Sequence record: PX667085.1
Origin: a phage
DNA length: 64,000 nucleotides
Direction: 5' to 3' (one strand)
Shown: piece by piece, positions 1 to 64,000 of the stretch
Layout of the letters: every line of letters starts with the position of its first letter
How positions within the stretch are numbered: the first letter of the stretch is position 1
The notes under the pieces: generated by a model
What the model was told of the DNA's origin: nothing
Seen by the model: the letters and a program-made list of their open reading frames with translations, nothing else
Databases searched by the model: none
Position numbers and translations under genes: made by a program

Positions 1-1
1 A

Positions 2-283
2 CTTCAATGTTTTGATGATATTCCTCTTTTTGTTTTCCGTTTAATCTATGTGAAAGAAGAAGATTTGCGAATGGTTTGTAAATTGTGCAACTCTATTCTT
101 GCTTATGCAGACAAGCAAGGTATATCTTTTGAAGAAGCGAAAGCTGAAAAAGAAGCGATAGCTTTGTGCAGAGCTAAGAAAGATAAAGCATGGCTGAAGA
201 AGCGTAAAATAGAACCTGAAAGCACAGTAGCGAAACGCCGCAAACAAATAGTCAAAATCCTATTGCAGGAAATTGAAAGTTAG
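2..283 (+). CDS. hypothetical protein, 3' portion (reading frame open to window start)
   Basis: Frame has no stop between base 2 and 283; ORF table entry 50..283 starts at an internal GTG. Confidence 0.4.
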   Translation, partial: LQCFDDIPLFVFRLIYVKEEDLRMVCKLCNSILAYADKQGISFEEAKAEKEAIALCRAKKDKAWLKKRKIEPESTVAKRRKQIVKILLQEIES

Positions 284-319
284 TATAAGATAACTATACT
301 AAAAGAGAGAGGAGGTTTT

Positions 320-928
320 ATGCAGATAGTATGTGATTGGGATTTAGTTGTGGCTCCATTAGATGTTGCTTGGTTAGAATGGTTGAATAAGATTAGTGGA
401 CTTGGTGTTAAGATAGACACATTCACAAAAAATGCAGACTATGATCTTACCAACTACTTTCCTGGTTTCAGGGAGGAGTTCAATATAAATCCTTACGGAT
501 TTCTGGATAATCCTCATCTCTATGATACAATGGGTTTTGTTCCAGGTATGCCAGATTTCTTAAAGTATGTTTCAAGGAAAGGTAGCAATCTTTTGATCGC
601 AAGTGTGACAAAAGGTGGTCACTTAAGTTCTAAACATAAGCATGTTTTAAGAACATTAGATACGATTGATTTTAGCAAAGGATCTGGCAACGGCTTTTTT
701 GCTACGAAAGAAAAATACTTATTGCCTTGTGATATAGCAATAGATGACAGGGCTGATAACCTACTATATTTTCCAGATGAAGTGGTTAAAATATATTTTA
801 ATACGCCTTATAAAGATAACCATCTAGAAGAACTAAAGAAAAAACCAAATGTTGTGATCACAGGTTTAGAAGATCAGTGGCTAACATGTTTGGATGTTTT
901 TAACACTTTGAACAATTTTAAAAACTAA
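320..928 (+). CDS. HAD-superfamily hydrolase, putative 5'(3')-deoxyribonucleotidase
   Basis: N-terminal DWD (HAD motif I-like), C-terminal IDDRADN (motif IV-like); RBS GAGAGGAGG upstream. Confidence 0.5.
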   Translation: MQIVCDWDLVVAPLDVAWLEWLNKISGLGVKIDTFTKNADYDLTNYFPGFREEFNINPYGFLDNPHLYDTMGFVPGMPDFLKYVSRKGSNLLIASVTKGGHLSSKHKHVLRTLDTIDFSKGSGNGFFATKEKYLLPCDIAIDDRADNLLYFPDEVVKIYFNTPYKDNHLEELKKKPNVVITGLEDQWLTCLDVFNTLNNFKN

Positions 929-937
929 GGAGAAAAA

Positions 938-1936
938 ATGACAAAACAGATTTCGGCTAGTATTATTGCGCATTCCATCACTGAAGACGGAAAAGAGATT
1001 GTAACTTTTGAACTAGAATATCCACGTATTATTCATTCAGAATTGATGACTCACCGCCTGTTCAGTCGTAATGCTGCTTCTAGCCGTGCTATACCTGTTA
1101 AAACACTGATTGAAATGGTGCGAAATCAACCTGCTCGTCCTTATCGTTTTGGGGCTAACCAACCTGGTATGCAGGATAAAGGTGTTGATCACGATGCTCT
1201 TATTGATGCAGGTTATACTGCTCAAGAGTGGTGGGATCTTGCCGCGCTTAGTGCAGCACGTTTTGCAGAAGAATTCTCTTTGGCAGGGTACCACAAACAA
1301 GTTGCAAACCGTCTTCTGGAACCTTTCCAACGAATTAAAACAGTTCTGACAGCAACAGAATATGAAAATTTCTGGTGGCTACGTGATGACAAAGAAGCCG
1401 ATCCTACTATCGAAGCTTTGGCTAAAGAGATGCACAAAGAGTATGAAGGATCTACACCAGAAGTGCTGAAACCAGGGCAATGGCACACACCTTATGTAGA
1501 CCATTTCTATGATACTATTGGCACAGAAGGTGACGATCATTTTGTTTTTGGTGGATACTATGTTCAAGATGAATCTGGAGAAGTTGTTGTGCTTACTTTG
1601 GAAGAAGCCAAAGCTATTTCAGCTTCGTGTTGTGCACAGGTTAGTTATCGTCGTTTAAATGCAACTAAAGATAAAGCTTTAGATATCTATGGTCGCTTGC
1701 TGACTGGGCGCAAGGTTCATGCTTCTCCGTTTGAACATCAAGCCACTCCAATGCAAGAAACATACGAACAATATGGAGAGAACTGTTTTGAAGATTTGTT
1801 TATCAATGCTCCTTGGGATTTTAACTCTTGGGAACCAGGTATTACCCATGTAGATCGTAATGGTAAGTTTTGGTCTGGCAATTTCAAAGGTTGGATTCAA
1901 CATCGTCAACTTTTAACAAATCATACTAAATGGTGA
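938..1936 (+). CDS. thyX: flavin-dependent thymidylate synthase ThyX-like
   Basis: HRLFSRNAASSR resembles ThyX RHR-x7-8-S signature; sits immediately upstream of nrdA where T4 has td. Confidence 0.55.
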   Translation: MTKQISASIIAHSITEDGKEIVTFELEYPRIIHSELMTHRLFSRNAASSRAIPVKTLIEMVRNQPARPYRFGANQPGMQDKGVDHDALIDAGYTAQEWWDLAALSAARFAEEFSLAGYHKQVANRLLEPFQRIKTVLTATEYENFWWLRDDKEADPTIEALAKEMHKEYEGSTPEVLKPGQWHTPYVDHFYDTIGTEGDDHFVFGGYYVQDESGEVVVLTLEEAKAISASCCAQVSYRRLNATKDKALDIYGRLLTGRKVHASPFEHQATPMQETYEQYGENCFEDLFINAPWDFNSWEPGITHVDRNGKFWSGNFKGWIQHRQLLTNHTKW

Positions 1937-1952
1937 TCTGTTTAAATAGTTA

Positions 1953-1980
1953 TTGACTTTAGTATTAGTTTTAGTATAAT
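1953..1980 (+). promoter_or_regulatory. sigma70-type promoter TTGACT-16-TATAAT
   Basis: Near-consensus -35 and -10 hexamers read directly. Confidence 0.6.
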
Positions 1981-2034
1981 ATAGCACAATACTGGGAGGA
2001 GGTGAGTCCTCCCATTCAAAATGAAGGAGAAAAT

Positions 2035-2445
2035 ATGTCATTAGTAAATACTACAACTTGGGCTACCGTAAGCATGTCTACTGTAATGTCTACCCCTATC
2101 TGGAAACTAGAATCAAATAAACACAATGGCAATATCCCACACGAGAAACAAAATGCTGTTATTAGAGCGTCGCTTGTAATGCTGGGTATGGCTGAAGATT
2201 CACACTATTCTGTTGAGCGTAATGTGAATATCCGAAGCAATAACGATAAGCGAGTAGTGTTTGCAAATACAACGCTTTTCACTTTCCCTGTTTCACCTAA
2301 TTGTGGTTTTAAACGAATCTATCAAGAAAATGATATTTTTCATTTTGGTGATGAAGAATTTACAGGTTGGGGTGCGTCACATATTAAGATGGATGATTTC
2401 GGTAACTCTTATGATCCTGCGAAAGCAGATGATACTAATCAATGA
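2035..2445 (+). CDS. hypothetical protein
   Basis: ORF; ATG at 2035 preceded by GAAGGAG (table start 2002 is GTG). Confidence 0.5.
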   Translation: MSLVNTTTWATVSMSTVMSTPIWKLESNKHNGNIPHEKQNAVIRASLVMLGMAEDSHYSVERNVNIRSNNDKRVVFANTTLFTFPVSPNCGFKRIYQENDIFHFGDEEFTGWGASHIKMDDFGNSYDPAKADDTNQ

Positions 2446-2453
2446 GAGGGACA

Positions 2454-2696
2454 ATGACTGATAATAAATATGAAGGCTGTGAAATCGAAGTCTATTTTGA
2501 TGAAACTGTTGGTTGTAATGTAACTGTAATTCTAGACACTTCAAAACGTTTATCTCCTAAAAGACAAGAAGCAGACCGTCGAGCAAAAGCAAAAGGGTTT
2601 GATGACATAACTCATTTTGAAGGTTTTCTATATGCTAATGGACTTTTTAATGAAATGAAGTTCGGTTATGATGTAGATGTTTTGAATATGCATTAA
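2454..2696 (+). CDS. hypothetical protein
   Basis: ORF; second ATG has RBS GAGAGGGA. Confidence 0.45.
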   Translation: MTDNKYEGCEIEVYFDETVGCNVTVILDTSKRLSPKRQEADRRAKAKGFDDITHFEGFLYANGLFNEMKFGYDVDVLNMH

Positions 2697-2712
2697 TAAT
2701 AGGGAGGAGAAG

Positions 2713-4959
2713 TTGATTCGTTTTGTAACTAAATCTAACGGTAAGACAGAGGAGTTTAATCCAGAAAAACTTCGCAAGTGGTCTGAATTTGCAGCAGGTA
2801 AACTAAACTGGTCTGAAATTGAATTAGAAGCTGTGAAGCGGTGTTATGACGGTGTGTCTACACGTGATCTGCATAAAGCAATGATTGCAGCGTGTATTGA
2901 CAAGAAAACACAAGCTTACAGTGATATGGCAGGAAGACTTCTTCTGGGTATGATTTACAAACAGGCTCATGGGGGATACCACAGTATCCCTTCACTGAAT
3001 ACCTTTTATCATGATATGGTAGAACGTGGACATTGGGCTAAAATGGATTATACTGATGAAGAGATCAAAGAAATCGGTAAGATTGTAAAGCATAATAAAA
3101 ATCTAACTTATGGTTATTCTGTTTTACGTCAGATGGTAGATAAATATCTTATTCGAGATGCAGTAAACGATGTTGTGCATGAGTCTCCACAGTTTCTTTT
3201 CATTGGTATCGCAATGAAGGTTATGGAGATCCAACCAAAAGAACGCCGTATAGAAGATATTAAAAAACTTTATACTTATGTTAGCGATCTTAAGATTAAT
3301 CTGCCATCGCCGTATCTGACAACTCTACGAACTCCAATCAAAGGAAGTGCGTCTTGTTGTTTATTCCGTGCAGACGATACGGCAGAGTCTTTAGCCATTG
3401 CTAACTACTTAGCTCATGAGTATACGTTGAATAACGCAGGTATTGGTGTTAATCTTCAAACCCGTGCCACAGGTCAAGGTGTTAAGAATAATCGTATTAT
3501 TCATGGTGGTCTTCTTCCGTATCTGAAATGGATGGAAGATAGTGTTGGAGCTTCGAAGCAAGCAAGCCGTGGAGGTAGTGCTACAGTTACCTTTACCATA
3601 CTTGAACCAGATTTCGACGATCTGATTCGACTGAAGAATCCAACAACACCTATAGATAAACGAGTAGACAAACTGGATTATTCTATTGTTGTTAACCGTT
3701 CATTCTTGCGTCGAGCAGCAAAAAACGAAGATTGGATGTTAGTTAGTTGTGATGATGCTCCTGAACTTTATGAAGCTTTGTATAAAAGTGAAGAAGAGTT
3801 TGATGCAGTTTATGACAAAGTAAGCCGTCGTCGCATTAAGAAAAAATTTGTTAAGGCTCGTGATCTTCTGACAGAGATTATTGTTCAACGTGCAGAAACA
3901 GGACGTATTTACATGTTCTTTGCTGACAACGTTAACAACCATACACCTTTCCTGGATACGGTGTATCAATCAAACCTGTGTCAAGAGATTTTCTTACCGA
4001 CTAAAGCTTTCCACAATATGCCGGATCTCTTTACTGGTGAGAATACTGAAGATCAAGAATTGGCTTTATGTTTCTTATCTTCTATTGTTGCTGGTCGTGT
4101 ATTACCTGAAGAATATGAAGATGTTGCATACTACACTGTATTGACAATTGACAACGTTATTGAAACAATGGATTATCCATTTAAACATAACGAAATAACT
4201 GCTAAAGCACGTAGATCTATTGGTGTAGGCATTACAAACTTAGCGCATTACTTGGCAAGTAATTTTGTAAATTATTCAGATGCTTATGCTAAAAAATTAA
4301 TGCATGAACTTGCAGAACGTCATTACTTTTGGTTGGCAAAAGCCTCTCTGCGTCTGGCTAAGGAAAAAGGTAATGCGGAGTGGATCGATAAGACCAAATG
4401 GCCTCAAGGTTGGCTACCAATTGACACTTATGCTAAAACAGTAGATAGTATCGGTAATTTTGATCTTAAAATGGACTGGGAAGGCTTACGTGCTGAAATC
4501 ATTGAACAAGGTGGTATTCGTAACAGTGTCTTGGCTGCTATTGCACCTAATGAGTCCAGCAGTTTGGTAAGCAATACTACTAACTCTCTGTATCCTGTTC
4601 GTGATACCATTATGTATAAACAAAGTCAGAAAGGCAGTGTATTATTTATTGTTCCAGACTATGAAAAACTGAAAATGTTCTACCAATCTGCCTGGGATAC
4701 TCCGGCTAAAGATCTTGCAGAAATGTATGGTATTTTTACCAAGTTTACGGACCAAGGAATTTCTTGTGATTCTTGGTTAGATTATTCTAAATTGGTAGGG
4801 GGACGTTTATCAGTTAAAGAAGAGATGAAATTTATTTTGAACTTTGCTAGACTGGGTGGTAAGTCATTGTATTACCTTAATAGTAGAACAAAATCAGCAG
4901 ACTCTTTAGCACAAGAAGATAACCTGAAAGAGTCTGGATGTGAGGGTTGCAGCATGTAG
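2713..4959 (+). CDS. nrdA: ribonucleotide reductase class Ia large subunit
   Basis: 748 aa; N-terminal ATP-cone-like VTKSNGKTEEFNPEKL; C-terminal Cys pair CEGC; TTG start after GGGAGGAG. Confidence 0.9.
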   Translation: MIRFVTKSNGKTEEFNPEKLRKWSEFAAGKLNWSEIELEAVKRCYDGVSTRDLHKAMIAACIDKKTQAYSDMAGRLLLGMIYKQAHGGYHSIPSLNTFYHDMVERGHWAKMDYTDEEIKEIGKIVKHNKNLTYGYSVLRQMVDKYLIRDAVNDVVHESPQFLFIGIAMKVMEIQPKERRIEDIKKLYTYVSDLKINLPSPYLTTLRTPIKGSASCCLFRADDTAESLAIANYLAHEYTLNNAGIGVNLQTRATGQGVKNNRIIHGGLLPYLKWMEDSVGASKQASRGGSATVTFTILEPDFDDLIRLKNPTTPIDKRVDKLDYSIVVNRSFLRRAAKNEDWMLVSCDDAPELYEALYKSEEEFDAVYDKVSRRRIKKKFVKARDLLTEIIVQRAETGRIYMFFADNVNNHTPFLDTVYQSNLCQEIFLPTKAFHNMPDLFTGENTEDQELALCFLSSIVAGRVLPEEYEDVAYYTVLTIDNVIETMDYPFKHNEITAKARRSIGVGITNLAHYLASNFVNYSDAYAKKLMHELAERHYFWLAKASLRLAKEKGNAEWIDKTKWPQGWLPIDTYAKTVDSIGNFDLKMDWEGLRAEIIEQGGIRNSVLAAIAPNESSSLVSNTTNSLYPVRDTIMYKQSQKGSVLFIVPDYEKLKMFYQSAWDTPAKDLAEMYGIFTKFTDQGISCDSWLDYSKLVGGRLSVKEEMKFILNFARLGGKSLYYLNSRTKSADSLAQEDNLKESGCEGCSM

Positions 4960-5600
4960 GAGGTCAAATGCTCAAAGGTAAACGTGCAGTGACCGTTACT
5001 ACCGAAAGGGGAGAAATCCCCTTAGTAGTTGATGTAGAAAGACGATTATTTGTAGACGGGAAGCCCGACCCGTCTTACAAAGCTTGGAAAAACATGTTCG
5101 AAAGAGCCTATAAAATGGAACAAGCAAGACCTGGGTATACAGGTGTGACGGTTTGTGACGAGTGGTTTATGTTTTCAAACTTCGACATGTGGTATCAAGA
5201 AAACTTTGTAGCAAACTTTGTTCTGGACAAAGACCTTGTACTTGAAGGTAATACGGTCTATTGTCCAGCGTATTGTAGGTTTGTTCCAGCATATGTGAAT
5301 ACTCTGTTAAGTTACTCAAAAAGGACGGAAAGAAAATCCCTTTTAGGGGTAACTGTAAGAAAATCCGATGGTAAGATTTCTTCTAAATCATCTGGACACA
5401 AAGGAAAGCATTTAGGTTACTTCGCTACAGAGGAAGAGGCACACTTCGCTTGGCTAAAAGATAAAGCTAAGTCAATCAGGGAAACAGCGGATCGTTACAA
5501 AGAGGAAGAACATTTTTATCCAGAGGTGTACAACACTCTTGTAAACAAGGCGGATTTCTATTGGCACCTGGCGGAAACAAAAACAGTATTTCGAGGCTAA
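4947..5600 (+). CDS. homing endonuclease-like protein with AP2-type DNA-binding domain (mobE-like position)
   Basis: C-terminal GVTVRKSDGK...HLGYFATEEEAHFAW resembles AP2 domain; inserted between nrdA and nrdB as mobE is in T4. Confidence 0.5.
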   Translation: MQHVGGQMLKGKRAVTVTTERGEIPLVVDVERRLFVDGKPDPSYKAWKNMFERAYKMEQARPGYTGVTVCDEWFMFSNFDMWYQENFVANFVLDKDLVLEGNTVYCPAYCRFVPAYVNTLLSYSKRTERKSLLGVTVRKSDGKISSKSSGHKGKHLGYFATEEEAHFAWLKDKAKSIRETADRYKEEEHFYPEVYNTLVNKADFYWHLAETKTVFRG

Positions 5601-5604
5601 ATAT

Positions 5605-5626
5605 AAAGGGGCTTCGGCCCCCTTTT
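5605..5626 (+). terminator. intrinsic terminator
   Basis: AAAGGGGCTTCGGCCCCC hairpin followed by TTTTATT. Confidence 0.7.
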
Positions 5627-5643
5627 ATTAAGGAGAATTTTAA

Positions 5644-6729
5644 ATGGCAGCAATTAATTTACACAATGAAGTTTACAAAACAGGAAAATATCCAGTATTT
5701 TTGGGGGAGCAATTAGGGATCTTTGATTCTGTTAACGTAACTTATCCAGAAATGCACAAACTCTACAAACTTCAAAAAGCACAAGATTGGGATGAAAACG
5801 AAGTTAATCTGGATCAGACACGTAAAGATTTCGTAGCTTGTTCTAAAAACAACTATGATGTTATGATTAAAAACTTATCGTTCCAATGGGAAAATGATTC
5901 TCTTGCAAAATCAATCATCACTTTGTTCTCTCCATTCTTGAGTAACAATGAAGCCTGTGCTATGATGATGAAGCAGAGTGAAATGGAAGTTCTCCATGCG
6001 TTAACGTATTCTGAAATAATCCGTCAATGTACTCCAGATCCAATTGAAGTCATCAATCAGATTATGATTAATGATAAAATTTTCAATCGTATGGGTATCA
6101 TTGCTGATATCATGGGTCAGTTGGAAGAAGCTGGTCATAAGTATGCTCTAGGATTGATTGAAGCTAACGATGAACTTCGCTTGCTGATTCTTAAAGGGAT
6201 GGTAGCCCTGATTGGATTAGAAGGTATTCAGTTTATATCTTCCTTCTCTGCTACTTTTGCTATGGCAGAACAACAACTGTTTGTTGGGGCTTGTAAACTG
6301 ATCCAGAAAATTATGCTAGATGAAATCTTGCATGTTAAGATGGACTATGCTGTAATTGATGCATTGATGCATGACCCAATTTGGCGTAAAATTTACGAAG
6401 ATAATATTGAAGAGTTGACTTTGATCCTCGACACTGTTGTTGAACAAGAGGAACAGTGGTGTGACTACCTGTTTAGTGAAGGTCGTTTTATTGTAGGTCT
6501 TAACGCCGAATTGTCTAAACAGTGGGTTTATTTCAATGCTGCTCCTATTTATCGTCGATTGAAAATGAAAGCCAAGTTTAAAGCACCTAAACATAGTCCT
6601 TTAGCTTGGATGGAAAAATGGTTGAATCCTGATTTGATTCAGTCAGCAGCCCAAGAGATTCAGTTAACTAATTACAAATTGAATTCAGCTAACAAAGATC
6701 TCTCTGATGATGAGGAGCTTGACTTCTAA
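5644..6729 (+). CDS. nrdB: ribonucleotide reductase small subunit
   Basis: 361 aa, position after nrdA, size and context typical of class Ia beta subunit. Confidence 0.8.
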   Translation: MAAINLHNEVYKTGKYPVFLGEQLGIFDSVNVTYPEMHKLYKLQKAQDWDENEVNLDQTRKDFVACSKNNYDVMIKNLSFQWENDSLAKSIITLFSPFLSNNEACAMMMKQSEMEVLHALTYSEIIRQCTPDPIEVINQIMINDKIFNRMGIIADIMGQLEEAGHKYALGLIEANDELRLLILKGMVALIGLEGIQFISSFSATFAMAEQQLFVGACKLIQKIMLDEILHVKMDYAVIDALMHDPIWRKIYEDNIEELTLILDTVVEQEEQWCDYLFSEGRFIVGLNAELSKQWVYFNAAPIYRRLKMKAKFKAPKHSPLAWMEKWLNPDLIQSAAQEIQLTNYKLNSANKDLSDDEELDF

Positions 6730-6938
6730 TGATTTTGAGATGTGTTGGTATAATCGACACATTCAAAGACGTTTTTGACAAAGGGGCTTCTTATGAAGCC
6801 TCCGAAATGAAGAATGGTTTTTGTGATGTATTCGGTAAACGCCTGAAGAAAAACGGCGATCCTTGGCTAGGAGTTATGTCTTGTGGTCATATTATTGTAA
6901 ATGGTGTTGCCAAGTTTGAAATAATTAAGGAGGAATAA
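6729..6938 (+). CDS. hypothetical protein
   Basis: 69-aa ORF abutting nrdB stop. Confidence 0.45.
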   Translation: MILRCVGIIDTFKDVFDKGASYEASEMKNGFCDVFGKRLKKNGDPWLGVMSCGHIIVNGVAKFEIIKEE

Positions 6939-7090
6939 TGGCTGAAAAACTTATTTTTTGTCCTGTGTGTGGTGGGACTGGACAGATGGAAGTGGAAATT
7001 ATGGTAACATTTCCTTGCCTGAATTGTCATGGTGAAGGACGAGTAGTAGTCTTTGAAAAAGAAGGGTTGGAGGTAGAAGATGGAGAGTGA
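6938..7090 (+). CDS. small zinc-ribbon protein (50 aa)
   Basis: CPVCGG...CLNCHG; RBS AAGGAGGAA; below ORF-table size cutoff. Confidence 0.4.
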   Translation: MAEKLIFCPVCGGTGQMEVEIMVTFPCLNCHGEGRVVVFEKEGLEVEDGE

Positions 7091-7244
7091 AAAAGAGTAT
7101 GTCCGAATTCCACGAGAATTAACAGATCACATTGCAGAAGCAATAGCTTTCGAAGCTAGATGTTGTGGAGGCATTGCTTACGATATTTATGAAGCAATTA
7201 TTAAAGCTGCTCAAGAAGAGGAGGAGATGAAAAATGGGTATTGA
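7080..7244 (+). CDS. hypothetical small protein (54 aa)
   Basis: Short ORF in compact array, overlapping neighbours. Confidence 0.3.
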   Translation: MESEKEYVRIPRELTDHIAEAIAFEARCCGGIAYDIYEAIIKAAQEEEEMKNGY

Positions 7245-7560
7245 TATCGAATGGCGTATGTTACAGGGTGCACCTTTTAATAAGTGGGAAGAGGTTGTAG
7301 GAGAAGATCCTAGAATTGAAGAAGAATTTGATGGAGATTTTAACTGGTTCTTACAAGAAGGTCTTGACTTAAGTCGCATCTCTCCTTTCTACGATGCTGA
7401 TGAGTCTTATTGCATATATGGTATTTATTTAGAAGGCGGAGAAGGAAGCGTAGCTGTAGATCTTGAGCAAGTAAATGAGAATGCAAAAGAAGCCTATGCA
7501 GAGCTACTTGAAAAATATAACATTAAAACGGAAACTATTATTTCTCAACATGTCTGGTAA
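7234..7560 (+). CDS. hypothetical protein
   Basis: 108-aa acidic ORF. Confidence 0.5.
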   Translation: MGIDIEWRMLQGAPFNKWEEVVGEDPRIEEEFDGDFNWFLQEGLDLSRISPFYDADESYCIYGIYLEGGEGSVAVDLEQVNENAKEAYAELLEKYNIKTETIISQHVW

Positions 7561-7569
7561 GGAGAGAAA

Positions 7570-8136
7570 ATGAAAGTAGAAAAAACAAAAATTGAAGGTG
7601 CGGTAATTATCAAACCAGACGTTTATAAAGATGATCGTGGTTTCTTTTTAGAAACATACAATGAACAAAAATACGAAGATATCATTGGTAAACAAACTTT
7701 CGTTCAAGATAATATGTCTAAATCAAACTTCGGTGTTTTGCGAGGAATGCACTTTCAAACAAATAATCCGCAAGGTAAGCTTGTTCGTTGTGTAAGTGGA
7801 GAAGTATTGGATTTCGCTGTAGATTTACGTAAAGATAGTCCAACTTACGGTGCTTGGGACGGTGTTGTTCTTCGTGCACGACACCATACGCAGTTTTGGC
7901 TTCCCCCTGGTTTGGCACATGGTTTTATAGTTTTGAGTATGGACGCTATCTTTGAATACAAATGCACAACTCCATACGACCCTTCTAGCGAACAAAGTTT
8001 ACGTTGGGATGATCCTGACATAGGGATCGATTGGGGCTTCGATATGATTTTTGACGAAGGTTTTAAACCTATCTTATCAACAAAAGATGCAATGGCTAAA
8101 TCTTTTCAACAGTTGCGTAGTGAGGGTGTATGCTAA
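7570..8136 (+). CDS. rmlC: dTDP-4-dehydrorhamnose 3,5-epimerase
   Basis: DDRGFFLETY and RGMHFQ motifs typical of RmlC cupin. Confidence 0.8.
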   Translation: MKVEKTKIEGAVIIKPDVYKDDRGFFLETYNEQKYEDIIGKQTFVQDNMSKSNFGVLRGMHFQTNNPQGKLVRCVSGEVLDFAVDLRKDSPTYGAWDGVVLRARHHTQFWLPPGLAHGFIVLSMDAIFEYKCTTPYDPSSEQSLRWDDPDIGIDWGFDMIFDEGFKPILSTKDAMAKSFQQLRSEGVC

Positions 8137-8972
8137 CATATCTGGTATTGGGTGGTAATGGACAACTGGGACAAGCTTTACGTAAAGTGGTTCCTTCTAA
8201 TGTATCTTTAATTTATCCTAAAGAACGTGTAGATATTACAAATTTTGAAGCTGTGCGAAACGCTATTGTTGAAGATTATGTAGACGGTGTTATTAACTGC
8301 GCTGCTTATACGGCTGTAGATAAAGCAGAACATGATTTTGCTACTGCTTTGGCTGTTAATGCGTATGGACCTGCAAATATTGCAGCAGTGTGCAGCAAAC
8401 TTAAAATTGATTTTGTGCATATTTCTACAGACTATATTTTTAATTACTCTCACCCTATTTTTGAAGATACTACACCTAACCCAATAAACAATTATGGGTA
8501 TACGAAAGAACTTGGTGAAAAAATGGTGCGAGGAGTTAACCCAAATGCATATATTATTCGAACAGCCTCGGTATATAGCGAATTTGGAAATAACTTTCTA
8601 AAAACGATGTTGTCTCGCTATAATGATGGACAACGTGATTTTATTATTGTTGCTGATCAGTTCTCTTGTCCAACATATGCTCCAGATTTAGCAGAAGCTA
8701 TTTTTGAAGTATTAAAAACAGGTTGGTCAAGGTCTGTTAAGACTTACCATTTTGCAGGAAGCCATTTTATTTCTTGGGCGGAGTTTGCGGAAAAGATCTT
8801 GACACAGATGCCAGAACCTGTTAAGATATCGGCGGTATCAGCTTCAACCTATAATGCTCCAGCAGCACGTCCGGTGAAGTCACAACTAGTAACCAGTCAC
8901 TACCTTACAAAATCAGATTTAAATAAAGGTATTGAACAGTCTTTAGCAGTATTACTTAATAAGGAGAGGTAA
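8130..8972 (+). CDS. rmlD: dTDP-4-dehydrorhamnose reductase
   Basis: N-terminal Rossmann LVLGGNGQLGQAL; length 280 aa; follows rmlC. Confidence 0.75.
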   Translation: MLTYLVLGGNGQLGQALRKVVPSNVSLIYPKERVDITNFEAVRNAIVEDYVDGVINCAAYTAVDKAEHDFATALAVNAYGPANIAAVCSKLKIDFVHISTDYIFNYSHPIFEDTTPNPINNYGYTKELGEKMVRGVNPNAYIIRTASVYSEFGNNFLKTMLSRYNDGQRDFIIVADQFSCPTYAPDLAEAIFEVLKTGWSRSVKTYHFAGSHFISWAEFAEKILTQMPEPVKISAVSASTYNAPAARPVKSQLVTSHYLTKSDLNKGIEQSLAVLLNKER

Positions 8973-9232
8973 TGGAATTTGTAATTTTTGGTAAACCTAA
9001 CTGTCAATTTTGCGAAATGTCAAAACAACTATTAACCATGCGCAATAAACAGTTTGAATATTTAAGTCTTGATCAAGACTATGATTTAGAATCAATGACT
9101 AAAACAGTTGTTGATCTTACCGGAGTTCCTCCACGCACATTTCCACAAATTCTATCTGAAGTGAACGGGGAGGTAACATACGTAGGCGGTTTTACCGAAC
9201 TGCGTGATCTCATGGCTCAAATTGCGGAGTAA
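8972..9232 (+). CDS. glutaredoxin/thioredoxin-like protein (NrdC/NrdH-like)
   Basis: FGKPNCQFCEMSK CxxC active-site motif, 86 aa. Confidence 0.7.
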   Translation: MEFVIFGKPNCQFCEMSKQLLTMRNKQFEYLSLDQDYDLESMTKTVVDLTGVPPRTFPQILSEVNGEVTYVGGFTELRDLMAQIAE

Positions 9233-9237
9233 CAATT

Positions 9238-9387
9238 ATGAAAAGTAAACAGAAACGTAAGATCTTTTCTCGTGCTTTGGCAAATGAGCTGAAGTCCAAC
9301 ATAAAGAAAACGAAACCAAAACGTGAAACTTCTCCAGAACATCTGTTGTTTAACGAGTTGGATCACGGAGTAGGAGACGACGAATAG
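9238..9387 (+). CDS. hypothetical basic small protein (49 aa)
   Basis: Short ORF filling gap between glutaredoxin and endolysin. Confidence 0.35.
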   Translation: MKSKQKRKIFSRALANELKSNIKKTKPKRETSPEHLLFNELDHGVGDDE

Positions 9388-9394
9388 GAAGTAA

Positions 9395-9895
9395 ATGGCT
9401 AAAGTAGTAGATGAGTTTGATATGCTACGAGTCGATGAAGGACTGAAGCTTACTGTTTATCAAGACCATCTTGGTTATTGGACAGTCGGCATAGGACACC
9501 TTCTGACTAAAATAAAAGATAAAGCAAAGGCTATTCAAATCTTAGATAATCTTCTTGGTCGTAAGACTAATGGGGTTATCACAGAAAAAGAAGCCCGTCA
9601 AATCTTTGCTGATGATGTTGCAAAAGTGAAGAGAGACATAAAAAACAGTACTATCTTATCACCAATCTATGATAAGGTTAGTGATACTCGTAAATTGGGA
9701 ATAATCAACATGGTTTTCCAGTTGGGGTTAAAAGGTGCTGAAGGGTTTCAAAATAGCTTGACTTTAATCAGCAATGCATATTATACTCAAGCAGGTAAAA
9801 ACATGCGTAAAAGCCGATGGTATAGCCAGACGCCAAACCGTGCTGAACGAGTAATTAAAGTTCTGACTTCTGGAACTTTAGATGCTTACAACTAA
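9395..9895 (+). CDS. e: endolysin, T4 lysozyme family (muramidase)
   Basis: EMLRVDEGLKLTVYQD..YWTVGIGHLLTK...INMVFQ...KSRWYSQTPNRAERVI aligns by eye with T4 gene e lysozyme along its length. Confidence 0.9.
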   Translation: MAKVVDEFDMLRVDEGLKLTVYQDHLGYWTVGIGHLLTKIKDKAKAIQILDNLLGRKTNGVITEKEARQIFADDVAKVKRDIKNSTILSPIYDKVSDTRKLGIINMVFQLGLKGAEGFQNSLTLISNAYYTQAGKNMRKSRWYSQTPNRAERVIKVLTSGTLDAYN

Positions 9896-9896
9896 T

Positions 9897-9915
9897 AAAG
9901 GGGCTTCGGCCCCTT
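9897..9915 (+). terminator. intrinsic terminator
   Basis: AAAGGGGCTTCGGCCCCTT hairpin. Confidence 0.6.
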
Positions 9916-9932
9916 CTAAAAGGAGTGCTACT

Positions 9933-10691
9933 ATGGGAAATAAAACCGCAGCTAAAACACAACGGCAGAAACTGGCTAATTCAGCAAAGATTGAAAGCCG
10001 TTATGCAGCAAAAGCGGTAGGTAATGACGATTACCGTTTAGATGAATTTATGCCTGAAGGGGACCAAAATAAGATTGTTCAAAGCATGATTTGGAATGAT
10101 CTGACTGTTGTAAATGCTCCGGCAGGGACTGGTAAAACCTCTGTTGCTTTATGGAAAGCTTTGCAGATGCTTCGTTCAGGAGACTTCCGTAAACTACTTT
10201 TTATCAAGAACCCTACTGAAGTCGGAGATGATCAGATTGGTTTCTTGTCGGGGGATAAAACAGATAAACTAGCAGCACACTATGAATCTACAAAACGTAT
10301 TTTCCAGCAATTCATGACAGCCAACAAATTGGAAAACGATATTGGATCAGGTAAGATCGAATTGAATATTCCTAACTATTTGTTAGGGGCTACCCTGGAT
10401 AATACAATCGTCATTATTGACGAAGCACAACTTATGTCAACAGAAACACTTAAACTTCTTATTGAACGTGCAGGTATTAATACGCATGTTATTGTATTAG
10501 GCGATGTTCGCCAGACATATGCAATTAAAAAACGTAGCAATGGTCTGCATCAAATTTTAGAACTTTTATATCCAGAAAATGAAGAAGGTGTTCGTGAGCC
10601 AATTGTAGATTTTATTGGATACGTTGAACTGACAACGGACGATAATAAACGTGGACGTTTGTCTAAACTGATTACTGAAGTGTTTATTTAA
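9933..10691 (+). CDS. phoH: PhoH-like ATPase
   Basis: Walker A NAPAGTGKTSVAL; start moved to ATG after the terminator hairpin. Confidence 0.85.
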   Translation: MGNKTAAKTQRQKLANSAKIESRYAAKAVGNDDYRLDEFMPEGDQNKIVQSMIWNDLTVVNAPAGTGKTSVALWKALQMLRSGDFRKLLFIKNPTEVGDDQIGFLSGDKTDKLAAHYESTKRIFQQFMTANKLENDIGSGKIELNIPNYLLGATLDNTIVIIDEAQLMSTETLKLLIERAGINTHVIVLGDVRQTYAIKKRSNGLHQILELLYPENEEGVREPIVDFIGYVELTTDDNKRGRLSKLITEVFI

Positions 10692-10726
10692 TAACATGGC
10701 AGGGAAGCCATTTATAAGGAGGATTG

Positions 10727-11227
10727 ATGGGTGTAGCAACAATAGCTATCGGAAGAAGCGGTATAGATGAGTGCTATCAAACGGGACTCGTAAAACCTAA
10801 CGAATTTCGTCAAATTTGTGTAAACCATATTGAAAAAGAGATTGCTCTTACTTTAGAGAATATGACCCTCCGAGATAAACTGGAAATGTTTAAATGTTGG
10901 TGTCTAGGAGAAGATTGGCTTTTAAACCATTTTCAAGAACTTTCTGATAGTAAAGAAAGCTTGTTTGATTGTATAATAGGAATAGCTGGCTCCGATCCTA
11001 GCCTTCTGCACATAACAGAAGAAGAGGCGAAGTTACTGTTCTTAAGTAATTTGTTTAATAAGAAAGCACTGCTTGTTCGTGATTGCAGTGATCTTCTTAA
11101 TAACCCGCTCGCAACGTCTGATCAAATTTTTGTTGACAAAGAGACACTACGTGCGATAGAATACATCTGCAAATACGTGAATGGCGGGAAAGCGGTTCTT
11201 AAAACATTAACAGAGGAGGAAGAATAG
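10727..11227 (+). CDS. hypothetical protein
   Basis: ORF with RBS AAGGAGGA. Confidence 0.55.
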   Translation: MGVATIAIGRSGIDECYQTGLVKPNEFRQICVNHIEKEIALTLENMTLRDKLEMFKCWCLGEDWLLNHFQELSDSKESLFDCIIGIAGSDPSLLHITEEEAKLLFLSNLFNKKALLVRDCSDLLNNPLATSDQIFVDKETLRAIEYICKYVNGGKAVLKTLTEEEE

Positions 11228-11919
11228 TGACGACAATTATTGCAACCAAAAATAAGATTTTGAGTGACGGTAAGGTAACTTTTGGTGGACGTGTAGATTC
11301 TATTAATTTCAAAAAGGTCCGAAAAATTGGAGATTACCTTGTAGGTGGTGCTGGTCGTCTGACATCCGTGCTTTCTTTCTTTCAATGGTTTGAACAAAAT
11401 CTACAGTGCGAAGCAGCACGTGATGCTGTCCCTGGTTTGATGATTCACTCTGATCCAGATAAAGAAGATGAAGAGTTTATTGCACTTGTTGTTCATCCAG
11501 ACGGACGTATTTTCCTGCACGAAGGTAACAACCCAACACGTGCATATCCGATTGATGAAGAATATTATGCAGTAGGGAGTGGGTCAGATTTTGCTTTAGC
11601 TGCTCTTGATGCAGGGGCAACACCAGAACAGGCTATGGAAGTAGCTAAAAAGCGAGATGCTTTTTCTGGTGGTGAAACATTTATTGAAGAACAAGACGAG
11701 ATTATTGAATTAACAGATGATGATTTAGAAAACTTCTCCAAAGAAGAATTGATCAATCTTTTGAAATTCGGTAATCCCTACGGTGAAGAAGAACCTCGTA
11801 ACGTGGCAGGTAACGAGGCGGATACTGAAGAAAAATCTGTTGCAGAAAACAACTTGACTTCTAAATCTGAAAATATTAATCTCGTAAATGTGGCGGATTT
11901 CGAAGAAACCGCTATTTAA
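11227..11919 (+). CDS. HslV/proteasome-like Ntn-hydrolase with acidic C-terminal tail
   Basis: Begins M-TTIIATKN (Thr right after Met), GGAGR and YAVGSGSDFALAAL resemble HslV; GTG start after GGAGGAAGAA. Confidence 0.5.
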   Translation: MTTIIATKNKILSDGKVTFGGRVDSINFKKVRKIGDYLVGGAGRLTSVLSFFQWFEQNLQCEAARDAVPGLMIHSDPDKEDEEFIALVVHPDGRIFLHEGNNPTRAYPIDEEYYAVGSGSDFALAALDAGATPEQAMEVAKKRDAFSGGETFIEEQDEIIELTDDDLENFSKEELINLLKFGNPYGEEEPRNVAGNEADTEEKSVAENNLTSKSENINLVNVADFEETAI

Positions 11920-11925
11920 CAAACT

Positions 11926-11946
11926 GCCCCTTCGGGGGCATTTCTT
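11926..11946 (+). terminator. intrinsic terminator
   Basis: GCCCCTTCGGGGGC hairpin then ATTTCTT. Confidence 0.6.
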
Positions 11947-11964
11947 AAACATAGGAGATTAATA

Positions 11965-12399
11965 ATGTTACAAGTTCCTGCTAAGTTTGTTGAAGGCGCT
12001 ATCCACTCTTACCGTCAAACATGTAAGAGAGCAAGAAACTGTTTAGATGGTCTGGTGGCAAAAACCTATACTGTTGAAAAGAAAAAACGTTGGTTTGGCA
12101 AAGATGTTTACGAAGTTAATATTTTTGGTGAACATAAACTAAACCACGATACTCCTGAAAACATGTTAGAAATATTTCTAAGAGATGATAAAATATCTCC
12201 TATGGATTACCAACTTTTAAAATTTTATGATTCTTCTTTGGCTATTGATAAGTTTGTTGAAGATATTCTGTCTAGAAAAACAGATAAAAACACTTATCCT
12301 CTAGAGGCTGATCAAATAGGATTATTAAACGAGATTTCATCTTTTAAAGAGTTGGATAATATTACAAAAGAGGAGATTTTAGATGGCATTAGATTATGA
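11965..12399 (+). CDS. hypothetical protein
   Basis: 144-aa ORF. Confidence 0.55.
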   Translation: MLQVPAKFVEGAIHSYRQTCKRARNCLDGLVAKTYTVEKKKRWFGKDVYEVNIFGEHKLNHDTPENMLEIFLRDDKISPMDYQLLKFYDSSLAIDKFVEDILSRKTDKNTYPLEADQIGLLNEISSFKELDNITKEEILDGIRL

Positions 12400-12892
12400 T
12401 CGCCCAACGAGCGATTATTATCCGACACCGCAAAAAGCAATCAATAGTTTGTTTAGTGTTATAGATTTCAAAAATCTAAAGGAAGAAGGTTGGGTTTTTG
12501 CAGAACCTTGCAGAGGTGAAGCTGAAGCGATTTATCGCCATTTTCCTGAAGGTTCAGAATATTGCGAACTTGAAGAAGGTAAAGATTATTTTAGTCATGA
12601 ATGGGAAAATCGTCCCGACATTATAATTACAAACCCTCCATTTAAGTTAGCAATGGAGTTCTTGGAAAAGAGCTTAAAAGAGGCGGATGTTTGTATTTAT
12701 CTTCTTCGGTTGGGCTTCTTGGAGTCAAAGAAACGACGAGAGTTCCATCAAAAGAATCCACCAACAAACCTTATAGTCCTTTCAGAACGGCCTTCGTTTG
12801 TTGCAGGTGGAACAGATAAGACAGCATACGCTTGGTATGTATACGACCCAAAGAATCGTTTGGGCCTCTCTCAACCATTTTATTTTGTTTAA
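12383..12892 (+). CDS. putative DNA N6-adenine methyltransferase (small, NPPF motif)
   Basis: IIITNPPF catalytic motif IV of amino-methyltransferases. Confidence 0.55.
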   Translation: MALDYDRPTSDYYPTPQKAINSLFSVIDFKNLKEEGWVFAEPCRGEAEAIYRHFPEGSEYCELEEGKDYFSHEWENRPDIIITNPPFKLAMEFLEKSLKEADVCIYLLRLGFLESKKRREFHQKNPPTNLIVLSERPSFVAGGTDKTAYAWYVYDPKNRLGLSQPFYFV

Positions 12893-12904
12893 GGAGTGTG
12901 AACT

Positions 12905-13141
12905 ATGGGTAAACTAATTATGACAGTGGCTATTGATTTTGATGAAGTAGATGAAAGCCTCAACCTTTCACTTTCTACTGACGTAGATGGCGAAATGGAT
13001 AATATTGAAGCAGCTACTGCTCTTTTCTTCAAAAAAGCCATTGAAGTTTATGCCGAACATGCTGCAAATCAGGCAGTAGATTACGGTGGTATCGTGCGAG
13101 CTTTAGTTCACTCTACCGAGGGCAATGACTGGGAAGATTAA
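12905..13141 (+). CDS. hypothetical protein
   Basis: 78-aa acidic ORF. Confidence 0.45.
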   Translation: MGKLIMTVAIDFDEVDESLNLSLSTDVDGEMDNIEAATALFFKKAIEVYAEHAANQAVDYGGIVRALVHSTEGNDWED

Positions 13142-13344
13142 TGGCTTACAATTATTACTGCATTTATGCACATGAAAAGAAAAAAGGTGACACTGGGACT
13201 AACGTTTATGCGGAGTCCGAATCTCATGCAAAAGAGATTGGTGCTATCCTTTTATCACGCTGGACTGGAAATAATTACAGTGCAGAAGATATGTTTGCAG
13301 AAGTGGATTCTAGTATCCAAGAAGACAACATAACAACTACGTGA
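13141..13344 (+). CDS. hypothetical protein
   Basis: 67-aa ORF. Confidence 0.45.
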   Translation: MAYNYYCIYAHEKKKGDTGTNVYAESESHAKEIGAILLSRWTGNNYSAEDMFAEVDSSIQEDNITTT

Positions 13345-13353
13345 TATACTTAT

Positions 13354-13377
13354 ACTCCCTTTTCGGAGGGAGTATTT
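13354..13377 (+). terminator. intrinsic terminator
   Basis: ACTCCCTTTTCGGAGGGAGT hairpin then ATTTT. Confidence 0.65.
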
Positions 13378-13389
13378 TAAGGAGGGATT

Positions 13390-13584
13390 ATGCAGAGCGG
13401 AGAAGAACTTTTAGAGAAACAATTCTCAACGCGTCAACAAGCTTTAAGTTATATGGTTTTTCTAAGCAATCTTGATGTGAATGAGATACTTTTACGGCGC
13501 GAAGGTAATTTCTGGAGCGTTAAATATCATGCAACAAGGTCTGTAATCTACCTGGAAGAGGCGGAATTCTCTTTGGTAGAATGA
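13390..13584 (+). CDS. hypothetical protein
   Basis: 64-aa ORF, RBS AAGGAGGG. Confidence 0.5.
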   Translation: MQSGEELLEKQFSTRQQALSYMVFLSNLDVNEILLRREGNFWSVKYHATRSVIYLEEAEFSLVE

Positions 13585-13598
13585 TCCGAGGAGTAGTT

Positions 13599-14171
13599 AT
13601 GCGTTCAACTTTCACTGGCAAAATAAATGCTGGTTTGATTTTTACAGCAGTAAGCATTCTTAGCAAAAAGTTTAAAGTTGTTAACTTACCTGTGTGTGTC
13701 GATTTCGATCATGTTTTTGATCCTTCGAACCCCACTCGTTGCATAGTAAGGAGTAATGTTGAAAACCCAACAGAAAATCTTTTTTATGTAACAAAACCAT
13801 CTCAAAGCATACTTAACCAGGTTGAGGCGAAATTGATACCTAACGGTAAATATTACTCCTTTTTACCTTGTAAGTCGGTTGAAGTAGAGAATAGCAATAC
13901 TTTCGCTAATAACTTGTCTGTATTCGTTTTCTTTGTTTCACAGGAAGACGAAACAGATGAAATGGTAGCAACAGTGAGATCACTTTATGACTCTTTAGGG
14001 GTTGTTTATAGTCAACAAGTGTGCGAAAATAATAAAGCCTGTGTAGATTTCATTATCAACGGTATTTGTGTTTGTAGAGTAGAATCTTTTTGGCTGCACG
14101 ATACATATGTGACTGTAGCAGAGGTTATATCTGAACCAAGATTTAGTCATGCGGTTTCGTTAATAATTTGA
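13599..14171 (+). CDS. hypothetical protein
   Basis: ORF; internal ATG with RBS GAGGAG chosen. Confidence 0.5.
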   Translation: MRSTFTGKINAGLIFTAVSILSKKFKVVNLPVCVDFDHVFDPSNPTRCIVRSNVENPTENLFYVTKPSQSILNQVEAKLIPNGKYYSFLPCKSVEVENSNTFANNLSVFVFFVSQEDETDEMVATVRSLYDSLGVVYSQQVCENNKACVDFIINGICVCRVESFWLHDTYVTVAEVISEPRFSHAVSLII

Positions 14172-14181
14172 GGAGGAAGGA

Positions 14182-14511
14182 ATGGAAATTACTACAGAAC
14201 AAGCCCTTATCGACGAGGGTCGTAAAATCTTAGAAAAGTATTTAGGGGAGATTCATAAAACCCCTGGCTATTTGGGTTGGAGAATTGTTGAAGCTGTAGA
14301 TTTCCTTCCTCGTAACAGTAAAAACGTCGAAATGCGATCTCTTTTCTTATTAGTAAAGGTGGATGGGGATACACCTTTTAAAGATGCCGCAGAACATATT
14401 GAAAAAGTTGAAGAGAAAGCTTATGCAGAATTTGCCGATCTTGTTTTAGAACAAGAGATTGAAGGAAAGGTGAATATTTTTATTTTCTTAGATTTTGAGG
14501 AGGATAAGTGA
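14182..14511 (+). CDS. hypothetical protein
   Basis: 109-aa ORF, RBS GAGGAGGAAGG. Confidence 0.5.
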   Translation: MEITTEQALIDEGRKILEKYLGEIHKTPGYLGWRIVEAVDFLPRNSKNVEMRSLFLLVKVDGDTPFKDAAEHIEKVEEKAYAEFADLVLEQEIEGKVNIFIFLDFEEDK

Positions 14512-15251
14512 TCATACACAAAGAAATTACTGTTAAAAGCGATCAAGATCTTTTTATAATTGGAGATCTACACGGTTGTTATAATTTGTATGAAAAAGGA
14601 AAGGCAAAGTTAGGTATCCGAGATACAGATGTGGTTGTATCTCTAGGAGATCTTACTGACCGTGGAAAGCAAAACTTTCGTTGTGTTTTAGAATTTACTC
14701 GTAAACACAATCGCTACGCTATTCGTGGCAATCATGAAGACATGATGATTAAAGGTATGCTGGAAGGAGATCGTAGCTACTACGAGTGTTGGTATCAAAA
14801 TGGAGGATATACGGTCTTTGAAGAATGTGGTGAAGAAGGAGCTACAGCCTTAGCAATGATGACAGAAGATTTACCTGTTGTTCTCATTGTTAACTACAGA
14901 GGCATGAAACTTGCGTTTATTCATGGTGGGTATCCATCTTCTTTGGAATATCTCCCTGTAACAGATATTCCAGAATACATTTCGAAGATGACAAAAACAC
15001 AGGAAAACCGTTTTGCTGAAGCACTTATGTGGGACAGAGATATGGTAGACTGTGCTAAAGAGGGAATGAAACTTCCTGTTGTGATGGGTGTGGATTATGT
15101 GTTTCATGGACACTCTTATGTAAAAACACCTATTATCAATGCGAATCGTGTTTATATGGATACTGGATCTGTGTTCAATAATAACTTAACATTTGCTTAT
15201 TTCGATATGGACGGTGGTCTTCAATTTTATTCAACTCTTGAGGAGGATTAA
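14508..15251 (+). CDS. Ser/Thr protein phosphatase (calcineurin-like metallophosphoesterase)
   Basis: GDLHG, GDLTDRG and GNHE motifs in order. Confidence 0.85.
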   Translation: MIIHKEITVKSDQDLFIIGDLHGCYNLYEKGKAKLGIRDTDVVVSLGDLTDRGKQNFRCVLEFTRKHNRYAIRGNHEDMMIKGMLEGDRSYYECWYQNGGYTVFEECGEEGATALAMMTEDLPVVLIVNYRGMKLAFIHGGYPSSLEYLPVTDIPEYISKMTKTQENRFAEALMWDRDMVDCAKEGMKLPVVMGVDYVFHGHSYVKTPIINANRVYMDTGSVFNNNLTFAYFDMDGGLQFYSTLEED

Positions 15252-15559
15252 TGTATAAGATTACAATTATTCAAAGTGTAGGTAATATCCGTAAAGAAGT
15301 TATCTTAGAAACAGAAGATGTTAATCTTGTTCGTGAGATTGTTCTTAAGGAAGATAACCTGCAAGCTGTAGAATCAGATGCACCGAATCTTATGGTGGAT
15401 CAAGAATATTCTGAACTTCGTCGTATTTTTGAAGAGATTCAGAAGAAAGAAACACAACCGACCATAAAACCTTTTGGTCCTTATGATCCGAGCAATCCTA
15501 GCAGTCCTTGGATCATGAGAAATACGGAACCGTATACACCTTTTGAAATTACTTGTTGA
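15251..15559 (+). CDS. hypothetical protein
   Basis: 102-aa ORF. Confidence 0.5.
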   Translation: MYKITIIQSVGNIRKEVILETEDVNLVREIVLKEDNLQAVESDAPNLMVDQEYSELRRIFEEIQKKETQPTIKPFGPYDPSNPSSPWIMRNTEPYTPFEITC

Positions 15560-15566
15560 GGTGATT

Positions 15567-16148
15567 ATGGCAGAACTGTTCTACACGGGAGTTGGAAGTA
15601 GAGACATATCCGAAGAAGAGTGGGCTTTGATGGTAGGCATAGGGAAATGGCTTTCAAACCTTGGGTTTAAATTAAGGTCTGGGAAGGCAGAGGGTAGTGA
15701 TTCTGCTTTTGAAACAGGTGTCCAAGAGTCTGAAAATCCTACTAACAAGGAGATTTATGTTCCTTGGGAAAATTTCAAAGGTAATCAGATTCCAGGGGAT
15801 GTTATTGTTCTTGCAAAACCAGATACAATGAACTATGCTATCTCTGTGCAATGGATCAAAGATGTTCACCCAGCCTATGAAAAGCTTAAGCAGGGTGCTA
15901 GAAAATTGCACCAACGTAATGTGCATCAAGTGTTAGGTAGAGATTTGGAGAATCCTGCTCCATCATGTTTCTTGTTGGCTTGTGCTAATACTGATAAACA
16001 TGGAGATGCAAAAGGTGGAACAGCTACGGCTTGGAAGATAGCTAAAGCCAATAATGTTCCTTGTTTAAACATTCGTGGGAAAACAAAACAAGAGATTTAC
16101 GATTTTCTACGACCTTTGGTAATGAGGGCAATAACAAGTGATTCCTAA
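15567..16148 (+). CDS. DprA/Smf-like (SLOG Rossmann-fold) protein
   Basis: YTGVGSRDIS ... LRSGKAEGSDSAFETG pattern resembles DprA core; tentative. Confidence 0.4.
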   Translation: MAELFYTGVGSRDISEEEWALMVGIGKWLSNLGFKLRSGKAEGSDSAFETGVQESENPTNKEIYVPWENFKGNQIPGDVIVLAKPDTMNYAISVQWIKDVHPAYEKLKQGARKLHQRNVHQVLGRDLENPAPSCFLLACANTDKHGDAKGGTATAWKIAKANNVPCLNIRGKTKQEIYDFLRPLVMRAITSDS

Positions 16149-16650
16149 ACGTAAACGTGGTGAACAAAGAACAAACTTGGCAGAAATCTTAGATTACAAC
16201 ATGGTTAATGATGTGACAAAAGAAATTCTGCCTGTTGTAGAAGATATTCTTCAAAGAGGGTTACGATTCTGCTCGGATCGGGTGCATTTCATGTGGACAC
16301 ATAAAAGTGACTCCGCTTTGAATTTCTATCCTTTGGATTATACTCTAAACAATACAGAGATGAAAGATATCAACAAATACTTAATGGGATATAAAGATAT
16401 AACCGAAACCGTTCTTGGAGAATTGGCAGAAATCTTGGCTAACGATATCCTTAGAAATATTAATAAGGCTCTTGACAGAAGCCCAGCAGGAGTAGTAGTA
16501 TCTTTTGCTGTGCCAGATATGGTTAAATATGAGTCTACAATACCTAATAAAGCTTATGCCTTTCTTCGGAGAGACGTTCGTGGAAATGTGTTGGAGATGG
16601 AGTCAAACTACAAGATTGAGGAGGTTTTATGGCAGAGTTCGGATCAGTAA
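16138..16650 (+). CDS. hypothetical protein
   Basis: 170-aa ORF. Confidence 0.5.
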   Translation: MIPKRKRGEQRTNLAEILDYNMVNDVTKEILPVVEDILQRGLRFCSDRVHFMWTHKSDSALNFYPLDYTLNNTEMKDINKYLMGYKDITETVLGELAEILANDILRNINKALDRSPAGVVVSFAVPDMVKYESTIPNKAYAFLRRDVRGNVLEMESNYKIEEVLWQSSDQ

Positions 16651-16919
16651 CAAGTTTTGAAAGTAACTTCGTTACCGCTTGGGAAGCTTGGGATGAAATG
16701 GGTGTTGGGGAACTTTATTTTTACAATGTAACACTACGTCCAGAGTATGCTTACCTGGTACCAGAAGGAACAGTTCAAATTGGCATGTATTTGTCTTCTC
16801 AAGACGGTGTTGTTCAATTTGAGTTTTATTCTAACACAACGGACAACGAATTTACATATCGTGCATTTCATGTCAACATGTCTTTAGGAGAGGAGAAATT
16901 TTATGACGACCAAGTTTAA
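16629..16919 (+). CDS. hypothetical protein
   Basis: 96-aa ORF. Confidence 0.5.
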   Translation: MAEFGSVTSFESNFVTAWEAWDEMGVGELYFYNVTLRPEYAYLVPEGTVQIGMYLSSQDGVVQFEFYSNTTDNEFTYRAFHVNMSLGEEKFYDDQV

Positions 16920-17100
16920 AACAGTAGAAGAAGCCGTAAAAGCAGCTTATGAGGCTTTAGCGGAAGCAGAGCAGTTAGCAGATGAGACTGGTAAAGGTTT
17001 CCGTTTCTCCCCTGAATATGGGATGGGTGGCTATTATGATCCAGAAGATGAAAATGAGAATACTGGAACAAATTGGCATCCATCTTCTTTAAGTTGTTAA
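16903..17100 (+). CDS. small acidic protein, C-terminal NWHPSSLSC
   Basis: 65-aa ORF; member of WxSSSC C-terminal motif group. Confidence 0.5.
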   Translation: MTTKFKTVEEAVKAAYEALAEAEQLADETGKGFRFSPEYGMGGYYDPEDENENTGTNWHPSSLSC

Positions 17101-17111
17101 TAGGAGGTAAA

Positions 17112-17387
17112 GTGGGAATCGAAGATATCAAAGGTTATAAGGCGCATACTGACGATAAGATTGGCAAGGTTAACGCTATTAAAGATGCAGAAGAGCGTTT
17201 AGGTTTAATCTTCAAAGCTTTAGAGGAAGAGTATTGTGAAGCATATCATGGGTCTTTTGACGGCACAGAAAAAGAATTAGATCTTGCATACGAACGTATT
17301 GATCAAATCCGTTGTGCTATTAAACATTTAAAAGAAGCTAGTATGTGGGCTTGTCGTTCAGTTTTCCAACCAGAGGAGAAATACTAA
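17112..17387 (+). CDS. hypothetical protein
   Basis: ORF; GTG start after AGGAGGT chosen over table start. Confidence 0.4.
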   Translation: MGIEDIKGYKAHTDDKIGKVNAIKDAEERLGLIFKALEEEYCEAYHGSFDGTEKELDLAYERIDQIRCAIKHLKEASMWACRSVFQPEEKY

Positions 17388-17605
17388 TGAGTGATCGTAA
17401 TGTTGAAGAATTAACTGAAAAAGCCCAAGCTATTATGGCTTTAGTGGACGAACTTACAAAAGAAGCTGAAGATGCTGGTTTTGGTCTTAGTTTAGAAAAT
17501 GACGCAATCTGTTTTGAAGATTGGCAATCCTCTTCTTGTTATGGTGAAGGTGATGATGGTTTCGTCGTTAATTCTCAAGGCGTTTGGCACAGTAGTAGCT
17601 GTTAA
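17387..17605 (+). CDS. small acidic protein with WQSSSC and C-terminal WHSSSC
   Basis: ORF starting MSDRNVEEL; repeated WxSSSC motif. Confidence 0.5.
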   Translation: MSDRNVEELTEKAQAIMALVDELTKEAEDAGFGLSLENDAICFEDWQSSSCYGEGDDGFVVNSQGVWHSSSC

Positions 17606-17614
17606 GGAGAGATT

Positions 17615-17887
17615 GTGGAGTCTGAAGGCGAACTGCTGATAAAAAAGAAAGTTAAAGAGATGGAACAAGCACAAAGAAAGTTCCGTAAGGAGATTGAAGA
17701 ACTTTGTGAACAGTTTCAGGAACAAGCTTGGATAGGTGACTACGGTAACGGAGAAACTTATTACCCTACAGGAACGCCAGCCGCAGATCACTATATTGAT
17801 TTCATTTGTGAAGATTATGGTGTAGAGTTGGATGAAAATGGTTTAACCACAAGAGGTGTTTGGATCTCTTCTTCCTCAATGTGTTAG
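17615..17887 (+). CDS. small protein, C-terminal WISSSSMC
   Basis: 90-aa ORF, GTG start after AGGAGAG. Confidence 0.5.
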   Translation: MESEGELLIKKKVKEMEQAQRKFRKEIEELCEQFQEQAWIGDYGNGETYYPTGTPAADHYIDFICEDYGVELDENGLTTRGVWISSSSMC

Positions 17888-17895
17888 TAAATAAT

Positions 17896-17918
17896 AACCC
17901 GCTTCGGCGGGTTTTTTA
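17896..17918 (+). terminator. intrinsic terminator
   Basis: AACCCGCTTCGGCGGGTT hairpin plus TTTTTT. Confidence 0.75.
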
Positions 17919-17947
17919 TTGACAGGAATCTGGAAGCTTGATAAACT
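17919..17947 (+). promoter_or_regulatory. sigma70-type promoter TTGACA-17-TAAACT
   Basis: Hexamers read directly, immediately after terminator. Confidence 0.55.
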
Positions 17948-17977
17948 TAACCTATCAACCAATAGAGGAGAAATATT

Positions 17978-18919
17978 ATGGTGTTAATTGGTAGCCGTGC
18001 ATTGCAAATTCATGCTATGGACATGGGAAAAGACTTGTATCGCCCTTGTGTAGATTTAGATTACCTGTGTACAGAACAAGAGTGGGAAGAATTATCAAAA
18101 ATGTTCTCTCAAGAGGAGTTTGTTGAACTTGTAGAACGTAAAGGAAACAAAGGCCATGTCAAAATGATAGCTGGTGCACATTTGGAATACGATATTGCTT
18201 CTCAAGGAGATAGCACAGAAGCTTTGATTAGTTATTGTGAAGATTCTGATGATGTTCGTCGAACTTACGCTGGACATGTTGTTGCTCCTTTAGATGTGCT
18301 CTACCTTCTTAAAATGAGTCATCGTTTTAAAAAGGATAGTCCTCACTTCTTTAAAACTATGAAAGATATTCATTTCATGCGGTCACTGGGCGCAAAGATC
18401 CCAGAAAATCTTAAGAGTATTTATGAGTTGCGTGAGAAAGAAACATACACTTACTCTCATCCGAACTTAAACGTAAAAAGTAAAGACTTTTTTAAAGGTG
18501 ATGAGGTTCCGTATGTTTATGATCATGATTCTATCCATGAAGCAATCGCGGTAATGGATGCTCCGGCATATAAATCTTATATGAAAGATGGAAGTGAAGT
18601 TATGACCAGCAAAGAAAAGTTTTTTGCTCAACCAAAACATGTGCGCCTGTTAGGTGTTTATGAAGAAGCGTGTGTTTTGGCTTTGGAACGTTCACAAATT
18701 CCTTTCGGTGGAGAGATCGGAGGTCCAACCCCTAAGCAAAGTTTTATAATGGCTTTATCTAAAGTCTGCACATCCATCACTAGTGGTTGGTTTAGGGAAT
18801 ATGCTTGGGAAAACTTTTATGTTGTTATTAAGCTATATGAAAACATGGGCGAAAACGACTATGTTGAACGTTTTAAAGCTAATCAACATGTAGTAAAGCC
18901 TTTTGAAGGAGGTTATTAA
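17978..18919 (+). CDS. hypothetical protein (313 aa)
   Basis: Long ORF with RBS GAGGAG; no family recognised. Confidence 0.6.
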   Translation: MVLIGSRALQIHAMDMGKDLYRPCVDLDYLCTEQEWEELSKMFSQEEFVELVERKGNKGHVKMIAGAHLEYDIASQGDSTEALISYCEDSDDVRRTYAGHVVAPLDVLYLLKMSHRFKKDSPHFFKTMKDIHFMRSLGAKIPENLKSIYELREKETYTYSHPNLNVKSKDFFKGDEVPYVYDHDSIHEAIAVMDAPAYKSYMKDGSEVMTSKEKFFAQPKHVRLLGVYEEACVLALERSQIPFGGEIGGPTPKQSFIMALSKVCTSITSGWFREYAWENFYVVIKLYENMGENDYVERFKANQHVVKPFEGGY

Positions 18920-18920
18920 T

Positions 18921-19316
18921 ATGTGTGGATATCTTTCAGAAAGTTATTTCAAAGTGACGCATGAGGATTTAGAAAAAGCACGATTGAAACTGACAGCTAT
19001 TATTGAATACTCTAATACTGTTGATCACAGATTAAAGACTACTAAAGTATCTGTTCCTTGTTGGTTAGGTTTACGGCATAAAATAATGTCTCAACATGAC
19101 CATGTTGTTCGAGAGATGCATGGTTGGTGTTGGTTTCACGATGTGGCTCTGCATTTTGGTTATATTACAGAAGAAGAGCATAGATTCTGTGAACTAACAT
19201 ATCGTATTCCAACCCTTCACGATTTAGATTTGTGGAAGAAAGCAAACGAGATTTTTCTTACAGAAAGTGATTGGCGTAAAGTTATGGCTTGTCTTGAATG
19301 GAGGGGTAATGAGTAA
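18921..19316 (+). CDS. hypothetical protein
   Basis: ORF; ATG after AGGAGGT. Confidence 0.5.
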   Translation: MCGYLSESYFKVTHEDLEKARLKLTAIIEYSNTVDHRLKTTKVSVPCWLGLRHKIMSQHDHVVREMHGWCWFHDVALHFGYITEEEHRFCELTYRIPTLHDLDLWKKANEIFLTESDWRKVMACLEWRGNE

Positions 19317-19992
19317 AACAGTTTTGTCTATGTTTGACGGATCTGGAATCATGGTGTTACGTTATGCCGAAGCAGGTCACAAGTGTTTTTGTGTAAACGC
19401 TGATGAAGGGGATCACGGTAAATACGAGGTTAGGATGGAGCACCCAAACATAACCTATGTGAATGCCTGGATAGATTCTACATTCAACCCTGAAGATCAT
19501 GGGATACCTAAACCCGATATTATTTTTGGATTTCCACCTTGTACTATGTTAGCAGGTAGTGGTAGCAAACACGAACGTAGCACAGAGGAATTAGATGAAG
19601 CTTTAGCTAATATTCGTGTAGTGGAAGCTTTGGGTAACAAATATAATGTTCCTTGGATGATTGAAAACCCAGTAGGTAAACTTTCAACCTTATGGCGTAA
19701 ACCCGATTTTTACTTTGATCCTTATGAGTATGGTGGGTATTTGTTTGAAGAGGAAGGAAGCTTTCATCCTAAAATGCCTACCCGTGATGGGTATACAAAG
19801 AAAACTTGTATTTGGCACGGCAATGGTTTTGTTCAACCAGTGAAGAAACCAGTAGATCATATAGGCTGCTTCTGGGGTTGGAAAAGCTTAGGCGGAGCTA
19901 GTGCAAAAACAAAACAACTTAGATCCCTAACCGCACGTGGTTTTGCTCGTGCCGTGTTTTTGTCTAACAATCTTCTAGATAAGGAGAAATAA
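19309..19992 (+). CDS. compact DNA cytosine-5 methyltransferase-like protein
   Basis: FDGSG (motif I-like), GFPPCT (PC catalytic motif-like), ENPVG (ENV-like); shorter than typical C5-MTases. Confidence 0.45.
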   Translation: MSKTVLSMFDGSGIMVLRYAEAGHKCFCVNADEGDHGKYEVRMEHPNITYVNAWIDSTFNPEDHGIPKPDIIFGFPPCTMLAGSGSKHERSTEELDEALANIRVVEALGNKYNVPWMIENPVGKLSTLWRKPDFYFDPYEYGGYLFEEEGSFHPKMPTRDGYTKKTCIWHGNGFVQPVKKPVDHIGCFWGWKSLGGASAKTKQLRSLTARGFARAVFLSNNLLDKEK

Positions 19993-20645
19993 TGTCAAAT
20001 TCAAAACCAGTAGTTGCTTATCAAGTAGATCGTAATGATGGTGAAGGAAGTGTTGTTATTTTCAGTACACACGGTCTTGAGGCTCGTCGAAAAGGTGCAT
20101 ATCGTTTAGAATGTGAGTTTGAAGACTGCACAAGCCACCGTGTCAAACAATTCGATCAATATGCTGATAAAGGCTTCGTCCCTATCAAAGCCTTACTGGA
20201 AGATGGTTGGTGGGTATATTCTGCTTTTGATTACTCAAGACTGGAGGAGTCAGCCTCGTGCGCCTCCGAGATCGAATATGATGATTACTATGACACTCTC
20301 TACCTTCCAGAATGGCTTGTCTTTTCTCCTGATGAAAGAAGTGTCTGGAAAACGTGGGAAGAAATGGAGAGACATGCATATAGCATCAATGAAGCTTTAG
20401 ATCGTAAAGCTTGGTTTATTGAGGCAGTAAAGGCGGCATACCCCCAATTCTCATTTTGTGATTTCACTGGTGGCCCAGGATACATTACACATACAGCCTC
20501 TTTTGAGTTTCCTGGTTCACGTTATAAGGGTAATGTTTATTGGGACTGGGATGAAAATAAACAACCTTCGGCTCAAGACTTCCGTTGCTATGTTTGTCAA
20601 GGCGATCAAGAAGCCCTTGACAAATACCTACAAAGTCTGGTATAG
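19992..20645 (+). CDS. hypothetical protein
   Basis: 217-aa ORF. Confidence 0.55.
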   Translation: MSNSKPVVAYQVDRNDGEGSVVIFSTHGLEARRKGAYRLECEFEDCTSHRVKQFDQYADKGFVPIKALLEDGWWVYSAFDYSRLEESASCASEIEYDDYYDTLYLPEWLVFSPDERSVWKTWEEMERHAYSINEALDRKAWFIEAVKAAYPQFSFCDFTGGPGYITHTASFEFPGSRYKGNVYWDWDENKQPSAQDFRCYVCQGDQEALDKYLQSLV

Positions 20646-20661
20646 TGCCAGCATCTGAACA

Positions 20662-20692
20662 AAGCCTCCTGTTTCAGGGGGCTTTTCTTTTA
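20662..20692 (+). terminator. intrinsic terminator
   Basis: GCCTCC-TGTTTCA-GGGGGC hairpin then TTTTCTTTT. Confidence 0.6.
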
Positions 20693-20703
20693 TAGGAGGG
20701 AAT

Positions 20704-21189
20704 ATGTTTCAAGTAAATGTCAATGTGCATAATAGTTACTCTGATTGTGAAACGTGTGGCTATAATTCATCTAATGTTGTTCGTATTAGTGGCGATTTAG
20801 GAGAAGCTTCTTTTGGAGAAGAAGCAAGTTGCTTTAGTGGTATGGATGCAGAATGGAATGATATTGCACATTGGTTAGTGAGCAAACTAAAAGAAAAAGA
20901 GAAACCATTTCCTACTCTGCTTGATCGTTCTCTTGTGGAAGATGCAGGTAAAGCATATGCAGACTATGCGTATGCAGACGGGAAATATTTGGAAGATGAT
21001 AAGGCTAACCATTTGCTTTATGTTTACTATGAAGCTGAATCTGCCTACGATAATTATTACAGCATGTCTAACATCCTACGTCTGTTTGCAGAGTTTGATA
21101 TTTATTTCGAAGTAGAATTTTCAGAAGATGATACTTACGAGTACAATTCTTATGATCCATTTGAGGAGGAAGAATGCCAAGACGAGTGA
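20704..21189 (+). CDS. hypothetical acidic protein, translationally coupled to Sir2
   Basis: 161-aa ORF overlapping the Sir2 start by 16 bp. Confidence 0.55.
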   Translation: MFQVNVNVHNSYSDCETCGYNSSNVVRISGDLGEASFGEEASCFSGMDAEWNDIAHWLVSKLKEKEKPFPTLLDRSLVEDAGKAYADYAYADGKYLEDDKANHLLYVYYEAESAYDNYYSMSNILRLFAEFDIYFEVEFSEDDTYEYNSYDPFEEEECQDE

Positions 21190-21989
21190 TTTTTGTAAGC
21201 GGTGCAGGTTTAAGTGCAGACAGTGGGATTCGAACATTTAGAACAGACACAGATAGTGGTCGTGCTTTATGGGAAGAATATGATTTAGAAGAGGTCTGCG
21301 ATATTGGAGCTTTCCAAGCAGGTTATCGTGTTAGAACATCTCCAGATCTTCCAGTGGTCGGTGGTGTAGACGAGAACGGTATGGATTTGTATGCCAAAAC
21401 ACACGAATTTTATAACAAAAGACGTGTTGAGCTTAAAGATGTACAACCTAATGCTGCACATATTCAAATAGCAAAGTGGTTTAAGGAATATCCTAACCAA
21501 ATAGTAAACTTGACAACAAACGTTGATGATCTACTAGAGCGAGCAGGTGTAGACAGAGATTCTGTTATTCACGTACACGGCTATCTTCCTGAAGTAGTTT
21601 ACCGTATGCATCCTGGAGATTACAAAACACTGGTAGATATTGGTTACAATAGTATAAACATAGATGATTATAACTGGGTGAAGCCTAATGTTGTATTTTT
21701 TGGTGAGGCTGCACCTTTGTATGCAGATATGGCTCACTTGTTCGATACTTTGACCATGCAAGATTTGGTTGTAGTAGTAGGATGTTCAAACCAAGTTATC
21801 AATTTTAATTGGGAATTATTTCCTGCACTTAGTATGGGTACAAAAATGGTTGTAGTTAACCCTGGAGTTAATTACGAAGAAACACTTCTCTATGAAGATC
21901 GTGGAGTTTTTGTTTACCGAGAAAAAGCTGCAACAGCCTTCAGCAATGAAGGTTTCATTAAAATGGTCGAAGACCACTTAAACAAATAA
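21174..21989 (+). CDS. Sir2-family NAD-dependent deacylase/NADase-like protein
   Basis: GAGLSADSGIRTFR nucleotide-binding motif, TTNVDDL and HVHG motifs. Confidence 0.75.
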   Translation: MPRRVIFVSGAGLSADSGIRTFRTDTDSGRALWEEYDLEEVCDIGAFQAGYRVRTSPDLPVVGGVDENGMDLYAKTHEFYNKRRVELKDVQPNAAHIQIAKWFKEYPNQIVNLTTNVDDLLERAGVDRDSVIHVHGYLPEVVYRMHPGDYKTLVDIGYNSINIDDYNWVKPNVVFFGEAAPLYADMAHLFDTLTMQDLVVVVGCSNQVINFNWELFPALSMGTKMVVVNPGVNYEETLLYEDRGVFVYREKAATAFSNEGFIKMVEDHLNK

Positions 21990-21996
21990 ACCACTC

Positions 21997-22017
21997 AAGG
22001 GGCTTCGGCCCCTTTCT
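21997..22017 (+). terminator. intrinsic terminator
   Basis: AAGGGGCTTCGGCCCCTTT hairpin. Confidence 0.7.
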
Positions 22018-22032
22018 TATTAGGAGAATAAA

Positions 22033-22305
22033 ATGACTGAAGAAATCCGTGATTACTACCTTGCACATTACGTTTACTACTTTGCCAATGCTACACAAAA
22101 AGGGGAAGGTAATCTTTACTTGGCAACAGGACATGGAACAGGCGTTAGGAAATCAAATATTGATAATGCCTTGGCTCAAGTGGCTGCGGGGCTAGAAGAT
22201 AAACTTCAAACACCTGTAGTTGTAGTGATGCAAAATATAAGTTACTTAGCAAGTTGTACTGAAACCGAATTTAACGCGTCTGAGACGCAATCTAACGAAG
22301 AATAA
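22033..22305 (+). CDS. hypothetical protein
   Basis: 90-aa ORF, last plus-strand gene before strand switch. Confidence 0.5.
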   Translation: MTEEIRDYYLAHYVYYFANATQKGEGNLYLATGHGTGVRKSNIDNALAQVAAGLEDKLQTPVVVVMQNISYLASCTETEFNASETQSNEE

Positions 22306-22307
22306 AA

Positions 22308-22332
22308 CAAAGGCACCCAAGTGGGTGCCTTT
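22308..22332. terminator. bidirectional terminator between convergent genes
   Basis: AAAGGCACCCAAGTGGGTGCCTTTT, T/A tracts on both sides. Confidence 0.7.
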
Positions 22333-22374
22333 TCTATTTTAGAGCGTCTCTGTTCGATTTAGGTGGGTTCTAGC

Positions 22375-22605
22375 TTACTTGTGTAGTGCTCTCTCGTATA
22401 ACTCAATGATCAATTCATCCTCTACTGTAATACGCGCCATTTGATCCGTCTTAAGTATTGTTGGTTGGTAGTGGTGCATTTCACTATTGATACTACAATC
22501 CCATTCGTCATAACCTAAATACTCTCCTACATGGACCTTAACCATAAAGGGAAACGGGTTATCTACCAAAAATGCCATACAACCTTCTTCGATTTTATTT
22601 AACAC
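22375..22605 (-). CDS. hypothetical protein
   Basis: 76-aa ORF, start of minus-strand small-gene block. Confidence 0.5.
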   Translation of the reverse strand: MLNKIEEGCMAFLVDNPFPFMVKVHVGEYLGYDEWDCSINSEMHHYQPTILKTDQMARITVEDELIIELYERALHK

Positions 22606-22629
22606 ACGACCTCCTATTGCTACAGATAT

Positions 22630-22652
22630 GAAAAAACCCGCCGAAGCGGGTT
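22630..22652 (-). terminator. intrinsic terminator (minus strand)
   Basis: AACCCGCCGAAGCGGGTT hairpin with U-tract on minus strand. Confidence 0.6.
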
Positions 22653-22696
22653 CTATTGCTACGATAGGATCACTATCCTATAGTATTGTTTCTGTG

Positions 22697-22978
22697 TCAA
22701 GCCTTAGCGTAGAAAAACTTCTCATATTCAGATTTTGTTACGATTGTGGGGCAATCTTTTGTTCCATCCTCGATAACAGGGGCTTCTACCATTCTGGTGT
22801 TGAATAAGCAATAAGTTCCACGCATGTAAATACCCAGTTTTGTTTCTACGATGTGCTCTTTACTTACGCTTGAAAACTTAATCTCACCATCGGAGTCTCT
22901 TATAGCAATAAGCGCATGTTCGGGCCAATCTTTTCCTTTTGCTCCTAAAGCATTATACAATTCTTGAACGAGTTCCAT
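22697..22978 (-). CDS. hypothetical protein
   Basis: 93-aa ORF. Confidence 0.5.
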   Translation of the reverse strand: MELVQELYNALGAKGKDWPEHALIAIRDSDGEIKFSSVSKEHIVETKLGIYMRGTYCLFNTRMVEAPVIEDGTKDCPTIVTKSEYEKFFYAKA

Positions 22979-22990
22979 ATGACCTCCTTA

Positions 22991-23191
22991 TTAAATAACA
23001 AATTTTTCTTCTTCTGGCTTATCGTAATCTGGAGAATAAACATGTGCGGGATTAAAACCTTTAAAATTTCCGCGACCTTTACGTGGACAGTTGAATGTGC
23101 GAGCTTGATGATCCCCAAAAGATTTCCCACAATGCATACATTTAAAATCAGTGCGTTTAGTCATGCCATATCTCCTTTTAAAAGGCTGCAC
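22991..23191 (-). CDS. hypothetical small Cys-rich protein
   Basis: 66 aa, CMHCGKSF...H...CPRKG. Confidence 0.45.
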   Translation of the reverse strand: MQPFKRRYGMTKRTDFKCMHCGKSFGDHQARTFNCPRKGRGNFKGFNPAHVYSPDYDKPEEEKFVI

Positions 23192-23327
23192 CTATTGAAG
23201 ATGCAGCTTTGATAGATTATTTAGATGAGTCTAAAATGTCTTTTACTTTTGCCGTGATAACGTCTTGATATTTGTTAATAAGATAGCCTACAACTACACC
23301 TACGATAAATGAAACCATTATTTCTCC

Positions 23328-23936
23328 TTATTTAAGTGGTGAGAGAACAATCTCTCGGTTTTTTAAGAACCAAAGCACGTCATCTTGATCATAGTCTGAT
23401 CCCTCTGTAGTAGAATTTTTGATAGAATCAAAAAACCAACGAGGTATACCAAAACAACTTCCAGATGACTGCATGTCTTTCTGCGACATTTTAAATGTGA
23501 TTGGAAAATCACAATTATCAATCTCTCGGATATCTGCTGAAGATAAGATTGTAACTTCAACCAGTTCGTCGTTAGATGTAGTATCGTTGTCTTCCTGAAT
23601 AATGTCAAATGCTTTTTGCACATCTTTTGCATCTAATGTTAAACCTGTGGCTTTCTGAAAAGCCGAAACAAAAATTAGAGCTTCTTCAGAGCAAGGGGCT
23701 TCCAGCAAATGAGCCATAATAGGTGACAAGCAAATGTTAAGATCTTTGTCATACCAACGAACAATCCACACAGGCGTTGCTCCGTTTTGTTTGTCACGAG
23801 CCAAAATTGTAACGTGCTGACCTTCTTCTGGTATATGATACAAACCAGAAAAACCAGGACCTGTAGTAGATTTTTTGACACGCACTACGTGTCCAACTTC
23901 TAAAGGATCTTTACCATCCCAAATCTTCTCTTCCAT
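23328..23936 (-). CDS. hypothetical protein
   Basis: 202-aa ORF. Confidence 0.55.
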   Translation of the reverse strand: MEEKIWDGKDPLEVGHVVRVKKSTTGPGFSGLYHIPEEGQHVTILARDKQNGATPVWIVRWYDKDLNICLSPIMAHLLEAPCSEEALIFVSAFQKATGLTLDAKDVQKAFDIIQEDNDTTSNDELVEVTILSSADIREIDNCDFPITFKMSQKDMQSSGSCFGIPRWFFDSIKNSTTEGSDYDQDDVLWFLKNREIVLSPLK

Positions 23937-23944
23937 ATAACCTC

Positions 23945-24208
23945 CTAAATAACATCTTTGAAATAGTGAATCACTTCAATATTATGGTACAAAGTGCTTC
24001 GCTCTTTTGTGTACTCTGTTTTAGTAACAAACACTTTTGCAATACCGTACTTATGCACTGGTAGGCTTGGATTGGTTTGCATAATTTCTTTCACTACACT
24101 TATAGTTTCGTGCTCGGATTCCCAATAAGTGAAGTAACCCTCACTATCAACGATTAAAGACTCGTTTTCAAGATCTACAAAACAGAAAAATATTGACGGA
24201 TGGCTCAT
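23945..24208 (-). CDS. hypothetical protein
   Basis: 87-aa ORF. Confidence 0.5.
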   Translation of the reverse strand: MSHPSIFFCFVDLENESLIVDSEGYFTYWESEHETISVVKEIMQTNPSLPVHKYGIAKVFVTKTEYTKERSTLYHNIEVIHYFKDVI

Positions 24209-24368
24209 TCTTTTTCTTCAACCTTCCTCAAAGCTTTTTGATCGAATATGGCGTGTTGCAATTCCCCGTTTTCATCGAACCAAGTTACTTTACAAGATTC
24301 ACCATAACTTTCTATTACTGTCATTTGTTTGTTTGCACCTTTAAGGCAAACCACATCACCTACTTGCA

Positions 24369-24818
24369 TCATGATTGAGTTCCTTTTTGTTTTTCAATAG
24401 CTGCACGAATTTCTGCTAAAGGTTCTGCTACCAAGTCTTCAACTTCTTGGATTTGTTCATTCATCACATCACGAACCATTTGAATACGCTCTTCAAGGGA
24501 AACAGCAAGTTCATCTGCATAAGCCATATTAAGAACGTGGTAGAAATTTTCTTGTGCACTTAAAGCACCAGATAACAAATAATCCTGATCTTCCTCTGGT
24601 AAAAGCATGTGTTGCTCATATTCAGCAAAAGTGTTTTTGTTAATCTCAAGCAAAGCACCCATCATAACATCATACTGATAATCTTTATGACCAGGGTTGT
24701 TTAAAATAACATCTTCAAAGATATTAAGAAGAATCTTAGTAACAAAAGCATTGTTTTCGGCACCTTCCATCTGACGGATTACCGTGATTACTTCTTTTTC
24801 TTTAGCGTTTTGGCTCAT
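24369..24818 (-). CDS. hypothetical protein
   Basis: 149-aa acidic ORF. Confidence 0.55.
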   Translation of the reverse strand: MSQNAKEKEVITVIRQMEGAENNAFVTKILLNIFEDVILNNPGHKDYQYDVMMGALLEINKNTFAEYEQHMLLPEEDQDYLLSGALSAQENFYHVLNMAYADELAVSLEERIQMVRDVMNEQIQEVEDLVAEPLAEIRAAIEKQKGTQS

Positions 24819-25008
24819 AGTGTTTCTCCTCTGATTCTATTTGGATATAACCTGTGGTTTTGCACGGGTTACACTCGTAAATTTGACCTACGTCCGCCAT
24901 AACATATCCTGCACCACCACAATAGGGGCAAGGCATAGGAGGACAAGGTATGGACGTAGTGATTGTTACGACATTATCAATTTCCAACATTTTCGCCATT
25001 ACTACCAT
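24802..25008 (-). CDS. small zinc-ribbon protein
   Basis: CPYCGG...CNPCKTTG. Confidence 0.5.
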   Translation of the reverse strand: MVVMAKMLEIDNVVTITTSIPCPPMPCPYCGGAGYVMADVGQIYECNPCKTTGYIQIESEEKHYEPKR

Positions 25009-25250
25009 TCCGCTATTAACGTCAAACCAAGTGCATCGTTAAAACGCTCAACATTTGAGTATAGGTATGGAGGGGTTATTTGCTCTAAAATTTGTGCTGC
25101 TTCCACTTGGTGTTCTATGTTTTGAGAAGTTCGGGCATAAACTAAGACACCCATTTTATTCAAAATAAAAACAGAATCAGACCCATCCAGCTTATCAACG
25201 GCTGCATACATTTTAGTCATATCTTCTCCTGGATTACCATTCAGCAACAA
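25002..25250 (-). CDS. hypothetical protein
   Basis: 82-aa ORF. Confidence 0.5.
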   Translation of the reverse strand: MLLNGNPGEDMTKMYAAVDKLDGSDSVFILNKMGVLVYARTSQNIEHQVEAAQILEQITPPYLYSNVERFNDALGLTLIAEW

Positions 25251-25449
25251 GACTAGGATTCATAGCAAAAGCTTTGAAAGTTGTTATGTCATGACTAATA
25301 TTAAAACTAACACCTTTTACTTTCTCTAGTATTTGAACTTTTGTCTCTCCGTCCCACGGTAGTATGATAACACCATCTCCTGTGATCAACCACCAATGGT
25401 TCTCTCCATCTCGTGAATCTTTTGCTTTGTATAGAAAATTGGAACTCAT
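25234..25449 (-). CDS. hypothetical protein
   Basis: 71-aa ORF with RBS AGGAGGA. Confidence 0.5.
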   Translation of the reverse strand: MSSNFLYKAKDSRDGENHWWLITGDGVIILPWDGETKVQILEKVKGVSFNISHDITTFKAFAMNPSLVAEW

Positions 25450-25650
25450 TCTTCCTCCTGTTCGGTATTATTCACCTGTGAGACACAATGTAACACAAGC
25501 TTTGTGAGTTTGTCAAGGATCTAATTACATTCTACAGAAGAAGAGGGTTAATAACTATAGGAATAGTCTTACTATAGGTGCAATACTAGTTAAGACTTAG
25601 ATTGATAGGTAAGACTTATCTTAAACAGATAATTGATAGGTGAATCAGCA

Positions 25651-25679
25651 TTGACTTTTTCAAAAAAATATGGTACCCT
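25651..25679 (+). promoter_or_regulatory. promoter-like module TTGACT-17-TACCCT, copy 1 of a duplicated ~65-bp element
   Basis: Same element recurs at 63724-63752; followed by short palindrome and conserved CGAGCGATAGCGAGTA. Confidence 0.45.
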
Positions 25680-25809
25680 AAACATATGTTTACGAGCGAT
25701 AGCGAGTAGTAGATTTCTATATAATAATGTTTCATGTTACTCACGATAGTTAGGTATGAAACGTAAGTGAAGGTAGATAAACTATGATCATCTATCTACC
25801 ATCTATTAA

Positions 25810-26019
25810 TCAATATAGATCTAATGTTAGACTAACAGTTATCCAACAAACAATAGCAGTCCATATAACAAGTAATGATCTACAAACTACATCCCATTCA
25901 AATACATTGTATGTTAACCATTCTCCCATCACAACAGAAGAACCCAACCAACATCCAACAACAACTATAATCCAATAAAAGAATCCTACAGTAGAGTATA
26001 CAGCAAAAGCTTTTAACAT
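25810..26019 (-). CDS. small hydrophobic membrane protein
   Basis: 69 aa, mostly hydrophobic; RBS GGAGGAAAG. Confidence 0.5.
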   Translation of the reverse strand: MLKAFAVYSTVGFFYWIIVVVGCWLGSSVVMGEWLTYNVFEWDVVCRSLLVIWTAIVCWITVSLTLDLY

Positions 26020-26432
26020 CTTTCCTCCAGAAGTTGTTCAACAGTTTGACGAGTATGATTGTCCCAGTAAACCTTAGTGAAGTCAAGAGTTCCTTGTTCG
26101 TTTCTCTTAGTTTCGAAGAAGTATCCGCCTTCTCTTTCTACTCTGTCTCTAATGTGCTCTATAAGGTGCTTTTTACAAGATGCTGATAAACAATAGTCAT
26201 ACTCCCCACGAAGCAATGCTATAGCTGCAAGTCTGTTATCACCAACTTGAGATATTGTCCAAGAAAGCATACTACCTTCTATACCTAAAGGTGTTTGTCG
26301 AATGGAATATCCACCATGCCGACTGATAGAAATTATGGCAAGTGGTTCTCCTGTTAGGGATCTTCCTAATGCACCTTCTGTTGGACTTCCTTCAATAACA
26401 CGTTTGAAAAAAGCTTTGATCTTACCTAACAT
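26013..26432 (-). CDS. hypothetical protein
   Basis: 139-aa ORF. Confidence 0.5.
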   Translation of the reverse strand: MLGKIKAFFKRVIEGSPTEGALGRSLTGEPLAIISISRHGGYSIRQTPLGIEGSMLSWTISQVGDNRLAAIALLRGEYDYCLSASCKKHLIEHIRDRVEREGGYFFETKRNEQGTLDFTKVYWDNHTRQTVEQLLEERC

Positions 26433-26576
26433 AAGTCCCCCTTAAAAACTTACTTGTTTAAAGTATCTCTTACTTGTTCTGCTTGACGTTTAGTAATAAA
26501 AGTCCCAACCGAAACGTTAAATTCATTGACTACAGAGAACGATCCATCACGATTCTCACGAATATTAAACAATTTC

Positions 26577-26780
26577 TTACTCATTTCTACCTCCTTCGAT
26601 GCTTTGTGCCGTACCATCCCAAGCCATTAGAATATTTGCCAATAGTTCACGAGGCTCTTTAAACCAAACTTCCATTTCATCAAGAATCTCGTCCGTGTCG
26701 TAAGTATAACCTGGAACACCAAGTTCGCATTTCTTAAGATAGCTTTCTAACCAGCGGTGATAATTCTTAACCCCATTCAT
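26577..26780 (-). CDS. hypothetical protein
   Basis: 67-aa ORF. Confidence 0.4.
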   Translation of the reverse strand: MNGVKNYHRWLESYLKKCELGVPGYTYDTDEILDEMEVWFKEPRELLANILMAWDGTAQSIEGGRNE

Positions 26781-27107
26781 ACTGTGCTACCTTTTCTTTT
26801 ACCCAATCTACACGATCTTTATCATAATGTTGAGTGCCAAGGAAAAGACCATTGTGGAAACTTTCCTCACCGAAAGGATAAATTGGATCTAAACCATCTT
26901 CTTCAAACAACATTTTTAATCGATTTGATGTAGATTTCTTAGTTTCTGAGTTGTAGTTTGTGGTTATAAGCCAATCTTCCAAACAACGACACAAACCTTG
27001 ACGAGAATCCCAAGGAAAAACACAATCTCCGACAGGAGCTTGTTCCGCCCATTTCAACCAGCCTTTAAAAAAGTTATACAGTATATAGTCTTCAGTGTAA
27101 TACATTA
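26767..27107 (-). CDS. paralog-family protein A (GLC / PFx / WVKEK motifs)
   Basis: Shares FxxW...GLCxCL...YPF...DRVDWVKEKV with six other ORFs; start at ATG after AAGGAGGAG. Confidence 0.55.
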
Positions 27108-27156
27108 TCTCCTCCTTTACGTATACAATAACACCCCGAAGAACGGGGTGCAACTG

Positions 27157-27768
27157 TTATTTAATCTGTTTAAAAATTTCGTTTGGAACGGTACCGTTTA
27201 AAATACCTTCTACGATCTCTTGTGCAGACGTGTAAGAGAGTCCAAAAGAAGCTACGCCTAAAATTGCCTCCTTCAAAGGATCTGGCAGGGGTTCAAAATT
27301 ACCTGCAACAAAGCCACCTGCACAAGCAGCACCTTCATCATCCCAGAAAACAACTGCTACATCGTTACCATGCGAAGTTGTGCGATGTGCAATAACTTCA
27401 ACTTCGGTGCCTTCTTTAGGAACAGAATAAGAACTGTCCCAAGAATATCTTTCCAAGTCAGGAACAAAGATAACCTTTTCGCCTACTGGCGGCAGTTCAC
27501 AACGATAATACCAAGAATTTTTTTCGTTCATTGTTTTATTTTCCTCCGCGTCTTCAAAAGTAACGATCCAATCGTAGCCGTAAGAAAACGGATATTTTAG
27601 ATCTAAAGAATAAGTTTGACCTAGATCATCCTCAACAAGAACCATCCTGTCAAAGTTTGCGATGTTAGGATTATGTTTAATGATAGGGTATGTTTCCCCT
27701 ACAGTAAATTGTCCCAAATGGTAAAGTTCATCTCTCCAAGTAATTTGGATATGAGTGCATTGAATCAT
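27157..27768 (-). CDS. hypothetical protein
   Basis: 203-aa ORF. Confidence 0.55.
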   Translation of the reverse strand: MIQCTHIQITWRDELYHLGQFTVGETYPIIKHNPNIANFDRMVLVEDDLGQTYSLDLKYPFSYGYDWIVTFEDAEENKTMNEKNSWYYRCELPPVGEKVIFVPDLERYSWDSSYSVPKEGTEVEVIAHRTTSHGNDVAVVFWDDEGAACAGGFVAGNFEPLPDPLKEAILGVASFGLSYTSAQEIVEGILNGTVPNEIFKQIK

Positions 27769-27772
27769 AAAA

Positions 27773-28045
27773 TCACCCCCAAGAAATATTTATATATCTT
27801 ACAATGTTTGCACTGTCTAAAGCCATGTTTGCACCACACCCACGCTCGCGCCAGTAACTAACAATACCTTCACAGATGCTCTCTTGTATCTTCTTATCAC
27901 TTGGCATTTCTAGTATAAGACTTGGGTTGTGGATGTTTATGTTATAATATCCTTCCTCTGCGGCTTGAGCTACCAATTTACTTACTTTTTCAAAGTACGG
28001 GGAATTAGTGGCATCTGCCATTGTTTTTAAGGTTTGTCTATCCAT
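27773..28045 (-). CDS. hypothetical protein
   Basis: 90-aa ORF. Confidence 0.5.
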   Translation of the reverse strand: MDRQTLKTMADATNSPYFEKVSKLVAQAAEEGYYNINIHNPSLILEMPSDKKIQESICEGIVSYWRERGCGANMALDSANIVRYINISWG

Positions 28046-28410
28046 TATTCTGCCTCATCATAGAAGAAATCCAACTCTTGTTCCAGTTGTTTAACTCGAT
28101 CCTTAACCCACTGTACACGTTTTTCATTAAACATGCAACGTTTTTCCTTACACTCTTGCTCAAAAGATTTTGCTGTGTTAAATGGGAAAGTTGTATCTAA
28201 GCCAGCGTTTTCAAAACTGGCTAATTGCATACCATAAACAGAATATGCTAGAGAATGCTCTGCCCGAAATTCATCACTTATATACATACGCAGACCTCGG
28301 CATAAGCCAACATCAGCGTAACCACTTTCTCTTGGAAAGAGACGGAGGTGTTCTAACCAATTATTATAGAAATCTAAAAGAATCCTCTTACACTTCAAAT
28401 CGATTGTCAT
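28045..28410 (-). CDS. paralog-family protein B (GLC / PFN / WVKDR motifs)
   Basis: LLDFYNNWL...VGLCRGL...FPFN...KRVQWVKDRV; start at ATG after AGGAG. Confidence 0.55.
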   Translation of the reverse strand: MTIDLKCKRILLDFYNNWLEHLRLFPRESGYADVGLCRGLRMYISDEFRAEHSLAYSVYGMQLASFENAGLDTTFPFNTAKSFEQECKEKRCMFNEKRVQWVKDRVKQLEQELDFFYDEAE

Positions 28411-28810
28411 AAAAAGTTTCTCCTTCATCAAACAAGTTGGCAAGATTGTTCACGGCAATCTGGGTGGAAAGAAGACAACTGTTTGCAGACACATAAGCAC
28501 GAGCTATTTTGTAAACATAAACTTTCGTATTACAATTGTCTAGGATCGGAAGACTTTCGTCGATAGCATCTATAACACTAAACATCACATCTAAAACTTT
28601 AATGGTGAGTGTTGTATTTGTATCTTCGTAACCTTTTTCAATCAGACCTGAATAGAAGGTATAGTCCTCAACAGTTCGTCGTTTAAATTGGCGCATAAAA
28701 TCGGAACCATCTGTAGCAGAATTGAACAAATTTTCAAAAAATACGTCCCATCCTGCAAAAAGGGCTGATAGCATGATTAAGTGATCTATAGATTCATTTT
28801 CTTGTTTCAT
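28388..28810 (-). CDS. hypothetical protein
   Basis: 140-aa ORF. Confidence 0.5.
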   Translation of the reverse strand: MKQENESIDHLIMLSALFAGWDVFFENLFNSATDGSDFMRQFKRRTVEDYTFYSGLIEKGYEDTNTTLTIKVLDVMFSVIDAIDESLPILDNCNTKVYVYKIARAYVSANSCLLSTQIAVNNLANLFDEGETFYDNRFEV

Positions 28811-28818
28811 ATCCTCTC

Positions 28819-29490
28819 CTATTTAATGTTCAGTCTGGCACACAAACGAGAAACAGTCTTAGCATCCCATTTACCACCACGTGCTGTTGCTATTTTCTTA
28901 CTATTGAATTTTTCAGCAATAGTTTTGTAAGGTGTATTTAAATCTCTAAGGATCTCCAAACGTTCACGAAATGTCTCTGCAAAAGCGTCTGCTTTAACAG
29001 AGTTGTATTCCATTTTTCCTTTTCTACGTGCAGCGGCAGTTTTAGGATTAGCACTGCCTAATAAAACACCTTTGCTTTTTGCTACAGCAAGACCCTTTTT
29101 AATACGATCAGCAATACCTCTAACTTCTTGTTCAGCCAGAACAGATAGAAGCTGTATAACCATTTTATCTGCGTCTGGCATGATGGCTATCTTAACATCG
29201 ATCATCTCCAGAAGAGTTGCTACGGAGGCGTTGTTACGACCCAAGCGGTCAACTTTAGCTACCAATAAAGTTGCTCCGGTAGCTTTACACATTTCAACCG
29301 CTTTGACCAGTTCTTTACGTTGCTTCCAATCGCCCTTACCCGAATAGTATTCAGAAAATTGACCAATAACTTCAGCATCAGGCACAGAGTCTAAGAAGTA
29401 ACGGATATCGTTCTCTTGGCTCTCCATACCATATTGTGCCTCACCTTTTTTCTGTTTAGAAAGACGACTGTAAACAACAAACTTTTTCAT
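28819..29490 (-). CDS. small serine recombinase (resolvase/invertase family) with C-terminal HTH
   Basis: VYSRLSKQ (catalytic Ser region), LLVAKVDRLGRN, C-terminal basic HTH-like segment; ATG after GGAGTGG. Confidence 0.7.
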   Translation of the reverse strand: MKKFVVYSRLSKQKKGEAQYGMESQENDIRYFLDSVPDAEVIGQFSEYYSGKGDWKQRKELVKAVEMCKATGATLLVAKVDRLGRNNASVATLLEMIDVKIAIMPDADKMVIQLLSVLAEQEVRGIADRIKKGLAVAKSKGVLLGSANPKTAAARRKGKMEYNSVKADAFAETFRERLEILRDLNTPYKTIAEKFNSKKIATARGGKWDAKTVSRLCARLNIK

Positions 29491-29519
29491 AACCACTCCT
29501 AAACTATTACTGTATTCTC

Positions 29520-29548
29520 ACTTTACAAAACGAATAAACACTTGTCAA
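29520..29548 (-). promoter_or_regulatory. sigma70-type promoter TTGACA-17-TAAAGT for recombinase gene
   Basis: Hexamers read on minus strand; no hairpin cassette here. Confidence 0.5.
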
Positions 29549-29560
29549 GGTATTTATTAT

Positions 29561-29773
29561 TTACAGCCATTCTACTCTTAAGCAGTATTCCTCGACATGT
29601 TGTTTACGCTTGTTTTTGTCTATGTAAGTGTATTCAACAAATGTCCCAAGATAGTCCTTGTCTACATTGTGTGGGCTATTGATTGGACATTTAGTACGAC
29701 AAACCCGTTGCCACTGACGAAGAATTACGGCTTTGTTTTTAGGATCAAAGGGATGAGGGTAATGTGCCTTCAT
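29561..29773 (-). CDS. hypothetical protein
   Basis: 70-aa ORF. Confidence 0.45.
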   Translation of the reverse strand: MKAHYPHPFDPKNKAVILRQWQRVCRTKCPINSPHNVDKDYLGTFVEYTYIDKNKRKQHVEEYCLRVEWL

Positions 29774-30097
29774 TCACGACTCCTGTTTTAGTCGAAAAAT
29801 ATTTTGAATAACGAGAGATGTATAGTTATCACCTAGTCCCATAAGTTCTACTTCCAAGTTTCGAATATCTTCCACCGTAGGAGGATATGTTGGTAAAAAT
29901 GCTTGAGCGTTACCAGACCCCACCTCATTGCTGTAAGCAGTTGTAAAATTGTAAGATACAAAACATGAAACACCTTTTTGTCGGTACCCGATTAATCGAC
30001 GAATACACCAGATAAGAGCCAAACCTATGAGGACACCTCCTAAACCAGCTAACAAGAAGGATAAGTTCATAATAGCTTCGTTAACAACTGCTTGCAT
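29774..30097 (-). CDS. membrane protein (one predicted TM helix)
   Basis: LSFLLAGLGGVLIGLALIWCI hydrophobic segment. Confidence 0.5.
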   Translation of the reverse strand: MQAVVNEAIMNLSFLLAGLGGVLIGLALIWCIRRLIGYRQKGVSCFVSYNFTTAYSNEVGSGNAQAFLPTYPPTVEDIRNLEVELMGLGDNYTSLVIQNIFRLKQES

Positions 30098-30107
30098 TCT
30101 TTTCTCC

Positions 30108-30455
30108 TTAGTTATGTAAACCCAAATGTGCTACAACTTCTCTACGATAAGATAACTGCATAGCGATTTTATAGCCAGGATGAAAACCATTTACATCAAT
30201 GTCATCAAACCAAACCTCAAACGAACCGTGCTTAAGAGTCATTAAGTTGATATACCATTCAATAGTATAATGATCGTTAGCGATACCTTCGATGTAAAAT
30301 TCTCGACAACAGTGAGATAAATCTTCACTTGTTTCACGTTTCCAGTCTTTGATAGCACCCTTCTCTTTGGCTTTATTCAGAATGTGGATCAGGTCTTCAA
30401 CTTGCATATTCTCTCCTTTAGTTCCAACTAATAACGATGTGTTTGATAATCCCAA
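30108..30455 (-). CDS. hypothetical protein
   Basis: 115-aa ORF. Confidence 0.5.
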   Translation of the reverse strand: MGLSNTSLLVGTKGENMQVEDLIHILNKAKEKGAIKDWKRETSEDLSHCCREFYIEGIANDHYTIEWYINLMTLKHGSFEVWFDDIDVNGFHPGYKIAMQLSYRREVVAHLGLHN

Positions 30456-30972
30456 AAATACTGTGCTCTGCGGTTGCCAATGTTACATCCAAACCTTTTG
30501 CACGTAGTATTGTAGCTACAACATTTGCCCCTCTTTTCTGTTCACTTATCTGTTCATAAGAAGAAGGGTTATTGCACAAACCAAAACTGGAAGGTTCAAA
30601 GTATTTTTCAAACTTCCCTTGTTCCGCACAATCTTCAATCTCTAACAGAACGGCGTCTACCATTTCAGTAAAATGGGAATTTGCTTGCAGTGCTTTATTA
30701 CGCAGTTTATCACGTAAACTTCCCGTAGATTCTTCCTGCTCTTCTGTCTGTCCATCTTCACAGAAAGGATGAAGTTCAGCCCAATCCCAAGCATCTCCTT
30801 CTAAAGCAAATGGAGTGTTGTAATTGAAGAAAGTGCAGCGCGGATATTCCCCGTTGAAAGAATCTTTCAGCAGAATATATTTCTTACCGTTTGCATGGAA
30901 GAGTTCTCCTTTGATAACCTTACCTACAAGGATATCACTGTTAGTGGAACGGGTGCAAATAAACTTTTTCAT
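30418..30972 (-). CDS. hypothetical protein
   Basis: 184-aa ORF. Confidence 0.5.
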   Translation of the reverse strand: MKKFICTRSTNSDILVGKVIKGELFHANGKKYILLKDSFNGEYPRCTFFNYNTPFALEGDAWDWAELHPFCEDGQTEEQEESTGSLRDKLRNKALQANSHFTEMVDAVLLEIEDCAEQGKFEKYFEPSSFGLCNNPSSYEQISEQKRGANVVATILRAKGLDVTLATAEHSIFGIIKHIVISWN

Positions 30973-31026
30973 GATTTTCTCCTCTCTGTTTCGATGAGAT
31001 GATTATGACAAAGACAAATCCTTCTG

Positions 31027-31353
31027 TCAACCCATTATTTCTTCTGCTACACGTTCTTTTACCCAGTTCACACGATCCACATTCAAATGACAACGGCTTT
31101 TTTCCGCTTCTAAGGTGTACTTTCCAAAATTACTGTTGAAAGGCAACACCATAACCAAACCTTTGAGGTAGAACTGCTCATGCATTTCATCCAGTACAGG
31201 TTCGTATCGTTCGCTTTCTCCCATGTCGTAAAAATCATAGAGGTTCGTGCACAAACCTGTGCAACGGGTGAACGGTTCACCTTCAGGAGCACCAGCTTCC
31301 AACCATGCCAAATACGTGCGGTAAAATGTTAATAGTTCTTCGCTCATTTCCAC
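31027..31353 (-). CDS. paralog-family protein C
   Basis: FYRTYLAWL...GLCTNL...LPFN...CHLNVDRVNWVKERV. Confidence 0.6.
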   Translation of the reverse strand: MEMSEELLTFYRTYLAWLEAGAPEGEPFTRCTGLCTNLYDFYDMGESERYEPVLDEMHEQFYLKGLVMVLPFNSNFGKYTLEAEKSRCHLNVDRVNWVKERVAEEIMG

Positions 31354-31556
31354 TCTCCTTCGTGATAGTAAACCTCAAAAGAATAGTAAGTGAACATGCT
31401 CATTGTAACACCTGCCATTTCTGGATCAAAGGGGGTGTTGTTATACATGTCAACTACTGCCTGACCCGCTGCTTTGGCATGTGCTGCTGAATCACAGGCA
31501 CAAACATCTTTCTCCCACGGAAACTTGCCATCATACTTAAGACGGACAATCCACAT
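31344..31556 (-). CDS. hypothetical protein
   Basis: 70-aa ORF. Confidence 0.45.
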   Translation of the reverse strand: MWIVRLKYDGKFPWEKDVCACDSAAHAKAAGQAVVDMYNNTPFDPEMAGVTMSMFTYYSFEVYYHEGEWK

Positions 31557-31558
31557 GC

Positions 31559-31786
31559 TTATTCCTCCATCTCAAACCATTCAGGGAACACTTTATGGAA
31601 TACACGGGTTGTTTCCAAAAGGAATTCCAATTCTTTTTCCAGATTTGCGTTCCAATCGTGCACTTTAACATTGATTGCCAATGCACTTGCACGGCGACTT
31701 AATTCTTGACAGATTGGATCACGCAGAACTATTGAGTCGTAAAACTGACAAACAGCCTCAAGTTCATACCAGTTATAATCCGACAT
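31559..31786 (-). CDS. hypothetical protein
   Basis: 75-aa ORF. Confidence 0.45.
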   Translation of the reverse strand: MSDYNWYELEAVCQFYDSIVLRDPICQELSRRASALAINVKVHDWNANLEKELEFLLETTRVFHKVFPEWFEMEE

Positions 31787-32112
31787 TATTCATCCTCCTC
31801 TGCAATACGATCTCTTACCCAATTAATCCTGTCCACGTTCAGGTGACATACCTCTGCATCTGATTCTAAGACATATGCATCGTAGTTCTCATTGAAAGGG
31901 AGTTCTTGACTCAACCCTTTGTAGTAAAACTGTGAGTGCATTTCGTCTGACAAGGTTGTTATAAGGAGATTGTAGCCATCTGCGTGCACATAATCGAACA
32001 AGTTGGCACACAAACCGCAATCTCGCCGAAAAGGTTTACCATCAGGAGCACCAACATCAATCCATGCTAGATAAATTTTATAAAACTCCATCAACCCTGT
32101 GCTTGTTTTCAT
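31786..32112 (-). CDS. paralog-family protein D
   Basis: FYKIYLAWI...GLCANL...LPFN...CHLNVDRINWVRDRI; closest to C. Confidence 0.6.
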   Translation of the reverse strand: MKTSTGLMEFYKIYLAWIDVGAPDGKPFRRDCGLCANLFDYVHADGYNLLITTLSDEMHSQFYYKGLSQELPFNENYDAYVLESDAEVCHLNVDRINWVRDRIAEEDE

Positions 32113-32350
32113 TTAGCCACCTCGTTAGTTTTTCTTGCTCTTTGTTTGCGCGTTCTAAGCTTCTAAACTTTAAACAAAGGGAACGAGAATCCCTACCCAT
32201 GCACAAGCTTTCATCTAAGCTGTGCTCCCCAACCAACCAAAGAGAATATGTTTGAACATCTAACCCATAGTTTCTGTCTTTCCATAATCTCACCCCAAGA
32301 ACATCAAAAGGCGCTTCCGCGACTAAAGAAAGAAACCGATCTTTATTCAT
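32078..32350 (-). CDS. hypothetical protein
   Basis: 90-aa ORF. Confidence 0.45.
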   Translation of the reverse strand: MNKDRFLSLVAEAPFDVLGVRLWKDRNYGLDVQTYSLWLVGEHSLDESLCMGRDSRSLCLKFRSLERANKEQEKLTRWLNENKHRVDGVL

Positions 32351-32412
32351 ATTACACCACCTTGCTCACGTTGATAATGTATGTATACCATACATAAAAT
32401 AAATGTCAAGGC

Positions 32413-32613
32413 TTATCGACACAGATAGTTGTAACGATCTGCTTTATCCTCTGCTTCAGCAAAGTCAGCAATCAAGGAAGTTTTGAGTTCTTCCAACTCT
32501 TTCACCCAAGAGTCGTAATCGTCCTGTGTTTCTCCAATAGTTTGGAGAAAACAATCGTCGTAGCCAATAGACATGGCTAACTCGATAATACGTTCCAGTT
32601 TTTCTTCCATCAT
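32413..32613 (-). CDS. hypothetical protein
   Basis: 66-aa acidic ORF. Confidence 0.45.
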   Translation of the reverse strand: MMEEKLERIIELAMSIGYDDCFLQTIGETQDDYDSWVKELEELKTSLIADFAEAEDKADRYNYLCR

Positions 32614-32972
32614 TTCTCTCCTTCTACAGGCTTCTGTTTAACATAAAAGTAAGCACCACGAGCAAGATACAAATCATGTTCAATATCGCTCACAGGAAAA
32701 CCATCTGGATTTTTAAAACCATCTTCTACAGCCAAAATGAGAGATCGTAAACTGATAGCTAACAACTCCATTTGATCTTGTAGTTTTCTATTTTCTGCGT
32801 AAAGGTTTTTGCATTTTTGTTCTGCATTTTTCCATTGTTCTAATGCATGATCATAGCGGTGCATAAGAATAGCTTTTTCTTGTTCACGCTTAAAAGTTTC
32901 TTCGCAAATGAAACCTGTGCCTAAACCAGTTTCTTCGTCTTTGACAAACACTTCAACAAAATCTTTAGACAT
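32610..32972 (-). CDS. hypothetical protein
   Basis: ORF; internal ATG with RBS GGAGATAAT chosen, removing overlap with upstream gene. Confidence 0.45.
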   Translation of the reverse strand: MSKDFVEVFVKDEETGLGTGFICEETFKREQEKAILMHRYDHALEQWKNAEQKCKNLYAENRKLQDQMELLAISLRSLILAVEDGFKNPDGFPVSDIEHDLYLARGAYFYVKQKPVEGEK

Positions 32973-32973
32973 A

Positions 32974-33237
32974 TTATCTCCTATTTGCTTTCGGATACTC
33001 CCAACCCTCTGGGAGATCTTCTTTACACATCCACTCAAAAGGCCAGCGACAATAACTGTGCCACTTTCCATTGAGATACAAACAATCTTCATCTACTGGT
33101 CCACAAGGGTTGATAACTACAACACACCCTTTTGCTCGCCAATATTGAACTATTTCAGGGTAAAAACAAGAAACGTCGGTCCACTCCCAAATACGTTCAT
33201 CATTCAAACGGTATGCTGCTGGCAATGTCTCTTTCAT
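32974..33237 (-). CDS. hypothetical protein
   Basis: 87-aa ORF. Confidence 0.45.
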   Translation of the reverse strand: MKETLPAAYRLNDERIWEWTDVSCFYPEIVQYWRAKGCVVVINPCGPVDEDCLYLNGKWHSYCRWPFEWMCKEDLPEGWEYPKANRR

Positions 33238-33241
33238 ATTA

Positions 33242-33688
33242 TTAAACCTCTGTCAAAGAGAAACGCCAATCCTTACTACTACCTACGCCAAGGAAGATAT
33301 AGTCTCCGGTACTAACGGAAATACGCCAAGCGGGAATCCAATCAGGAATCTCTGGCTTATGGCTGTAACCATAACGATCACCATCCGAGTCTGTTGCAAT
33401 ATAATTAACAAATTCAGGAACATCTAAAGTTTCACCTTGATACTCTACACGCTTGAAGCCATCTTTCACTTCTTTCTCACCTTCTACCAGACAAGCAAGA
33501 AGTTTGATGTGAGGGCAAGTGAAATCTTGTCCTGGATAACGTGAACGGATATCAGTTAACAATGCGATCACAGCATCCGATAACTCTTTATAATCCTCAT
33601 ATCTTACAAATGTGCCTTCTGTCGGATCATCAGGACACAAACGCCAAGCATCGTTGCAGTTTACAGCATAATGTCGCACTTTAGTCAT
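33242..33688 (-). CDS. hypothetical protein
   Basis: 148-aa ORF. Confidence 0.5.
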   Translation of the reverse strand: MTKVRHYAVNCNDAWRLCPDDPTEGTFVRYEDYKELSDAVIALLTDIRSRYPGQDFTCPHIKLLACLVEGEKEVKDGFKRVEYQGETLDVPEFVNYIATDSDGDRYGYSHKPEIPDWIPAWRISVSTGDYIFLGVGSSKDWRFSLTEV

Positions 33689-33698
33689 AAATACCCCC

Positions 33699-34097
33699 TT
33701 ATCGTTGCGTACAATCGGCTTCTAGAGTAAGAACATTCGTTATTGTTTTATCATTTTTTAGAAATGCAAACCAAGCTAAAGTGTCTCGATACTCTGTGCG
33801 CATCATCACAACTTCAGTAGTGCCAATAAATTGTTGTGAACCGTACATAGCACTACCATCTTTACTTTTTTCTCCTGTGTGTTGCAGAATGCCACTCATC
33901 AAAGCACCACCTGAATTTTTAAGGATAAAGGAGTTATCTTTATTAATGACAACAGAAGCCATTTTCTTAGGACCAGAAATCACTTCACCTTTCAGATTTT
34001 TAACAACCACATCTGACACACACTCATAAACTTGAGACGCATTTGCTGTTCCAAGTGATGCAATGAGTAACAAGAAACCTACAATGATCTTTTTCAT
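33699..34097 (-). CDS. secreted/periplasmic protein (signal peptide)
   Basis: MKKIIVGFLLLIASLGTANA signal-peptide-like N-terminus. Confidence 0.55.
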   Translation of the reverse strand: MKKIIVGFLLLIASLGTANASQVYECVSDVVVKNLKGEVISGPKKMASVVINKDNSFILKNSGGALMSGILQHTGEKSKDGSAMYGSQQFIGTTEVVMMRTEYRDTLAWFAFLKNDKTITNVLTLEADCTQR

Positions 34098-34193
34098 ATA
34101 AACTCTCCTCTTTATTTACCCGACGCGCCCCCTGTTGGGCGGAAAGGGTTGTACGCAAAATTTTTAGCTCCAATCGTCGGGTGTCCCGACTCC

Positions 34194-34400
34194 TTACGCT
34201 TTTAATGTTTTAACAGAATGACAAGCTTTGCAAACCATAACCGGAACAAGTTCATCTCCATTATCCGCATAAATCACTGTTTTCTTCATTCTGCCACCAC
34301 ATGAACAATACTCTGTATGATCCACTGGAATATTAAATATTCCGTAATCACTTTCATACTGTTTCTTACATATGGACACTGCTTTTGTAAAACAAGACAT
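34194..34400 (-). CDS. small zinc-ribbon protein
   Basis: CKKQ...CSCGG...CKACH. Confidence 0.45.
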   Translation of the reverse strand: MSCFTKAVSICKKQYESDYGIFNIPVDHTEYCSCGGRMKKTVIYADNGDELVPVMVCKACHSVKTLKA

Positions 34401-34402
34401 AC

Positions 34403-34624
34403 CTACTCCGAAAGAACATTCACTTCATCAGAGAAAAATACGTAATCACAACCTTCCCAAACATCTTCTTCAAACCACTCCCATCCCTCAACTTTGGACA
34501 TTTCTTCTATCGTAACAAAGAATGTTGTCATGTCATCGCTAACAAGATGTGCTTCAACAACAAAAGGAATCTGAACATTCTCAAAACCAACATAACCCAA
34601 TACATCACAAACTCTAATTTTCAT
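34403..34624 (-). CDS. hypothetical protein
   Basis: 73-aa ORF. Confidence 0.45.
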   Translation of the reverse strand: MKIRVCDVLGYVGFENVQIPFVVEAHLVSDDMTTFFVTIEEMSKVEGWEWFEEDVWEGCDYVFFSDEVNVLSE

Positions 34625-34625
34625 A

Positions 34626-34826
34626 TTATGCTCCTTTGTAGATTATGTTGGTGCGTTCACACTCTGCTACCAGCAAGCGATTAGCGATGTTGTCCATAGG
34701 AACATCAATCTCTACGCTCCAGGCGTTGATATACACTTCTTCAATCTTTGCTCCAAGCGTTTGTGCGATCAGGGCAACAGCCCCAGCATATTCAAGTTTA
34801 ATCTCAATTACCATTTTGCACCTCAA
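34626..34826 (-). CDS. hypothetical protein
   Basis: 66-aa ORF. Confidence 0.45.
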   Translation of the reverse strand: MRCKMVIEIKLEYAGAVALIAQTLGAKIEEVYINAWSVEIDVPMDNIANRLLVAECERTNIIYKGA

Positions 34827-34828
34827 GG

Positions 34829-35029
34829 TTATTTATCTTGCTTGTATCTTACAAGACGATCACACTCTAGGTCAAGAAATTTCTCCGCATTTCGTTCATG
34901 TTTGAGCACAATACATTGTTCTTTCCAGTCTGTAGCTCTTTGCTGCGCTGCTCCTGGGTCAAAATCCCAAAGCCATGCCGCGAAAAGAACAACCATAACA
35001 ATTACTAAGAAACTAAACACTATTGGCAT
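34829..35029 (-). CDS. small membrane protein
   Basis: MPIVFSFLVIVMVVLFAAWLW; ATG after AGGAGGA. Confidence 0.45.
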   Translation of the reverse strand: MPIVFSFLVIVMVVLFAAWLWDFDPGAAQQRATDWKEQCIVLKHERNAEKFLDLECDRLVRYKQDK

Positions 35030-35334
35030 TGCACATCCTCCTGTGTAGCATGGTCTTTTACCCATTTTATACGGGCAGCATTCAAATGCAATAGCCCGTT
35101 TCTTTGTGCAAAATCATATTTAAACCAGTCTCCGTCATCAAACGGGTATTCTTCAGACAATCCTGCCTCACGGAATTGCATTTGCATTTCATAATTTAGA
35201 TCATCATAACCTCCAGTCCAAAGGTAGAGGCAACTACATAATCCTTTATCATGCCAGAAAGGATTATTATCTGGAGCACCAGCTAATAGCCAGTTATGAT
35301 ATGCCTGATAAAATTCTTTAAGTTCTTCTGACAT
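35020..35334 (-). CDS. paralog-family protein E
   Basis: FYQAYHNWL...GLCSCL...YPF...LHLNAARIKWVKDH. Confidence 0.55.
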   Translation of the reverse strand: MSEELKEFYQAYHNWLLAGAPDNNPFWHDKGLCSCLYLWTGGYDDLNYEMQMQFREAGLSEEYPFDDGDWFKYDFAQRNGLLHLNAARIKWVKDHATQEDVQCQ

Positions 35335-35511
35335 TTAACCTCCTGTATACAGTGTTGAAAGATACACAGCAAAAGCATTCTCGGCTGTTTTCACCTCCTC
35401 TTCAAGATCTTCACGCTCTGCTGGCGTTAATGCATTCCGCACAGCAGCGTCTGCTTCTCGGATTTTTCTTACTAAACGTGAAACATCTTTCAATTGTTGA
35501 AAAGTAGCCAT
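35335..35511 (-). CDS. hypothetical small protein (58 aa)
   Basis: Short ORF translated by hand; abuts paralog E start. Confidence 0.3.
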   Translation of the reverse strand: MATFQQLKDVSRLVRKIREADAAVRNALTPAEREDLEEEVKTAENAFAVYLSTLYTGG

Positions 35512-35526
35512 AATCTTTCTCCTGTT

Positions 35527-35886
35527 TTAGTTAGTGTCACGCCATTCGGCAATCTCTTCGGCTAAACGATCACAAGAATCGAAAGCCACTTTACCTTCAC
35601 TAGGGTAGTTCCAGAAGACACCCCGTGAATCTGTAATATTTATATGATACTTGTCCCACATCTCTTTTGCAAGTGGTCGATCAACATATCCTTCAAAATA
35701 TACTTCAGTTTCTGCTGAATACGGAGTGTAATCGCTTGCAGCAAAAACGTCCTGGAAGATGACCATCACGTTACGTGTTGTGCTTGGGTACATCAATTGG
35801 TGAAATTTCAACAACCTTCCGTTGATCCTAACAACATCTCCTTCAAACAAGGAGATATCTTTTACTTTACGAAATTCTCCGCTCAT
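35527..35886 (-). CDS. hypothetical protein
   Basis: 119-aa ORF. Confidence 0.5.
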   Translation of the reverse strand: MSGEFRKVKDISLFEGDVVRINGRLLKFHQLMYPSTTRNVMVIFQDVFAASDYTPYSAETEVYFEGYVDRPLAKEMWDKYHINITDSRGVFWNYPSEGKVAFDSCDRLAEEIAEWRDTN

Positions 35887-35895
35887 TTTACCCCC

Positions 35896-36087
35896 TTAAT
35901 ACACATCTCCTACAAACCAGATTTCTGGATCGCCATACTGATCCTTCTCGTAAGATTTATAGACACTACAGCAATATTTCAAAACACCATCGACAAGGAT
36001 TGTTGATCTTTCCTCTGGAATCTCTGTGATTTCACCTTTACGGGTTTCGAAGATGGTATCACCCTTTTCAATTAGTCTGATTTTCAT
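35896..36087 (-). CDS. hypothetical protein
   Basis: 63-aa ORF. Confidence 0.45.
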   Translation of the reverse strand: MKIRLIEKGDTIFETRKGEITEIPEERSTILVDGVLKYCCSVYKSYEKDQYGDPEIWFVGDVY

Positions 36088-36286
36088 ATCGTCCTTCCTT
36101 CAATGCGAGTAATGCATTCACCAGATTATCAACACCTTGATCATCCAGTGCAATAACATCAAAGTTAAACCCTGTATCAGTTGGGACTTTACGTTTTATA
36201 GTGTAATAGTCTCCTTCATGACGTTCAACATCCGCGTATGGGTAACTGCTGTTTGGATCATGTTTTACGCGAATAGATGTTTTCAT
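36068..36286 (-). CDS. hypothetical protein
   Basis: 72-aa ORF. Confidence 0.45.
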   Translation of the reverse strand: MKTSIRVKHDPNSSYPYADVERHEGDYYTIKRKVPTDTGFNFDVIALDDQGVDNLVNALLALKEGRYENQTN

Positions 36287-36756
36287 GTTTTGTTCTCCTC
36301 TTTAATTGCAACACGGAACTTATTAGCTTCTCTCACCTGGTGCATGAAGTCTTTCTTCTTCATAATCCCGATGGACATTTCATCCAGTTCTTCTGGGTGA
36401 ATCTGAAGATTACGGCGATCAGACAGGAACCAAGTTTTCTCCCACCAGAAGCGTTGATCCTCCTCTTCGTGATATTTATATGTCTCTTTTTCTTCTTCTG
36501 TGAGAAGTTTGAATCGGTTTTTCGCTTCGTACCTCATTGGGGTATGAAAAGGAATGCCATTATCACCATTATACACCGCAGACGTACCTAGACAATAACC
36601 AGTTTCTGCGTCGATCATTTGGTAGTGAAACTCACACTCCAGTTCAACATACTCTAAATCCCCATAAAAATCACTAATCAAGAAAGCAATGTAAGTTTCA
36701 CCGTGTTCGGGAACAAATTCTTGCTTTGTCAACATCTCCAGTTTCAAACCTGCCAT
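36283..36756 (-). CDS. hypothetical protein
   Basis: 157-aa ORF. Confidence 0.5.
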   Translation of the reverse strand: MAGLKLEMLTKQEFVPEHGETYIAFLISDFYGDLEYVELECEFHYQMIDAETGYCLGTSAVYNGDNGIPFHTPMRYEAKNRFKLLTEEEKETYKYHEEEDQRFWWEKTWFLSDRRNLQIHPEELDEMSIGIMKKKDFMHQVREANKFRVAIKEENKT

Positions 36757-36768
36757 TGCTTTCTCCTT

Positions 36769-37020
36769 TTAGTCAAACCAGTTGTATTCAGAAGGGTAAC
36801 GAGCGTAGTTTGGCTTGTACCCCAGCCTTTTCATCTTGACAGACATACGAGTGAAGCCAAAGGTTGTTTTGCCCTTAGACATAAACTTCTTCCCACTCTT
36901 CATTGGCTTCTTAGGGTCTTTGATCGTCTGGTGTAACGCTCGCGCAAGCCATAAAGTGTATGCGCTCGGCACTTGATTAACTTTCATCTTGTTACCTTTC
37001 ATCATTTCACCTCGGACCAA
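36769..37020 (-). CDS. hypothetical basic protein
   Basis: 83 aa, Lys-rich. Confidence 0.45.
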   Translation of the reverse strand: MVRGEMMKGNKMKVNQVPSAYTLWLARALHQTIKDPKKPMKSGKKFMSKGKTTFGFTRMSVKMKRLGYKPNYARYPSEYNWFD

Positions 37021-37301
37021 TCAATAGTGATCCACTCGTATGCCCCGTTCAGATCCATTTCTTTATAAACAACAAGCCCACGCTCACGAAGAATTGCTAC
37101 TGCTTCATCCATCCATTTCACCTGATTGTAGATTTCCCCTGGGTGAGTAGGAGAATTATCCAAACCAAAATCAGATGGTGTGAAATTTCTTGAAGAGTTC
37201 CCCGCTCGTGCTTCAGCAAAACATGTCTCGATCACTTCTTCAACAGGGAAGTTGAAGGAAGCTTCTTTTGCAATACGGCGTAACTGTTCAGTCAGATTCA
37301 T
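37002..37301 (-). CDS. hypothetical protein
   Basis: 99-aa ORF. Confidence 0.5.
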   Translation of the reverse strand: MNLTEQLRRIAKEASFNFPVEEVIETCFAEARAGNSSRNFTPSDFGLDNSPTHPGEIYNQVKWMDEAVAILRERGLVVYKEMDLNGAYEWITIDWSEVK

Positions 37302-37328
37302 CTTATTCTCCTTTCGTTGTGTGAAACA

Positions 37329-37766
37329 TTACAGCAGATCTAATGCTTTCAACTCTTCTTTCAATGATTCAGGCAGGTCACATTCAATGTCAATCAGAGA
37401 TAACAAGTGACCAACAATGCCTTCCAGATGTTGATACTCACTATAACTTATAAATTCAGAATTGTAAACAGAAACATCCTTAGTTTCTTTCACAACTTCC
37501 CCCGCAGACACGCACATAAAAAAGTTACGCTCTCCGCGAGCTAACAATATCTCCCAACTCCTGAACGGATACTGTCCAGCTTCAATAATATCCCCGCTGT
37601 CCAATAAAGTCAATGAGCAAACAGACCCTGATTCACTAACATCTTCGACGCGGAAACAAGACCCTTCAATCAAAGCTGCCATTTTGAAATTTTCATCAGA
37701 GATCATAGAGAAAGCTTCACATGCAGCTTTACTTTTGAAACAGTAAACAGCATTAACTTTAAACAT
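37329..37766 (-). CDS. MFK-paralog 1
   Basis: Starts MFKVNAVYCFKS; related N-terminus to next two ORFs. Confidence 0.5.
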   Translation of the reverse strand: MFKVNAVYCFKSKAACEAFSMISDENFKMAALIEGSCFRVEDVSESGSVCSLTLLDSGDIIEAGQYPFRSWEILLARGERNFFMCVSAGEVVKETKDVSVYNSEFISYSEYQHLEGIVGHLLSLIDIECDLPESLKEELKALDLL

Positions 37767-37778
37767 AACATTCCCCTT

Positions 37779-38234
37779 TTAAACAAAAGATACGCCGATG
37801 GTAGCAACAACCAAACGTTTATAAACTTCAACCTCTTCTGTAGGATTAGCCATTTTATGCTCTGCTGCTTCTTTCAAAGCTTCTTCATAACTTTCAAATC
37901 CAGAAATACAGGTGTCATCAGTCATTACAACATACCACTCTTCTTTTGTTGTATCAACAGGTTCTTCTTGGGGTTTTCCACGACCACCACGAATACCACC
38001 GTCAACAAAATAATCTATATGAGCAGAATTGATTATGTAACGATCCCCATCACTAGCAGTGATAACACCGTCTCTCCCTATCACAACAATTGACAAGATA
38101 TTACCATTTGCATCAGTGCTCAACACCTCGAAAAAATTCTCTCCAATGATAGAAGCAATACTGTTATCAAAGGTAGAATATAGTCGCATATAATCTTCAT
38201 CCTGGAAACGGTAGACATGACCTTCTTTGAACAT
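37779..38234 (-). CDS. MFK-paralog 2
   Basis: MFKEGHVYRF...IGENFFEV...W.VV...VE.Y.R.VVA shared with 38240..38695. Confidence 0.55.
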   Translation of the reverse strand: MFKEGHVYRFQDEDYMRLYSTFDNSIASIIGENFFEVLSTDANGNILSIVVIGRDGVITASDGDRYIINSAHIDYFVDGGIRGGRGKPQEEPVDTTKEEWYVVMTDDTCISGFESYEEALKEAAEHKMANPTEEVEVYKRLVVATIGVSFV

Positions 38235-38239
38235 TGGCT

Positions 38240-38695
38240 TTACTCCTTATCAATAGTGATTGTGGCGTTTGCTACTGCAACACGAGCGTAAATCTCAACC
38301 GTCTTCGACGGATAATCCTTCTTAGCTTTTGTAGCGACTTCAGAAGCTTTTTCAAAACTAGAACAAACATCTACACACTCTGATCCTACGATCACAACAT
38401 GCCATTGTGGTTCTGCTTTACCCATTGTTTCCTCCTTTACTTCTTCAAAATATTTAAATTCTTCGTTATCAATCAAATAAGTATATGAATTAAACCCTGG
38501 GGTAACACCTGCTGTATAAAGGGTACCATTGATATAAAACTCAAGAACATGACCATACTTATCATCTGTATTCATAACTTTGAAAACTTCGTTTCCAATC
38601 GCTTGGCAAACAGCAATATTTGCTTTGTCATGTGTTGCCATATCTCCTTGGTCAGCAACGCTTTTGAATTTATAAGTAAACCCTACTTTAAACAT
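38240..38695 (-). CDS. MFK-paralog 3
   Basis: MFKVGFTYKF...IGNEVFKV...; start at ATG after AAGGAG. Confidence 0.55.
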   Translation of the reverse strand: MFKVGFTYKFKSVADQGDMATHDKANIAVCQAIGNEVFKVMNTDDKYGHVLEFYINGTLYTAGVTPGFNSYTYLIDNEEFKYFEEVKEETMGKAEPQWHVVIVGSECVDVCSSFEKASEVATKAKKDYPSKTVEIYARVAVANATITIDKE

Positions 38696-38882
38696 GATGT
38701 GCTCCTTCTTGTTCAAGAGTAAAAGGAATGATCTCACCATAGCTGTATTGCATGGCATCCACTTCTGCTTCTGCACGTTGTGCTAGTTCTAATGTTGCAC
38801 AGATCTTGTAAGGAACAGTGCTGCATTGGCTCCAACCTGGGGTGTTCTTAGTCACTAAATATACAGTAGTTCCTTTATTCAT
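38688..38882 (-). CDS. hypothetical protein
   Basis: 64-aa ORF. Confidence 0.4.
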   Translation of the reverse strand: MNKGTTVYLVTKNTPGWSQCSTVPYKICATLELAQRAEAEVDAMQYSYGEIIPFTLEQEGAHHV

Positions 38883-39336
38883 AACTTTCTCCTCCTAGTT
38901 CATCATACCATTTCAAAGCGTCTTTTGGAAGCATACCAAAATCTTCTTTCAGTTCTTTTTCAATCTCTTCTTGCATTTCCATTAGCATTTTCAATTGACG
39001 GACTTTTTTGTGCATAGCCACATTCCTTTCATTAAGGTTTGTCACTACATTATTTGCACGACTCGGTGGAAATGACAAAGGTTTCACGGGAAGATAATCT
39101 TCGATATTATCTAATGCGTTACGAAAATTATGATCCAAGAAACGCACATCTACACGATTGTAATCGGCAGCTACAACAGTGAACACTTTAAACGGCACGT
39201 TGGATAAAGTATGTTGCACACAGACAGTACCCATATTACCTTCAATTTTACTGGTAACTTCCAGCAAACCTGTATGAGCACTAACATAATCGTGAACACA
39301 TTGCACATAAGCTGCCAGTATAGTGAATTGTCTCAT
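38875..39336 (-). CDS. hypothetical protein
   Basis: 153-aa ORF. Confidence 0.5.
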   Translation of the reverse strand: MRQFTILAAYVQCVHDYVSAHTGLLEVTSKIEGNMGTVCVQHTLSNVPFKVFTVVAADYNRVDVRFLDHNFRNALDNIEDYLPVKPLSFPPSRANNVVTNLNERNVAMHKKVRQLKMLMEMQEEIEKELKEDFGMLPKDALKWYDELGGESYE

Positions 39337-39572
39337 TTTCTACCTCCCCATAATGCTAACATTTTATTGAAAATAGAAACGCGTCGTGCGCGAGATGCTA
39401 ATGTTATATTATCTTCCTCGGCACGTTGCAAGTAGCGATCACACTTAATCAAAGCTTGCGTCTTCTCTTTTAGAGTTTGCGTGTTCATCCACTCTGTCTC
39501 AGAGTAGTGATTGTAGAAGTATTCTGTATCCAGAACATTCATAGCTATCTCATTATCTACTGGAAGGATCAT
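39333..39572 (-). CDS. hypothetical protein
   Basis: 79-aa ORF. Confidence 0.45.
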   Translation of the reverse strand: MILPVDNEIAMNVLDTEYFYNHYSETEWMNTQTLKEKTQALIKCDRYLQRAEEDNITLASRARRVSIFNKMLALWGGRK

Positions 39573-39790
39573 TGTACCTGCTCCGCATCCTTCAAGTTTT
39601 TAATGAAGTAACGACCAACCGGATTCCCTCGGAAGTATTCGTTAATGAAATCGATAACACACGTTTCACTGCCTGTCACAACGGACGGCTTAAAGTTTTG
39701 GAATTCTACAGCTACACGGCTGGCTTTAGCCAGTGCTTGCACACGTGTAGGATCAGTCAAGAACATTGTGACAGTTTTCAAATTCTTCAT
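39569..39790 (-). CDS. hypothetical protein
   Basis: 73-aa ORF. Confidence 0.45.
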   Translation of the reverse strand: MKNLKTVTMFLTDPTRVQALAKASRVAVEFQNFKPSVVTGSETCVIDFINEYFRGNPVGRYFIKNLKDAEQVQ

Positions 39791-39834
39791 CTCCTCATTG
39801 GCTATCTGTTATGCCATCCATTATACAGACATTT

Positions 39835-40203
39835 TTATTCAATGCAAGCATTATTTGCATCTTCAATTCTGTCTTTCACCCACTGAAGACGTAACGTGTT
39901 GGTATGACACGCCAAGTTTATACACTCTGAAAGGTAATCCATGCAATCCGCATTGAACGGAAGATTATAGTCCAGCCCTGCACATGTAAATTGTTTCCTC
40001 ATTTCATATTTCAAACGGTCCAACAAACTATCCCGCCATCTTCTATCTTCTTCTCTAGTTGTCTCACCAACAAAATCATTTACATAATCTACCAGACAAC
40101 CACATAAGCCACTCGTTGTGCGATTCATTGCAGGATAGTTGGCAATCCATGCTTTATAGAAGCGAAGCAATGTTGCACTGCTCAACGGAATACTATTTGT
40201 CAT
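39835..40203 (-). CDS. paralog-family protein F
   Basis: FYKAWIANY...SGLCGCL...LPFN...CH...LRLQWVKDRI. Confidence 0.6.
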   Translation of the reverse strand: MTNSIPLSSATLLRFYKAWIANYPAMNRTTSGLCGCLVDYVNDFVGETTREEDRRWRDSLLDRLKYEMRKQFTCAGLDYNLPFNADCMDYLSECINLACHTNTLRLQWVKDRIEDANNACIE

Positions 40204-40537
40204 TTTTCTCTCCTTCGTAATCCTGAATTCTATCTAGCACCCATTGTATACGATGTTTGTTTTTATGGCAAATAAGTTTTTTATGTTCGAAGGTGTATTC
40301 TTCATAACCACCTTCATTGAACGGGAAATTGTAATCTAATCCTGCACCAATAAACTGGGATTTCATCTCTTGTTGTAGACGAGGTAACAGTTCATCAGGG
40401 TATGTTCCCTCTACATACTTAATCAAACATATGCACAAACCACTCGTTGTGTGACCTTCTACCTCACCAGCAAACCAAGCTTTGTAAAACTTCATTAGAC
40501 GTAAGCTACTCAAGGGAACATTTTTACTCTCTTGCAT
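40193..40537 (-). CDS. paralog-family protein G
   Basis: FYKAWFAGE...SGLCICL...FPFN...CH...HRIQWVLDRI; tandem with F. Confidence 0.6.
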   Translation of the reverse strand: MQESKNVPLSSLRLMKFYKAWFAGEVEGHTTSGLCICLIKYVEGTYPDELLPRLQQEMKSQFIGAGLDYNFPFNEGGYEEYTFEHKKLICHKNKHRIQWVLDRIQDYEGEKNDK

Positions 40538-40559
40538 GACAATCTCCTCTCATCGTTAG

Positions 40560-42030
40560 CCATCTTTCATGGCAATCATCAATCACCAACATCATACGAT
40601 CAATCTTCGGCAATTACAATCGAATTATCATAGGGGATTCCTATCAATTATCCTATATATACCGATTATTTTTGACACCCCATTCTTGTATAAAAAGTAA
40701 CCCAAAATATCTACGGGGAGAGATTATTTCGACACACCCTGTTTCATGGCAATCACGGCAAGAATATCTAATAGAATCAATATGATATGGCAAAAATCAT
40801 GGCGTATACGTAAGAAGTGCTTAACGCGAATTTTCGGGCCGTCAGGTCCACGCAGCGACAATTCCCAAATATCATGCGAATGAGAATAATTATCATTCGT
40901 ATTCAATGACTTATGCAAGGCTCATGCCAACGTAGCGACAAGGTGGGCCACTCGATTATAAATCACACAAACACTTATTTATCAATGGCTTGGCAACTTC
41001 ATCATATGACGGAACAATGTCAACTAATCCCGCTCATGACAAGCAGACTATTATTTATATGAGAATGATTATTATTTAAACGTTTATTAACATAAAAACT
41101 AAAATAAATCAAGATTATTCTGATTTTATTTACGTTTAAGAGAAGATGCTCAACATCCTACCGGATCGCCGTTGGCAATCCTCGGATATTTACGCCCCCA
41201 TGATTAAGGTTTATCTCTTTCTTAGTGCTCAACATTCCCGCCCGTGGCGGTAACATTTCGCCCCCAAAATTATTGACTTTTATTCTATTATGTGCATAGT
41301 GTGCAATGTATCGGAATGATGATAATCATCCTCCCATTGCCCCCAATAATTATTGCCATGCTAATGATTTCATATTGTAACCATTACAATGATTATTGTT
41401 ATTGCGCTAATGTTATGATCTTGGTAATTACATATAATGCTAATAATAAGCCAGCGCAATAAGTGTAAGCGTCATTACGCTTGCAATTATTGCAAGCTAC
41501 GCAGTAACAAGAAATAACCATCACCGATGGTTATGATTGTTGGGGTGTAGTTGGCTTATTATTAGCTCGCTATGTGTCCGGCATAGCGTGCTAATGATGA
41601 TCCTGGGAATGATTCGTTTTGTAATGATTTCATTCAGTCACTATTATGGCAATAGTTATTATTTTAATGGTTTCGTTTGTTATTGTTCGTTAGTTGGTTG
41701 TTTTGTCGTGTTATCGTTATCTTGCTTAGTATTCATCATGGTTTGATTGTTTGTCGTTATCAATCATCTTGCTATTATTCCTTTGATTATGATTAGTTTG
41801 CTTATTGTTTTAGGTTGTTGGTTAGTTAGTTGTTGCGAACTGTTATCAACATTATAGTTATGCGCTTATATTGCATATATAATCATGTATAGATGATAAT
41901 GGTTATCATTGCACTAGAAAGGAGGTAAAAGGGTGTTTTTGATGGTTTGTTGTTGGTTGTTGATCGATTTTAACCGCTATAAATGGCTCTCTAACAGCCT
42001 GTTACCCTGGGAGGTATGGTTATTCGTTTA
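40560..42030. repeat. 1.4-kb non-coding palindrome- and repeat-rich region (candidate origin/regulatory hub)
   Basis: No convincing ORF; GAGAATrATTATyATT at 40882 and 41061, ATGATAATCAT-type palindromes, T/G-rich short repeats. Confidence 0.5.
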
Positions 42031-42111
42031 ATGGTTGATTAGCTCGATACCGCGATTTATTCAATTTTGTTCTGTGTCGGTTTTTCATAGGGGAAAGCTA
42101 TCAACATTGTT

Positions 42112-42154
42112 CGGGCAAAAAGAAAGGGCGCTTGGTGCGCCCCTTGTTTTGTTG
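42112..42154. terminator. bidirectional intrinsic terminator
   Basis: GGGCGCTTGGTGCGCCCC hairpin flanked by A- and T-tracts. Confidence 0.65.
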
Positions 42155-42158
42155 TCAA

Positions 42159-42578
42159 TTATAACGCTTCATAGATTGAGTAGATCCGGTTTGCCAGGTC
42201 ATTACGAAAGCGGAATTTTTCATCACGTTTGATCATCAGATCCTTAAAACCGCATTCTTTCAGTGCTTCATTAACTTTATGGCGGCAAACGTTCATATTA
42301 TCCTGCGCGTCACCAATAAACTTATTGCTGTGATGCATTGCTTTGATCTCTTCCTCTAATACCAGGGCAACTACACGGATCGGATCAAGCTGATATGCGG
42401 TAACATCCATGCGGCATTGTAAACGGCTTTTAACATCGTTTACCGGATATACTGCAACCTCTTCCCCGTCAACGTTCACGATAACCAATTTACCATCGAT
42501 TTCGAAGCCTTTGGCGGCGCTACCGTGACAAAAAGCGTTATCGAAGGAGTAAGCTGGATTATTTGATTTAATGTTCAT
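42159..42578 (-). CDS. hypothetical protein
   Basis: 139-aa ORF; promoter TTGACA within CCCCTATTGACAGGGG upstream. Confidence 0.55.
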   Translation of the reverse strand: MNIKSNNPAYSFDNAFCHGSAAKGFEIDGKLVIVNVDGEEVAVYPVNDVKSRLQCRMDVTAYQLDPIRVVALVLEEEIKAMHHSNKFIGDAQDNMNVCRHKVNEALKECGFKDLMIKRDEKFRFRNDLANRIYSIYEAL

Positions 42579-42688
42579 GGTGTTGTCCTTTGTTTCGTTT
42601 CGTTGTTTGCTGCCAGTGAGTTAAATATAATATAACGCCGATCCCCTGTCAATAGGGGATAGCGCATTATTTACATTTCTTTACGTTA

Positions 42689-42709
42689 AAGGGCGCTTGG
42701 TGCGCCCTT
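42689..42709 (-). terminator. terminator-like hairpin
   Basis: AAGGGCGCTTGGTGCGCCCTT, same hairpin as 42126-42143. Confidence 0.45.
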
Positions 42710-42717
42710 GTATAATC

Positions 42718-43086
42718 TTACTTTGTGCTGTTGTAAACGTTATCGCGTTCAACCATCACGGCAAGGCGGATCAGTTGATCAGTTGTATCGCGTAAATTGT
42801 CGGGCCATGTTTTACTGTTCCAGCTATCCAGGTTTGACTGTATATAGGTTTCAATGGCTTGATCCATATTATCAAACAAGTTTTCCTCCAGGCTCTCGGC
42901 TGTTTCACACTGGAAAGCATTAGCGACACTATTAATCAATAAGCAAGCCAGTAAATCAGCATTACGCCAATTTTTACGGATAGTTTCATCTGTCAAATAA
43001 CCAACGAGATTAACCTTTGCGCCAGTGGTTGACGTTGCGATCACTTCTTGTGCTTTTTCAAGTGCTTTAATTGCTGATTTGCTCAT
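42718..43086 (-). CDS. hypothetical protein
   Basis: ORF; start at internal ATG (MSKSAIK) after AGAGGAAAAG. Confidence 0.5.
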   Translation of the reverse strand: MSKSAIKALEKAQEVIATSTTGAKVNLVGYLTDETIRKNWRNADLLACLLINSVANAFQCETAESLEENLFDNMDQAIETYIQSNLDSWNSKTWPDNLRDTTDQLIRLAVMVERDNVYNSTK

Positions 43087-43164
43087 CTTCTTTTCCTCTT
43101 TGTGGGCTTGCTGTATTGCTCGCCCTACGCAATAACTATAAATTAACAGGAGAAACAAAGCAAG

Positions 43165-43398
43165 CTATTTTTTATAAAATTTTTCTGCTGTGATATTCTT
43201 CCCAGTAGGCTTAACCACTTGCAAGATCTTATCATGTGCCGAACGTCCAAAAGAGTAAGATCCGTACACGGTAAACCAATAATCCCCGTTCGGTTGAACG
43301 GTTACGGCGGCGTACGGTGTACCTCTTTCATTATCCCCGATAAAGTGAGAAACATTACCGTTAACATTTGGTTTAGTGCTTTTAATTTGTTCGATCAT
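43165..43398 (-). CDS. hypothetical protein
   Basis: 77-aa ORF preceded by PeSL-like cassette. Confidence 0.5.
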   Translation of the reverse strand: MIEQIKSTKPNVNGNVSHFIGDNERGTPYAAVTVQPNGDYWFTVYGSYSFGRSAHDKILQVVKPTGKNITAEKFYKK

Positions 43399-43416
43399 GA
43401 TATGACTCCTAAATCA

Positions 43417-43475
43417 GGCGGGAAACATTCCCGCCCTACGTGATAAATGATAATGTAAGCGTGATCCGGTGTCAA
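43417..43475 (-). promoter_or_regulatory. PeSL-like cassette: TTGACA-17-TATCAT promoter plus 5' stem-loop GGCGGGAA-ACA-TTCCCGCC
   Basis: -35 at 43470-43475, -10 at 43447-43452, hairpin at 43417-43435, RBS and ATG at 43398. Confidence 0.6.
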
Positions 43476-43787
43476 TAGGTAGGATTGTAAAGATTTGATA
43501 GTTTATCTCTTTGATGTTTTGTTGTTTGATAGATGTTAGCTATCAATATATAGCGGGGTCGTCCGGTGATTATCTTCCCCTGCTCCCAGGTGCCGCCCGT
43601 TCAATAAGTATAACAAAAAACAGGACAAAAACAAGCCCTGTTTATTTATCTTAAAACCAGTTGCCAACCGTTTCCAATAGGTCACTGACTACCAGGACAA
43701 CATTAATCAGCACATATTCGACCAGGAAGGGAATAAGCGCCAGCGTTGCTACTACGATCCCCATTGTGATGATTACCTTTCTCATGG

Positions 43788-44072
43788 TTAGCGGCTTACG
43801 TAAGCTTTACCGTTTACGGTCATCGGTATGGCCTCAAGGTCTGGATCTTCCTTAAGGTCGCGTGCAAGCTCACCGCAGCGGATACCCTCGAATCCGTAGT
43901 ACTCTGTTGTGCCGTCCTGGAAAGTTTTAGCGGCAAGGCATAGGCGATAATTAACGCCGATCCGGTTTATTGCGTTGATATCGGTTAACGTGATGGATTC
44001 AGGCAAATCATTAGCCATTACAGGCGTGTTAATACCAACAACCAGGGCAACTACTGCGATCATCTTTTTCAT
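43788..44072 (-). CDS. secreted/periplasmic protein (signal peptide)
   Basis: MKKMIAVVALVVGINTPVMA N-terminus. Confidence 0.5.
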   Translation of the reverse strand: MKKMIAVVALVVGINTPVMANDLPESITLTDINAINRIGVNYRLCLAAKTFQDGTTEYYGFEGIRCGELARDLKEDPDLEAIPMTVNGKAYVSR

Positions 44073-44127
44073 GTGTCTATCCTCTTCCTATTGCGTTTAA
44101 TGGGGGCGTTACCGCCCTGCTTATGGT

Positions 44128-44364
44128 TTATTGATTGATGTTATAATGAAAATTATTTTCTTCAATAGCTTTTAAAATAAAAGCCGTGATCGCTTTCGTG
44201 TCTACTTGTTCGAACGTATCAGAATAGCACCAATAATAATCATCCCCTACTTTCGGCGGGTAAACCTGGACAAGGAGATCGCCACCTGGTTGATCTATAA
44301 GCTCAACATGCAAGCCGGATGATTCAGCGGTTTTAACGGCGTTTAATACTGTTGCAATACTCAT
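44128..44364 (-). CDS. hypothetical protein
   Basis: 78-aa ORF; hairpin GGGGCG-TTG-CCGCCCC upstream. Confidence 0.5.
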   Translation of the reverse strand: MSIATVLNAVKTAESSGLHVELIDQPGGDLLVQVYPPKVGDDYYWCYSDTFEQVDTKAITAFILKAIEENNFHYNINQ

Positions 44365-44408
44365 AATCTTTCCCTTTCTGATGTGGGGCGTTGCCGCCCC
44401 TTTGTTGA

Positions 44409-44708
44409 TTAGATCGCTGTTTCCAGTAGTTCGGCTAACGTCTTACCGCCTGATAGTTGGTCTAACGTTTGCTCTTCTGGCAAGAAATTAGCTGATATCA
44501 AACCGACTTGATTCCCTTTGTGCCAATTAGCTTGACGGATGATTCCATCCTTTAAGGATTTTACCGCCATTGTGCAACCGTCGCCAAATGATTCATTTTT
44601 ATGATCCATCACTTCGTAAGCGCCCAGTTTGCTGCTGTTAGGCACCATTAACGCGAATACATCACCAACAACCAGTTTTTCTACGGTAACAATAGCGATA
44701 GTTTCCAT
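44409..44708 (-). CDS. hypothetical protein
   Basis: 99-aa ORF preceded by PeSL-like cassette. Confidence 0.5.
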   Translation of the reverse strand: METIAIVTVEKLVVGDVFALMVPNSSKLGAYEVMDHKNESFGDGCTMAVKSLKDGIIRQANWHKGNQVGLISANFLPEEQTLDQLSGGKTLAELLETAI

Positions 44709-44726
44709 TTTACTTTCCTCATTATT

Positions 44727-44783
44727 GGCGGCACCATTGCCGCCCTACGTGGTAAATATTAGCACACTGGCGATCTGTGTCAA
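44727..44783 (-). promoter_or_regulatory. PeSL-like cassette (TTGACA-16-TAATAT, hairpin GGCGGCA-CCAT-TGCCGCC)
   Basis: Hairpin at 44727-44744, -35 at 44778-44783. Confidence 0.6.
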
Positions 44784-44789
44784 TACTTT

Positions 44790-45176
44790 TTATTCAATAT
44801 AAATCAAATTATCTTCACCAATGTAAGCCGACACGTTCGGCATAAACTTAGCTGCATTGGTTAGGCGGTTGGCTGTGTTAGTGGTGTATATTTCAGGGCG
44901 ATCCCAAAAGCCTACGCCGTGACCGTTACGGGTAAAATGTAAATCATTCCCGATCTGGTTGGCTGTTGCGCCGTCGCTCATTGCCTCAGAGATAGCGGCA
45001 AGATTAGCATTAATAAAGGCTGTTACATCCTGGGCGATCCGTTCGTCCGCGCTAGGAGAAAAATCATAATCGTCTAAGTTATCAATAAAATTACCTTCAT
45101 GATCCCTTGCTGATTCAGCAAAAATAAAGGCTTCTTTATAGCCGTTGATGATTTCAATAATGATTTCTGTTTTCAT
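44790..45176 (-). CDS. hypothetical protein
   Basis: 128-aa ORF. Confidence 0.5.
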   Translation of the reverse strand: MKTEIIIEIINGYKEAFIFAESARDHEGNFIDNLDDYDFSPSADERIAQDVTAFINANLAAISEAMSDGATANQIGNDLHFTRNGHGVGFWDRPEIYTTNTANRLTNAAKFMPNVSAYIGEDNLIYIE

Positions 45177-45397
45177 GCTGTACGCTCGACAATAATAATA
45201 GTTTGCGGGATCTCGTTTTCTACTACTAACAAGGCTTTTTTCTGTGTGATAGATATTTTAACACGTTGTAAAGTAGCGGTAAAATCTTTCATTTCATTAT
45301 GCGCGGATTTAGTACAATGCCAGATCTCAGGCTTACCAACTTGTAAGCCGCGTAAAAATTCCGTTTTGCCTGTTTTGTTCGTGATCATTTGTTTCAC
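45173..45397 (-). CDS. hypothetical protein
   Basis: 74-aa ORF. Confidence 0.45.
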   Translation of the reverse strand: MKQMITNKTGKTEFLRGLQVGKPEIWHCTKSAHNEMKDFTATLQRVKISITQKKALLVVENEIPQTIIIVERTA

Positions 45398-45768
45398 CTT
45401 AACCGATACCGTGGGAAGATAGGATCATATTAGCCATAGTTGCAACTACTCCAACCGATAACGCCAGGCCAACCACTGCAACCGTGAAAATTTTCTCTAA
45501 CATGATTCTACCCTCATTAATGGGCGTTGCACCATTGCCCCGCCCTACGTAATACACTTTACTAGATAACAAATTATTGTCAAGCTTTATTTTACTTCCC
45601 AAACGGAAAATTCGCTGCCTGTTGGGATCATTTTTTTAATCTTGTTTGCTGCCGCTACCAGGTCAACGGCTTGTACTGTAATAATATAACCAATTGTCGA
45701 GGCTGTTGCGTTGAAAGTTTTCATTATATTGCCCTTTAATACAGGCGGGATTAATCCCGCCTTTTTGA

Positions 45769-45939
45769 TTACTCTTCATTATCGCCGTTATAGTATTCAA
45801 TGCCGTTTTCATCGGTTACGGTGATGTTAACGCCACCGATAGCAACACGATCACGGGCAAACGTCATAGCTTCATTTAAATCTTCAGACCAAAAAATATT
45901 GTGACCTTTGCGCGATACATAAAACATAGTCGGGATCAT
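45769..45939 (-). CDS. hypothetical small protein (57 aa)
   Basis: Table ORF 45769..46023 trimmed to ATG downstream of hairpin 45963-45983. Confidence 0.45.
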   Translation of the reverse strand: MIPTMFYVSRKGHNIFWSEDLNEAMTFARDRVAIGGVNITVTDENGIEYYNGDNEE

Positions 45940-46024
45940 GATTTGTTTCTCTTCTGTTATGAGCGGTGGACCATTCCGCCGCCCTATGTGGTAAACTTTA
46001 CTACGTTGTTTGCCTGCTGTCAAA

Positions 46025-46309
46025 CTATTTTTTAATGTTTTGCCCTACAAAATCGATCACTTCCTTAAGCTGTCTCTCTGTCATGATCGTACCTGGTAAC
46101 TCTTCTTTAATTTCTTCCGGTAAATAGATATTACCGCGCCAGGTTAACAAACAACCGTTTTGATCTTCGCAGATAGAATAAGAAAACATCCACTCGCAAT
46201 CATTTTCAAGCTCCCAAAAACACAAAAAGTCTTCTTTCCCTAAGTTTTCAACGGTTAAACATAATCCGCGACGTGCTGCATAATTAGTTAGGCTTTTTGT
46301 GATTTTCAT
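46025..46309 (-). CDS. hypothetical protein
   Basis: Table ORF trimmed to MKITKSL start below hairpin at 46331-46346. Confidence 0.5.
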   Translation of the reverse strand: MKITKSLTNYAARRGLCLTVENLGKEDFLCFWELENDCEWMFSYSICEDQNGCLLTWRGNIYLPEEIKEELPGTIMTERQLKEVIDFVGQNIKK

Positions 46310-46507
46310 GATTTTTCTCTCTTCTTGTGAGCGGCACCATTGCCGCCCTACAAGATACATATTACCAGATTAAGCGGACTTGTCAAACTATTTTTTCTTT
46401 TTCTTTGCTTTCAATCGTCTAAGGTTACGGCTGGACTTATTGCGCAAGGCGCTTAGATCGTCGTACCCTTTCCATGCTTGCATATCTTTCGGATTCATGT
46501 TATCCCC

Positions 46508-46669
46508 TTACTTGTTAGCCGGATCATATACCAGGACCGCGCCGCTTGCTTTCACGCTTTCCGCTTCATAGTTGCGCAGATCGTTTTCTGTAAGATTGAG
46601 CGCGATCACTTCCTCGATCTCAACGCCAGCGGCAAGGGCGATCTCTTTGATAATATCTGTTGTTTTCAT
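46508..46669 (-). CDS. hypothetical small protein
   Basis: ATG (MKTTDII) after AAGGTG; table start lies in upstream gene. Confidence 0.4.
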   Translation of the reverse strand: MKTTDIIKEIALAAGVEIEEVIALNLTENDLRNYEAESVKASGAVLVYDPANK

Positions 46670-46897
46670 GGTGTGCACCTTATAAGATGATTGATAAGAT
46701 AGTGACAACGAAAGCGATTATACTGATGGCAAATGTCATCTTTTTACCTTCGGATACTGCCGGATTTTCTACCGTGTATTCTACTGTGTACTTGCTCATC
46801 GTGTAATCCTCTCGTTTGCTTTGGGAACTATTCCCGCCGCCCTATGAATTAAATATACACTATCTCAAAATGATTGCAAGCCTTTTTCTAAATTACT

Positions 46898-47182
46898 TTA
46901 TTCAGTAAACAAACCATCATTTACAACGGCGGCGATGATCTCCCGTGCCATTGATTCAGGGAAAGGGGCGCTATAGTCCTGGCTTGTCTCATCGGTATCG
47001 GTGATCCAATGATAAGCTAACGAGTAAAAGCCTTTACTAACTGTTTTCAGTGAGATGATGATCACTCGGTCAAGCTTATTGGTGAATGTTGCCGTTAATG
47101 TGTTACCCTCCTGCGTCATGTTGGACAAGTAAGCGAGATCATTAATCAGGGAAAACATTAGCACGGTGTTAGCTTTACTCAT
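46898..47182 (-). CDS. hypothetical protein
   Basis: Trimmed to MSKANTV start below hairpin 47203-47218. Confidence 0.5.
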   Translation of the reverse strand: MSKANTVLMFSLINDLAYLSNMTQEGNTLTATFTNKLDRVIIISLKTVSKGFYSLAYHWITDTDETSQDYSAPFPESMAREIIAAVVNDGLFTE

Positions 47183-47253
47183 GATTGCATCCTCAAAGGG
47201 GCGCGGCACTATTGCCGCCCTACACGATAACTATAACACAATGTAAAACAGGG

Positions 47254-47460
47254 TCAACCTTTATTTTTCCACGGTGTCAGCTTGTTAATCATTGGTGATA
47301 AATAGCGTTTACCAACGTAAAACAGTACGCCAACTGATGCAACGGCGGCGACCTCATGCATAGCCGACGGGAAACGGGTATCATAATAAGATCCAATAAT
47401 AGCAATAGCGGCAACGGCTGCAACGTCGATAATGATTTTCTCTTGTTTTGCGGTGATCAT
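47254..47460 (-). CDS. small membrane protein
   Basis: IIIDVAAVAAIAIIGSYY hydrophobic segment; hairpin 47483-47497 upstream. Confidence 0.5.
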   Translation of the reverse strand: MITAKQEKIIIDVAAVAAIAIIGSYYDTRFPSAMHEVAAVASVGVLFYVGKRYLSPMINKLTPWKNKG

Positions 47461-47545
47461 AGTATTTACCTTTTTGTATGGTGGGGAACTATTCCCCGCC
47501 TGATGTAATACAGTTTAACAGGTCCGGTTATGGTGTCAACCACTT

Positions 47546-47731
47546 TTAAAGATATTTTATGCTAATGACGTTTTCAGGTTTTACCTTGTTATGATGTGCA
47601 TCAACATAGATCAAACCATCGTCAGAAAAGCCCAGGATCACGCCCTGCGCGATAAAACCGTACTCGTCACGGTAACGCACGGCTATTTTTAATGTTGCGT
47701 TGTAGGCTGTTTTAAGCTCGTTTAAAGTCAT
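47546..47731 (-). CDS. hypothetical protein
   Basis: 61-aa ORF. Confidence 0.45.
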   Translation of the reverse strand: MTLNELKTAYNATLKIAVRYRDEYGFIAQGVILGFSDDGLIYVDAHHNKVKPENVISIKYL

Positions 47732-47758
47732 TTTTGTTTATCCTCTACATGTAAAAAG

Positions 47759-47781
47759 AAAGGGCGCTTGATGCGCCCTTG
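47759..47781 (-). terminator. intrinsic terminator (minus strand)
   Basis: AAGGGCGCATCAAGCGCCCTT hairpin followed by TTTCTTTTT on minus strand. Confidence 0.55.
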
Positions 47782-48012
47782 TTATGTTAATCCTCTAAAT
47801 CCATCCAATTATATTTGTCACTCTTCCCGCGCTTTGTTTTATTACGCTTGTCACCTTTGCGGATCACTTCCTCGTTCCAGGCCTTGCGGATCTTGGAAGA
47901 TTGAATTTTTTCTGCGCGATTAGATGTATTCATTTTGTTTCCTCTTTATATGAGCGGCACCATTGCCGCTATATTGTTAATTTAAACTGTTTTGTAAAAT
48001 TGTCAAGGTTTA

Positions 48013-48366
48013 TCATTCATAAGAGCAAGCAAGGATCACGCCTGCAATATAAAGCCAATAATTTTCCCTTTCTCGTTGGATTTTATCATCGCTGCTATTC
48101 TCTTTAATGTATCCCCAGGATGTTAACAAGCGATCAATTTCCCAATATTCGAAAGCTATATTAATATCTGATGGCAAACCTTGTAACCATGATGCAAGTG
48201 CTTTAACAATACTATAATTAAAACGTGATTGATTATCAGGGTACCAGTACTCGGAATTAAAACGGCGCATCAATTCCGCGATCTTCTCTTTTTCGGTTGT
48301 AATACCGTAATCATTAAAATCGATAGCGGCAAGGATGTACTCTTTAATTGCATTTTGTGCTTTCAT
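48013..48366 (-). CDS. hypothetical protein
   Basis: 117-aa ORF; hairpin 48385-48401 upstream. Confidence 0.5.
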   Translation of the reverse strand: MKAQNAIKEYILAAIDFNDYGITTEKEKIAELMRRFNSEYWYPDNQSRFNYSIVKALASWLQGLPSDINIAFEYWEIDRLLTSWGYIKENSSDDKIQRERENYWLYIAGVILACSYE

Positions 48367-48444
48367 GGTCTTTCTCTCTTTTTAGCGGGAACTATTCCCG
48401 CCCTACGTGTAACAGTTTACTGAAAATTAAATCCGTGTCAAGCT

Positions 48445-48666
48445 TTATTTTGTTACTACCATTTGGTACCCTGTTTCAATGTTAGTAAATACTGTTATCC
48501 CGTCCTGGCGTTCACTCATTAGCATACAAGGCGCTAACATCCTTTCTACTGCCTTGCACTCATTGTAAACGGCGGTTATGTCTCCTGCGGCCTTGTCTTC
48601 TGTGGTGAATGTATCGTTTATGTAAACTTGACTAGCGACAACGGCGACAATAGCGAAAGTGATCAT
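48445..48666 (-). CDS. hypothetical protein
   Basis: 73-aa ORF. Confidence 0.45.
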   Translation of the reverse strand: MITFAIVAVVASQVYINDTFTTEDKAAGDITAVYNECKAVERMLAPCMLMSERQDGITVFTNIETGYQMVVTK

Positions 48667-48739
48667 GATATTTTTCTCTTTATGTGTTTCTATTAGTTGA
48701 TATTACAGCAATTCGCAGATTATTTTTTAGCAATTCGTG

Positions 48740-48958
48740 CTATTTACTCATAACAGTATCGAAAACAAATTTTTCTTTGTTGTCAAAGCTCACGTATCCG
48801 ATTCTACCACGCAAGCCGCAAGTAGTGCCGTATTCGTAACCGTCAAGACCTTTAACCTTCCAATCCACGCCCATTAAAACCGCATTATATTTCTGACCAA
48901 CTACAAACGCGCCACCAGTTGATTCAATGCAAACAACTTTAATTTTACGGATTGCCAT
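48740..48958 (-). CDS. hypothetical protein
   Basis: 72-aa ORF. Confidence 0.45.
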   Translation of the reverse strand: MAIRKIKVVCIESTGGAFVVGQKYNAVLMGVDWKVKGLDGYEYGTTCGLRGRIGYVSFDNKEKFVFDTVMSK

Positions 48959-49296
48959 TTTCTTTCTCTCTTTCTGGTGATTGGTTTCTCTTCTCTATAG
49001 CGCCCATTGTAAGGCGCTATAACGAAAAGTCAACGATTATTTTTTAAGGCTTAAAGTACCTAACTTGTCAGCATGACGCAGACCAGGGAAGATCCATTTG
49101 CCTGACTCATCTTTCACCGGGGCTTTAAGCGTAGCGCCCAGGTTGGCGGCGTTAACTTTACGTGCAACGTTGCGAGCGGCTTCACGGGTAGCGAAAGTGA
49201 TCATGGTGTTTTCCTCTTCTCTTTGTTAGGCGGTGGACCATTCCGCCGCCTTGATGTAATACAGTTTACTTTATTTTATTAAGATTGCAAGCGGTT

Positions 49297-49512
49297 TTAT
49301 GAAATAATTGTCAAAGTAAAATCATAAGACTGATTTAATTTATATTGTACTTTATTGCCGTAGTAGTCACCTTTACGTAAAGATCCGCGAATACCTATCA
49401 CATCCTTTACATCTTTAAGATTTTTTACGCCTGTAATGTCTTTATTGAAATACTCGTCATCTGAAAATAAAACTTGACTTGCATTTTTTAACAGTGTACG
49501 GATATTAGCCAT
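49297..49512 (-). CDS. hypothetical protein
   Basis: 71-aa ORF preceded by PeSL-like cassette. Confidence 0.5.
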   Translation of the reverse strand: MANIRTLLKNASQVLFSDDEYFNKDITGVKNLKDVKDVIGIRGSLRKGDYYGNKVQYKLNQSYDFTLTIIS

Positions 49513-49537
49513 CGTGATAATCTCTCTTCTGTTGTGA

Positions 49538-49593
49538 GCGGCACTATTGCCGCCCTACGTAATACAGTTTACTCTTTTTCTTTCCGGTGTCAA
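49538..49593 (-). promoter_or_regulatory. PeSL-like cassette (TTGACA-16-TAAACT, hairpin GCGGCA-CTAT-TGCCGC)
   Basis: Hairpin 49538-49553, -35 at 49588-49593. Confidence 0.6.
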
Positions 49594-49602
49594 CAATCTT
49601 TT

Positions 49603-49830
49603 TCAGATTAATTCATCCAGGCATAACAGGCGATCAACGTTGAGATCGGTTAGGCTGATGGTTGGCACCTGGTAGGATTCGATGTACTCAACGCTTGTAT
49701 ATTCCCCAAAATTAGCAATAGCCCATTTATTCAAGATCTCACATACATCATTAATCTTTTTGTTTGTTACAACTGCAATGACCTGGGAACTGCCAACGGT
49801 GCCGGATACGCGAACAATATTGATAGCCAT
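49603..49830 (-). CDS. hypothetical protein
   Basis: 75-aa ORF; hairpin 49852-49872 upstream. Confidence 0.5.
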   Translation of the reverse strand: MAINIVRVSGTVGSSQVIAVVTNKKINDVCEILNKWAIANFGEYTSVEYIESYQVPTISLTDLNVDRLLCLDELI

Positions 49831-49920
49831 AATCTTTAATCTCTCTGTTTTGGCGGGAAACCACTTCCCGCCCTATGTGATACATCTTACACTAATTTTA
49901 AACGTTGTCAACTGTTTTTA

Positions 49921-50160
49921 TTACATTCCAACCATCGCGGCACGGATCGCAGTAGTGCTATATTTGAAACCGTCTGGCGTTTTATCTTGTCCAGTTTGTT
50001 CCAGAAAAAGCATCATATCCCGCGCCGCATCATTACGATTAGCATTAGCGTTAATAAAATCTTGGGCCAACCGGTATAACGATTCATCGTTATTAATCCA
50101 AAGGCTTACATTCCAATGAGTTTTGTTTTTGTGACCGTTGTACATTTTAGATTTAGCCAT
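49921..50160 (-). CDS. hypothetical protein
   Basis: 79-aa ORF; hairpin 50185-50201 upstream. Confidence 0.5.
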   Translation of the reverse strand: MAKSKMYNGHKNKTHWNVSLWINNDESLYRLAQDFINANANRNDAARDMMLFLEQTGQDKTPDGFKYSTTAIRAAMVGM

Positions 50161-50249
50161 GATTTTTCTCTCTTTTTCAGTGAGGCGGGAAGTGTTCCCG
50201 CTCTCTATGTAATACAGTTTACTCTTTTTATTCGTGCTGTCAATGCTTT

Positions 50250-50615
50250 TTATAAATCTTTTTTACGTTTTACATCGCTCGCATGACTGTATACAGTGAT
50301 CCCATTGTCACGGCAAAAACGGGAAAGATACGCGCCGCGTGAAAACTCTTTACCTTCCATATTAATAACCTTGCTAAATTCTTCCAGGGCGACGGTATCA
50401 AAATGATCACCATAGCCATATTGAAACGGAACGTTAACCACCTCGATCAGTTTACCGCCGATCTCAACGTCAACCATTAAAGAAAAATATGTGTTACCGT
50501 AGGACTGTTGAAACCAGCGACGGGCGCTAATGTGCACCGCTTCAATGCTGGATAATTCAATTTTAGCCGTGTTAGCCAGGGTAGCATAAGCGGAAACATT
50601 GATATTAATAGCCAT
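50250..50615 (-). CDS. hypothetical protein
   Basis: 121-aa ORF; hairpin 50643-50655 upstream. Confidence 0.5.
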   Translation of the reverse strand: MAININVSAYATLANTAKIELSSIEAVHISARRWFQQSYGNTYFSLMVDVEIGGKLIEVVNVPFQYGYGDHFDTVALEEFSKVINMEGKEFSRGAYLSRFCRDNGITVYSHASDVKRKKDL

Positions 50616-50912
50616 GATGATAATCTCTCTTTTTGGTTAGTGGGAAGTATTCCCGATAAAAGTTATTATGCTTATACTATCACTCATTGTCAATAGTATA
50701 AGACTAAAACTTTTAACGATAATCGTTATAGGCTTTATTGACCTGGCGAATGTAACATTCGAAAGCAAGATCAATGTATTCGTATTCACGCACATAATCA
50801 CCATAGGTCACTACATACATTTTTAAAGTTTCCTCATAAGCCAGGAGGATCGAATCTAAACCTATAATCTCAGTTTTTGCAATGATAGCCATGATGTTAA
50901 CCTTTTATTGTT

Positions 50913-50969
50913 GGCGGCACCATTGCCGCCCTACGTGATAAACTATACCAGAAGTTTAAACAGTGTCAA
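50913..50969 (-). promoter_or_regulatory. PeSL-like cassette (hairpin GGCGGCA-CCAT-TGCCGCC, -35 TTGACA)
   Basis: Hairpin 50913-50930, -35 at 50964-50969; precedes short ORF about 50700-50893. Confidence 0.55.
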
Positions 50970-50975
50970 CCGTTT

Positions 50976-51338
50976 TTATTCGTAAATTTTACCGCTTTCG
51001 GCCCATACCATAACGCGGCGCATACTATCCCAAGTGTTTTGATCCAGGTTTAATCCGTGCAATTCTTCGGTACTTCCCAGACCAGGTACCGCCTTGTTGT
51101 AAGTTGCATATAAGCGCCCTTGATACTCATACGCCAGGGTGAGATCCGTTTGAATCATCTTTTTAAGCATAGCATTAAGCATCATATTAGCGGCATGTTG
51201 ATCACGTTTTAGCGGTAACATATCAATAAGGGCGCGATAAGCTGAAACATGAATATCAACCGTTTCACGTGGTAAATTTTTCATCTCATCGCGGAAAGAT
51301 ACCAGATTAAACATGATAGTATTGATTTGCTTGCTCAT
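50976..51338 (-). CDS. hypothetical protein
   Basis: 120-aa ORF; hairpin 51360-51381 upstream. Confidence 0.5.
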   Translation of the reverse strand: MSKQINTIMFNLVSFRDEMKNLPRETVDIHVSAYRALIDMLPLKRDQHAANMMLNAMLKKMIQTDLTLAYEYQGRLYATYNKAVPGLGSTEELHGLNLDQNTWDSMRRVMVWAESGKIYE

Positions 51339-51607
51339 TGTGTTACCCTTTTTTGTTTTGGCGGGGAAGTATTCCGCCGCCCTATGTGATACATCTTATC
51401 AGATTAAAAAACGTTGTCAAGAATATTTTTTAGAAAATAATAGCCGCTACTACAACCCAAAATGGAACGGCGAAAATGAGAGCGTTAATCGTTCCAACCG
51501 TCAAGCTATTTTCTTTATTAATCATTGTAAGCCTCTTGCATAATTTCACTATGAGCGGCACCATTGCCGCCCTACGTGGTAAATATTATGCCAGTGGCGG
51601 CGATATG

Positions 51608-52174
51608 TCAAAGACTATTTTCAAAGTTTTCTAGTGCGATCCTTTTTTCTTCCTCTGTCGGCTGATAATCAGGAAAAGCATCAACACACAACAACGGCGG
51701 GATCTCTTCGTACTCTTCCTCTTCCGTTGTCTCCTCGTCTTCCTCCTGGGCTATGGCTGCAATTTTGGCTAATTTTCTTTCGGCTTGAATCAATTTACCA
51801 TCAAGTACGTTTTTTGCCATGTTGTAAGCGGTCCAGGTGATGCGCTTACTTTCCAGGGCCTGATCGAGCGCCGCTATCTTGCTGGGGTATTCATCCAGGA
51901 CACGAAAAGCCGGATCAATTTTGTACAAAGGATTATCTTTCGCGCCGTCGCTCGCATCTTCCGCACTGGATAAATCAGCGTTACCATTTGCCAGCCAGCC
52001 AGGGCGCACATAACGCGCTTTTACGTTGCCGTTACTACGTGCTAACCTGTTACCTATTTGCTCACCGCTATATCCCGTGGATTCATCGATAAGATGATCG
52101 GGAATGATGCGCGGATCATCTGCTTCATGTTTTACCCAAGACTGGATCACATATTCGCGGCCCATATTAACCAC
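51608..52174 (-). CDS. hypothetical protein with acidic C-terminal region
   Basis: 188-aa ORF. Confidence 0.55.
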   Translation of the reverse strand: MVNMGREYVIQSWVKHEADDPRIIPDHLIDESTGYSGEQIGNRLARSNGNVKARYVRPGWLANGNADLSSAEDASDGAKDNPLYKIDPAFRVLDEYPSKIAALDQALESKRITWTAYNMAKNVLDGKLIQAERKLAKIAAIAQEEDEETTEEEEYEEIPPLLCVDAFPDYQPTEEEKRIALENFENSL

Positions 52175-52424
52175 CTTTTTTCAACAATTGGCATACTTTG
52201 AAAAGACTTGCTGAATCCTTGCAAGGGTAGAAAGATGTACGATAATCACGTACGCCAACCTTGCGGATCTCGATGTTTTCGCATGTTGTTTGATCAAAGA
52301 TATTTATTTCATCACGCCCCCTTATATAAACATAGTGGGGATGTATTAACGCATATTTTGCTAATCTGTAAAAAGCGTTATCTTTGAACGCGATCACGTG
52401 ACCTTTTAATTTGATGTAAAACAT
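52167..52424 (-). CDS. hypothetical protein
   Basis: 85-aa ORF; hairpin 52443-52459 upstream. Confidence 0.5.
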   Translation of the reverse strand: MFYIKLKGHVIAFKDNAFYRLAKYALIHPHYVYIRGRDEINIFDQTTCENIEIRKVGVRDYRTSFYPCKDSASLFKVCQLLKKGG

Positions 52425-52500
52425 TCTACCACCTTACAAATAGCGGGAACTATTCCCGCTTTATGTAACATATTAACAAATTATTCGTTAATGTCAAGCT

Positions 52501-52773
52501 TTAAAGCAAAAACGCTACATCTTGCGCTTTTAGTGTAGTATCAACCATTTTTGGGCTTTTATAATCAACAAAGCGCGCGGTTTTTTCAATAGCAAAACCG
52601 AGATAATCTTGTTTATTGAATTTACATTCTTTCTTAAATGTTTCCCGCGCCACGGTGATCGCTGCGTCCAGGGATAAACGCCCGTCAATGTTGATATTTG
52701 CGAAAGATCCGCCACCGCTCATAGGTTTACCAGTGGTGCCAGCTACGATCATTGTTGCGCTATATGATGCCAT
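52501..52773 (-). CDS. hypothetical protein
   Basis: Table ORF trimmed to MASYSAT start below hairpin. Confidence 0.5.
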   Translation of the reverse strand: MASYSATMIVAGTTGKPMSGGGSFANINIDGRLSLDAAITVARETFKKECKFNKQDYLGFAIEKTARFVDYKSPKMVDTTLKAQDVAFLL

Positions 52774-52795
52774 GATGATAATCTCTCTGTTGTGA

Positions 52796-52856
52796 GCGGC
52801 TGGACCATTCCGCCGCCCTATGTGGTACATCTTATCAGGTTGTTGTTTGTTGTCAA
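52796..52856 (-). promoter_or_regulatory. PeSL-like cassette (hairpin GCGGCTGGA-CCA-TTCCGCCGC, -35 TTGACA)
   Basis: Hairpin 52796-52816, -35 at 52851-52856. Confidence 0.55.
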
Positions 52857-52862
52857 TACTTT

Positions 52863-53060
52863 TTATTCTATTCCTGCAATTTGATTAACGCGCTTGCATT
52901 TTGTAGCGTGCTGGTCTTCTGTAATGACTCCCATTTCTAACAGGGAATCAATGAAAGATAAAACCGTTTCATGATCATCCTGGGGATGACTGAACTCAGT
53001 AAAACCGTTTACTATTACGTTGATTTGTCCAGCTTTCGCCACAATATGCAATGTTGCCAT
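52863..53060 (-). CDS. hypothetical protein
   Basis: 65-aa ORF, last gene of the array. Confidence 0.5.
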   Translation of the reverse strand: MATLHIVAKAGQINVIVNGFTEFSHPQDDHETVLSFIDSLLEMGVITEDQHATKCKRVNQIAGIE

Positions 53061-53195
53061 GATCTTAACTCCAGGTGATAAATGATGTTTTTTGTTGGTG
53101 GACGGTGGATTATGGAGATCCTCACCTTTGCCCGTCCTGCATTGCGCCCTCCTGTTGTTTATTGTCGTTGTGCCGCGCCCCCCTCGACAAGATGA

Positions 53196-53224
53196 ATACT
53201 ACGCTACCAGGTGAGGAACGTCAA
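53196..53224 (-). promoter_or_regulatory. sigma70-type promoter TTGACG-17-TAGTAT (minus strand)
   Basis: Divergent from the plus-strand promoter at 53258. Confidence 0.45.
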
Positions 53225-53257
53225 CCACTTTTTCAATCTTTTTTATTTTCTTTTTGC

Positions 53258-53286
53258 TTGCTATATATAAAGGAAAGGGCTATCAT
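53258..53286 (+). promoter_or_regulatory. sigma70-type promoter TTGCTA-17-TATCAT
   Basis: Followed by GCGCC-AACCAG-GGCGC leader hairpin and RBS. Confidence 0.5.
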
Positions 53287-53333
53287 CTTTCTACCGCGCC
53301 AACCAGGGCGCACAACAAAGAAAGGGCGACACC

Positions 53334-53501
53334 ATGACAAATACTACATTACACCTTATGCACTCATTGGGCTGGCAAGGCGGCACGGTGCACCAGGTAG
53401 CAAGCGCAACGGGCTTAAAGGTTGAAACAGTTCTCAACCTGGGCGATCATAAGGTGGAAGAGATAGATCATTTTGATACGTTCGCAAATGGTTATCTATA
53501 G
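53334..53501 (+). CDS. small helix-turn-helix DNA-binding protein (55 aa, Cro/XRE-like)
   Basis: TVHQVASATGLKVETVLNL HTH-like segment; own promoter; below ORF-table cutoff. Confidence 0.5.
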   Translation: MTNTTLHLMHSLGWQGGTVHQVASATGLKVETVLNLGDHKVEEIDHFDTFANGYL

Positions 53502-53602
53502 GCTTGCAGTGGCGGCGGGGAAAGCAAGATACCACCAGGGGCGCGGGGCGATATGTATTTTTGGTTAGGTGTCCTATCCTGGCAAGAAAACAAAAAATAA
53601 TC

Positions 53603-53631
53603 TTGACAAGCCCAGGGATCGGGCTTATACT
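53603..53631 (+). promoter_or_regulatory. near-consensus sigma70 promoter TTGACA-17-TATACT with no downstream ORF
   Basis: Hexamers read directly; next 750 bp have no convincing plus-strand ORF. Confidence 0.55.
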
Positions 53632-53850
53632 GTTTTACATACAGAAGAGGAAGCGCCACCCCACGGCGTAAAGGCGGGGCTAACATACCAGGGGCACTGG
53701 TTGGAAGGTTGATCGCCGGTAGGCTGGGCGCTATATATTTGTAAAGAAATGTAAAGATAAAATAATCGCTTGCTTTCCTGGCTGGATCTGTTATTCTTAT
53801 TACATGGCGAGGGGACACGGGAGCGCGAGACAAACACCACCCCTGCGCGT

Positions 53851-53964
53851 CATTCTCTAAATGAGAATGATTATCATTTACCTTATTGAATAAGAATCAA
53901 TCTCATTTATAAACTTAAATGCGAATCATTCTCATTTGCATTTCCACATGAGAACTCTTCTCAT
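53851..53964. promoter_or_regulatory. cluster of operator-like palindromes (Fur-box-like)
   Basis: CATTCTC-TAAAT-GAGAATG, GAGAATGATTATCATT, AATGCGAATCATTCTCATTTGCATT, ATGAGAA-CTC-TTCTCAT. Confidence 0.45.
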
Positions 53965-53980
53965 CCCCACCTGCATAAAT

Positions 53981-54188
53981 TTTTGTAAACTTTAAATTTT
54001 GCTTTTGTACTTTCATTTTTGTAAAAGCAAAAAAACTTTAAATACTGTGGGCGCGCAAAATTTTTAAAATTTTCCTTGACTTTTGAGTTTTGTTTTGTAT
54101 CTAACATTTTAAGATAATTTTCCTAAACTTTAAATTTTGGTTTTCAACTTTCACTTTTGTAAATTCTTAAAAAGTTTAAATAATTTGA
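53981..54188. repeat. two ~65-bp AT-rich direct repeats
   Basis: AAACTTTAAATTTTGsTTTT..ACTTTCAyTTTTGTAAA occurs at about 53981 and 54122. Confidence 0.5.
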
Positions 54189-54405
54189 GGGATTTTTGAG
54201 ATAATAGGTAGTGGAAATTTGAGATAACCTTTAATCTTATTGGTAGACCTTCAGGAACTCACCTAAATCGAATCCTAGTGATGCAAACTGAAAAAGATAA
54301 GTGTTTGTATAAGACAAAATAACAGGCTCTCTACGGTGCTGTAGGAGCCTTATTTCTGTGCTACAAAGTGACACCTTTGTTCTAAAAATGAAAAAAGTTA
54401 AAATA

Positions 54406-54948
54406 TCACAAATATCGTCTTTGCGGTATTTTGTCTGGGAAAAGTATTTCGATCAGTTTGTTATGATATTTGCCTAAAAGATTCTGCCCTTTCCAGGTGG
54501 CAGGGTTTAGCACCCCTGGTTCATACATCCCCATTCCAATTCCGTAAACCTTATCGTAGGGGCTTGCTTCAACAAACGTTTTGTATTGGTAAAGGTGTAA
54601 GTCTGCATACAAATCTGGATTCTGTACATATTTCAAGCATAAACCTCGCATAACAATACGCTCACGGTTCTCTTCCCATACGTTGTTATCAAAATCCGAC
54701 ACTGCCCTACCCATACGTTTGTAATAAGCTTGGATCTTCTCATCTTTCCGTATCAAACTATGAGTCAGAATAGCCTGTGCAGTGTTGTGGTCATTAAAAA
54801 GCAAAGCTTTACGCCACATCATGTATTGTTCGACACAATTAAATGTTTGATTGTAACCTGGTTCGGTTTCTGTAAAGGGTGCAATATACCAATTACTAAA
54901 CACATCTTTATGTGAAAAGAAGAATACATAATCATCAGTTATTCGCAT
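54406..54948 (-). CDS. NADAR-family (YbiA-like, DUF1768) protein
   Basis: VFFFSHKDVFSNWY, EQYMMWRKALLF and YGIGMG motifs. Confidence 0.7.
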   Translation of the reverse strand: MRITDDYVFFFSHKDVFSNWYIAPFTETEPGYNQTFNCVEQYMMWRKALLFNDHNTAQAILTHSLIRKDEKIQAYYKRMGRAVSDFDNNVWEENRERIVMRGLCLKYVQNPDLYADLHLYQYKTFVEASPYDKVYGIGMGMYEPGVLNPATWKGQNLLGKYHNKLIEILFPDKIPQRRYL

Positions 54949-55159
54949 TTTTCATACTCTCCAAAATTTCACGTTGCCCTTGCTGATAGGCTTTCATCAG
55001 AACTACTTTAAGGTTTGTCTCCAAGAGGTCTTCATTGTAATTATACCGCTCCACAACATATGTCAATTCATCATAAAGATCAAGAACGGGGTAGAATACA
55101 GGGTTATCTGCTAAACGTGCCATAGTTTCTCCTTTGTTAATCCATCCACCAGTAGCCAT
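54935..55159 (-). CDS. hypothetical protein
   Basis: 74-aa ORF. Confidence 0.45.
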   Translation of the reverse strand: MATGGWINKGETMARLADNPVFYPVLDLYDELTYVVERYNYNEDLLETNLKVVLMKAYQQGQREILESMKNANN

Positions 55160-55502
55160 AAACTGCGTCTGCGTCGATGAGTTTGTGTTTGTTGTTCCGC
55201 ATGTAGTCTAAGATAAGTAGACGTTTATTGTATCTGGAGAGATTATGACCCTCTTTTCCGCCATAGTCAAAATATTTTGCAAGATCTTTGCACTCAAACA
55301 AAATTAGTTCAGGAGTTTCTTCACACTGGTCTGTCTGGTACACTTGACGAATGATCATGTATACATCGTCGTCTTCCGCTAAATGCTCTACTGGTCCACA
55401 TCCAGCAGGAACAAATTCATAGTCCCATCGAATCAGATGTTTCTCTACTGCTTCAAAGAAATCCATCCTTTCGTTGCGCATAATTTGAACGTCAACTAAC
55501 AT
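55137..55502 (-). CDS. hypothetical protein
   Basis: 121-aa ORF. Confidence 0.5.
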   Translation of the reverse strand: MLVDVQIMRNERMDFFEAVEKHLIRWDYEFVPAGCGPVEHLAEDDDVYMIIRQVYQTDQCEETPELILFECKDLAKYFDYGGKEGHNLSRYNKRLLILDYMRNNKHKLIDADAVYGYWWMD

Positions 55503-56698
55503 GTTTCCTCCTGTAATGTTCCACCATAAAGTTTATAAATGTTTTGTATTGAGGCCATGCAAGATAACTCTACTGTTTCTGTGTAGCCATCTGGCATAGC
55601 ATATTTGCTCACTGCTTCCGTGTGAAGGACACGCTTACAACGCTTCTCTGCATCTTTGCATTGCTTCACAGTAGGGAAGTGCCACACTTGGACCTGTTTC
55701 ATAGTAAACACATTACGACTATTTTGTTTTTTGATACGGCGATCACTATTATTGGCAATTCCAAATTTCAAAGCACAGAGAATACCTTGTTCATCATGAA
55801 TGTGGTTAATGTAACATTGTTGTTGTGTCTGGTTAGCACATTGCGGACAACCAGTGCCATGATTTAACAAACCACTGGCACGTCCTATTTGTACCCCATG
55901 TTTCTTACATCCATATTTAAACTTACCTAATCTTACAGACGGTTTCCCGATCCAACCTACCCAGATATACCCTTTCCTTTCTACTGCCTTTTTTACCCTA
56001 TAGGTAATCTGTGCTTCTGTGTAATGACAGTTAGTTGCACAACGGCAAGGAATCTTCCCTTGTTTAAGGTCATTCCCTGCGACATAAAACTTACCATCAC
56101 ACACCCCAGCTTGCACATACTCATCGTGAGAGCAGGCAGGACACTCTACACACCATAAAGAATCGCGGCCTCGTTTTTTATCTGTTTTAGTGAAGATTGT
56201 ACCCTCTTTAAACTTTCCTGTATTAATGAAGTCTTGTATGTGCTGATCGTCTGGAAGTATTTTAGAATTCCTAGATCTTTTGTTACCGCATTTAGGACAA
56301 CCACTACCACCCTTAAGATTATGAAATGTTAATGTTCGCCATTCCCCGTGCTCAGGACAAAGGTTGATCATCTTTGTATGTACACCTATAAACTCTCCAT
56401 TAATGCCTAAAATCTTGATTCCCTTAGCTTCAGCAATAGGTTTACATTCCGAAAGGTAATAATCTAGGTTTTTACTGTTGTCTTGTCTTGCTTTCTCATT
56501 TTTGCACCTAGGGCAACCAGACTTACCACGTTTAAAATTGGCAAATGTGGATGTTCTCCACTCCCCATGATTAGGGCAGAAGTTGATCATCTTCGTGTGC
56601 ACACCTTTAAATGGCTCTACAATCCCTATAATCTCATATCCTTTAGCTTCCGCTATTGGTTTACATTCTCCTATATACTGTTCTAACGTCTTCGCCAT
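55496..56698 (-). CDS. zinc-ribbon repeat protein with T5orf172/GIY-YIG-like C-terminal module
   Basis: Repeated CPxHGEWRT...GCPxC units; C-terminal GIANNSDRRIKKQ and PDGYTET shared with ORF 61484..62470. Confidence 0.45.
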   Translation of the reverse strand: MAKTLEQYIGECKPIAEAKGYEIIGIVEPFKGVHTKMINFCPNHGEWRTSTFANFKRGKSGCPRCKNEKARQDNSKNLDYYLSECKPIAEAKGIKILGINGEFIGVHTKMINLCPEHGEWRTLTFHNLKGGSGCPKCGNKRSRNSKILPDDQHIQDFINTGKFKEGTIFTKTDKKRGRDSLWCVECPACSHDEYVQAGVCDGKFYVAGNDLKQGKIPCRCATNCHYTEAQITYRVKKAVERKGYIWVGWIGKPSVRLGKFKYGCKKHGVQIGRASGLLNHGTGCPQCANQTQQQCYINHIHDEQGILCALKFGIANNSDRRIKKQNSRNVFTMKQVQVWHFPTVKQCKDAEKRCKRVLHTEAVSKYAMPDGYTETVELSCMASIQNIYKLYGGTLQEETC

Positions 56699-56743
56699 CT
56701 TTATCTATCCTCTCTCCCTATAAGTCTGAAGTCAATATAACAA

Positions 56744-56761
56744 AACCCGCCGAAGCGGGTT
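56744..56761 (-). terminator. intrinsic terminator (minus strand)
   Basis: AACCCGCTTCGGCGGGTT with U-tract on minus strand. Confidence 0.6.
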
Positions 56762-56778
56762 TAGTTATTTGTGCTGTA

Positions 56779-57918
56779 TCAGAACACGCTACCCAGTGTA
56801 GTGGAACGTTGTGTTACAGGCTCCAGCACCACTCGCAGAGTGTTTCCTGGTGTAGTGCTCATCACCAGAATCTTACCACCTTCAATCAGATCACAAGTTA
56901 GACCATCAGCAGTTGCACACAGATCAATATGTGGATCGCCATCTTCATCCAGGATAACATAACTGTTGGTTTCCATTGCTTCCACTTCATCATCTTTCAA
57001 ACTTTGTAGATAGATGTTCAGGGAACAAGCACCCGACAAAAACTTAGTAGGGGTGAAGTCGTGCCAGTTATTGATCCAATTCACCTTCAAGGTTTTGCCA
57101 TTAGCTACGATAGAAGCCACATTCCATTTAGCATCGTTCCCTAAAGAAATACCCATCATTTCAAGACATTCTTTAAAAGTCATTTTTGGATAGAAATTCA
57201 ATTCTTCTACAATGCCTTGAATAACATCGAAAGACAACTCTGTGCTAACATCCCATAAACGTTGGAAGTTATCTACGTGCTTTTTATTTACCAAGTTCTT
57301 ATCCAAGTAATCTAACATAGTTTCACTAGATAGTTTATCGTAATTGAAACTGTAGTAGATACGACTAGGACGGTTTACAAAATATTCCGAGATATAGCCA
57401 CTATTTTTAGTGAGGATGTAAAGTTTATTCCCACTTCCTGTTCCATCCAACAAGGTCAACAGTGCTTCCTGATCTTCTTTCTTAGCGTACACTTTATCAA
57501 ATTCGTCAAATAAAACAACAGCACGATCTGTAATTTTACTCATAAATTCTAAGAAGCCAGCATCTGTGTAAGGCTGTGTAACCAAAATGGTTGGAATACC
57601 TAAACCTTCTGTGGACATTAGAGACATGCTAATCAGTTTAGCTAACATCGTCTTACCACTGCCCTTTGTCCCTGTCAGTAACACCCCAGTATTTTTACCT
57701 TCTTTACTACGACGAGCAAATGTTTTAATAACATGTGCGGCGCGGTCTTTAGTTTCCCCATAAAGAGTGTTCGGAAGAGAGAAACTTTCGCCACGCACTA
57801 AAGAGTAGTTACCGTGCGGATCGCAGTTGACAACCCAAACTCCAGCAGGAAGTTTATTAGCTTCAACACCATATTCCTTATTTACAACAGCCACATCTCC
57901 AAAAATAGTGTATTTCAT
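56779..57918 (-). CDS. AAA+ family ATPase
   Basis: Walker A GTKGSGKT, Walker B VVLFDEFD. Confidence 0.65.
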   Translation of the reverse strand: MKYTIFGDVAVVNKEYGVEANKLPAGVWVVNCDPHGNYSLVRGESFSLPNTLYGETKDRAAHVIKTFARRSKEGKNTGVLLTGTKGSGKTMLAKLISMSLMSTEGLGIPTILVTQPYTDAGFLEFMSKITDRAVVLFDEFDKVYAKKEDQEALLTLLDGTGSGNKLYILTKNSGYISEYFVNRPSRIYYSFNYDKLSSETMLDYLDKNLVNKKHVDNFQRLWDVSTELSFDVIQGIVEELNFYPKMTFKECLEMMGISLGNDAKWNVASIVANGKTLKVNWINNWHDFTPTKFLSGACSLNIYLQSLKDDEVEAMETNSYVILDEDGDPHIDLCATADGLTCDLIEGGKILVMSTTPGNTLRVVLEPVTQRSTTLGSVF

Positions 57919-58274
57919 TAGAACGTTTCTCCTTTTAAAATAATTACTGTAAACTTTGCAGTTTTTTCACTCTTAATATTCTTGACTAATAAGTACTCTC
58001 CTCCAGGGGCATCTTTGTATTGTTTAATAGCTACTATTTCATTTTTGCAAGTAGCTATAATCGAATAAAAATGACGTTCCGTGTTATCTTCTTTTCCTGT
58101 ATATGCCTCAACATCTTGGCACTCTTCCAGAACACCATTTCCAGGTGTATAGTAAAATTTGTTGCCTGTGATCACAACATCTTTACCAATATCTGTTTTA
58201 ACTGCTACAAATTTTTGAGCGTAAGTGGTGAAGCTTACGGTAGCCAGCAATGTGGCTAAGATTAGTTTTTTCAT
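57918..58274 (-). CDS. secreted/periplasmic protein (signal peptide)
   Basis: MKKLILATLLATVSFTTYA; start at ATG after AGGAGGG. Confidence 0.5.
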   Translation of the reverse strand: MKKLILATLLATVSFTTYAQKFVAVKTDIGKDVVITGNKFYYTPGNGVLEECQDVEAYTGKEDNTERHFYSIIATCKNEIVAIKQYKDAPGGEYLLVKNIKSEKTAKFTVIILKGETF

Positions 58275-58459
58275 AAACTTCCCTCCTATTCCCACAACAT
58301 ACAAATCGCAGCGATAAACATATTAGCAATAGCCGCACCAAGAACTATAAACATCGCCAGTTCTGAACAATATTCACCAACCAGAGGAGATACTATTGCA
58401 CAAAGTAGTCCCAATGTCAAACACAAATTGATGATGAAGTTTAAAATCATATTCTCTCC

Positions 58460-58651
58460 TTACAACCAACCCTTTGCCTGGTAGCCTTTAGAAAATCCAT
58501 TTTCCCATTCTTCGAATTCCTTTTTGTGTGTCATTGGACAGTATGGATTTACTTTATTAAACATACCAAACTTGAACCCTGCGGTATACCCTTTCTTAAA
58601 AGCTATTGATTCTAAAGAGATCATATTCTTTCTCCTCTTAGAACTCGACAA
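58460..58651 (-). CDS. hypothetical protein
   Basis: 63-aa ORF. Confidence 0.45.
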   Translation of the reverse strand: MSSSKRRKNMISLESIAFKKGYTAGFKFGMFNKVNPYCPMTHKKEFEEWENGFSKGYQAKGWL

Positions 58652-58889
58652 TGATTTTGTCTAAGTGTTCTGCTTCAACTTGGGATAATGTTAACACCTG
58701 CACCAAACCTCTGTCAATGCCTAATTTGATCACTTGCAAATAATCACCGAAAAGATCAGAGATTTCAATCTGGTGTTCAGTAACCACCACGACCTCGTTA
58801 CCCTTGGTATACTCTCTCCAGATTCGTCCACACTTGTAAATGAAATCTTTCTGGTCTTCACTGATCATCTTAGGCTTAACGCTTAACAT
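58638..58889 (-). CDS. hypothetical protein
   Basis: 83-aa ORF. Confidence 0.45.
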   Translation of the reverse strand: MLSVKPKMISEDQKDFIYKCGRIWREYTKGNEVVVVTEHQIEISDLFGDYLQVIKLGIDRGLVQVLTLSQVEAEHLDKIIVEF

Positions 58890-59245
58890 TACATACTCCC
58901 GTATTCTGGTTCAATATTATGTTTACGACAAATGGTATCCCAACGTTCATTACCAAAACTTCTTCCATGTAGAGCGTTAAATGCGAAATGCTCTGCCAAC
59001 CACAATACTACATCATCAGGATCTGTGTCAAGAGGAATTCTAAACTCTCGATCATAACGCATACGCAGAATAAAATCCTTATCATCTTCAAGGAGATACA
59101 TGTGACTTTTAGCCCGTGATGCCAAATCAAAGAAAGGAGGCTCATCTTTCCAAACGTGACGCTCAACTTCAACACCATGATCAACTACCAGAGTAGCGAT
59201 TACCTCTCTCATTTCTTTACTAAACATATTACCTCCATTAACCAA
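58889..59245 (-). CDS. hypothetical protein
   Basis: 118-aa ORF. Confidence 0.5.
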   Translation of the reverse strand: MVNGGNMFSKEMREVIATLVVDHGVEVERHVWKDEPPFFDLASRAKSHMYLLEDDKDFILRMRYDREFRIPLDTDPDDVVLWLAEHFAFNALHGRSFGNERWDTICRKHNIEPEYGSM

Positions 59246-59426
59246 TTAGTTCAACCGATTTGCAAATGTAAATCCAAACTGGAGTGAGCATAAGAGCTAT
59301 ACCGAATACACAATTCCACTTAATTCCCATTTCCTCTATTAGAGACATGATTAAGCCAACAGCACTAATAATCAGATAGATCCCTAAGAAAGCCATTGTG
59401 AAGAATTCAGACATATTTAGCTCCAA
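59238..59426 (-). CDS. small membrane protein
   Basis: Two hydrophobic segments in 62 aa. Confidence 0.45.
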   Translation of the reverse strand: MELNMSEFFTMAFLGIYLIISAVGLIMSLIEEMGIKWNCVFGIALMLTPVWIYICKSVELIG

Positions 59427-59773
59427 AGATTATCAAAATAACTAGCGAATAAAAGACGGCCCTCTAATCGTGCCTTCCTTTGATCTTCAGCATACACGAT
59501 TTCTGGATTACCACTATCAATAAAAGCATTCTCCATCTTTTCTAAAATATTTAACCACTCTCTTCTACCTGTCTCCTCTTCTTCATCTGTATACGGCGCA
59601 CTTCTATTTGGATACAAAACACGCATCAGTTTAGTGGGGATCATGACAAACGTGCTATTGTTTGCCTTCTCACGGAAGGCTTTAATTCCTGCATAGATTA
59701 CCTTCCCCAAAGCTGCATCCAAATCCATCAGGTCACTTTCTTCTATTTGAATTTCATCGTGTACAATTTTCAT
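59417..59773 (-). CDS. hypothetical protein
   Basis: 118-aa ORF. Confidence 0.5.
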   Translation of the reverse strand: MKIVHDEIQIEESDLMDLDAALGKVIYAGIKAFREKANNSTFVMIPTKLMRVLYPNRSAPYTDEEEETGRREWLNILEKMENAFIDSGNPEIVYAEDQRKARLEGRLLFASYFDNLWS

Positions 59774-60057
59774 CGTGCCTTCTCCCGATCTGCATCTAAT
59801 TTCAACAAGAAAGCTGTATACTCTTCCGAACCTTGGTGTAAAAACATGCGATAAGAGCTTACCAGTTTCTTGGTCGTTGTATAACGTTCCATTTCCCCAA
59901 CAACACCTCCACCTAGTGTGTAGAGCACAATACCTTCAACTCCAACATGGGTTACTACTTCAACCAAGTCTGTGTTATCCCAATGATAGTTAGGTGACAC
60001 AATAAGATCGCCAACTGCCAGTTTAATGTTTGCTACTTCATTTTGTGAATAATACAT
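59770..60057 (-). CDS. hypothetical protein
   Basis: Trimmed to ATG (MYYSQNE) after GAGAGGAGAA. Confidence 0.45.
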   Translation of the reverse strand: MYYSQNEVANIKLAVGDLIVSPNYHWDNTDLVEVVTHVGVEGIVLYTLGGGVVGEMERYTTTKKLVSSYRMFLHQGSEEYTAFLLKLDADREKAR

Positions 60058-60094
60058 TTGGTTCTCCTCTCTTAATTGATGGAAGTAGTATACC

Positions 60095-60586
60095 TTACCA
60101 CATAATCTCGCGCAACTCTTTTTCTTCTTTGAAATTACGTAAGTTTTCCAGTGCACGATTTAGGTCTTCTTCCGTCTCTGCTTTCTGGACTTTTTCCATC
60201 ATTTTCGCAACAATATTTTTCTTAACTTGCAAATCTGGAACAGGCATACGTTTTTCCATTTCATAAGCTTCTCGTTTATGACGTTCCTCCATCTCTGCTT
60301 TTTCTTTCACCCAATCCGCCTCGTCCATTGCACCTTTGCAGACACAAGTGTAACCTTTAATAGTATAATCACCATGTTCAATACCAGGTTGAAGAGCTAA
60401 AGCTTCATTACCACAATACGCGCACAACGGACGACCTGGCATTTTCAAAGTTTTGGTAGCCTTAGCGCCACATTGACTATCCCAGCTTGTTTTATAACTG
60501 GAACCGTTGTCTCCGTGAGAACGACCAACCAAGAAGTTACGGAAGAAACCCATAGCACGTTCGTCAATGTAATCAGGGTAAGCCAT
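60095..60586 (-). CDS. hypothetical protein
   Basis: 163-aa ORF. Confidence 0.5.
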   Translation of the reverse strand: MAYPDYIDERAMGFFRNFLVGRSHGDNGSSYKTSWDSQCGAKATKTLKMPGRPLCAYCGNEALALQPGIEHGDYTIKGYTCVCKGAMDEADWVKEKAEMEERHKREAYEMEKRMPVPDLQVKKNIVAKMMEKVQKAETEEDLNRALENLRNFKEEKELREIMW

Positions 60587-60598
60587 TATATTCTCCTT

Positions 60599-60892
60599 TC
60601 ACATTAAGACACGTTTTGTGTCGATGGGTGCATTATCAAACATGTTAAGAACATTGTCAAGCAGTTTTACTAATTCATTTGTAATTTGTTCTTTTGAACG
60701 GGAGGAAGTGAGCACTTTGCTTTCACCAACGATATGCATAACTTTTATAGGAGCGTCTAAAATGATGTTGTGTTGACGATCCTCTTCAAAAGAAGCCAAC
60801 CATTTCTCATTGTTACCGTGCAAGGCTACAATCACACCAAAACCGTTAATTGTTTCAGAAATATTCTTAGTTGCTAAAGTAATGTTCATCAT
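60599..60892 (-). CDS. hypothetical protein
   Basis: 97-aa ORF, first gene of minus block. Confidence 0.5.
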   Translation of the reverse strand: MMNITLATKNISETINGFGVIVALHGNNEKWLASFEEDRQHNIILDAPIKVMHIVGESKVLTSSRSKEQITNELVKLLDNVLNMFDNAPIDTKRVLM

Positions 60893-60948
60893 CTACCTCT
60901 CTTGTTAATGTTTATACATGATACCTGAAAATAATTTCAGATCAAGTG

Positions 60949-60976
60949 TTGACATGCTTTTTAGTCCTGTTAAGAT
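60949..60976 (+). promoter_or_regulatory. sigma70-type promoter TTGACA-16-TAAGAT
   Basis: In divergent intergenic region before 61007. Confidence 0.5.
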
Positions 60977-61006
60977 CAACTCATACAAAACGAGAGGAGA
61001 AAACAA

Positions 61007-61432
61007 ATGCAAAACATGACTTGGACCGAAGCTAAAGAAGCGATGCAGAATGGCAAACGTGTGAAGCACGAATACTTCTGTAGTGATGAGTGGTTTGAGA
61101 TGCAATACGGTGTTATTCTGGATGAGCATGGCTACAATATGTCAAACTGGTTCAGAGGGGAAGCTTGGCAGGAAGAGGGTTGGTCTGTAATTGAAAAAGA
61201 AGACAGTAAGGAAGAAGGCGTGTTGTCTAATGTAGAACGCGAGATGAGGGAAACAAAGATACCTGCTTTGGATTTTGTATACCTGGAAGAACTTGTGGCA
61301 GCCTCTTTTGTAGCAGGGAATCTTTGGAAGACGCCTGTTAGCCGACTGGAGAATCAAAATAACCCGTCTGCTCGTAATCACAAGCTTTATAAGGGCAAAA
61401 ACCACAACAAACTAAAGAAAAGGAAGAAATAA
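61007..61432 (+). CDS. hypothetical protein
   Basis: 141-aa ORF with basic C-terminus. Confidence 0.5.
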   Translation: MQNMTWTEAKEAMQNGKRVKHEYFCSDEWFEMQYGVILDEHGYNMSNWFRGEAWQEEGWSVIEKEDSKEEGVLSNVEREMRETKIPALDFVYLEELVAASFVAGNLWKTPVSRLENQNNPSARNHKLYKGKNHNKLKKRKK

Positions 61433-61483
61433 TCCATCCTTGTATTAGTGCCATAGAGCGTGATTACATCAAGGAGATTTTTA

Positions 61484-62470
61484 ATGATTAATGAAGAACA
61501 ATTTGTAAAAGTTCCTATGTGGATTCTAAAAATAAGCCAAGTAAACGGGCATAAATTTACAGATAGTGCTAAAAACCTTTACTGCTATTTGAGAGGGTTT
61601 GATCGTGCATTTCCCTCTTACGCTAAGATAGGCGATGTTTTTGGCATAACACCAAGAGCAGCAGAAGAAAGGGTTAAGAAATTGCTCGAAATGGGATTAA
61701 TTATAAAAGATGCACGACCAGGAAGCTCTAACCTTTATCGAGTGCTTGATATTCCAAAAGGAGAATCATCACTACCTGATCCTTCTGAGAAAGAAGAAGC
61801 TATTGTTAAAGCTGTTCAGGAACAGCTTCCCCTTATGGAATGGAAGAACTTTAAAAAATGGTACTCACCATCTGGTAATGAATACACCGCTACACTGCCA
61901 GCCGTTGAAATCTATAGCTATATAGCTGGATTCAATGAACAAGGGCAAGAATGTTACGCTACTCAAAAAACATTAGCTAATATTGGAATGGTTAGTGATC
62001 GTCAGGTACGCAATATTATAAATATGTTTGTTGATATGGGAGTTCTTTCTGTAGAGGCACGCCACGGTCAAACATCACTCTATAAAACCTTACCCTTTAC
62101 AGAGATGAATGTTAAAAAGCAAAAAAGAGTAAAAGAGATTCCGTACACTGAAAACCAACAATCAGATTGGTGTTTTTATATACAAAAATTGGTTTCTCCC
62201 TTTTATACCTGCCTGAAAGCAGGGATTACGGTAAACATTGATCGTAGAATCAAAGAGCAAAGTAAAAACAGCATGTTTAAACATTATCTACTTGACAGTT
62301 TTAGTGGAGATTATGCTACTATTTTCTCTTTGGAGAAAGAAGTTAAAAAAGGTTTTAACCGCTCTTTATGCTTAAAAGAGTGGCTGCCAGATGGTTATAC
62401 CGAAACATATAATCTAGAAGACTATGAAAGTATAAAAAATTTTGTTAGTGAGAAATTGATTAAGGAGTAA
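61484..62470 (+). CDS. winged-HTH repeat protein with T5orf172/GIY-YIG-like C-terminal module
   Basis: Two HTH-like segments; C-terminal GITVNIDRRIKEQ and PDGYTET. Confidence 0.45.
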   Translation: MINEEQFVKVPMWILKISQVNGHKFTDSAKNLYCYLRGFDRAFPSYAKIGDVFGITPRAAEERVKKLLEMGLIIKDARPGSSNLYRVLDIPKGESSLPDPSEKEEAIVKAVQEQLPLMEWKNFKKWYSPSGNEYTATLPAVEIYSYIAGFNEQGQECYATQKTLANIGMVSDRQVRNIINMFVDMGVLSVEARHGQTSLYKTLPFTEMNVKKQKRVKEIPYTENQQSDWCFYIQKLVSPFYTCLKAGITVNIDRRIKEQSKNSMFKHYLLDSFSGDYATIFSLEKEVKKGFNRSLCLKEWLPDGYTETYNLEDYESIKNFVSEKLIKE

Positions 62471-62472
62471 AC

Positions 62473-62622
62473 ATGATTATCTACAAAAACAAGTTCACTG
62501 GTTGTCTCCGTAAATTTATCGATAAGAAAGGGTATGTTTCTCTTGACAACGGGGTTACATGGACAGAGAATGGCACTTCAGAACAGCTGATCAAAGCTTT
62601 GCCTTACTACGAGGAGGTTTAA
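62473..62622 (+). CDS. hypothetical small protein (49 aa)
   Basis: Short ORF tightly packed after previous stop. Confidence 0.35.
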   Translation: MIIYKNKFTGCLRKFIDKKGYVSLDNGVTWTENGTSEQLIKALPYYEEV

Positions 62623-62946
62623 ATGTCAAACAGCCTGTTTAGCGTGTCAATTGCACCACGTGTCAACATCCGTTGTCAGTTTGTTACTTTACCTGGTGTA
62701 ACGCATATCACATTAGAATACGATCCTCGCTCACGAGACAACCCAATCACAGGGAAAATTGATTGTGCTTATGGAGACTTTGTTATGGATCACCAAACCC
62801 TCTTATGCTGTGTGCAACGCTTACAGGCAGGATCTTTATACATCTTTAAGAAAACAGTGTTCCAAGAGATTGCTCAAGCAGTTGAAAGCGGTATGGAGAC
62901 TCTTAACGTTATGATTGAAGCAGCCAACCAGAAGGAGGTTTTATGA
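62623..62946 (+). CDS. hypothetical protein
   Basis: 107-aa ORF. Confidence 0.5.
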   Translation: MSNSLFSVSIAPRVNIRCQFVTLPGVTHITLEYDPRSRDNPITGKIDCAYGDFVMDHQTLLCCVQRLQAGSLYIFKKTVFQEIAQAVESGMETLNVMIEAANQKEVL

Positions 62947-63200
62947 CACTTTATCACGTAACCACTGAAGGCGATACCGAAGGTCGTACTACGAAAGATT
63001 TAGGGTATGTTGAAGCAGATTCCCCTGAACACGCAATTAAGTATTTGCATTCCATCGGTAAATATGCGACTTATGAATATACTATCTACAAGGTTGAAGT
63101 TAGCCCTATACAAGTGGCAACTCCTATGGCAGAGTTGAAACATCTTAAGGCAAAAGTAAGACCTGGTATAGTGTCCGATTACAAAGGGGAAGTAAAGTGA
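62943..63200 (+). CDS. hypothetical protein
   Basis: 85-aa ORF. Confidence 0.5.
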   Translation: MTLYHVTTEGDTEGRTTKDLGYVEADSPEHAIKYLHSIGKYATYEYTIYKVEVSPIQVATPMAELKHLKAKVRPGIVSDYKGEVK

Positions 63201-63409
63201 GTGGATGGATTAAAGTATCTGGTACCGAGGATGTTCCTATCGGAGAATGGCTCGTAATCATGGCAAACGGCAAGAAGGGATTCTGTGAAGTTAACAAAAC
63301 ACGCAATGGCACGATAGCTGTTATCAATGGTCATTTTTATTTTGACTTGGCACCTGTGATCGCATACCATGCACTACCAACATATGAAGAGGAGATTAAC
63401 AATGGCTAA
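63197..63409 (+). CDS. hypothetical protein
   Basis: 70-aa ORF, GTG start. Confidence 0.45.
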   Translation: MSGWIKVSGTEDVPIGEWLVIMANGKKGFCEVNKTRNGTIAVINGHFYFDLAPVIAYHALPTYEEEINNG

Positions 63410-63719
63410 CAAAGAACCACATGTATATACTGCACTGGTAAAGCACTTGAACAAAGAACGTAACAGGATCATTGCAGATTATCGTAAATTTAAACGTAGT
63501 AGTCTAAATCGTAAATACATGCCACATGCAGCTTTTGACGCTACACGTGCAGTATTTCGTGCAAAGATTGCGGAAATGGATAATCTGCTTAAGCTTGCAC
63601 GATTATCTATTCATGCATCCAAAGTAACAGGAGTCACTCACTTCTTTGACTTCGATACTAAAGCACTATATGCACCAGAAGCAGGTGAACAATTGATTTA
63701 TCTACTTACCAAAAAATAA
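63402..63719 (+). CDS. hypothetical protein
   Basis: ATG (MANKEP) after GAGGAG. Confidence 0.5.
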   Translation: MANKEPHVYTALVKHLNKERNRIIADYRKFKRSSLNRKYMPHAAFDATRAVFRAKIAEMDNLLKLARLSIHASKVTGVTHFFDFDTKALYAPEAGEQLIYLLTKK

Positions 63720-63723
63720 GTGT

Positions 63724-63752
63724 TGACTTTTTTCAAAAAATATGCTACCCTA
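63724..63752 (+). promoter_or_regulatory. promoter-like module TTGACT-17-TACCCT, copy 2 of duplicated element
   Basis: Near-identical to 25651-25679; followed by CCC-GAA-GGG hairpin and CGAGCGATAGCGAGTA. Confidence 0.5.
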
Positions 63753-63895
63753 ACCCCGAAGGGTCGAGCGATAGCGAGTATAGATTATGTAATAGATTAA
63801 TCTCTATCGTTAGATGTTCGAAGAACAGAGATTTAAGTACTTGTTCTTATCGGTAGATGATCGTAAGATCAAGAACAATAATAGGAGAGTGTGTT

Positions 63896-64000
63896 ATGTT
63901 AGTCAGTGAAATACTACCTGACTCTAATGGTAATCAGATCACTATTGATTGGTTTCCTGGTACTGGTACACTAGATCTAACTGCTGAATGGTCTGGTGAT
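63896..64000 (+). CDS. hypothetical protein, 5' portion (continues past window end)
   Basis: ATG after AGGAGAG; frame open to window end. Confidence 0.4.
   Translation, partial: MLVSEILPDSNGNQITIDWFPGTGTLDLTAEWSGD

Follow-up and report, generated by a model that had tools for sequence, protein, structure and literature searches.

A conserved gene-free control region of phAPEC8-like and rV5-related phages as a candidate replication origin with a structured leader RNA

By sequence comparison, the locus described here forms the core of a control region without genes that is common to phAPEC8-like and rV5-related myoviruses. It may be a transcription-activated lytic replication origin with a structured leader RNA, a reading to which we assign a probability of about 0.4. 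The window, i.e. the whole stretch of 64 kb that was analysed (PX667085.1), comes from a phAPEC8-like E. coli phage of Phapecoctavirus and has ~97% identity to phAPEC8 and ECO340P1. The replication origin, the early non-coding transcription and the conserved gap of these phages are undescribed; a literature search returned nothing relevant on origin, non-coding RNA or RNA-seq for them. For rV5 the region was labelled merely as a 'non-coding' box, a T7-gp4-like primase-helicase was reported, and the origin could not be placed (PMC3606486).

Results

A conserved gap with extremes of base composition

The gene-free gap of ~1.3-1.35 kb is flanked by minus-strand genes and holds the promoters P1 and P2, the structured RNA termed RNA1, the palindromes and the repeats (Table 1). 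Across genera of the Stephanstirmvirinae and Vequintavirinae the DNA could be aligned only at window positions 53634-53940, though the compared loci included flanking genes. The GC-rich segment pointed out in an earlier note on this DNA is the GC-richest 100 nt of the window (53632-53731, GC 0.60) and corresponds to RNA1. The AT-richest 200 nt (53986-54185, GC 0.215, 4.6 standard deviations under the mean) correspond to the repeats, with ~350 nt between the two. On the transcribed strand GC skew is positive from 53400 to 53800. A host derivation of the DNA was examined in 5,426 E. coli genomes, none of which had a match to the locus.

All sequence features listed in the earlier note were found at or near the positions it gave, most of them above chance; P2, the 29-nt phasing of the palindromes, their likeness to Fur boxes and gene X had been overlooked. 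Its statement that a plausible plus-strand reading frame is absent agrees with our finding that from 53712 to 54730 there is no start of a plus-strand frame of at least 40 aa.

Table 1. Features of the locus, with positions in the 64-kb window
Feature	Position	Strand	Description
Gene X	53334..53600	+	small conserved protein (relatives: 88 aa); 2 nt separate its end from the -35 hexamer of P1
P1	53603..53631	+	near-consensus sigma-70 promoter, TTGACA-17-TATACT; predicted start ~53637-53639
RNA1	53638..53722	+	conserved structured RNA, ~85 nt; predicted start of the P1 transcript
Two TGTAAAGA direct repeats	53740..53757	+	directly 5' of the P2 -35 hexamer; kept in all genera
P2	53770..53797	+	predicted early sigma-70 promoter, TTGCTT-16-TATTCT; predicted start ~53804
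GC-rich segment 3' of P2	53804..53858	+	GGCGAGGGG..GAGACAAACACC..CTGCGCG; primary sequence conserved
Four 15-nt palindromes	53862, 53891, 53920, 53949 (span 53862..53963)		spacing exactly 29 nt; Fur-box-like
Three tandem AT-rich units, ~70 nt	53978-54049; ~54050-54115 (degenerate); 54116-54187		direct repeats
Two short direct repeats GGAWWTTTGAGATAA	54190..54227		23 nt apart; conserved within Phapecoctavirus
Bidirectional intrinsic terminator	54324..54350		~700 nt from P1

Two predicted promoters face the AT-rich repeats

P1 matches the consensus at 11 of 12 positions and was the top-scoring site of the region in a promoter scan. Eleven sites of this quality (at least 11/12) occur in the 64 kb, compared with a shuffle mean of 3.3, and P1 is the sole one on the plus strand between 22 and 61 kb, ~40 kb in which the genes lie on the minus strand. 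In 24 distinct homologues the -35 hexamer is kept as TTGACA, TTGCAA or TTGACG and the -10 hexamer as TATACT, TATATT, TATAAT or CATAAT, while the GC-rich spacer varies. The orphan near-consensus promoter of the earlier note is thus upheld by its 11/12 match and by hexamers that are retained in relatives. The second site it had proposed, TTGACT-16-TATCTA at 54076-54110, is present as a sequence; as a promoter it failed the scan criteria and is unconserved outside the genus.

P2 behaves similarly to P1. In 25 homologues, including rV5 (TTGCTT-N-TATAAT), its hexamers are kept and the spacer is free. Both sites therefore combine a sigma-70 hexamer match at 16-18 nt spacing with hexamers that persist while the spacer drifts. 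Both are on the plus strand, opposite to the surrounding minus-strand genes, and aimed at the AT-rich repeats. The TGTAAAGA element in front of P2 also precedes ordinary early genes in BIS47 (L014, ~4760-4720 and ~3830), and we read it as a generic upstream element of early promoters in these phages. BIS47 and L081 have paralogous copies of the GC-rich segment downstream of P2 at other places, and in rV5 such copies stand in tandem.

RNA1 is a conserved structured RNA

The 5' leader of RNA1 is purine-rich and contains several GGA motifs. In hairpin 1, CGCC (53654-57) faces GGCG (53665-68), and the loop CCCC (53659-62) is able to pair with GGGG (53676-79); hairpin 2 spans 53684-53703. At A53685-U53702, 11 of 20 distinct sequences have A-U and the other 9 have G-C. 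Double changes were found in six of the nine pairs of hairpin 2 and in seven pairs of RNA1 altogether. Pairing was preserved in 94.9% of cells versus 22-50% with slid partners, and the observed covariation values were attained by none of 500 shuffles. Part of the proposed fold is invariant, so that covariation gives no test of that part. With a minimum free energy of -25.3 kcal/mol (z = 0.06) RNA1 is no more stable than shuffled sequence.

The earlier note had taken the interval for a candidate structured non-coding RNA, to be checked by covariation across related phages. This analysis was positive for RNA1, so the proposal stands for a smaller piece (53638-53722); it does not for 53804-53850, the GC-rich part of the P2 transcript, where RNAalifold returned no consensus fold (-1.87 kcal/mol).

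A covariance model of RNA1 scored 99.5 bits at the locus without a second match in the window and found exactly one copy per genome. T5-like and other viral loci had no match to the model. Nor did rV5, in which promoters, palindromes and repeats remain; hence the function that these phages share cannot depend on RNA1. Its 3' boundary is marked in Raoultella phage Ro1 by a ~900-nt insertion with an open reading frame directly after GGATCGCTGGTA. Rfam 15 yielded no match at the gathering score in the 64 kb and, at E≤10 on 1.7 kb, none that overlapped RNA1; a tRNA/tmRNA scan found none. In bacteria, an 18-mer scan of genome contigs gave 74 matches, about the number expected by chance (~70, an estimate), and on these the covariance model reached at most 28.6 bits, compared with 99.5 at the locus. 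An identity with pseudo-ToxI, known in the relative PhiTE, was discarded, as 9 kb around the PhiTE homologue contained no ToxI-like repeat. The data support RNA1 as a new conserved structured RNA motif that was previously undescribed.

Coding potential and gene X

Several records annotate hypothetical proteins in the interval, e.g. phAPEC8_00257 (53492-53833, minus strand), and relatives have small reading frames there. That the conserved sequence codes for protein is nevertheless highly improbable. The annotations differ in strand and position between records and had no match in Pfam and PHROG searches. Indels of 1, 4, 5 and 8 nt in the most conserved part break any reading frame across genera, the ATG at 53805 reads ATA in many of them, and the substitutions in the conserved RNA preserve base pairs rather than codons. 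The earlier note had taken 53492-53833, along with 53075-53425 and 53625-53840, for a likely artefact, and the results for 53492-53833 agree with it. A coding frame conserved in relatives, which the note had named as a refuting finding, was not found in the conserved part of the interval.

Gene X, immediately upstream of P1, has an in-frame TAG at 53499-53501 in this window; codon 56 is W (TGG) in phAPEC8, anhysbys, tuntematon, L010, EmilieFrey and A5-4. Homologues of 86-100 aa exist in PhiTE (L013) and L012. The protein matches PHROG 19316 (function unknown) and had no match in Pfam; by eye, its N-terminus appears helix-turn-helix-like. CR3, SSE121 and BIS47 do not have gene X. The module can thus exist in its absence, which also makes it an unlikely binder of the shared elements.

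Phased palindromes resemble Fur boxes

The GAGAATG palindromes reported in the earlier note turned out to be four 15-mers at exact intervals of 29 nt. Their consensus AATGAGAATGATTCTCATT agrees with the Vibrio Fur box at 17 of 19 positions. Box 1 in its 19-nt form, AATGAGAATGATTATCATT, is invariant across genera. Compared with the Fur 19-mer of E. coli (GATAATGATAATCATTATC) it scores 16/19, the top match in the 64 kb, and compared with the Vibrio consensus AATGATAATAATTATCATT 17/19. A1-T3, A8, T9, T12, T13 and C16, Fur-box positions that were shown to matter (PMC7536154), are all retained in box 1. The 7-1-7 Fur consensus has six matches in the window versus 0.84 expected, four of them in the two large gaps. 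In the Vequintavirinae the boxes are situated 45-100 nt 5' of a third promoter. T5-like phages have 55 nt of the palindrome array in common, with 85% identity.

Together with ATTCTC (53851), box 1 forms a hairpin with a U-rich tail (-11.3 kcal/mol, z -4.15), the sole fold that RNAalifold retained in the P2 transcript. It could be a weak terminator; in other genera just 5-7 AU-rich pairs are formed.

Tandem repeats and a terminator close the unit

The AT-rich direct repeats of the earlier note were confirmed as 72-nt units at 53978 and 54116 with 82% identity, supplemented by a degenerate third copy at ~54067. The motif AAAAASTTTAAATA occurs in two units (54031 and 54169) and nowhere else in the 64 kb; EmilieFrey and FKP3 have kept it in 2-3 copies. 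Every genus examined possesses three tandem repeats of 60-79 nt, spaced 63-78 nt, the sequence of which is subfamily-specific, as expected of iterons that co-evolve with their binder. The EC152 record begins inside the third repeat. A terminal repeat is absent there, which indicates that the start position of this record is arbitrary.

The terminator has -17.2 kcal/mol (z -2.9) on the plus strand, followed by UUAUUUCUGU, and -18.7 kcal/mol (z -4.1) on the minus strand, followed by GUUAUUUUGU; the phAPEC8 record carries the same one (ARNold annotation). It is predicted to close both the plus-strand non-coding unit and the upstream minus-strand operon.

Discussion

The locus as a candidate origin

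Origins which are primed or opened by transcription are established for T7 (primary origin), T4 (the R-loop origins oriF and oriG) and ColE1 (RNA II). In our preferred reading, the AT-rich repeats would be opened or primed by host RNA polymerase that starts at P1 and P2, and the origin transcript would have RNA1 as its structured 5' domain. A lineage-specific protein may bind the three repeats, and the palindromes may be operators that gate transcription into the repeats, bound either by host Fur or by a phage protein. The origin or iteron region that the earlier note had offered as its other option is compatible with this anatomy. As in an origin, a potential unwinding region, the AT-richest 200 nt of the 64 kb, adjoins direct repeats that are present threefold in all genera, and promoters point into AT-rich DNA within a unit that is closed by a terminator. 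The conserved island 53634-53940, the conservation of the promoters, the single-copy RNA1, the locus-unique AAAAASTTTAAATA and the absence of reading frames from the terminated unit also argue for an origin, as do the covariation in RNA1, the singular position of P1 among minus-strand genes and the positive GC skew at 53400-53800.

Several observations point the other way. An initiator gene consistently linked to the locus was not found, gene X being missing in several genera. The ~70-bp spacing of the repeats is unusual compared with known iteron origins. RNA1 has no stability above that of shuffles and is dispensed with by rV5. GC skew has more negative values on the right side of the locus than on the left, opposite to the expectation for a bidirectional origin, with transcription bias and a compositionally distinct 42-53 kb module as confounders. 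This skew and the lack of DnaA boxes and IHF sites within 53000-54400 either count against an origin or are neutral.

Alternative readings

Alternatively, the locus may produce stand-alone early small RNAs, RNA1 from P1 and a ~75-nt RNA from P2 that ends at the box-1 hairpin. They would act in trans on targets of the host or the phage, e.g. as regulator, protein sponge or anti-defence decoy, with palindromes and repeats as separate DNA elements. We regard this as possible, yet doubtful. The covariation and the very high cross-genus conservation of RNA1, its purine-rich leader with GGA motifs and the terminator-like box-1 hairpin are what one would expect. But a terminator does not follow RNA1, so P1 transcripts should continue into P2; the hairpin is weak in other genera, and the GC-rich part of the P2 transcript has no conserved fold. 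Furthermore, rV5 manages without RNA1, a target was not identified, and the constant co-occurrence of repeats and palindromes with the promoters would be left unexplained.

The palindromes raise two other options. They might be host Fur operators, with the rest of the locus serving this circuit: depending on the iron status, bound Fur would block P1 and P2, or else the phage DNA would, as it replicates, titrate Fur and derepress host iron uptake. This is compatible with an origin. In its broader form, unrelated virulent phages would place the phased palindromes AATGAGAATGATTCTCATT as Fur operators at genome-end and early-control DNA, namely at the locus, in the 328-bp terminal repeat, in the T5 injection-stop region and close to the ends of many environmental viral contigs. 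In both forms we consider it unlikely, in spite of the match of box 1 and the excess of 7-1-7 sites. The exact 19-mer was found in at least 120 unrelated viral contigs, in one of them (L051) 10 nt 3' of a consensus promoter, and such a distribution is easier to reconcile with a site for a host factor than with one that is specific to a phage. In T5-like phages there are overlapping GATAAT/GAGAAT arrays beside DnaA boxes and a LexA-like box. Yet the phage boxes deviate from the Fur consensus, with G instead of T at position 6 in 57 of 65 and C at position 14 in 39 of 65. Their regular 29-nt phasing differs from the usual contiguous hexamer array. Classical Fur boxes sit between -35 and -10 (PMC7536154), whereas these are downstream of P2, at ~+55 to +160. 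In other viral contigs none of nine ORFs beside the motif is an iron gene, portal and terminase genes being among them, and a literature search gave no link between Fur and these phages. Still less do we favour the option that the unit of promoter and palindromes is a paralogue of the concatemer junction or terminal-repeat region, with a role in the processing of ends, in packaging recognition or in DNA entry driven by transcription, for which the T7 promoters A1-A3 or the T5 injection-stop region would be the model. The real terminal repeat of the genus, 328 bp at 40823-41150, does contain two such palindromes (40877 and 41056) in a similar CATGGCG...GCGACAA...box arrangement, and homologous palindromes occur in the T5-like injection-stop repeat region. 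The genome end closest to P1 and P2 lies behind them in the direction of transcription. Among 39 whole viral contigs, a location of the motif at most 310 nt from a contig end was counted 14 times versus 3.5 expected, an enrichment that could reflect repeats which break assemblies. The terminal repeat is 12 kb from the locus, however, which accordingly is not the terminus in this genus, and the genome ends share a different motif, TGCTYAAC. The distance to the end varies (~12 kb here, ~5.5 kb in phiWec187, ~51 kb in phiWec181), and the region is devoid of DnaA boxes. A 148-nt terminal duplication in the rV5-like phiWec189, which runs from palindrome to palindrome, at first suggested a palindrome-bounded terminal repeat. 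It was downgraded since none of 107 further records of Vequintavirus, two of which the same laboratory had produced, shows the duplication, which may be an assembly overlap.

Significance

As candidates for therapy and biocontrol, phages of the phAPEC8, rV5 and PVP-SE1 groups are in wide use. Should the locus be their origin, it would provide a handle for engineering and insight into how replication starts in a large myovirus for which no initiator is known. RNA1 would represent a novel family of phage RNAs, whose promoter and boundary are clear and which shows covariation. Through the palindromes the locus is tied to this phage's own terminal repeat as well as to the injection-stop region of T5, the role of which has been a puzzle for decades. 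If Fur binds them, phages would couple early transcription, replication start or the handling of DNA ends to host iron, or titrate Fur, and the T5 palindromes palE-palJ would become directly testable using fur mutants.

Comparison with known systems

Repeat region 3 of the T5 injection-stop region comprises palE-palJ, DRC, DRE and DRD (Davison, bioRxiv 10.1101/866236). Like the locus, it is a conserved gene-free stretch of more than 1 kb with many palindromes and direct repeats. T5 has paired DnaA boxes, DRD repeats and a 10-kb terminal repeat that encloses the site; our locus is without all of these and has RNA1 and P1/P2 instead. A positional parallel, '8% from end', was dropped as a coincidence because the distance to the end varies between genera. 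With Fur boxes the candidate sites have in common a 19-bp AT-rich palindrome, 16-17 of 19 positions and the conserved A8, T9, T12, T13 and C16; G at position 6, the frequent C at 14, the location downstream of a promoter and the 29-nt phasing set them apart.

The put RNAs of HK022 and the nut sites of lambda are cis-acting RNAs just 3' of early promoters. RNA1 resembles the put RNAs as a highly conserved two-hairpin RNA of ~70-85 nt directly after a strong early promoter; it differs from put and nut in sequence, and downstream genes that need anti-termination are absent. ColE1 RNA II is a structured G-rich primer RNA. Here, too, a structured G-rich 5' RNA domain would be transcribed toward an initiation site, which is a candidate site in our case. 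RNA1 is much shorter than RNA II, has no antisense partner and no similarity to it in sequence or Rfam.

In the T7 primary origin the tandem promoters phi1.1A and phi1.1B are followed by an AT-rich stretch. Compared with this origin and with T4 oriF and oriG, the locus, a candidate origin only, uses host sigma-70 promoters, has a conserved folded RNA at the start of the transcript and carries phased palindromes and three ~70-bp repeats between promoter and terminator. What it has in common with them are tandem promoters directed toward the AT-richest DNA nearby, a non-coding transcript and a T7-gp4-like primase-helicase of the phage's own.

Conserved elements in a gene-free gap

The locus at about 53590-54400 is conserved and gene-free; it has two conserved plus-strand early promoters (P1, P2) and holds a conserved covarying RNA (RNA1), phased palindromes and a closing terminator. 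The window was assigned to Phapecoctavirus (Stephanstirmvirinae), and the 2.2 kb surrounding the locus are 97% identical to ECO340P1 and phAPEC8. The locus is part of a gap of 1.35 kb, bounded on both sides by minus-strand genes, and annotations of it conflict: phAPEC8 has a minus-strand ORF, anhysbys and tuntematon have a plus-strand ORF and "repeat regions", others have none. Rfam and tRNA scans returned no match, nor did E. coli genomes. A sensitive DNA search confined conservation to 53634-53940 (67-77% identity), reaching Seunavirus, Certrevirus, Mydovirus and Henunavirus fully and Vequintavirus partly; in most records of those genera the homologues carry no annotation. In every genus minus-strand genes flank the homologue, leaving a gap of about 1 kb, and these flanking genes do not align between genera. 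The parts of the locus were defined from alignments of the homologues.

Features of the gap and its flanks
Feature	Position	Strand	Remarks
65-aa ORF	52863-53060	-	one flank of gap
Gene X	53334-53600	+	conserved, 88 aa
P1	53603-53631	+	TTGACA-17-TATACT
RNA1	53638-53722	+	conserved, covarying
P2	53770-53797	+	conserved early promoter (alignments)
GC-rich segment 3' of P2			invariant GAGACAAWCACC (alignments)
Bidirectional terminator	54324-54350	both	
NADAR-domain gene	54406-54948	-	other flank of gap

Gene X reads TAG at 53499-53501, a codon that is TGG (Trp56) in six relatives; the window phage carries a nonsense mutation there, or its sequence contains an error. About 118 nt at 53060-53177, between the 65-aa gene and a minus-strand promoter with hairpin (about 53224-53196), are present in the window, ECO340P1, ZCKP1 and EF1-1 and missing from phAPEC8 and many relatives.

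Promoters and RNA1

All sequence features listed in an earlier note were found in the window. P1, described there as near-consensus, matches at 11 of 12 positions and is the sole such plus-strand site in about 40 kb of minus-strand genes; in alignments its hexamers are kept and its spacer is free. The 100 nt 3' of P1, noted as GC-rich, are the GC-richest of the 64 kb. Two TGTAAAGA repeats precede P2, and in BIS47 its upstream element is also found before ordinary early genes. A further promoter proposed at 54076-54110 did not pass the promoter scan and is conserved at most within the genus. In phAPEC8 the annotated "PHIRE promoters" (739-758, 1755-1774, 2644-2663 and 3283-3302 of the retrieved locus) are GC-rich 5' hairpins (GTAGGGCGGCAATGGTGCCGCTCA) directly behind host-type promoters, probably 5' stem-loops of early mRNAs.

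The folding and covariation analysis across related phages that the note had suggested supported a fold for RNA1, with covarying pairs; for the GC-rich segment 3' of P2 a consensus fold was sought and not found. Mean column identity of RNA1 is 81% (20 distinct sequences). Hairpin 2 has compensatory changes at six of nine pairs; 11 sequences have A-U at the pair A53685-U53702 and 9 have G-C, with both states present in Mydovirus. The CCCC loop of hairpin 1 can pair with a downstream GGGG, and loop and partner become CCAA/TTGG in four divergent sequences (CTGG in one). In the whole model 94.9% of cells are paired, versus 22-50% with slid partners, and seven pairs show double changes; the observed values were reached by none of 500 shuffles. 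Thermodynamic stability was not above background. The covariance model found a single copy in each genome; it returned no match in rV5, in T5-like phages, at other viral loci or at the bacterial loci to which it was applied. Because an ORF of about 900 nt is inserted exactly 3' of RNA1 in the Raoultella phage Ro1, the 3' boundary was marked at 53722. This ORF (retrieved locus about 6290-7040, start MKKVYGVGVND) separates RNA1 from P2 and looks like a homing endonuclease.

Palindromes and repeats

The GAGAATG palindromes of the earlier note recur at an exact 29-nt spacing (53862, 53891, 53920, 53949), in one to four copies by genus, with consensus AATGAGAATGATTCTCATT. Box 1, the first, is the window's best match to the E. 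coli Fur consensus (16/19) and matches the Vibrio Fur box at 17/19, keeping bases shown to matter for binding. Fur-like matches at 14/19 or better number 17 in the window versus 4.9 expected, concentrated in the two largest gaps. The array is common to T5-like phages, in the injection-stop repeat region beside DnaA boxes; in EC100 (locus L146, 2230-2800) about nine TGTCGGATTTGCACA repeats come first, then Fur-like boxes, five or six in number, then paired DnaA boxes and lastly CTGTATAAATATACAG, which resembles a LexA box. Exact copies of the 19-mer palindrome occur in unrelated environmental viral contigs, at least 120 of them (IMG/VR, L018-L137). It lies at most 310 nt from a contig end in 14 of 39 viral contigs versus 3.5 expected, and in contig L051 10 nt 3' of a consensus promoter, TTGACA-18-TATAAT.

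The two direct repeats already noticed (72 nt, 82% identical) belong to a tandem array with three copies in every genus (unit 60-79 nt, spacing 63-78 nt). These lineage-specific repeats occupy the AT-richest 200 nt of the 64 kb, 350 nt beyond the GC-rich 100 nt. Units contain CTCGATCGAG, TTTTCGAAAA and AAAAATTTTTT in Vequintavirinae and AAAAASTTTAAATAAT, absent elsewhere in the window, in Stephanstirmvirinae.

Genome ends

An identical 328-bp terminal repeat, an exact direct repeat in two independent Phapecoctavirus records (Mt1B1_P17, WPEC2), corresponds to 40823-41150 of the window, within the second large non-coding gap (40540-42160). That gap contains the physical genome ends; the locus is therefore not the terminus. 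Short terminal repeats are published for Stephanstirmvirinae, and the 328-bp repeat agrees. TGCTYAAC stands at both repeat boundaries, with a third copy near 41228, and Fur-like boxes lie at 40877, 41056, 41316 and 41894. The WPEC2 record (PV691511.1, 159 kb) is rearranged relative to the window, with many 76-79-nt repeats at block joins, which suggests assembly artefacts. In the rV5-like phiWec189 (L225 1-148, L226 2353-2500) 148 nt are duplicated at the termini, from one Fur-like palindrome to the middle of the next; the duplication was given little weight because it was not found in 107 other Vequintavirus records, and an assembly overlap may explain it. Between the terminal-repeat gap and the locus, 11-12 kb of small minus-strand genes (42000-53000) differ in composition from those either side (GC 0.41-0.43, weak GC skew, AT skew about -0.12; outside, GC 0.38-0.40, GC skew -0.13 to -0.24).

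Interpretation

We favour, at a probability of roughly 0.4, an origin in which transcription from P1 and P2 into the repeats would activate or prime replication. RNA1 would be the structured leader of the P1 transcript, and the palindromes would act as a gate to which Fur or some other protein binds. Small RNAs acting in trans, with RNA1 as the covarying candidate, are a rather doubtful explanation. A Fur-centred switch or decoy, compatible with the origin, is unlikely: a simple Fur reading of the box matches is opposed by the 29-nt phasing, by a strong G at palindrome position 6, by boxes lying downstream of promoters and by the lack of iron genes nearby. Slightly less likely again is a module related to genome ends, the left end being 12-13.6 kb away. 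Coding sequence, as annotated on either strand in some records, is highly improbable.

A wider literature search, like the papers on rV5 and Certrevirus, yielded no description of RNA1, of P2 with the palindromes or of the triple repeats. Phage non-coding control or origin regions are a known kind of element; new is a version with RNA1 and putative Fur-like phased operators common to T5. The T5-like injection-stop region shares the palindrome array, and the transcription-activated or -primed replication proposed here would resemble that at the T7, T4 and ColE1 origins.

Follow-up and report, generated by a model that had tools for sequence, protein, structure and literature searches.

A NADAR protein of a Phapecoctavirus phage as a probable AdfN-type anti-DarTG1 factor

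INTRODUCTION

The closest characterized relative of the protein described here is AdfN^Bas60, a NADAR protein encoded by phages Bas60, Bas61, and Bas62 (Johannesman et al., Nat Commun 2025, PMC11825919). AdfN^Bas60 clusters with bacterial NADARs that are neither DarT-associated nor YbiA (PMC11825919). In uninfected E. coli, it neutralizes DarT1, and when it is present RB69, T5, and Bas25 again form plaques on DarTG1 cells; the thymidine-modifying DarTG2 is not countered (PMC11825919). In the accessible part of the published text, AdfN^Bas60 was assayed by ectopic expression only, with no knockout in a native phage, and the assays thus show its sufficiency, not its necessity in its own phage. 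AdfN^T4 (gp30.3) is a proven anti-DarTG1 factor that is necessary and sufficient in T-even phages; the necessity for growth on DarTG1 hosts was reported by Johannesman et al. (PMC11825919) and in the HIDEN-SEQ preprint. AdfN^T4 depends on the context of a T-even infection, whereas AdfN^Bas60 does not (PMC11825919). AdfN^T4 and the AdfN^Bas60 lineage are independent acquisitions.

The wider family has been studied structurally and biochemically. Schuller et al. 2023 (PMC11543638) described the residues of Phytophthora nicotianae NADAR (PnNADAR) that contact ADP-ribose. In vitro, members of the general NADAR family hydrolyze ADP-ribosylated guanine (G-ADPr) and cytosine (C-ADPr), in DNA and RNA (Toxins 2026). 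One position separates the subfamilies: YbiA and the general NADARs carry Glu there, DarG1 carries Asp, and the T4-type proteins carry His. A second signature is a Glu/Lys pair, which corresponds to E43/K50 in PnNADAR, E88/K95 in E. coli C7, and E36/K43 in T4, and which was mutated in published work on E. coli C7 DarG1 and T4 AdfN. Here, we compare a phage gene, predicted from its DNA sequence to encode a NADAR protein, with these systems.

RESULTS

The NADAR gene and its surroundings

Phapecoctavirus phages are myoviruses of ~150 kb that belong to the subfamily Stephanstirmvirinae. We analyzed a stretch of phage DNA of 64,000 nucleotides (sequence record PX667085.1), the whole of which is called the window. 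By megablast, its NADAR region belongs to Phapecoctavirus (phAPEC8-like E. coli myoviruses). The best match was phage ECO340P1 (98.3% over 4 kb), and phage EF1-1 encodes an identical NADAR protein. A literature search for papers on Phapecoctavirus NADAR found no relevant report. The following features, taken from the ORF list and its coordinates, from reading of the sequence, and from RNA folding, define the locus.

54406..54948, minus strand: NADAR coding sequence, ATG to stop, 180 amino acids (aa), stop codon counted in the coordinates
54957-54962, minus strand: Shine-Dalgarno-like GGAGAG, 8 nt 5' of the NADAR ATG (read from the sequence)
54935-55159, minus strand: co-oriented 74-aa ORF upstream of NADAR (phrog_22330 match)
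54935..54948, minus strand: 14-nt overlap between the end of the 74-aa ORF and the start of NADAR (ORF coordinates)
54309..54350, minus strand: intrinsic-terminator-like hairpin (54324-54350), then a U-rich tract (54309-54323) (RNA fold)

The original prediction had placed an ORF with three YbiA/NADAR motifs here. The ORF was exact, and all three motifs were found in its translation: VFFFSHKDVFSNWY at residues 8-21, EQYMMWRKALLF at residues 40-51, and YGIGMG at residues 135-140. The Shine-Dalgarno-like element lies in the minus-strand sequence ...TTTTGGAGAGTATGAAAAATG. The 14-nt overlap suggests that the 74-aa ORF is cotranscribed with NADAR and may be translationally coupled to it. At the other end, the terminator-like hairpin starts 56 nt past the NADAR stop codon. 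Folding of 54290-54410 (minus strand) gave a minimum free energy of -30.5 kcal/mol (z = -4.16), and none of 200 shuffled sequences was equally stable. At the equivalent position in phAPEC8, an ARNold-predicted terminator is annotated. Because of the downstream hairpin and the phAPEC8 terminator, NADAR appears to close a leftward transcription unit, a block made up of small genes of early type. Neither tRNAs nor Rfam elements were found near the gene.

Around NADAR lie ORFans, an AAA ATPase gene, and a gene for a putative homing endonuclease with a CapR/DUF723 Zn ribbon. The endonuclease-like neighbor is itself mosaic, with 65.6% identity to the phAPEC8 copy. No ADP-ribose-related domain was found in the immediate neighbors, and a functional tie of NADAR to the adjacent genes was rejected for this reason. 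A Pfam survey, run in batch on 94 other ORFs of the window, revealed genes of nucleotide metabolism (RNR, ThyX, PhoH, RmlC/D), a protein with an Acb2/Tad1 hairpin, and a Sir2-family protein encoded as follows.

21174-21989, plus strand: Sir2-family gene (Pfam survey of the window)

ART, macrodomain, NAMPT, and riboflavin genes were not found among these 94 ORFs, and a homolog of AdfM (Tk.4) was not found in the window. A search by phmmer with T4 Vs.4 detected a homolog of the known counter-defense gene Acb2 in the window, indicating that the phage does invest in anti-defense functions.

Family and fold assignment

The translated ORF was matched by Pfam PF08719 (NADAR / DUF1768) with 124.2 bits (gathering score, 35.1; E = 7.8e-36) over residues 11-161, corresponding to profile positions 3-154 of 163. 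It was also matched by TIGR02464 ("riboflavin biosynthesis intermediates N-glycosidase") with 113.1 bits (cut-off, 73.7), a model of the domain that general NADARs match as well, and by phrog_1017 (E = 7.5e-52). The best sequence match in the PDB, found by phmmer, was 8BAU, the structure of PnNADAR with ADP-ribose (E = 3.8e-15). An AlphaFold2 model built from an alignment of 55 homologs had a pLDDT of 95.5 and a pTM of 0.89. When it was compared to the PDB with Foldseek, only 8bau (TM 0.78) and E. coli YbiA 2b3w (TM 0.69) were significant. The model and these matches display the YbiA-like alpha+beta fold. The assignment to the NADAR family, proposed from motifs, was therefore confirmed by the three profiles, with which the fold and the catalytic residues agree.

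Two models of bacterial anti-phage proteins were also considered. The DS-32 NADAR anti-phage protein (NCBIfam NF053876) scored 17.4 bits, below the cut-off of 240. The PADLOC model PDC-M42C matched with 121 bits; this match is a likeness at the level of the NADAR domain to a candidate bacterial system and is no evidence of a defense role.

Active site and subfamily

The ADP-ribose-contacting residues of PnNADAR were mapped to the phage protein via alignments, and the numbering was verified at 13 positions by comparing residue types. The correspondences are E43 to E40, K50 to K47, K75 to K77, G78 to G80, R79 to R81, V81 to V83, Y84 to F86, D86 to N88, W89 to W91, R93 to R95, E125 to E127, D130 to D132, and W133 to Y135. 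Twelve of the 13 contact positions, including E125 (E127 here), are identical or conservatively replaced; D86 (N88) and W133 (Y135) are the ligand-contact positions described as unlike PnNADAR. The catalytic or ADP-ribose-contact residues E40, K47, K77, R81, W91, R95, E127, and D132 are kept. Among the 55 homologs, E40, K47, K77, G80, W91, E127, and D132 were invariant. The Glu/Lys pair is E40/K47, with the same E-x6-K spacing as in the reference NADARs, and the lysine required for DarT1 rescue in vivo (C7 K115, equivalent to Pn K75) is retained as K77. Taken with the family and fold assignment, the protein is almost certainly a functional NADAR-fold ADP-ribosyl glycohydrolase, its activity being predicted from these features.

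At the position that separates the subfamilies, the phage protein has Glu (E127). Its identity is 36% to PnNADAR, 29% to YbiA, and 18% to T4 gp30.3, and phmmer at E <= 1 detects 8bau, not 2b3w. E127 and the greater closeness to PnNADAR point to the general NADAR clade, and not to YbiA, DarG1, or the T4 type, as the probable place of the protein; DarG1 is set apart by the features described below.

Comparison with AdfN^Bas60

A tblastn search detected a homolog with 59% identity over 172 aa (E = 8e-70) in the BASEL phage JohannJBalmer, which is Bas62 by its locus tags. This homolog (bas62_0106, QXV81452.1) is annotated "putative YbiA-like N-glycosidase" and is the only NADAR locus in the Bas62 record. 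Since AdfN^Bas60 was assigned to Bas60-62 in the paper and Bas62 has this single NADAR locus, we took bas62_0106 to be AdfN^Bas60.

The two phages belong to the same subfamily, Stephanstirmvirinae, and in both the NADAR gene lies downstream of an AAA ATPase gene and a gene for a Zn-ribbon endonuclease-like protein of ~400 aa. Both proteins stand alone, are ~180 aa long without an N-terminal extension, and have the active-site Glu/Lys/Glu and the Tyr of the "YGI" motif in common. They differ in several respects. Bas62 belongs to the sister genus Justusliebigvirus, and its protein carries 7 extra residues following residue ~33 and GIK in place of the GIG of the Phapecoctavirus protein. In our window, two small ORFs (74 and 121 aa) separate the endonuclease-like gene from NADAR. 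By identity and synteny, the phage NADAR is assigned as an orthologue of AdfN^Bas60. NCBI taxonomy listed no BASEL phage among the Phapecoctavirus taxa. The BASEL phage JohannRWettstein was considered as phAPEC8-like and was rejected; it is a Felixounavirus.

Comparison with other NADAR proteins

By sequence and fold, the closest structure is that of PnNADAR (8BAU), and the general NADARs, which include the E. coli sigma70-linked NADAR and S. coelicolor SCO5665, are the corresponding reference group. The identity to PnNADAR is nevertheless only ~28-36%, and the loop and helix around residues 51-72 are of another length in the phage protein. The references of this group are cellular proteins, whereas the present one is encoded by a phage.

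With AdfN^T4, the protein shares the organization as a stand-alone phage NADAR and the residues E40 and K47, equivalent to T4 E36 and K43. At 18% identity and with E127 in place of the T4-type His, it falls outside the T4 type. DarG1 (the BC4488-type antitoxin) belongs to the same superfamily and shares the chemistry of guanine de-ADP-ribosylation, which is predicted for the phage protein. However, the catalytic position of DarG1 is Asp, its N terminus carries a DNA-binding extension, and a darT1 gene lies next to its own gene. The phage protein has Glu127 and a core that begins at residue ~7, thus lacking an N-terminal extension, and no ART domain was found in the NADAR neighbors or elsewhere in the window.

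YbiA (2B3W) resembles the phage protein in its fold, in the Glu at the subfamily position, and in a TIGR02464 score above the cut-off. It differs by its identity of 29%, and the riboflavin or LexA-operon context is missing from the phage locus: there is neither an association with RibA/RibD nor the rhlE-ybiA-dinG arrangement of K-12. In the study by Cihlova et al. 2024, YbiA gave no DarT1 rescue in cells.

Distribution and sequence variation

Megablast detected the NADAR gene in 71 phage records and the conserved ATPase gene next to it in 65. In NCBI taxonomy, Phapecoctavirus comprises 13 named species together with 41 unclassified taxa. These counts suggest that NADAR is essentially universal in the genus. 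Its dN/dS was 0.05 versus phAPEC8, 0.06 versus tuntematon, and 0.13 versus Schickermooser, showing that the gene is under purifying selection.

Comparison of alleles revealed a variable region inside the coding sequence.

54664..54858, minus strand: hypervariable patch inside the NADAR coding sequence, codons 31-95 (allele comparison)

Between our phage and Schickermooser, codons 31-95 differ by 18-45% in nucleotides, with synonymous sites saturated. Outside the patch, the NADAR gene differs by ~3%, and the neighboring genes have dS values of 0.06-0.13. All 16 amino acid changes between the two proteins fall within residues 6-90 and are clustered at residues 52-72, which form helix 54-62 and the loop preceding the helix with K77, G80, and R81. 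At least three patch variants were found among the NADAR alleles. The patch is the result of recombination between divergent alleles.

Beyond the genus, NADAR homologs were found in 719 phage records, mostly of Staphylococcus, Listeria, Enterococcus, and Bacillus phages, with some of Escherichia phages. Such a wide spread suggests that the target extends beyond E. coli DarTG1. The closest cellular homologs (42-48% identity) have no recognizable DarT alongside. One setting is a prophage-like region, another is a gene alone on the chromosome, and in a third the gene lies directly before an AbiEii-domain gene.

DISCUSSION

We consider it probable that the main biological role of this protein is to reverse DarT1-type ADP-ribosylation of guanine in phage DNA, a substrate deduced from its relatives. 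A stand-alone NADAR ADP-ribosyl N-glycohydrolase would be made during infection. A DarT1-type toxin of the host, or some other ADP-ribosyltransferase directed at guanine, would attach ADP-ribose to the N2 of guanine in the phage DNA and block replication. The enzyme would bind the ADP-ribose, with K47, R81, W91, and R95 holding the pyrophosphate, F86 stacking on the adenine, and E40 together with E127 positioning the distal ribose. Hydrolysis of the N-glycosidic bond between ribose and base would then yield unmodified DNA and allow replication. The phage enzyme would act as an orphan "antitoxin", that is, as an AdfN-type anti-DarTG1 factor. A counter-defense role against DNA ADP-ribosylation, as originally predicted, agrees by analogy with the published tests of the syntenic, 59%-identical AdfN^Bas60. 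On the other hand, at 59% identity a divergence in specificity from AdfN^Bas60 is possible. Moreover, T4 gp30.3 and YbiA kept G-ADPr activity in vitro, yet both failed to rescue uninfected cells from DarT1 (Cihlova et al. 2024), so conserved G-ADPr activity is no guarantee of DarT1 rescue in cells.

The protein could instead be a broad nucleic acid de-ADP-ribosylase that acts on cytosine as well as guanine, whether in RNA or in DNA, its true targets being ART toxins beyond or besides DarT1. We regard this as unlikely; it extends the anti-DarT1 explanation and does not contradict it. E127 matches the Glu typical of NADAR and YbiA families able to remove G-ADPr as well as C-ADPr, and DarG1 (Asp) and the T4 NADAR (His) are specific for G (Toxins 2026). 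The protein is also nearer to PnNADAR than to YbiA or T4 (see the identities above), the family is widespread in phages of Gram-positive hosts, and the internal hypervariable patch is compatible with shifting targets. However, single-residue mutants of SCO5665 kept their base selectivity, which makes a prediction from E127 alone weak, and ScARP and Scabin are the enzymes known to modify C (Toxins 2026); a cytosine-ADP-ribosylating anti-phage system is not described in the literature covered. A more general version, which we put forward tentatively and hold to be doubtful, is that the Glu-type stand-alone NADARs of large virulent myoviruses, those of Stephanstirmvirinae and their homologs in Staphylococcus, Listeria, Enterococcus, and Bacillus phages, are general erasers of base ADP-ribosylation (G or C, DNA or RNA) and not DarT1-specific. 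The recombining patch at residues 52-72, beside the active-site helix, would then adapt them to other ART toxins or substrates, undiscovered defenses included. Action on soluble molecules is improbable; like the broad-eraser reading, it would widen the main explanation without opposing it. Iyer et al. 2022 argued that phage NADARs target mainly soluble ADPr derivatives, and a protein of this kind could degrade or sequester NAD+-derived signals such as cADPR isomers or free ADPr. The ADPr-binding pocket is conserved, and a nonenzymatic phage NADAR is reported to inhibit Retron-Eco1 (Carabias et al. 2024, as cited by Johannesman et al.). Against this stand the action of the orthologue AdfN^Bas60 on the DNA-modifying DarT1 (PMC11825919) and the invariant catalytic Glu and Lys under purifying selection, which argue for catalysis rather than mere binding.

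Two further roles are very improbable, and both were rejected. Several orthologue records are annotated "GTP cyclohydrolase II", as are many in GenBank, and the TIGR02464 score above its cut-off could be read as a housekeeping, YbiA-like N-glycosidase of riboflavin intermediates. PF08719 is, however, the sole Pfam match of the protein at an E-value limit of 1, with no GTP_cyclohydro2 domain. The label is thus a transitive annotation error, which goes back to RibA-NADAR fusion proteins. The riboflavin-pathway activity that had been suggested along with counter-defense is likewise an unlikely role for the phage protein: the Pfam survey of the window contained no riboflavin genes, and the protein is nearer to PnNADAR than to YbiA, with its orthologue in a non-YbiA clade (PMC11825919). 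As to the Sir2-like enzyme encoded at 21174-21989, the presence of both genes in one window, and papers from the Aravind laboratory that tie NADAR to NAD-utilizing enzymes in general, could speak for a partnership in which NADAR reverses or processes ADP-ribosylation made by the phage itself. A distance of 33 kb separates the two genes, which lie on opposite strands, and Sir2 was found in 984 records, mostly of Escherichia, Salmonella, Klebsiella, and Vibrio phages, which barely overlap the 719 NADAR records. Distance, strand, and the largely disjoint phyletic distributions make such a partnership unlikely.

Reversal of DarT1-type modification is the reading that we prefer. Phage orphan NADAR antitoxins, including the orthologue of the sister genus, have already been published (Nat Commun 2025), and nothing in this assignment is conceptually new. 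Judged by its sequence, the protein is a further member of the known AdfN-type orphan NADAR lineage, in the AdfN^Bas60 branch. The intragenic mosaic patch is one small new lead and might mark a specificity-determining surface.

The comparison provides a probable function, that of an AdfN-type anti-DarTG1 factor, for a Phapecoctavirus gene that is labeled "hypothetical protein" or, wrongly, "GTP cyclohydrolase II". Phages similar to phAPEC8 are often considered for therapy. Our prediction is that Phapecoctavirus phages would resist E. coli strains carrying DarTG1.

Variation within and around the NADAR gene

Comparison of the NADAR CDS with its Schickermooser allele revealed an intragenic recombination patch:

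54664-54858, minus strand: codons 31-95 of the NADAR CDS

Within this patch, the two alleles differ at 18-45% of nucleotides, compared to approximately 3% in the remainder of the gene. The resulting amino-acid changes are concentrated at residues 52-72, and at least three patch variants are present within the genus.

On the upstream side of the NADAR gene, domain and PHROG matches defined an endonuclease-like gene, which is separated from the AAA ATPase gene by a hairpin:

55496-56698, minus strand: endonuclease-like protein, 400 aa
56743-56762: hairpin with a perfect, GC-rich 8-bp stem and a TTCG/CGAA loop

The 400-aa protein contains DUF723 zinc ribbons as well as three CapR-homology domains; it also matches GIY-YIG-like MUG113 weakly, and phrog_681 ("endonuclease"). 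It shares only 65.6% identity with the phAPEC8 copy, whereas its neighbours on either side, the ATPase and the 121-aa ORF, are 100% identical. Its length is not constant among relatives (333 to 487 aa). This gene behaves like a mobile cassette of the homing-endonuclease type. The hairpin is terminator-like on both strands, and an ARNold terminator is annotated at the equivalent position in Schickermooser. Therefore, the transcription unit with the NADAR gene may begin downstream of this hairpin or need read-through.

Directly downstream of the NADAR gene, we found a 1.35-kb ORF-poor stretch with several repeats:

53061-54405: ORF-poor stretch
53859-53937: 37-nt inverted repeat
53978-54049 and 54116-54187: 72-nt direct repeat, copies 82% identical
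at 54068: third copy of the direct repeat, 29 nt

One half of this stretch (53100-53850) is GC-rich (approximately 50% GC); its GC and AT skews are reversed, and all of its ORFs are dubious. Among them, the 113-aa ORF starting with TTG (gp009 in the phAPEC8 annotation) had no PHROG match. The repeats lie in the other half (53850-54300), where the sequence is AT-rich (26% GC). An Rfam search gave no match, RNA folding z-scores were weak, and the stretch is variable among relatives. It is possibly a promoter or regulatory cluster.

Annotation and a cellular relative

In many Phapecoctavirus GenBank/RefSeq records (e.g., PQ571289.1, NC_052662.1 and OM386667.1), the orthologue is labelled "GTP cyclohydrolase II"; most remaining records call it "hypothetical protein". 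Since NADAR is the only domain of the protein in the window, the cyclohydrolase label is, judged by domain content, an annotation error.

A cellular relative with 48% identity to the phage NADAR protein is encoded in GCA_001045155.1:

contig AZIJ01013903.1, locus positions 5001-6895: NADAR and AbiEii-domain gene pair

Here, the first 4 nt of a gene for a 461-aa AbiEii-domain (nucleotidyltransferase toxin-like) protein are shared with the NADAR gene, and a LexA-type repressor is encoded nearby. The two genes may constitute a toxin-antitoxin or defence pair containing NADAR.

Other genes of interest in the window

Two further genes were noted:

21174-21989, plus strand: Sir2-family protein, 271 aa, with motifs GAGLSADSGIRTFR and HVHG
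17073-17387, plus strand: homologue of T4 Vs.4 (Acb2), found by phmmer and Pfam

Homologues of the Sir2-family protein occur in 984 phage records, chiefly of T5-like and rV5/phAPEC8-like enterobacterial phages. T4 Vs.4 (Acb2) is a cyclic-oligonucleotide sponge that counters CBASS. The ORF at 17073-17387 matched T4 Vs.4 with E = 5.7e-31 (phmmer) and the Pfam family Acb2_Tad1_hairpin at 2e-16; its real start is probably downstream of the listed TTG. By homology, it is likely a second counter-defence gene within the window.
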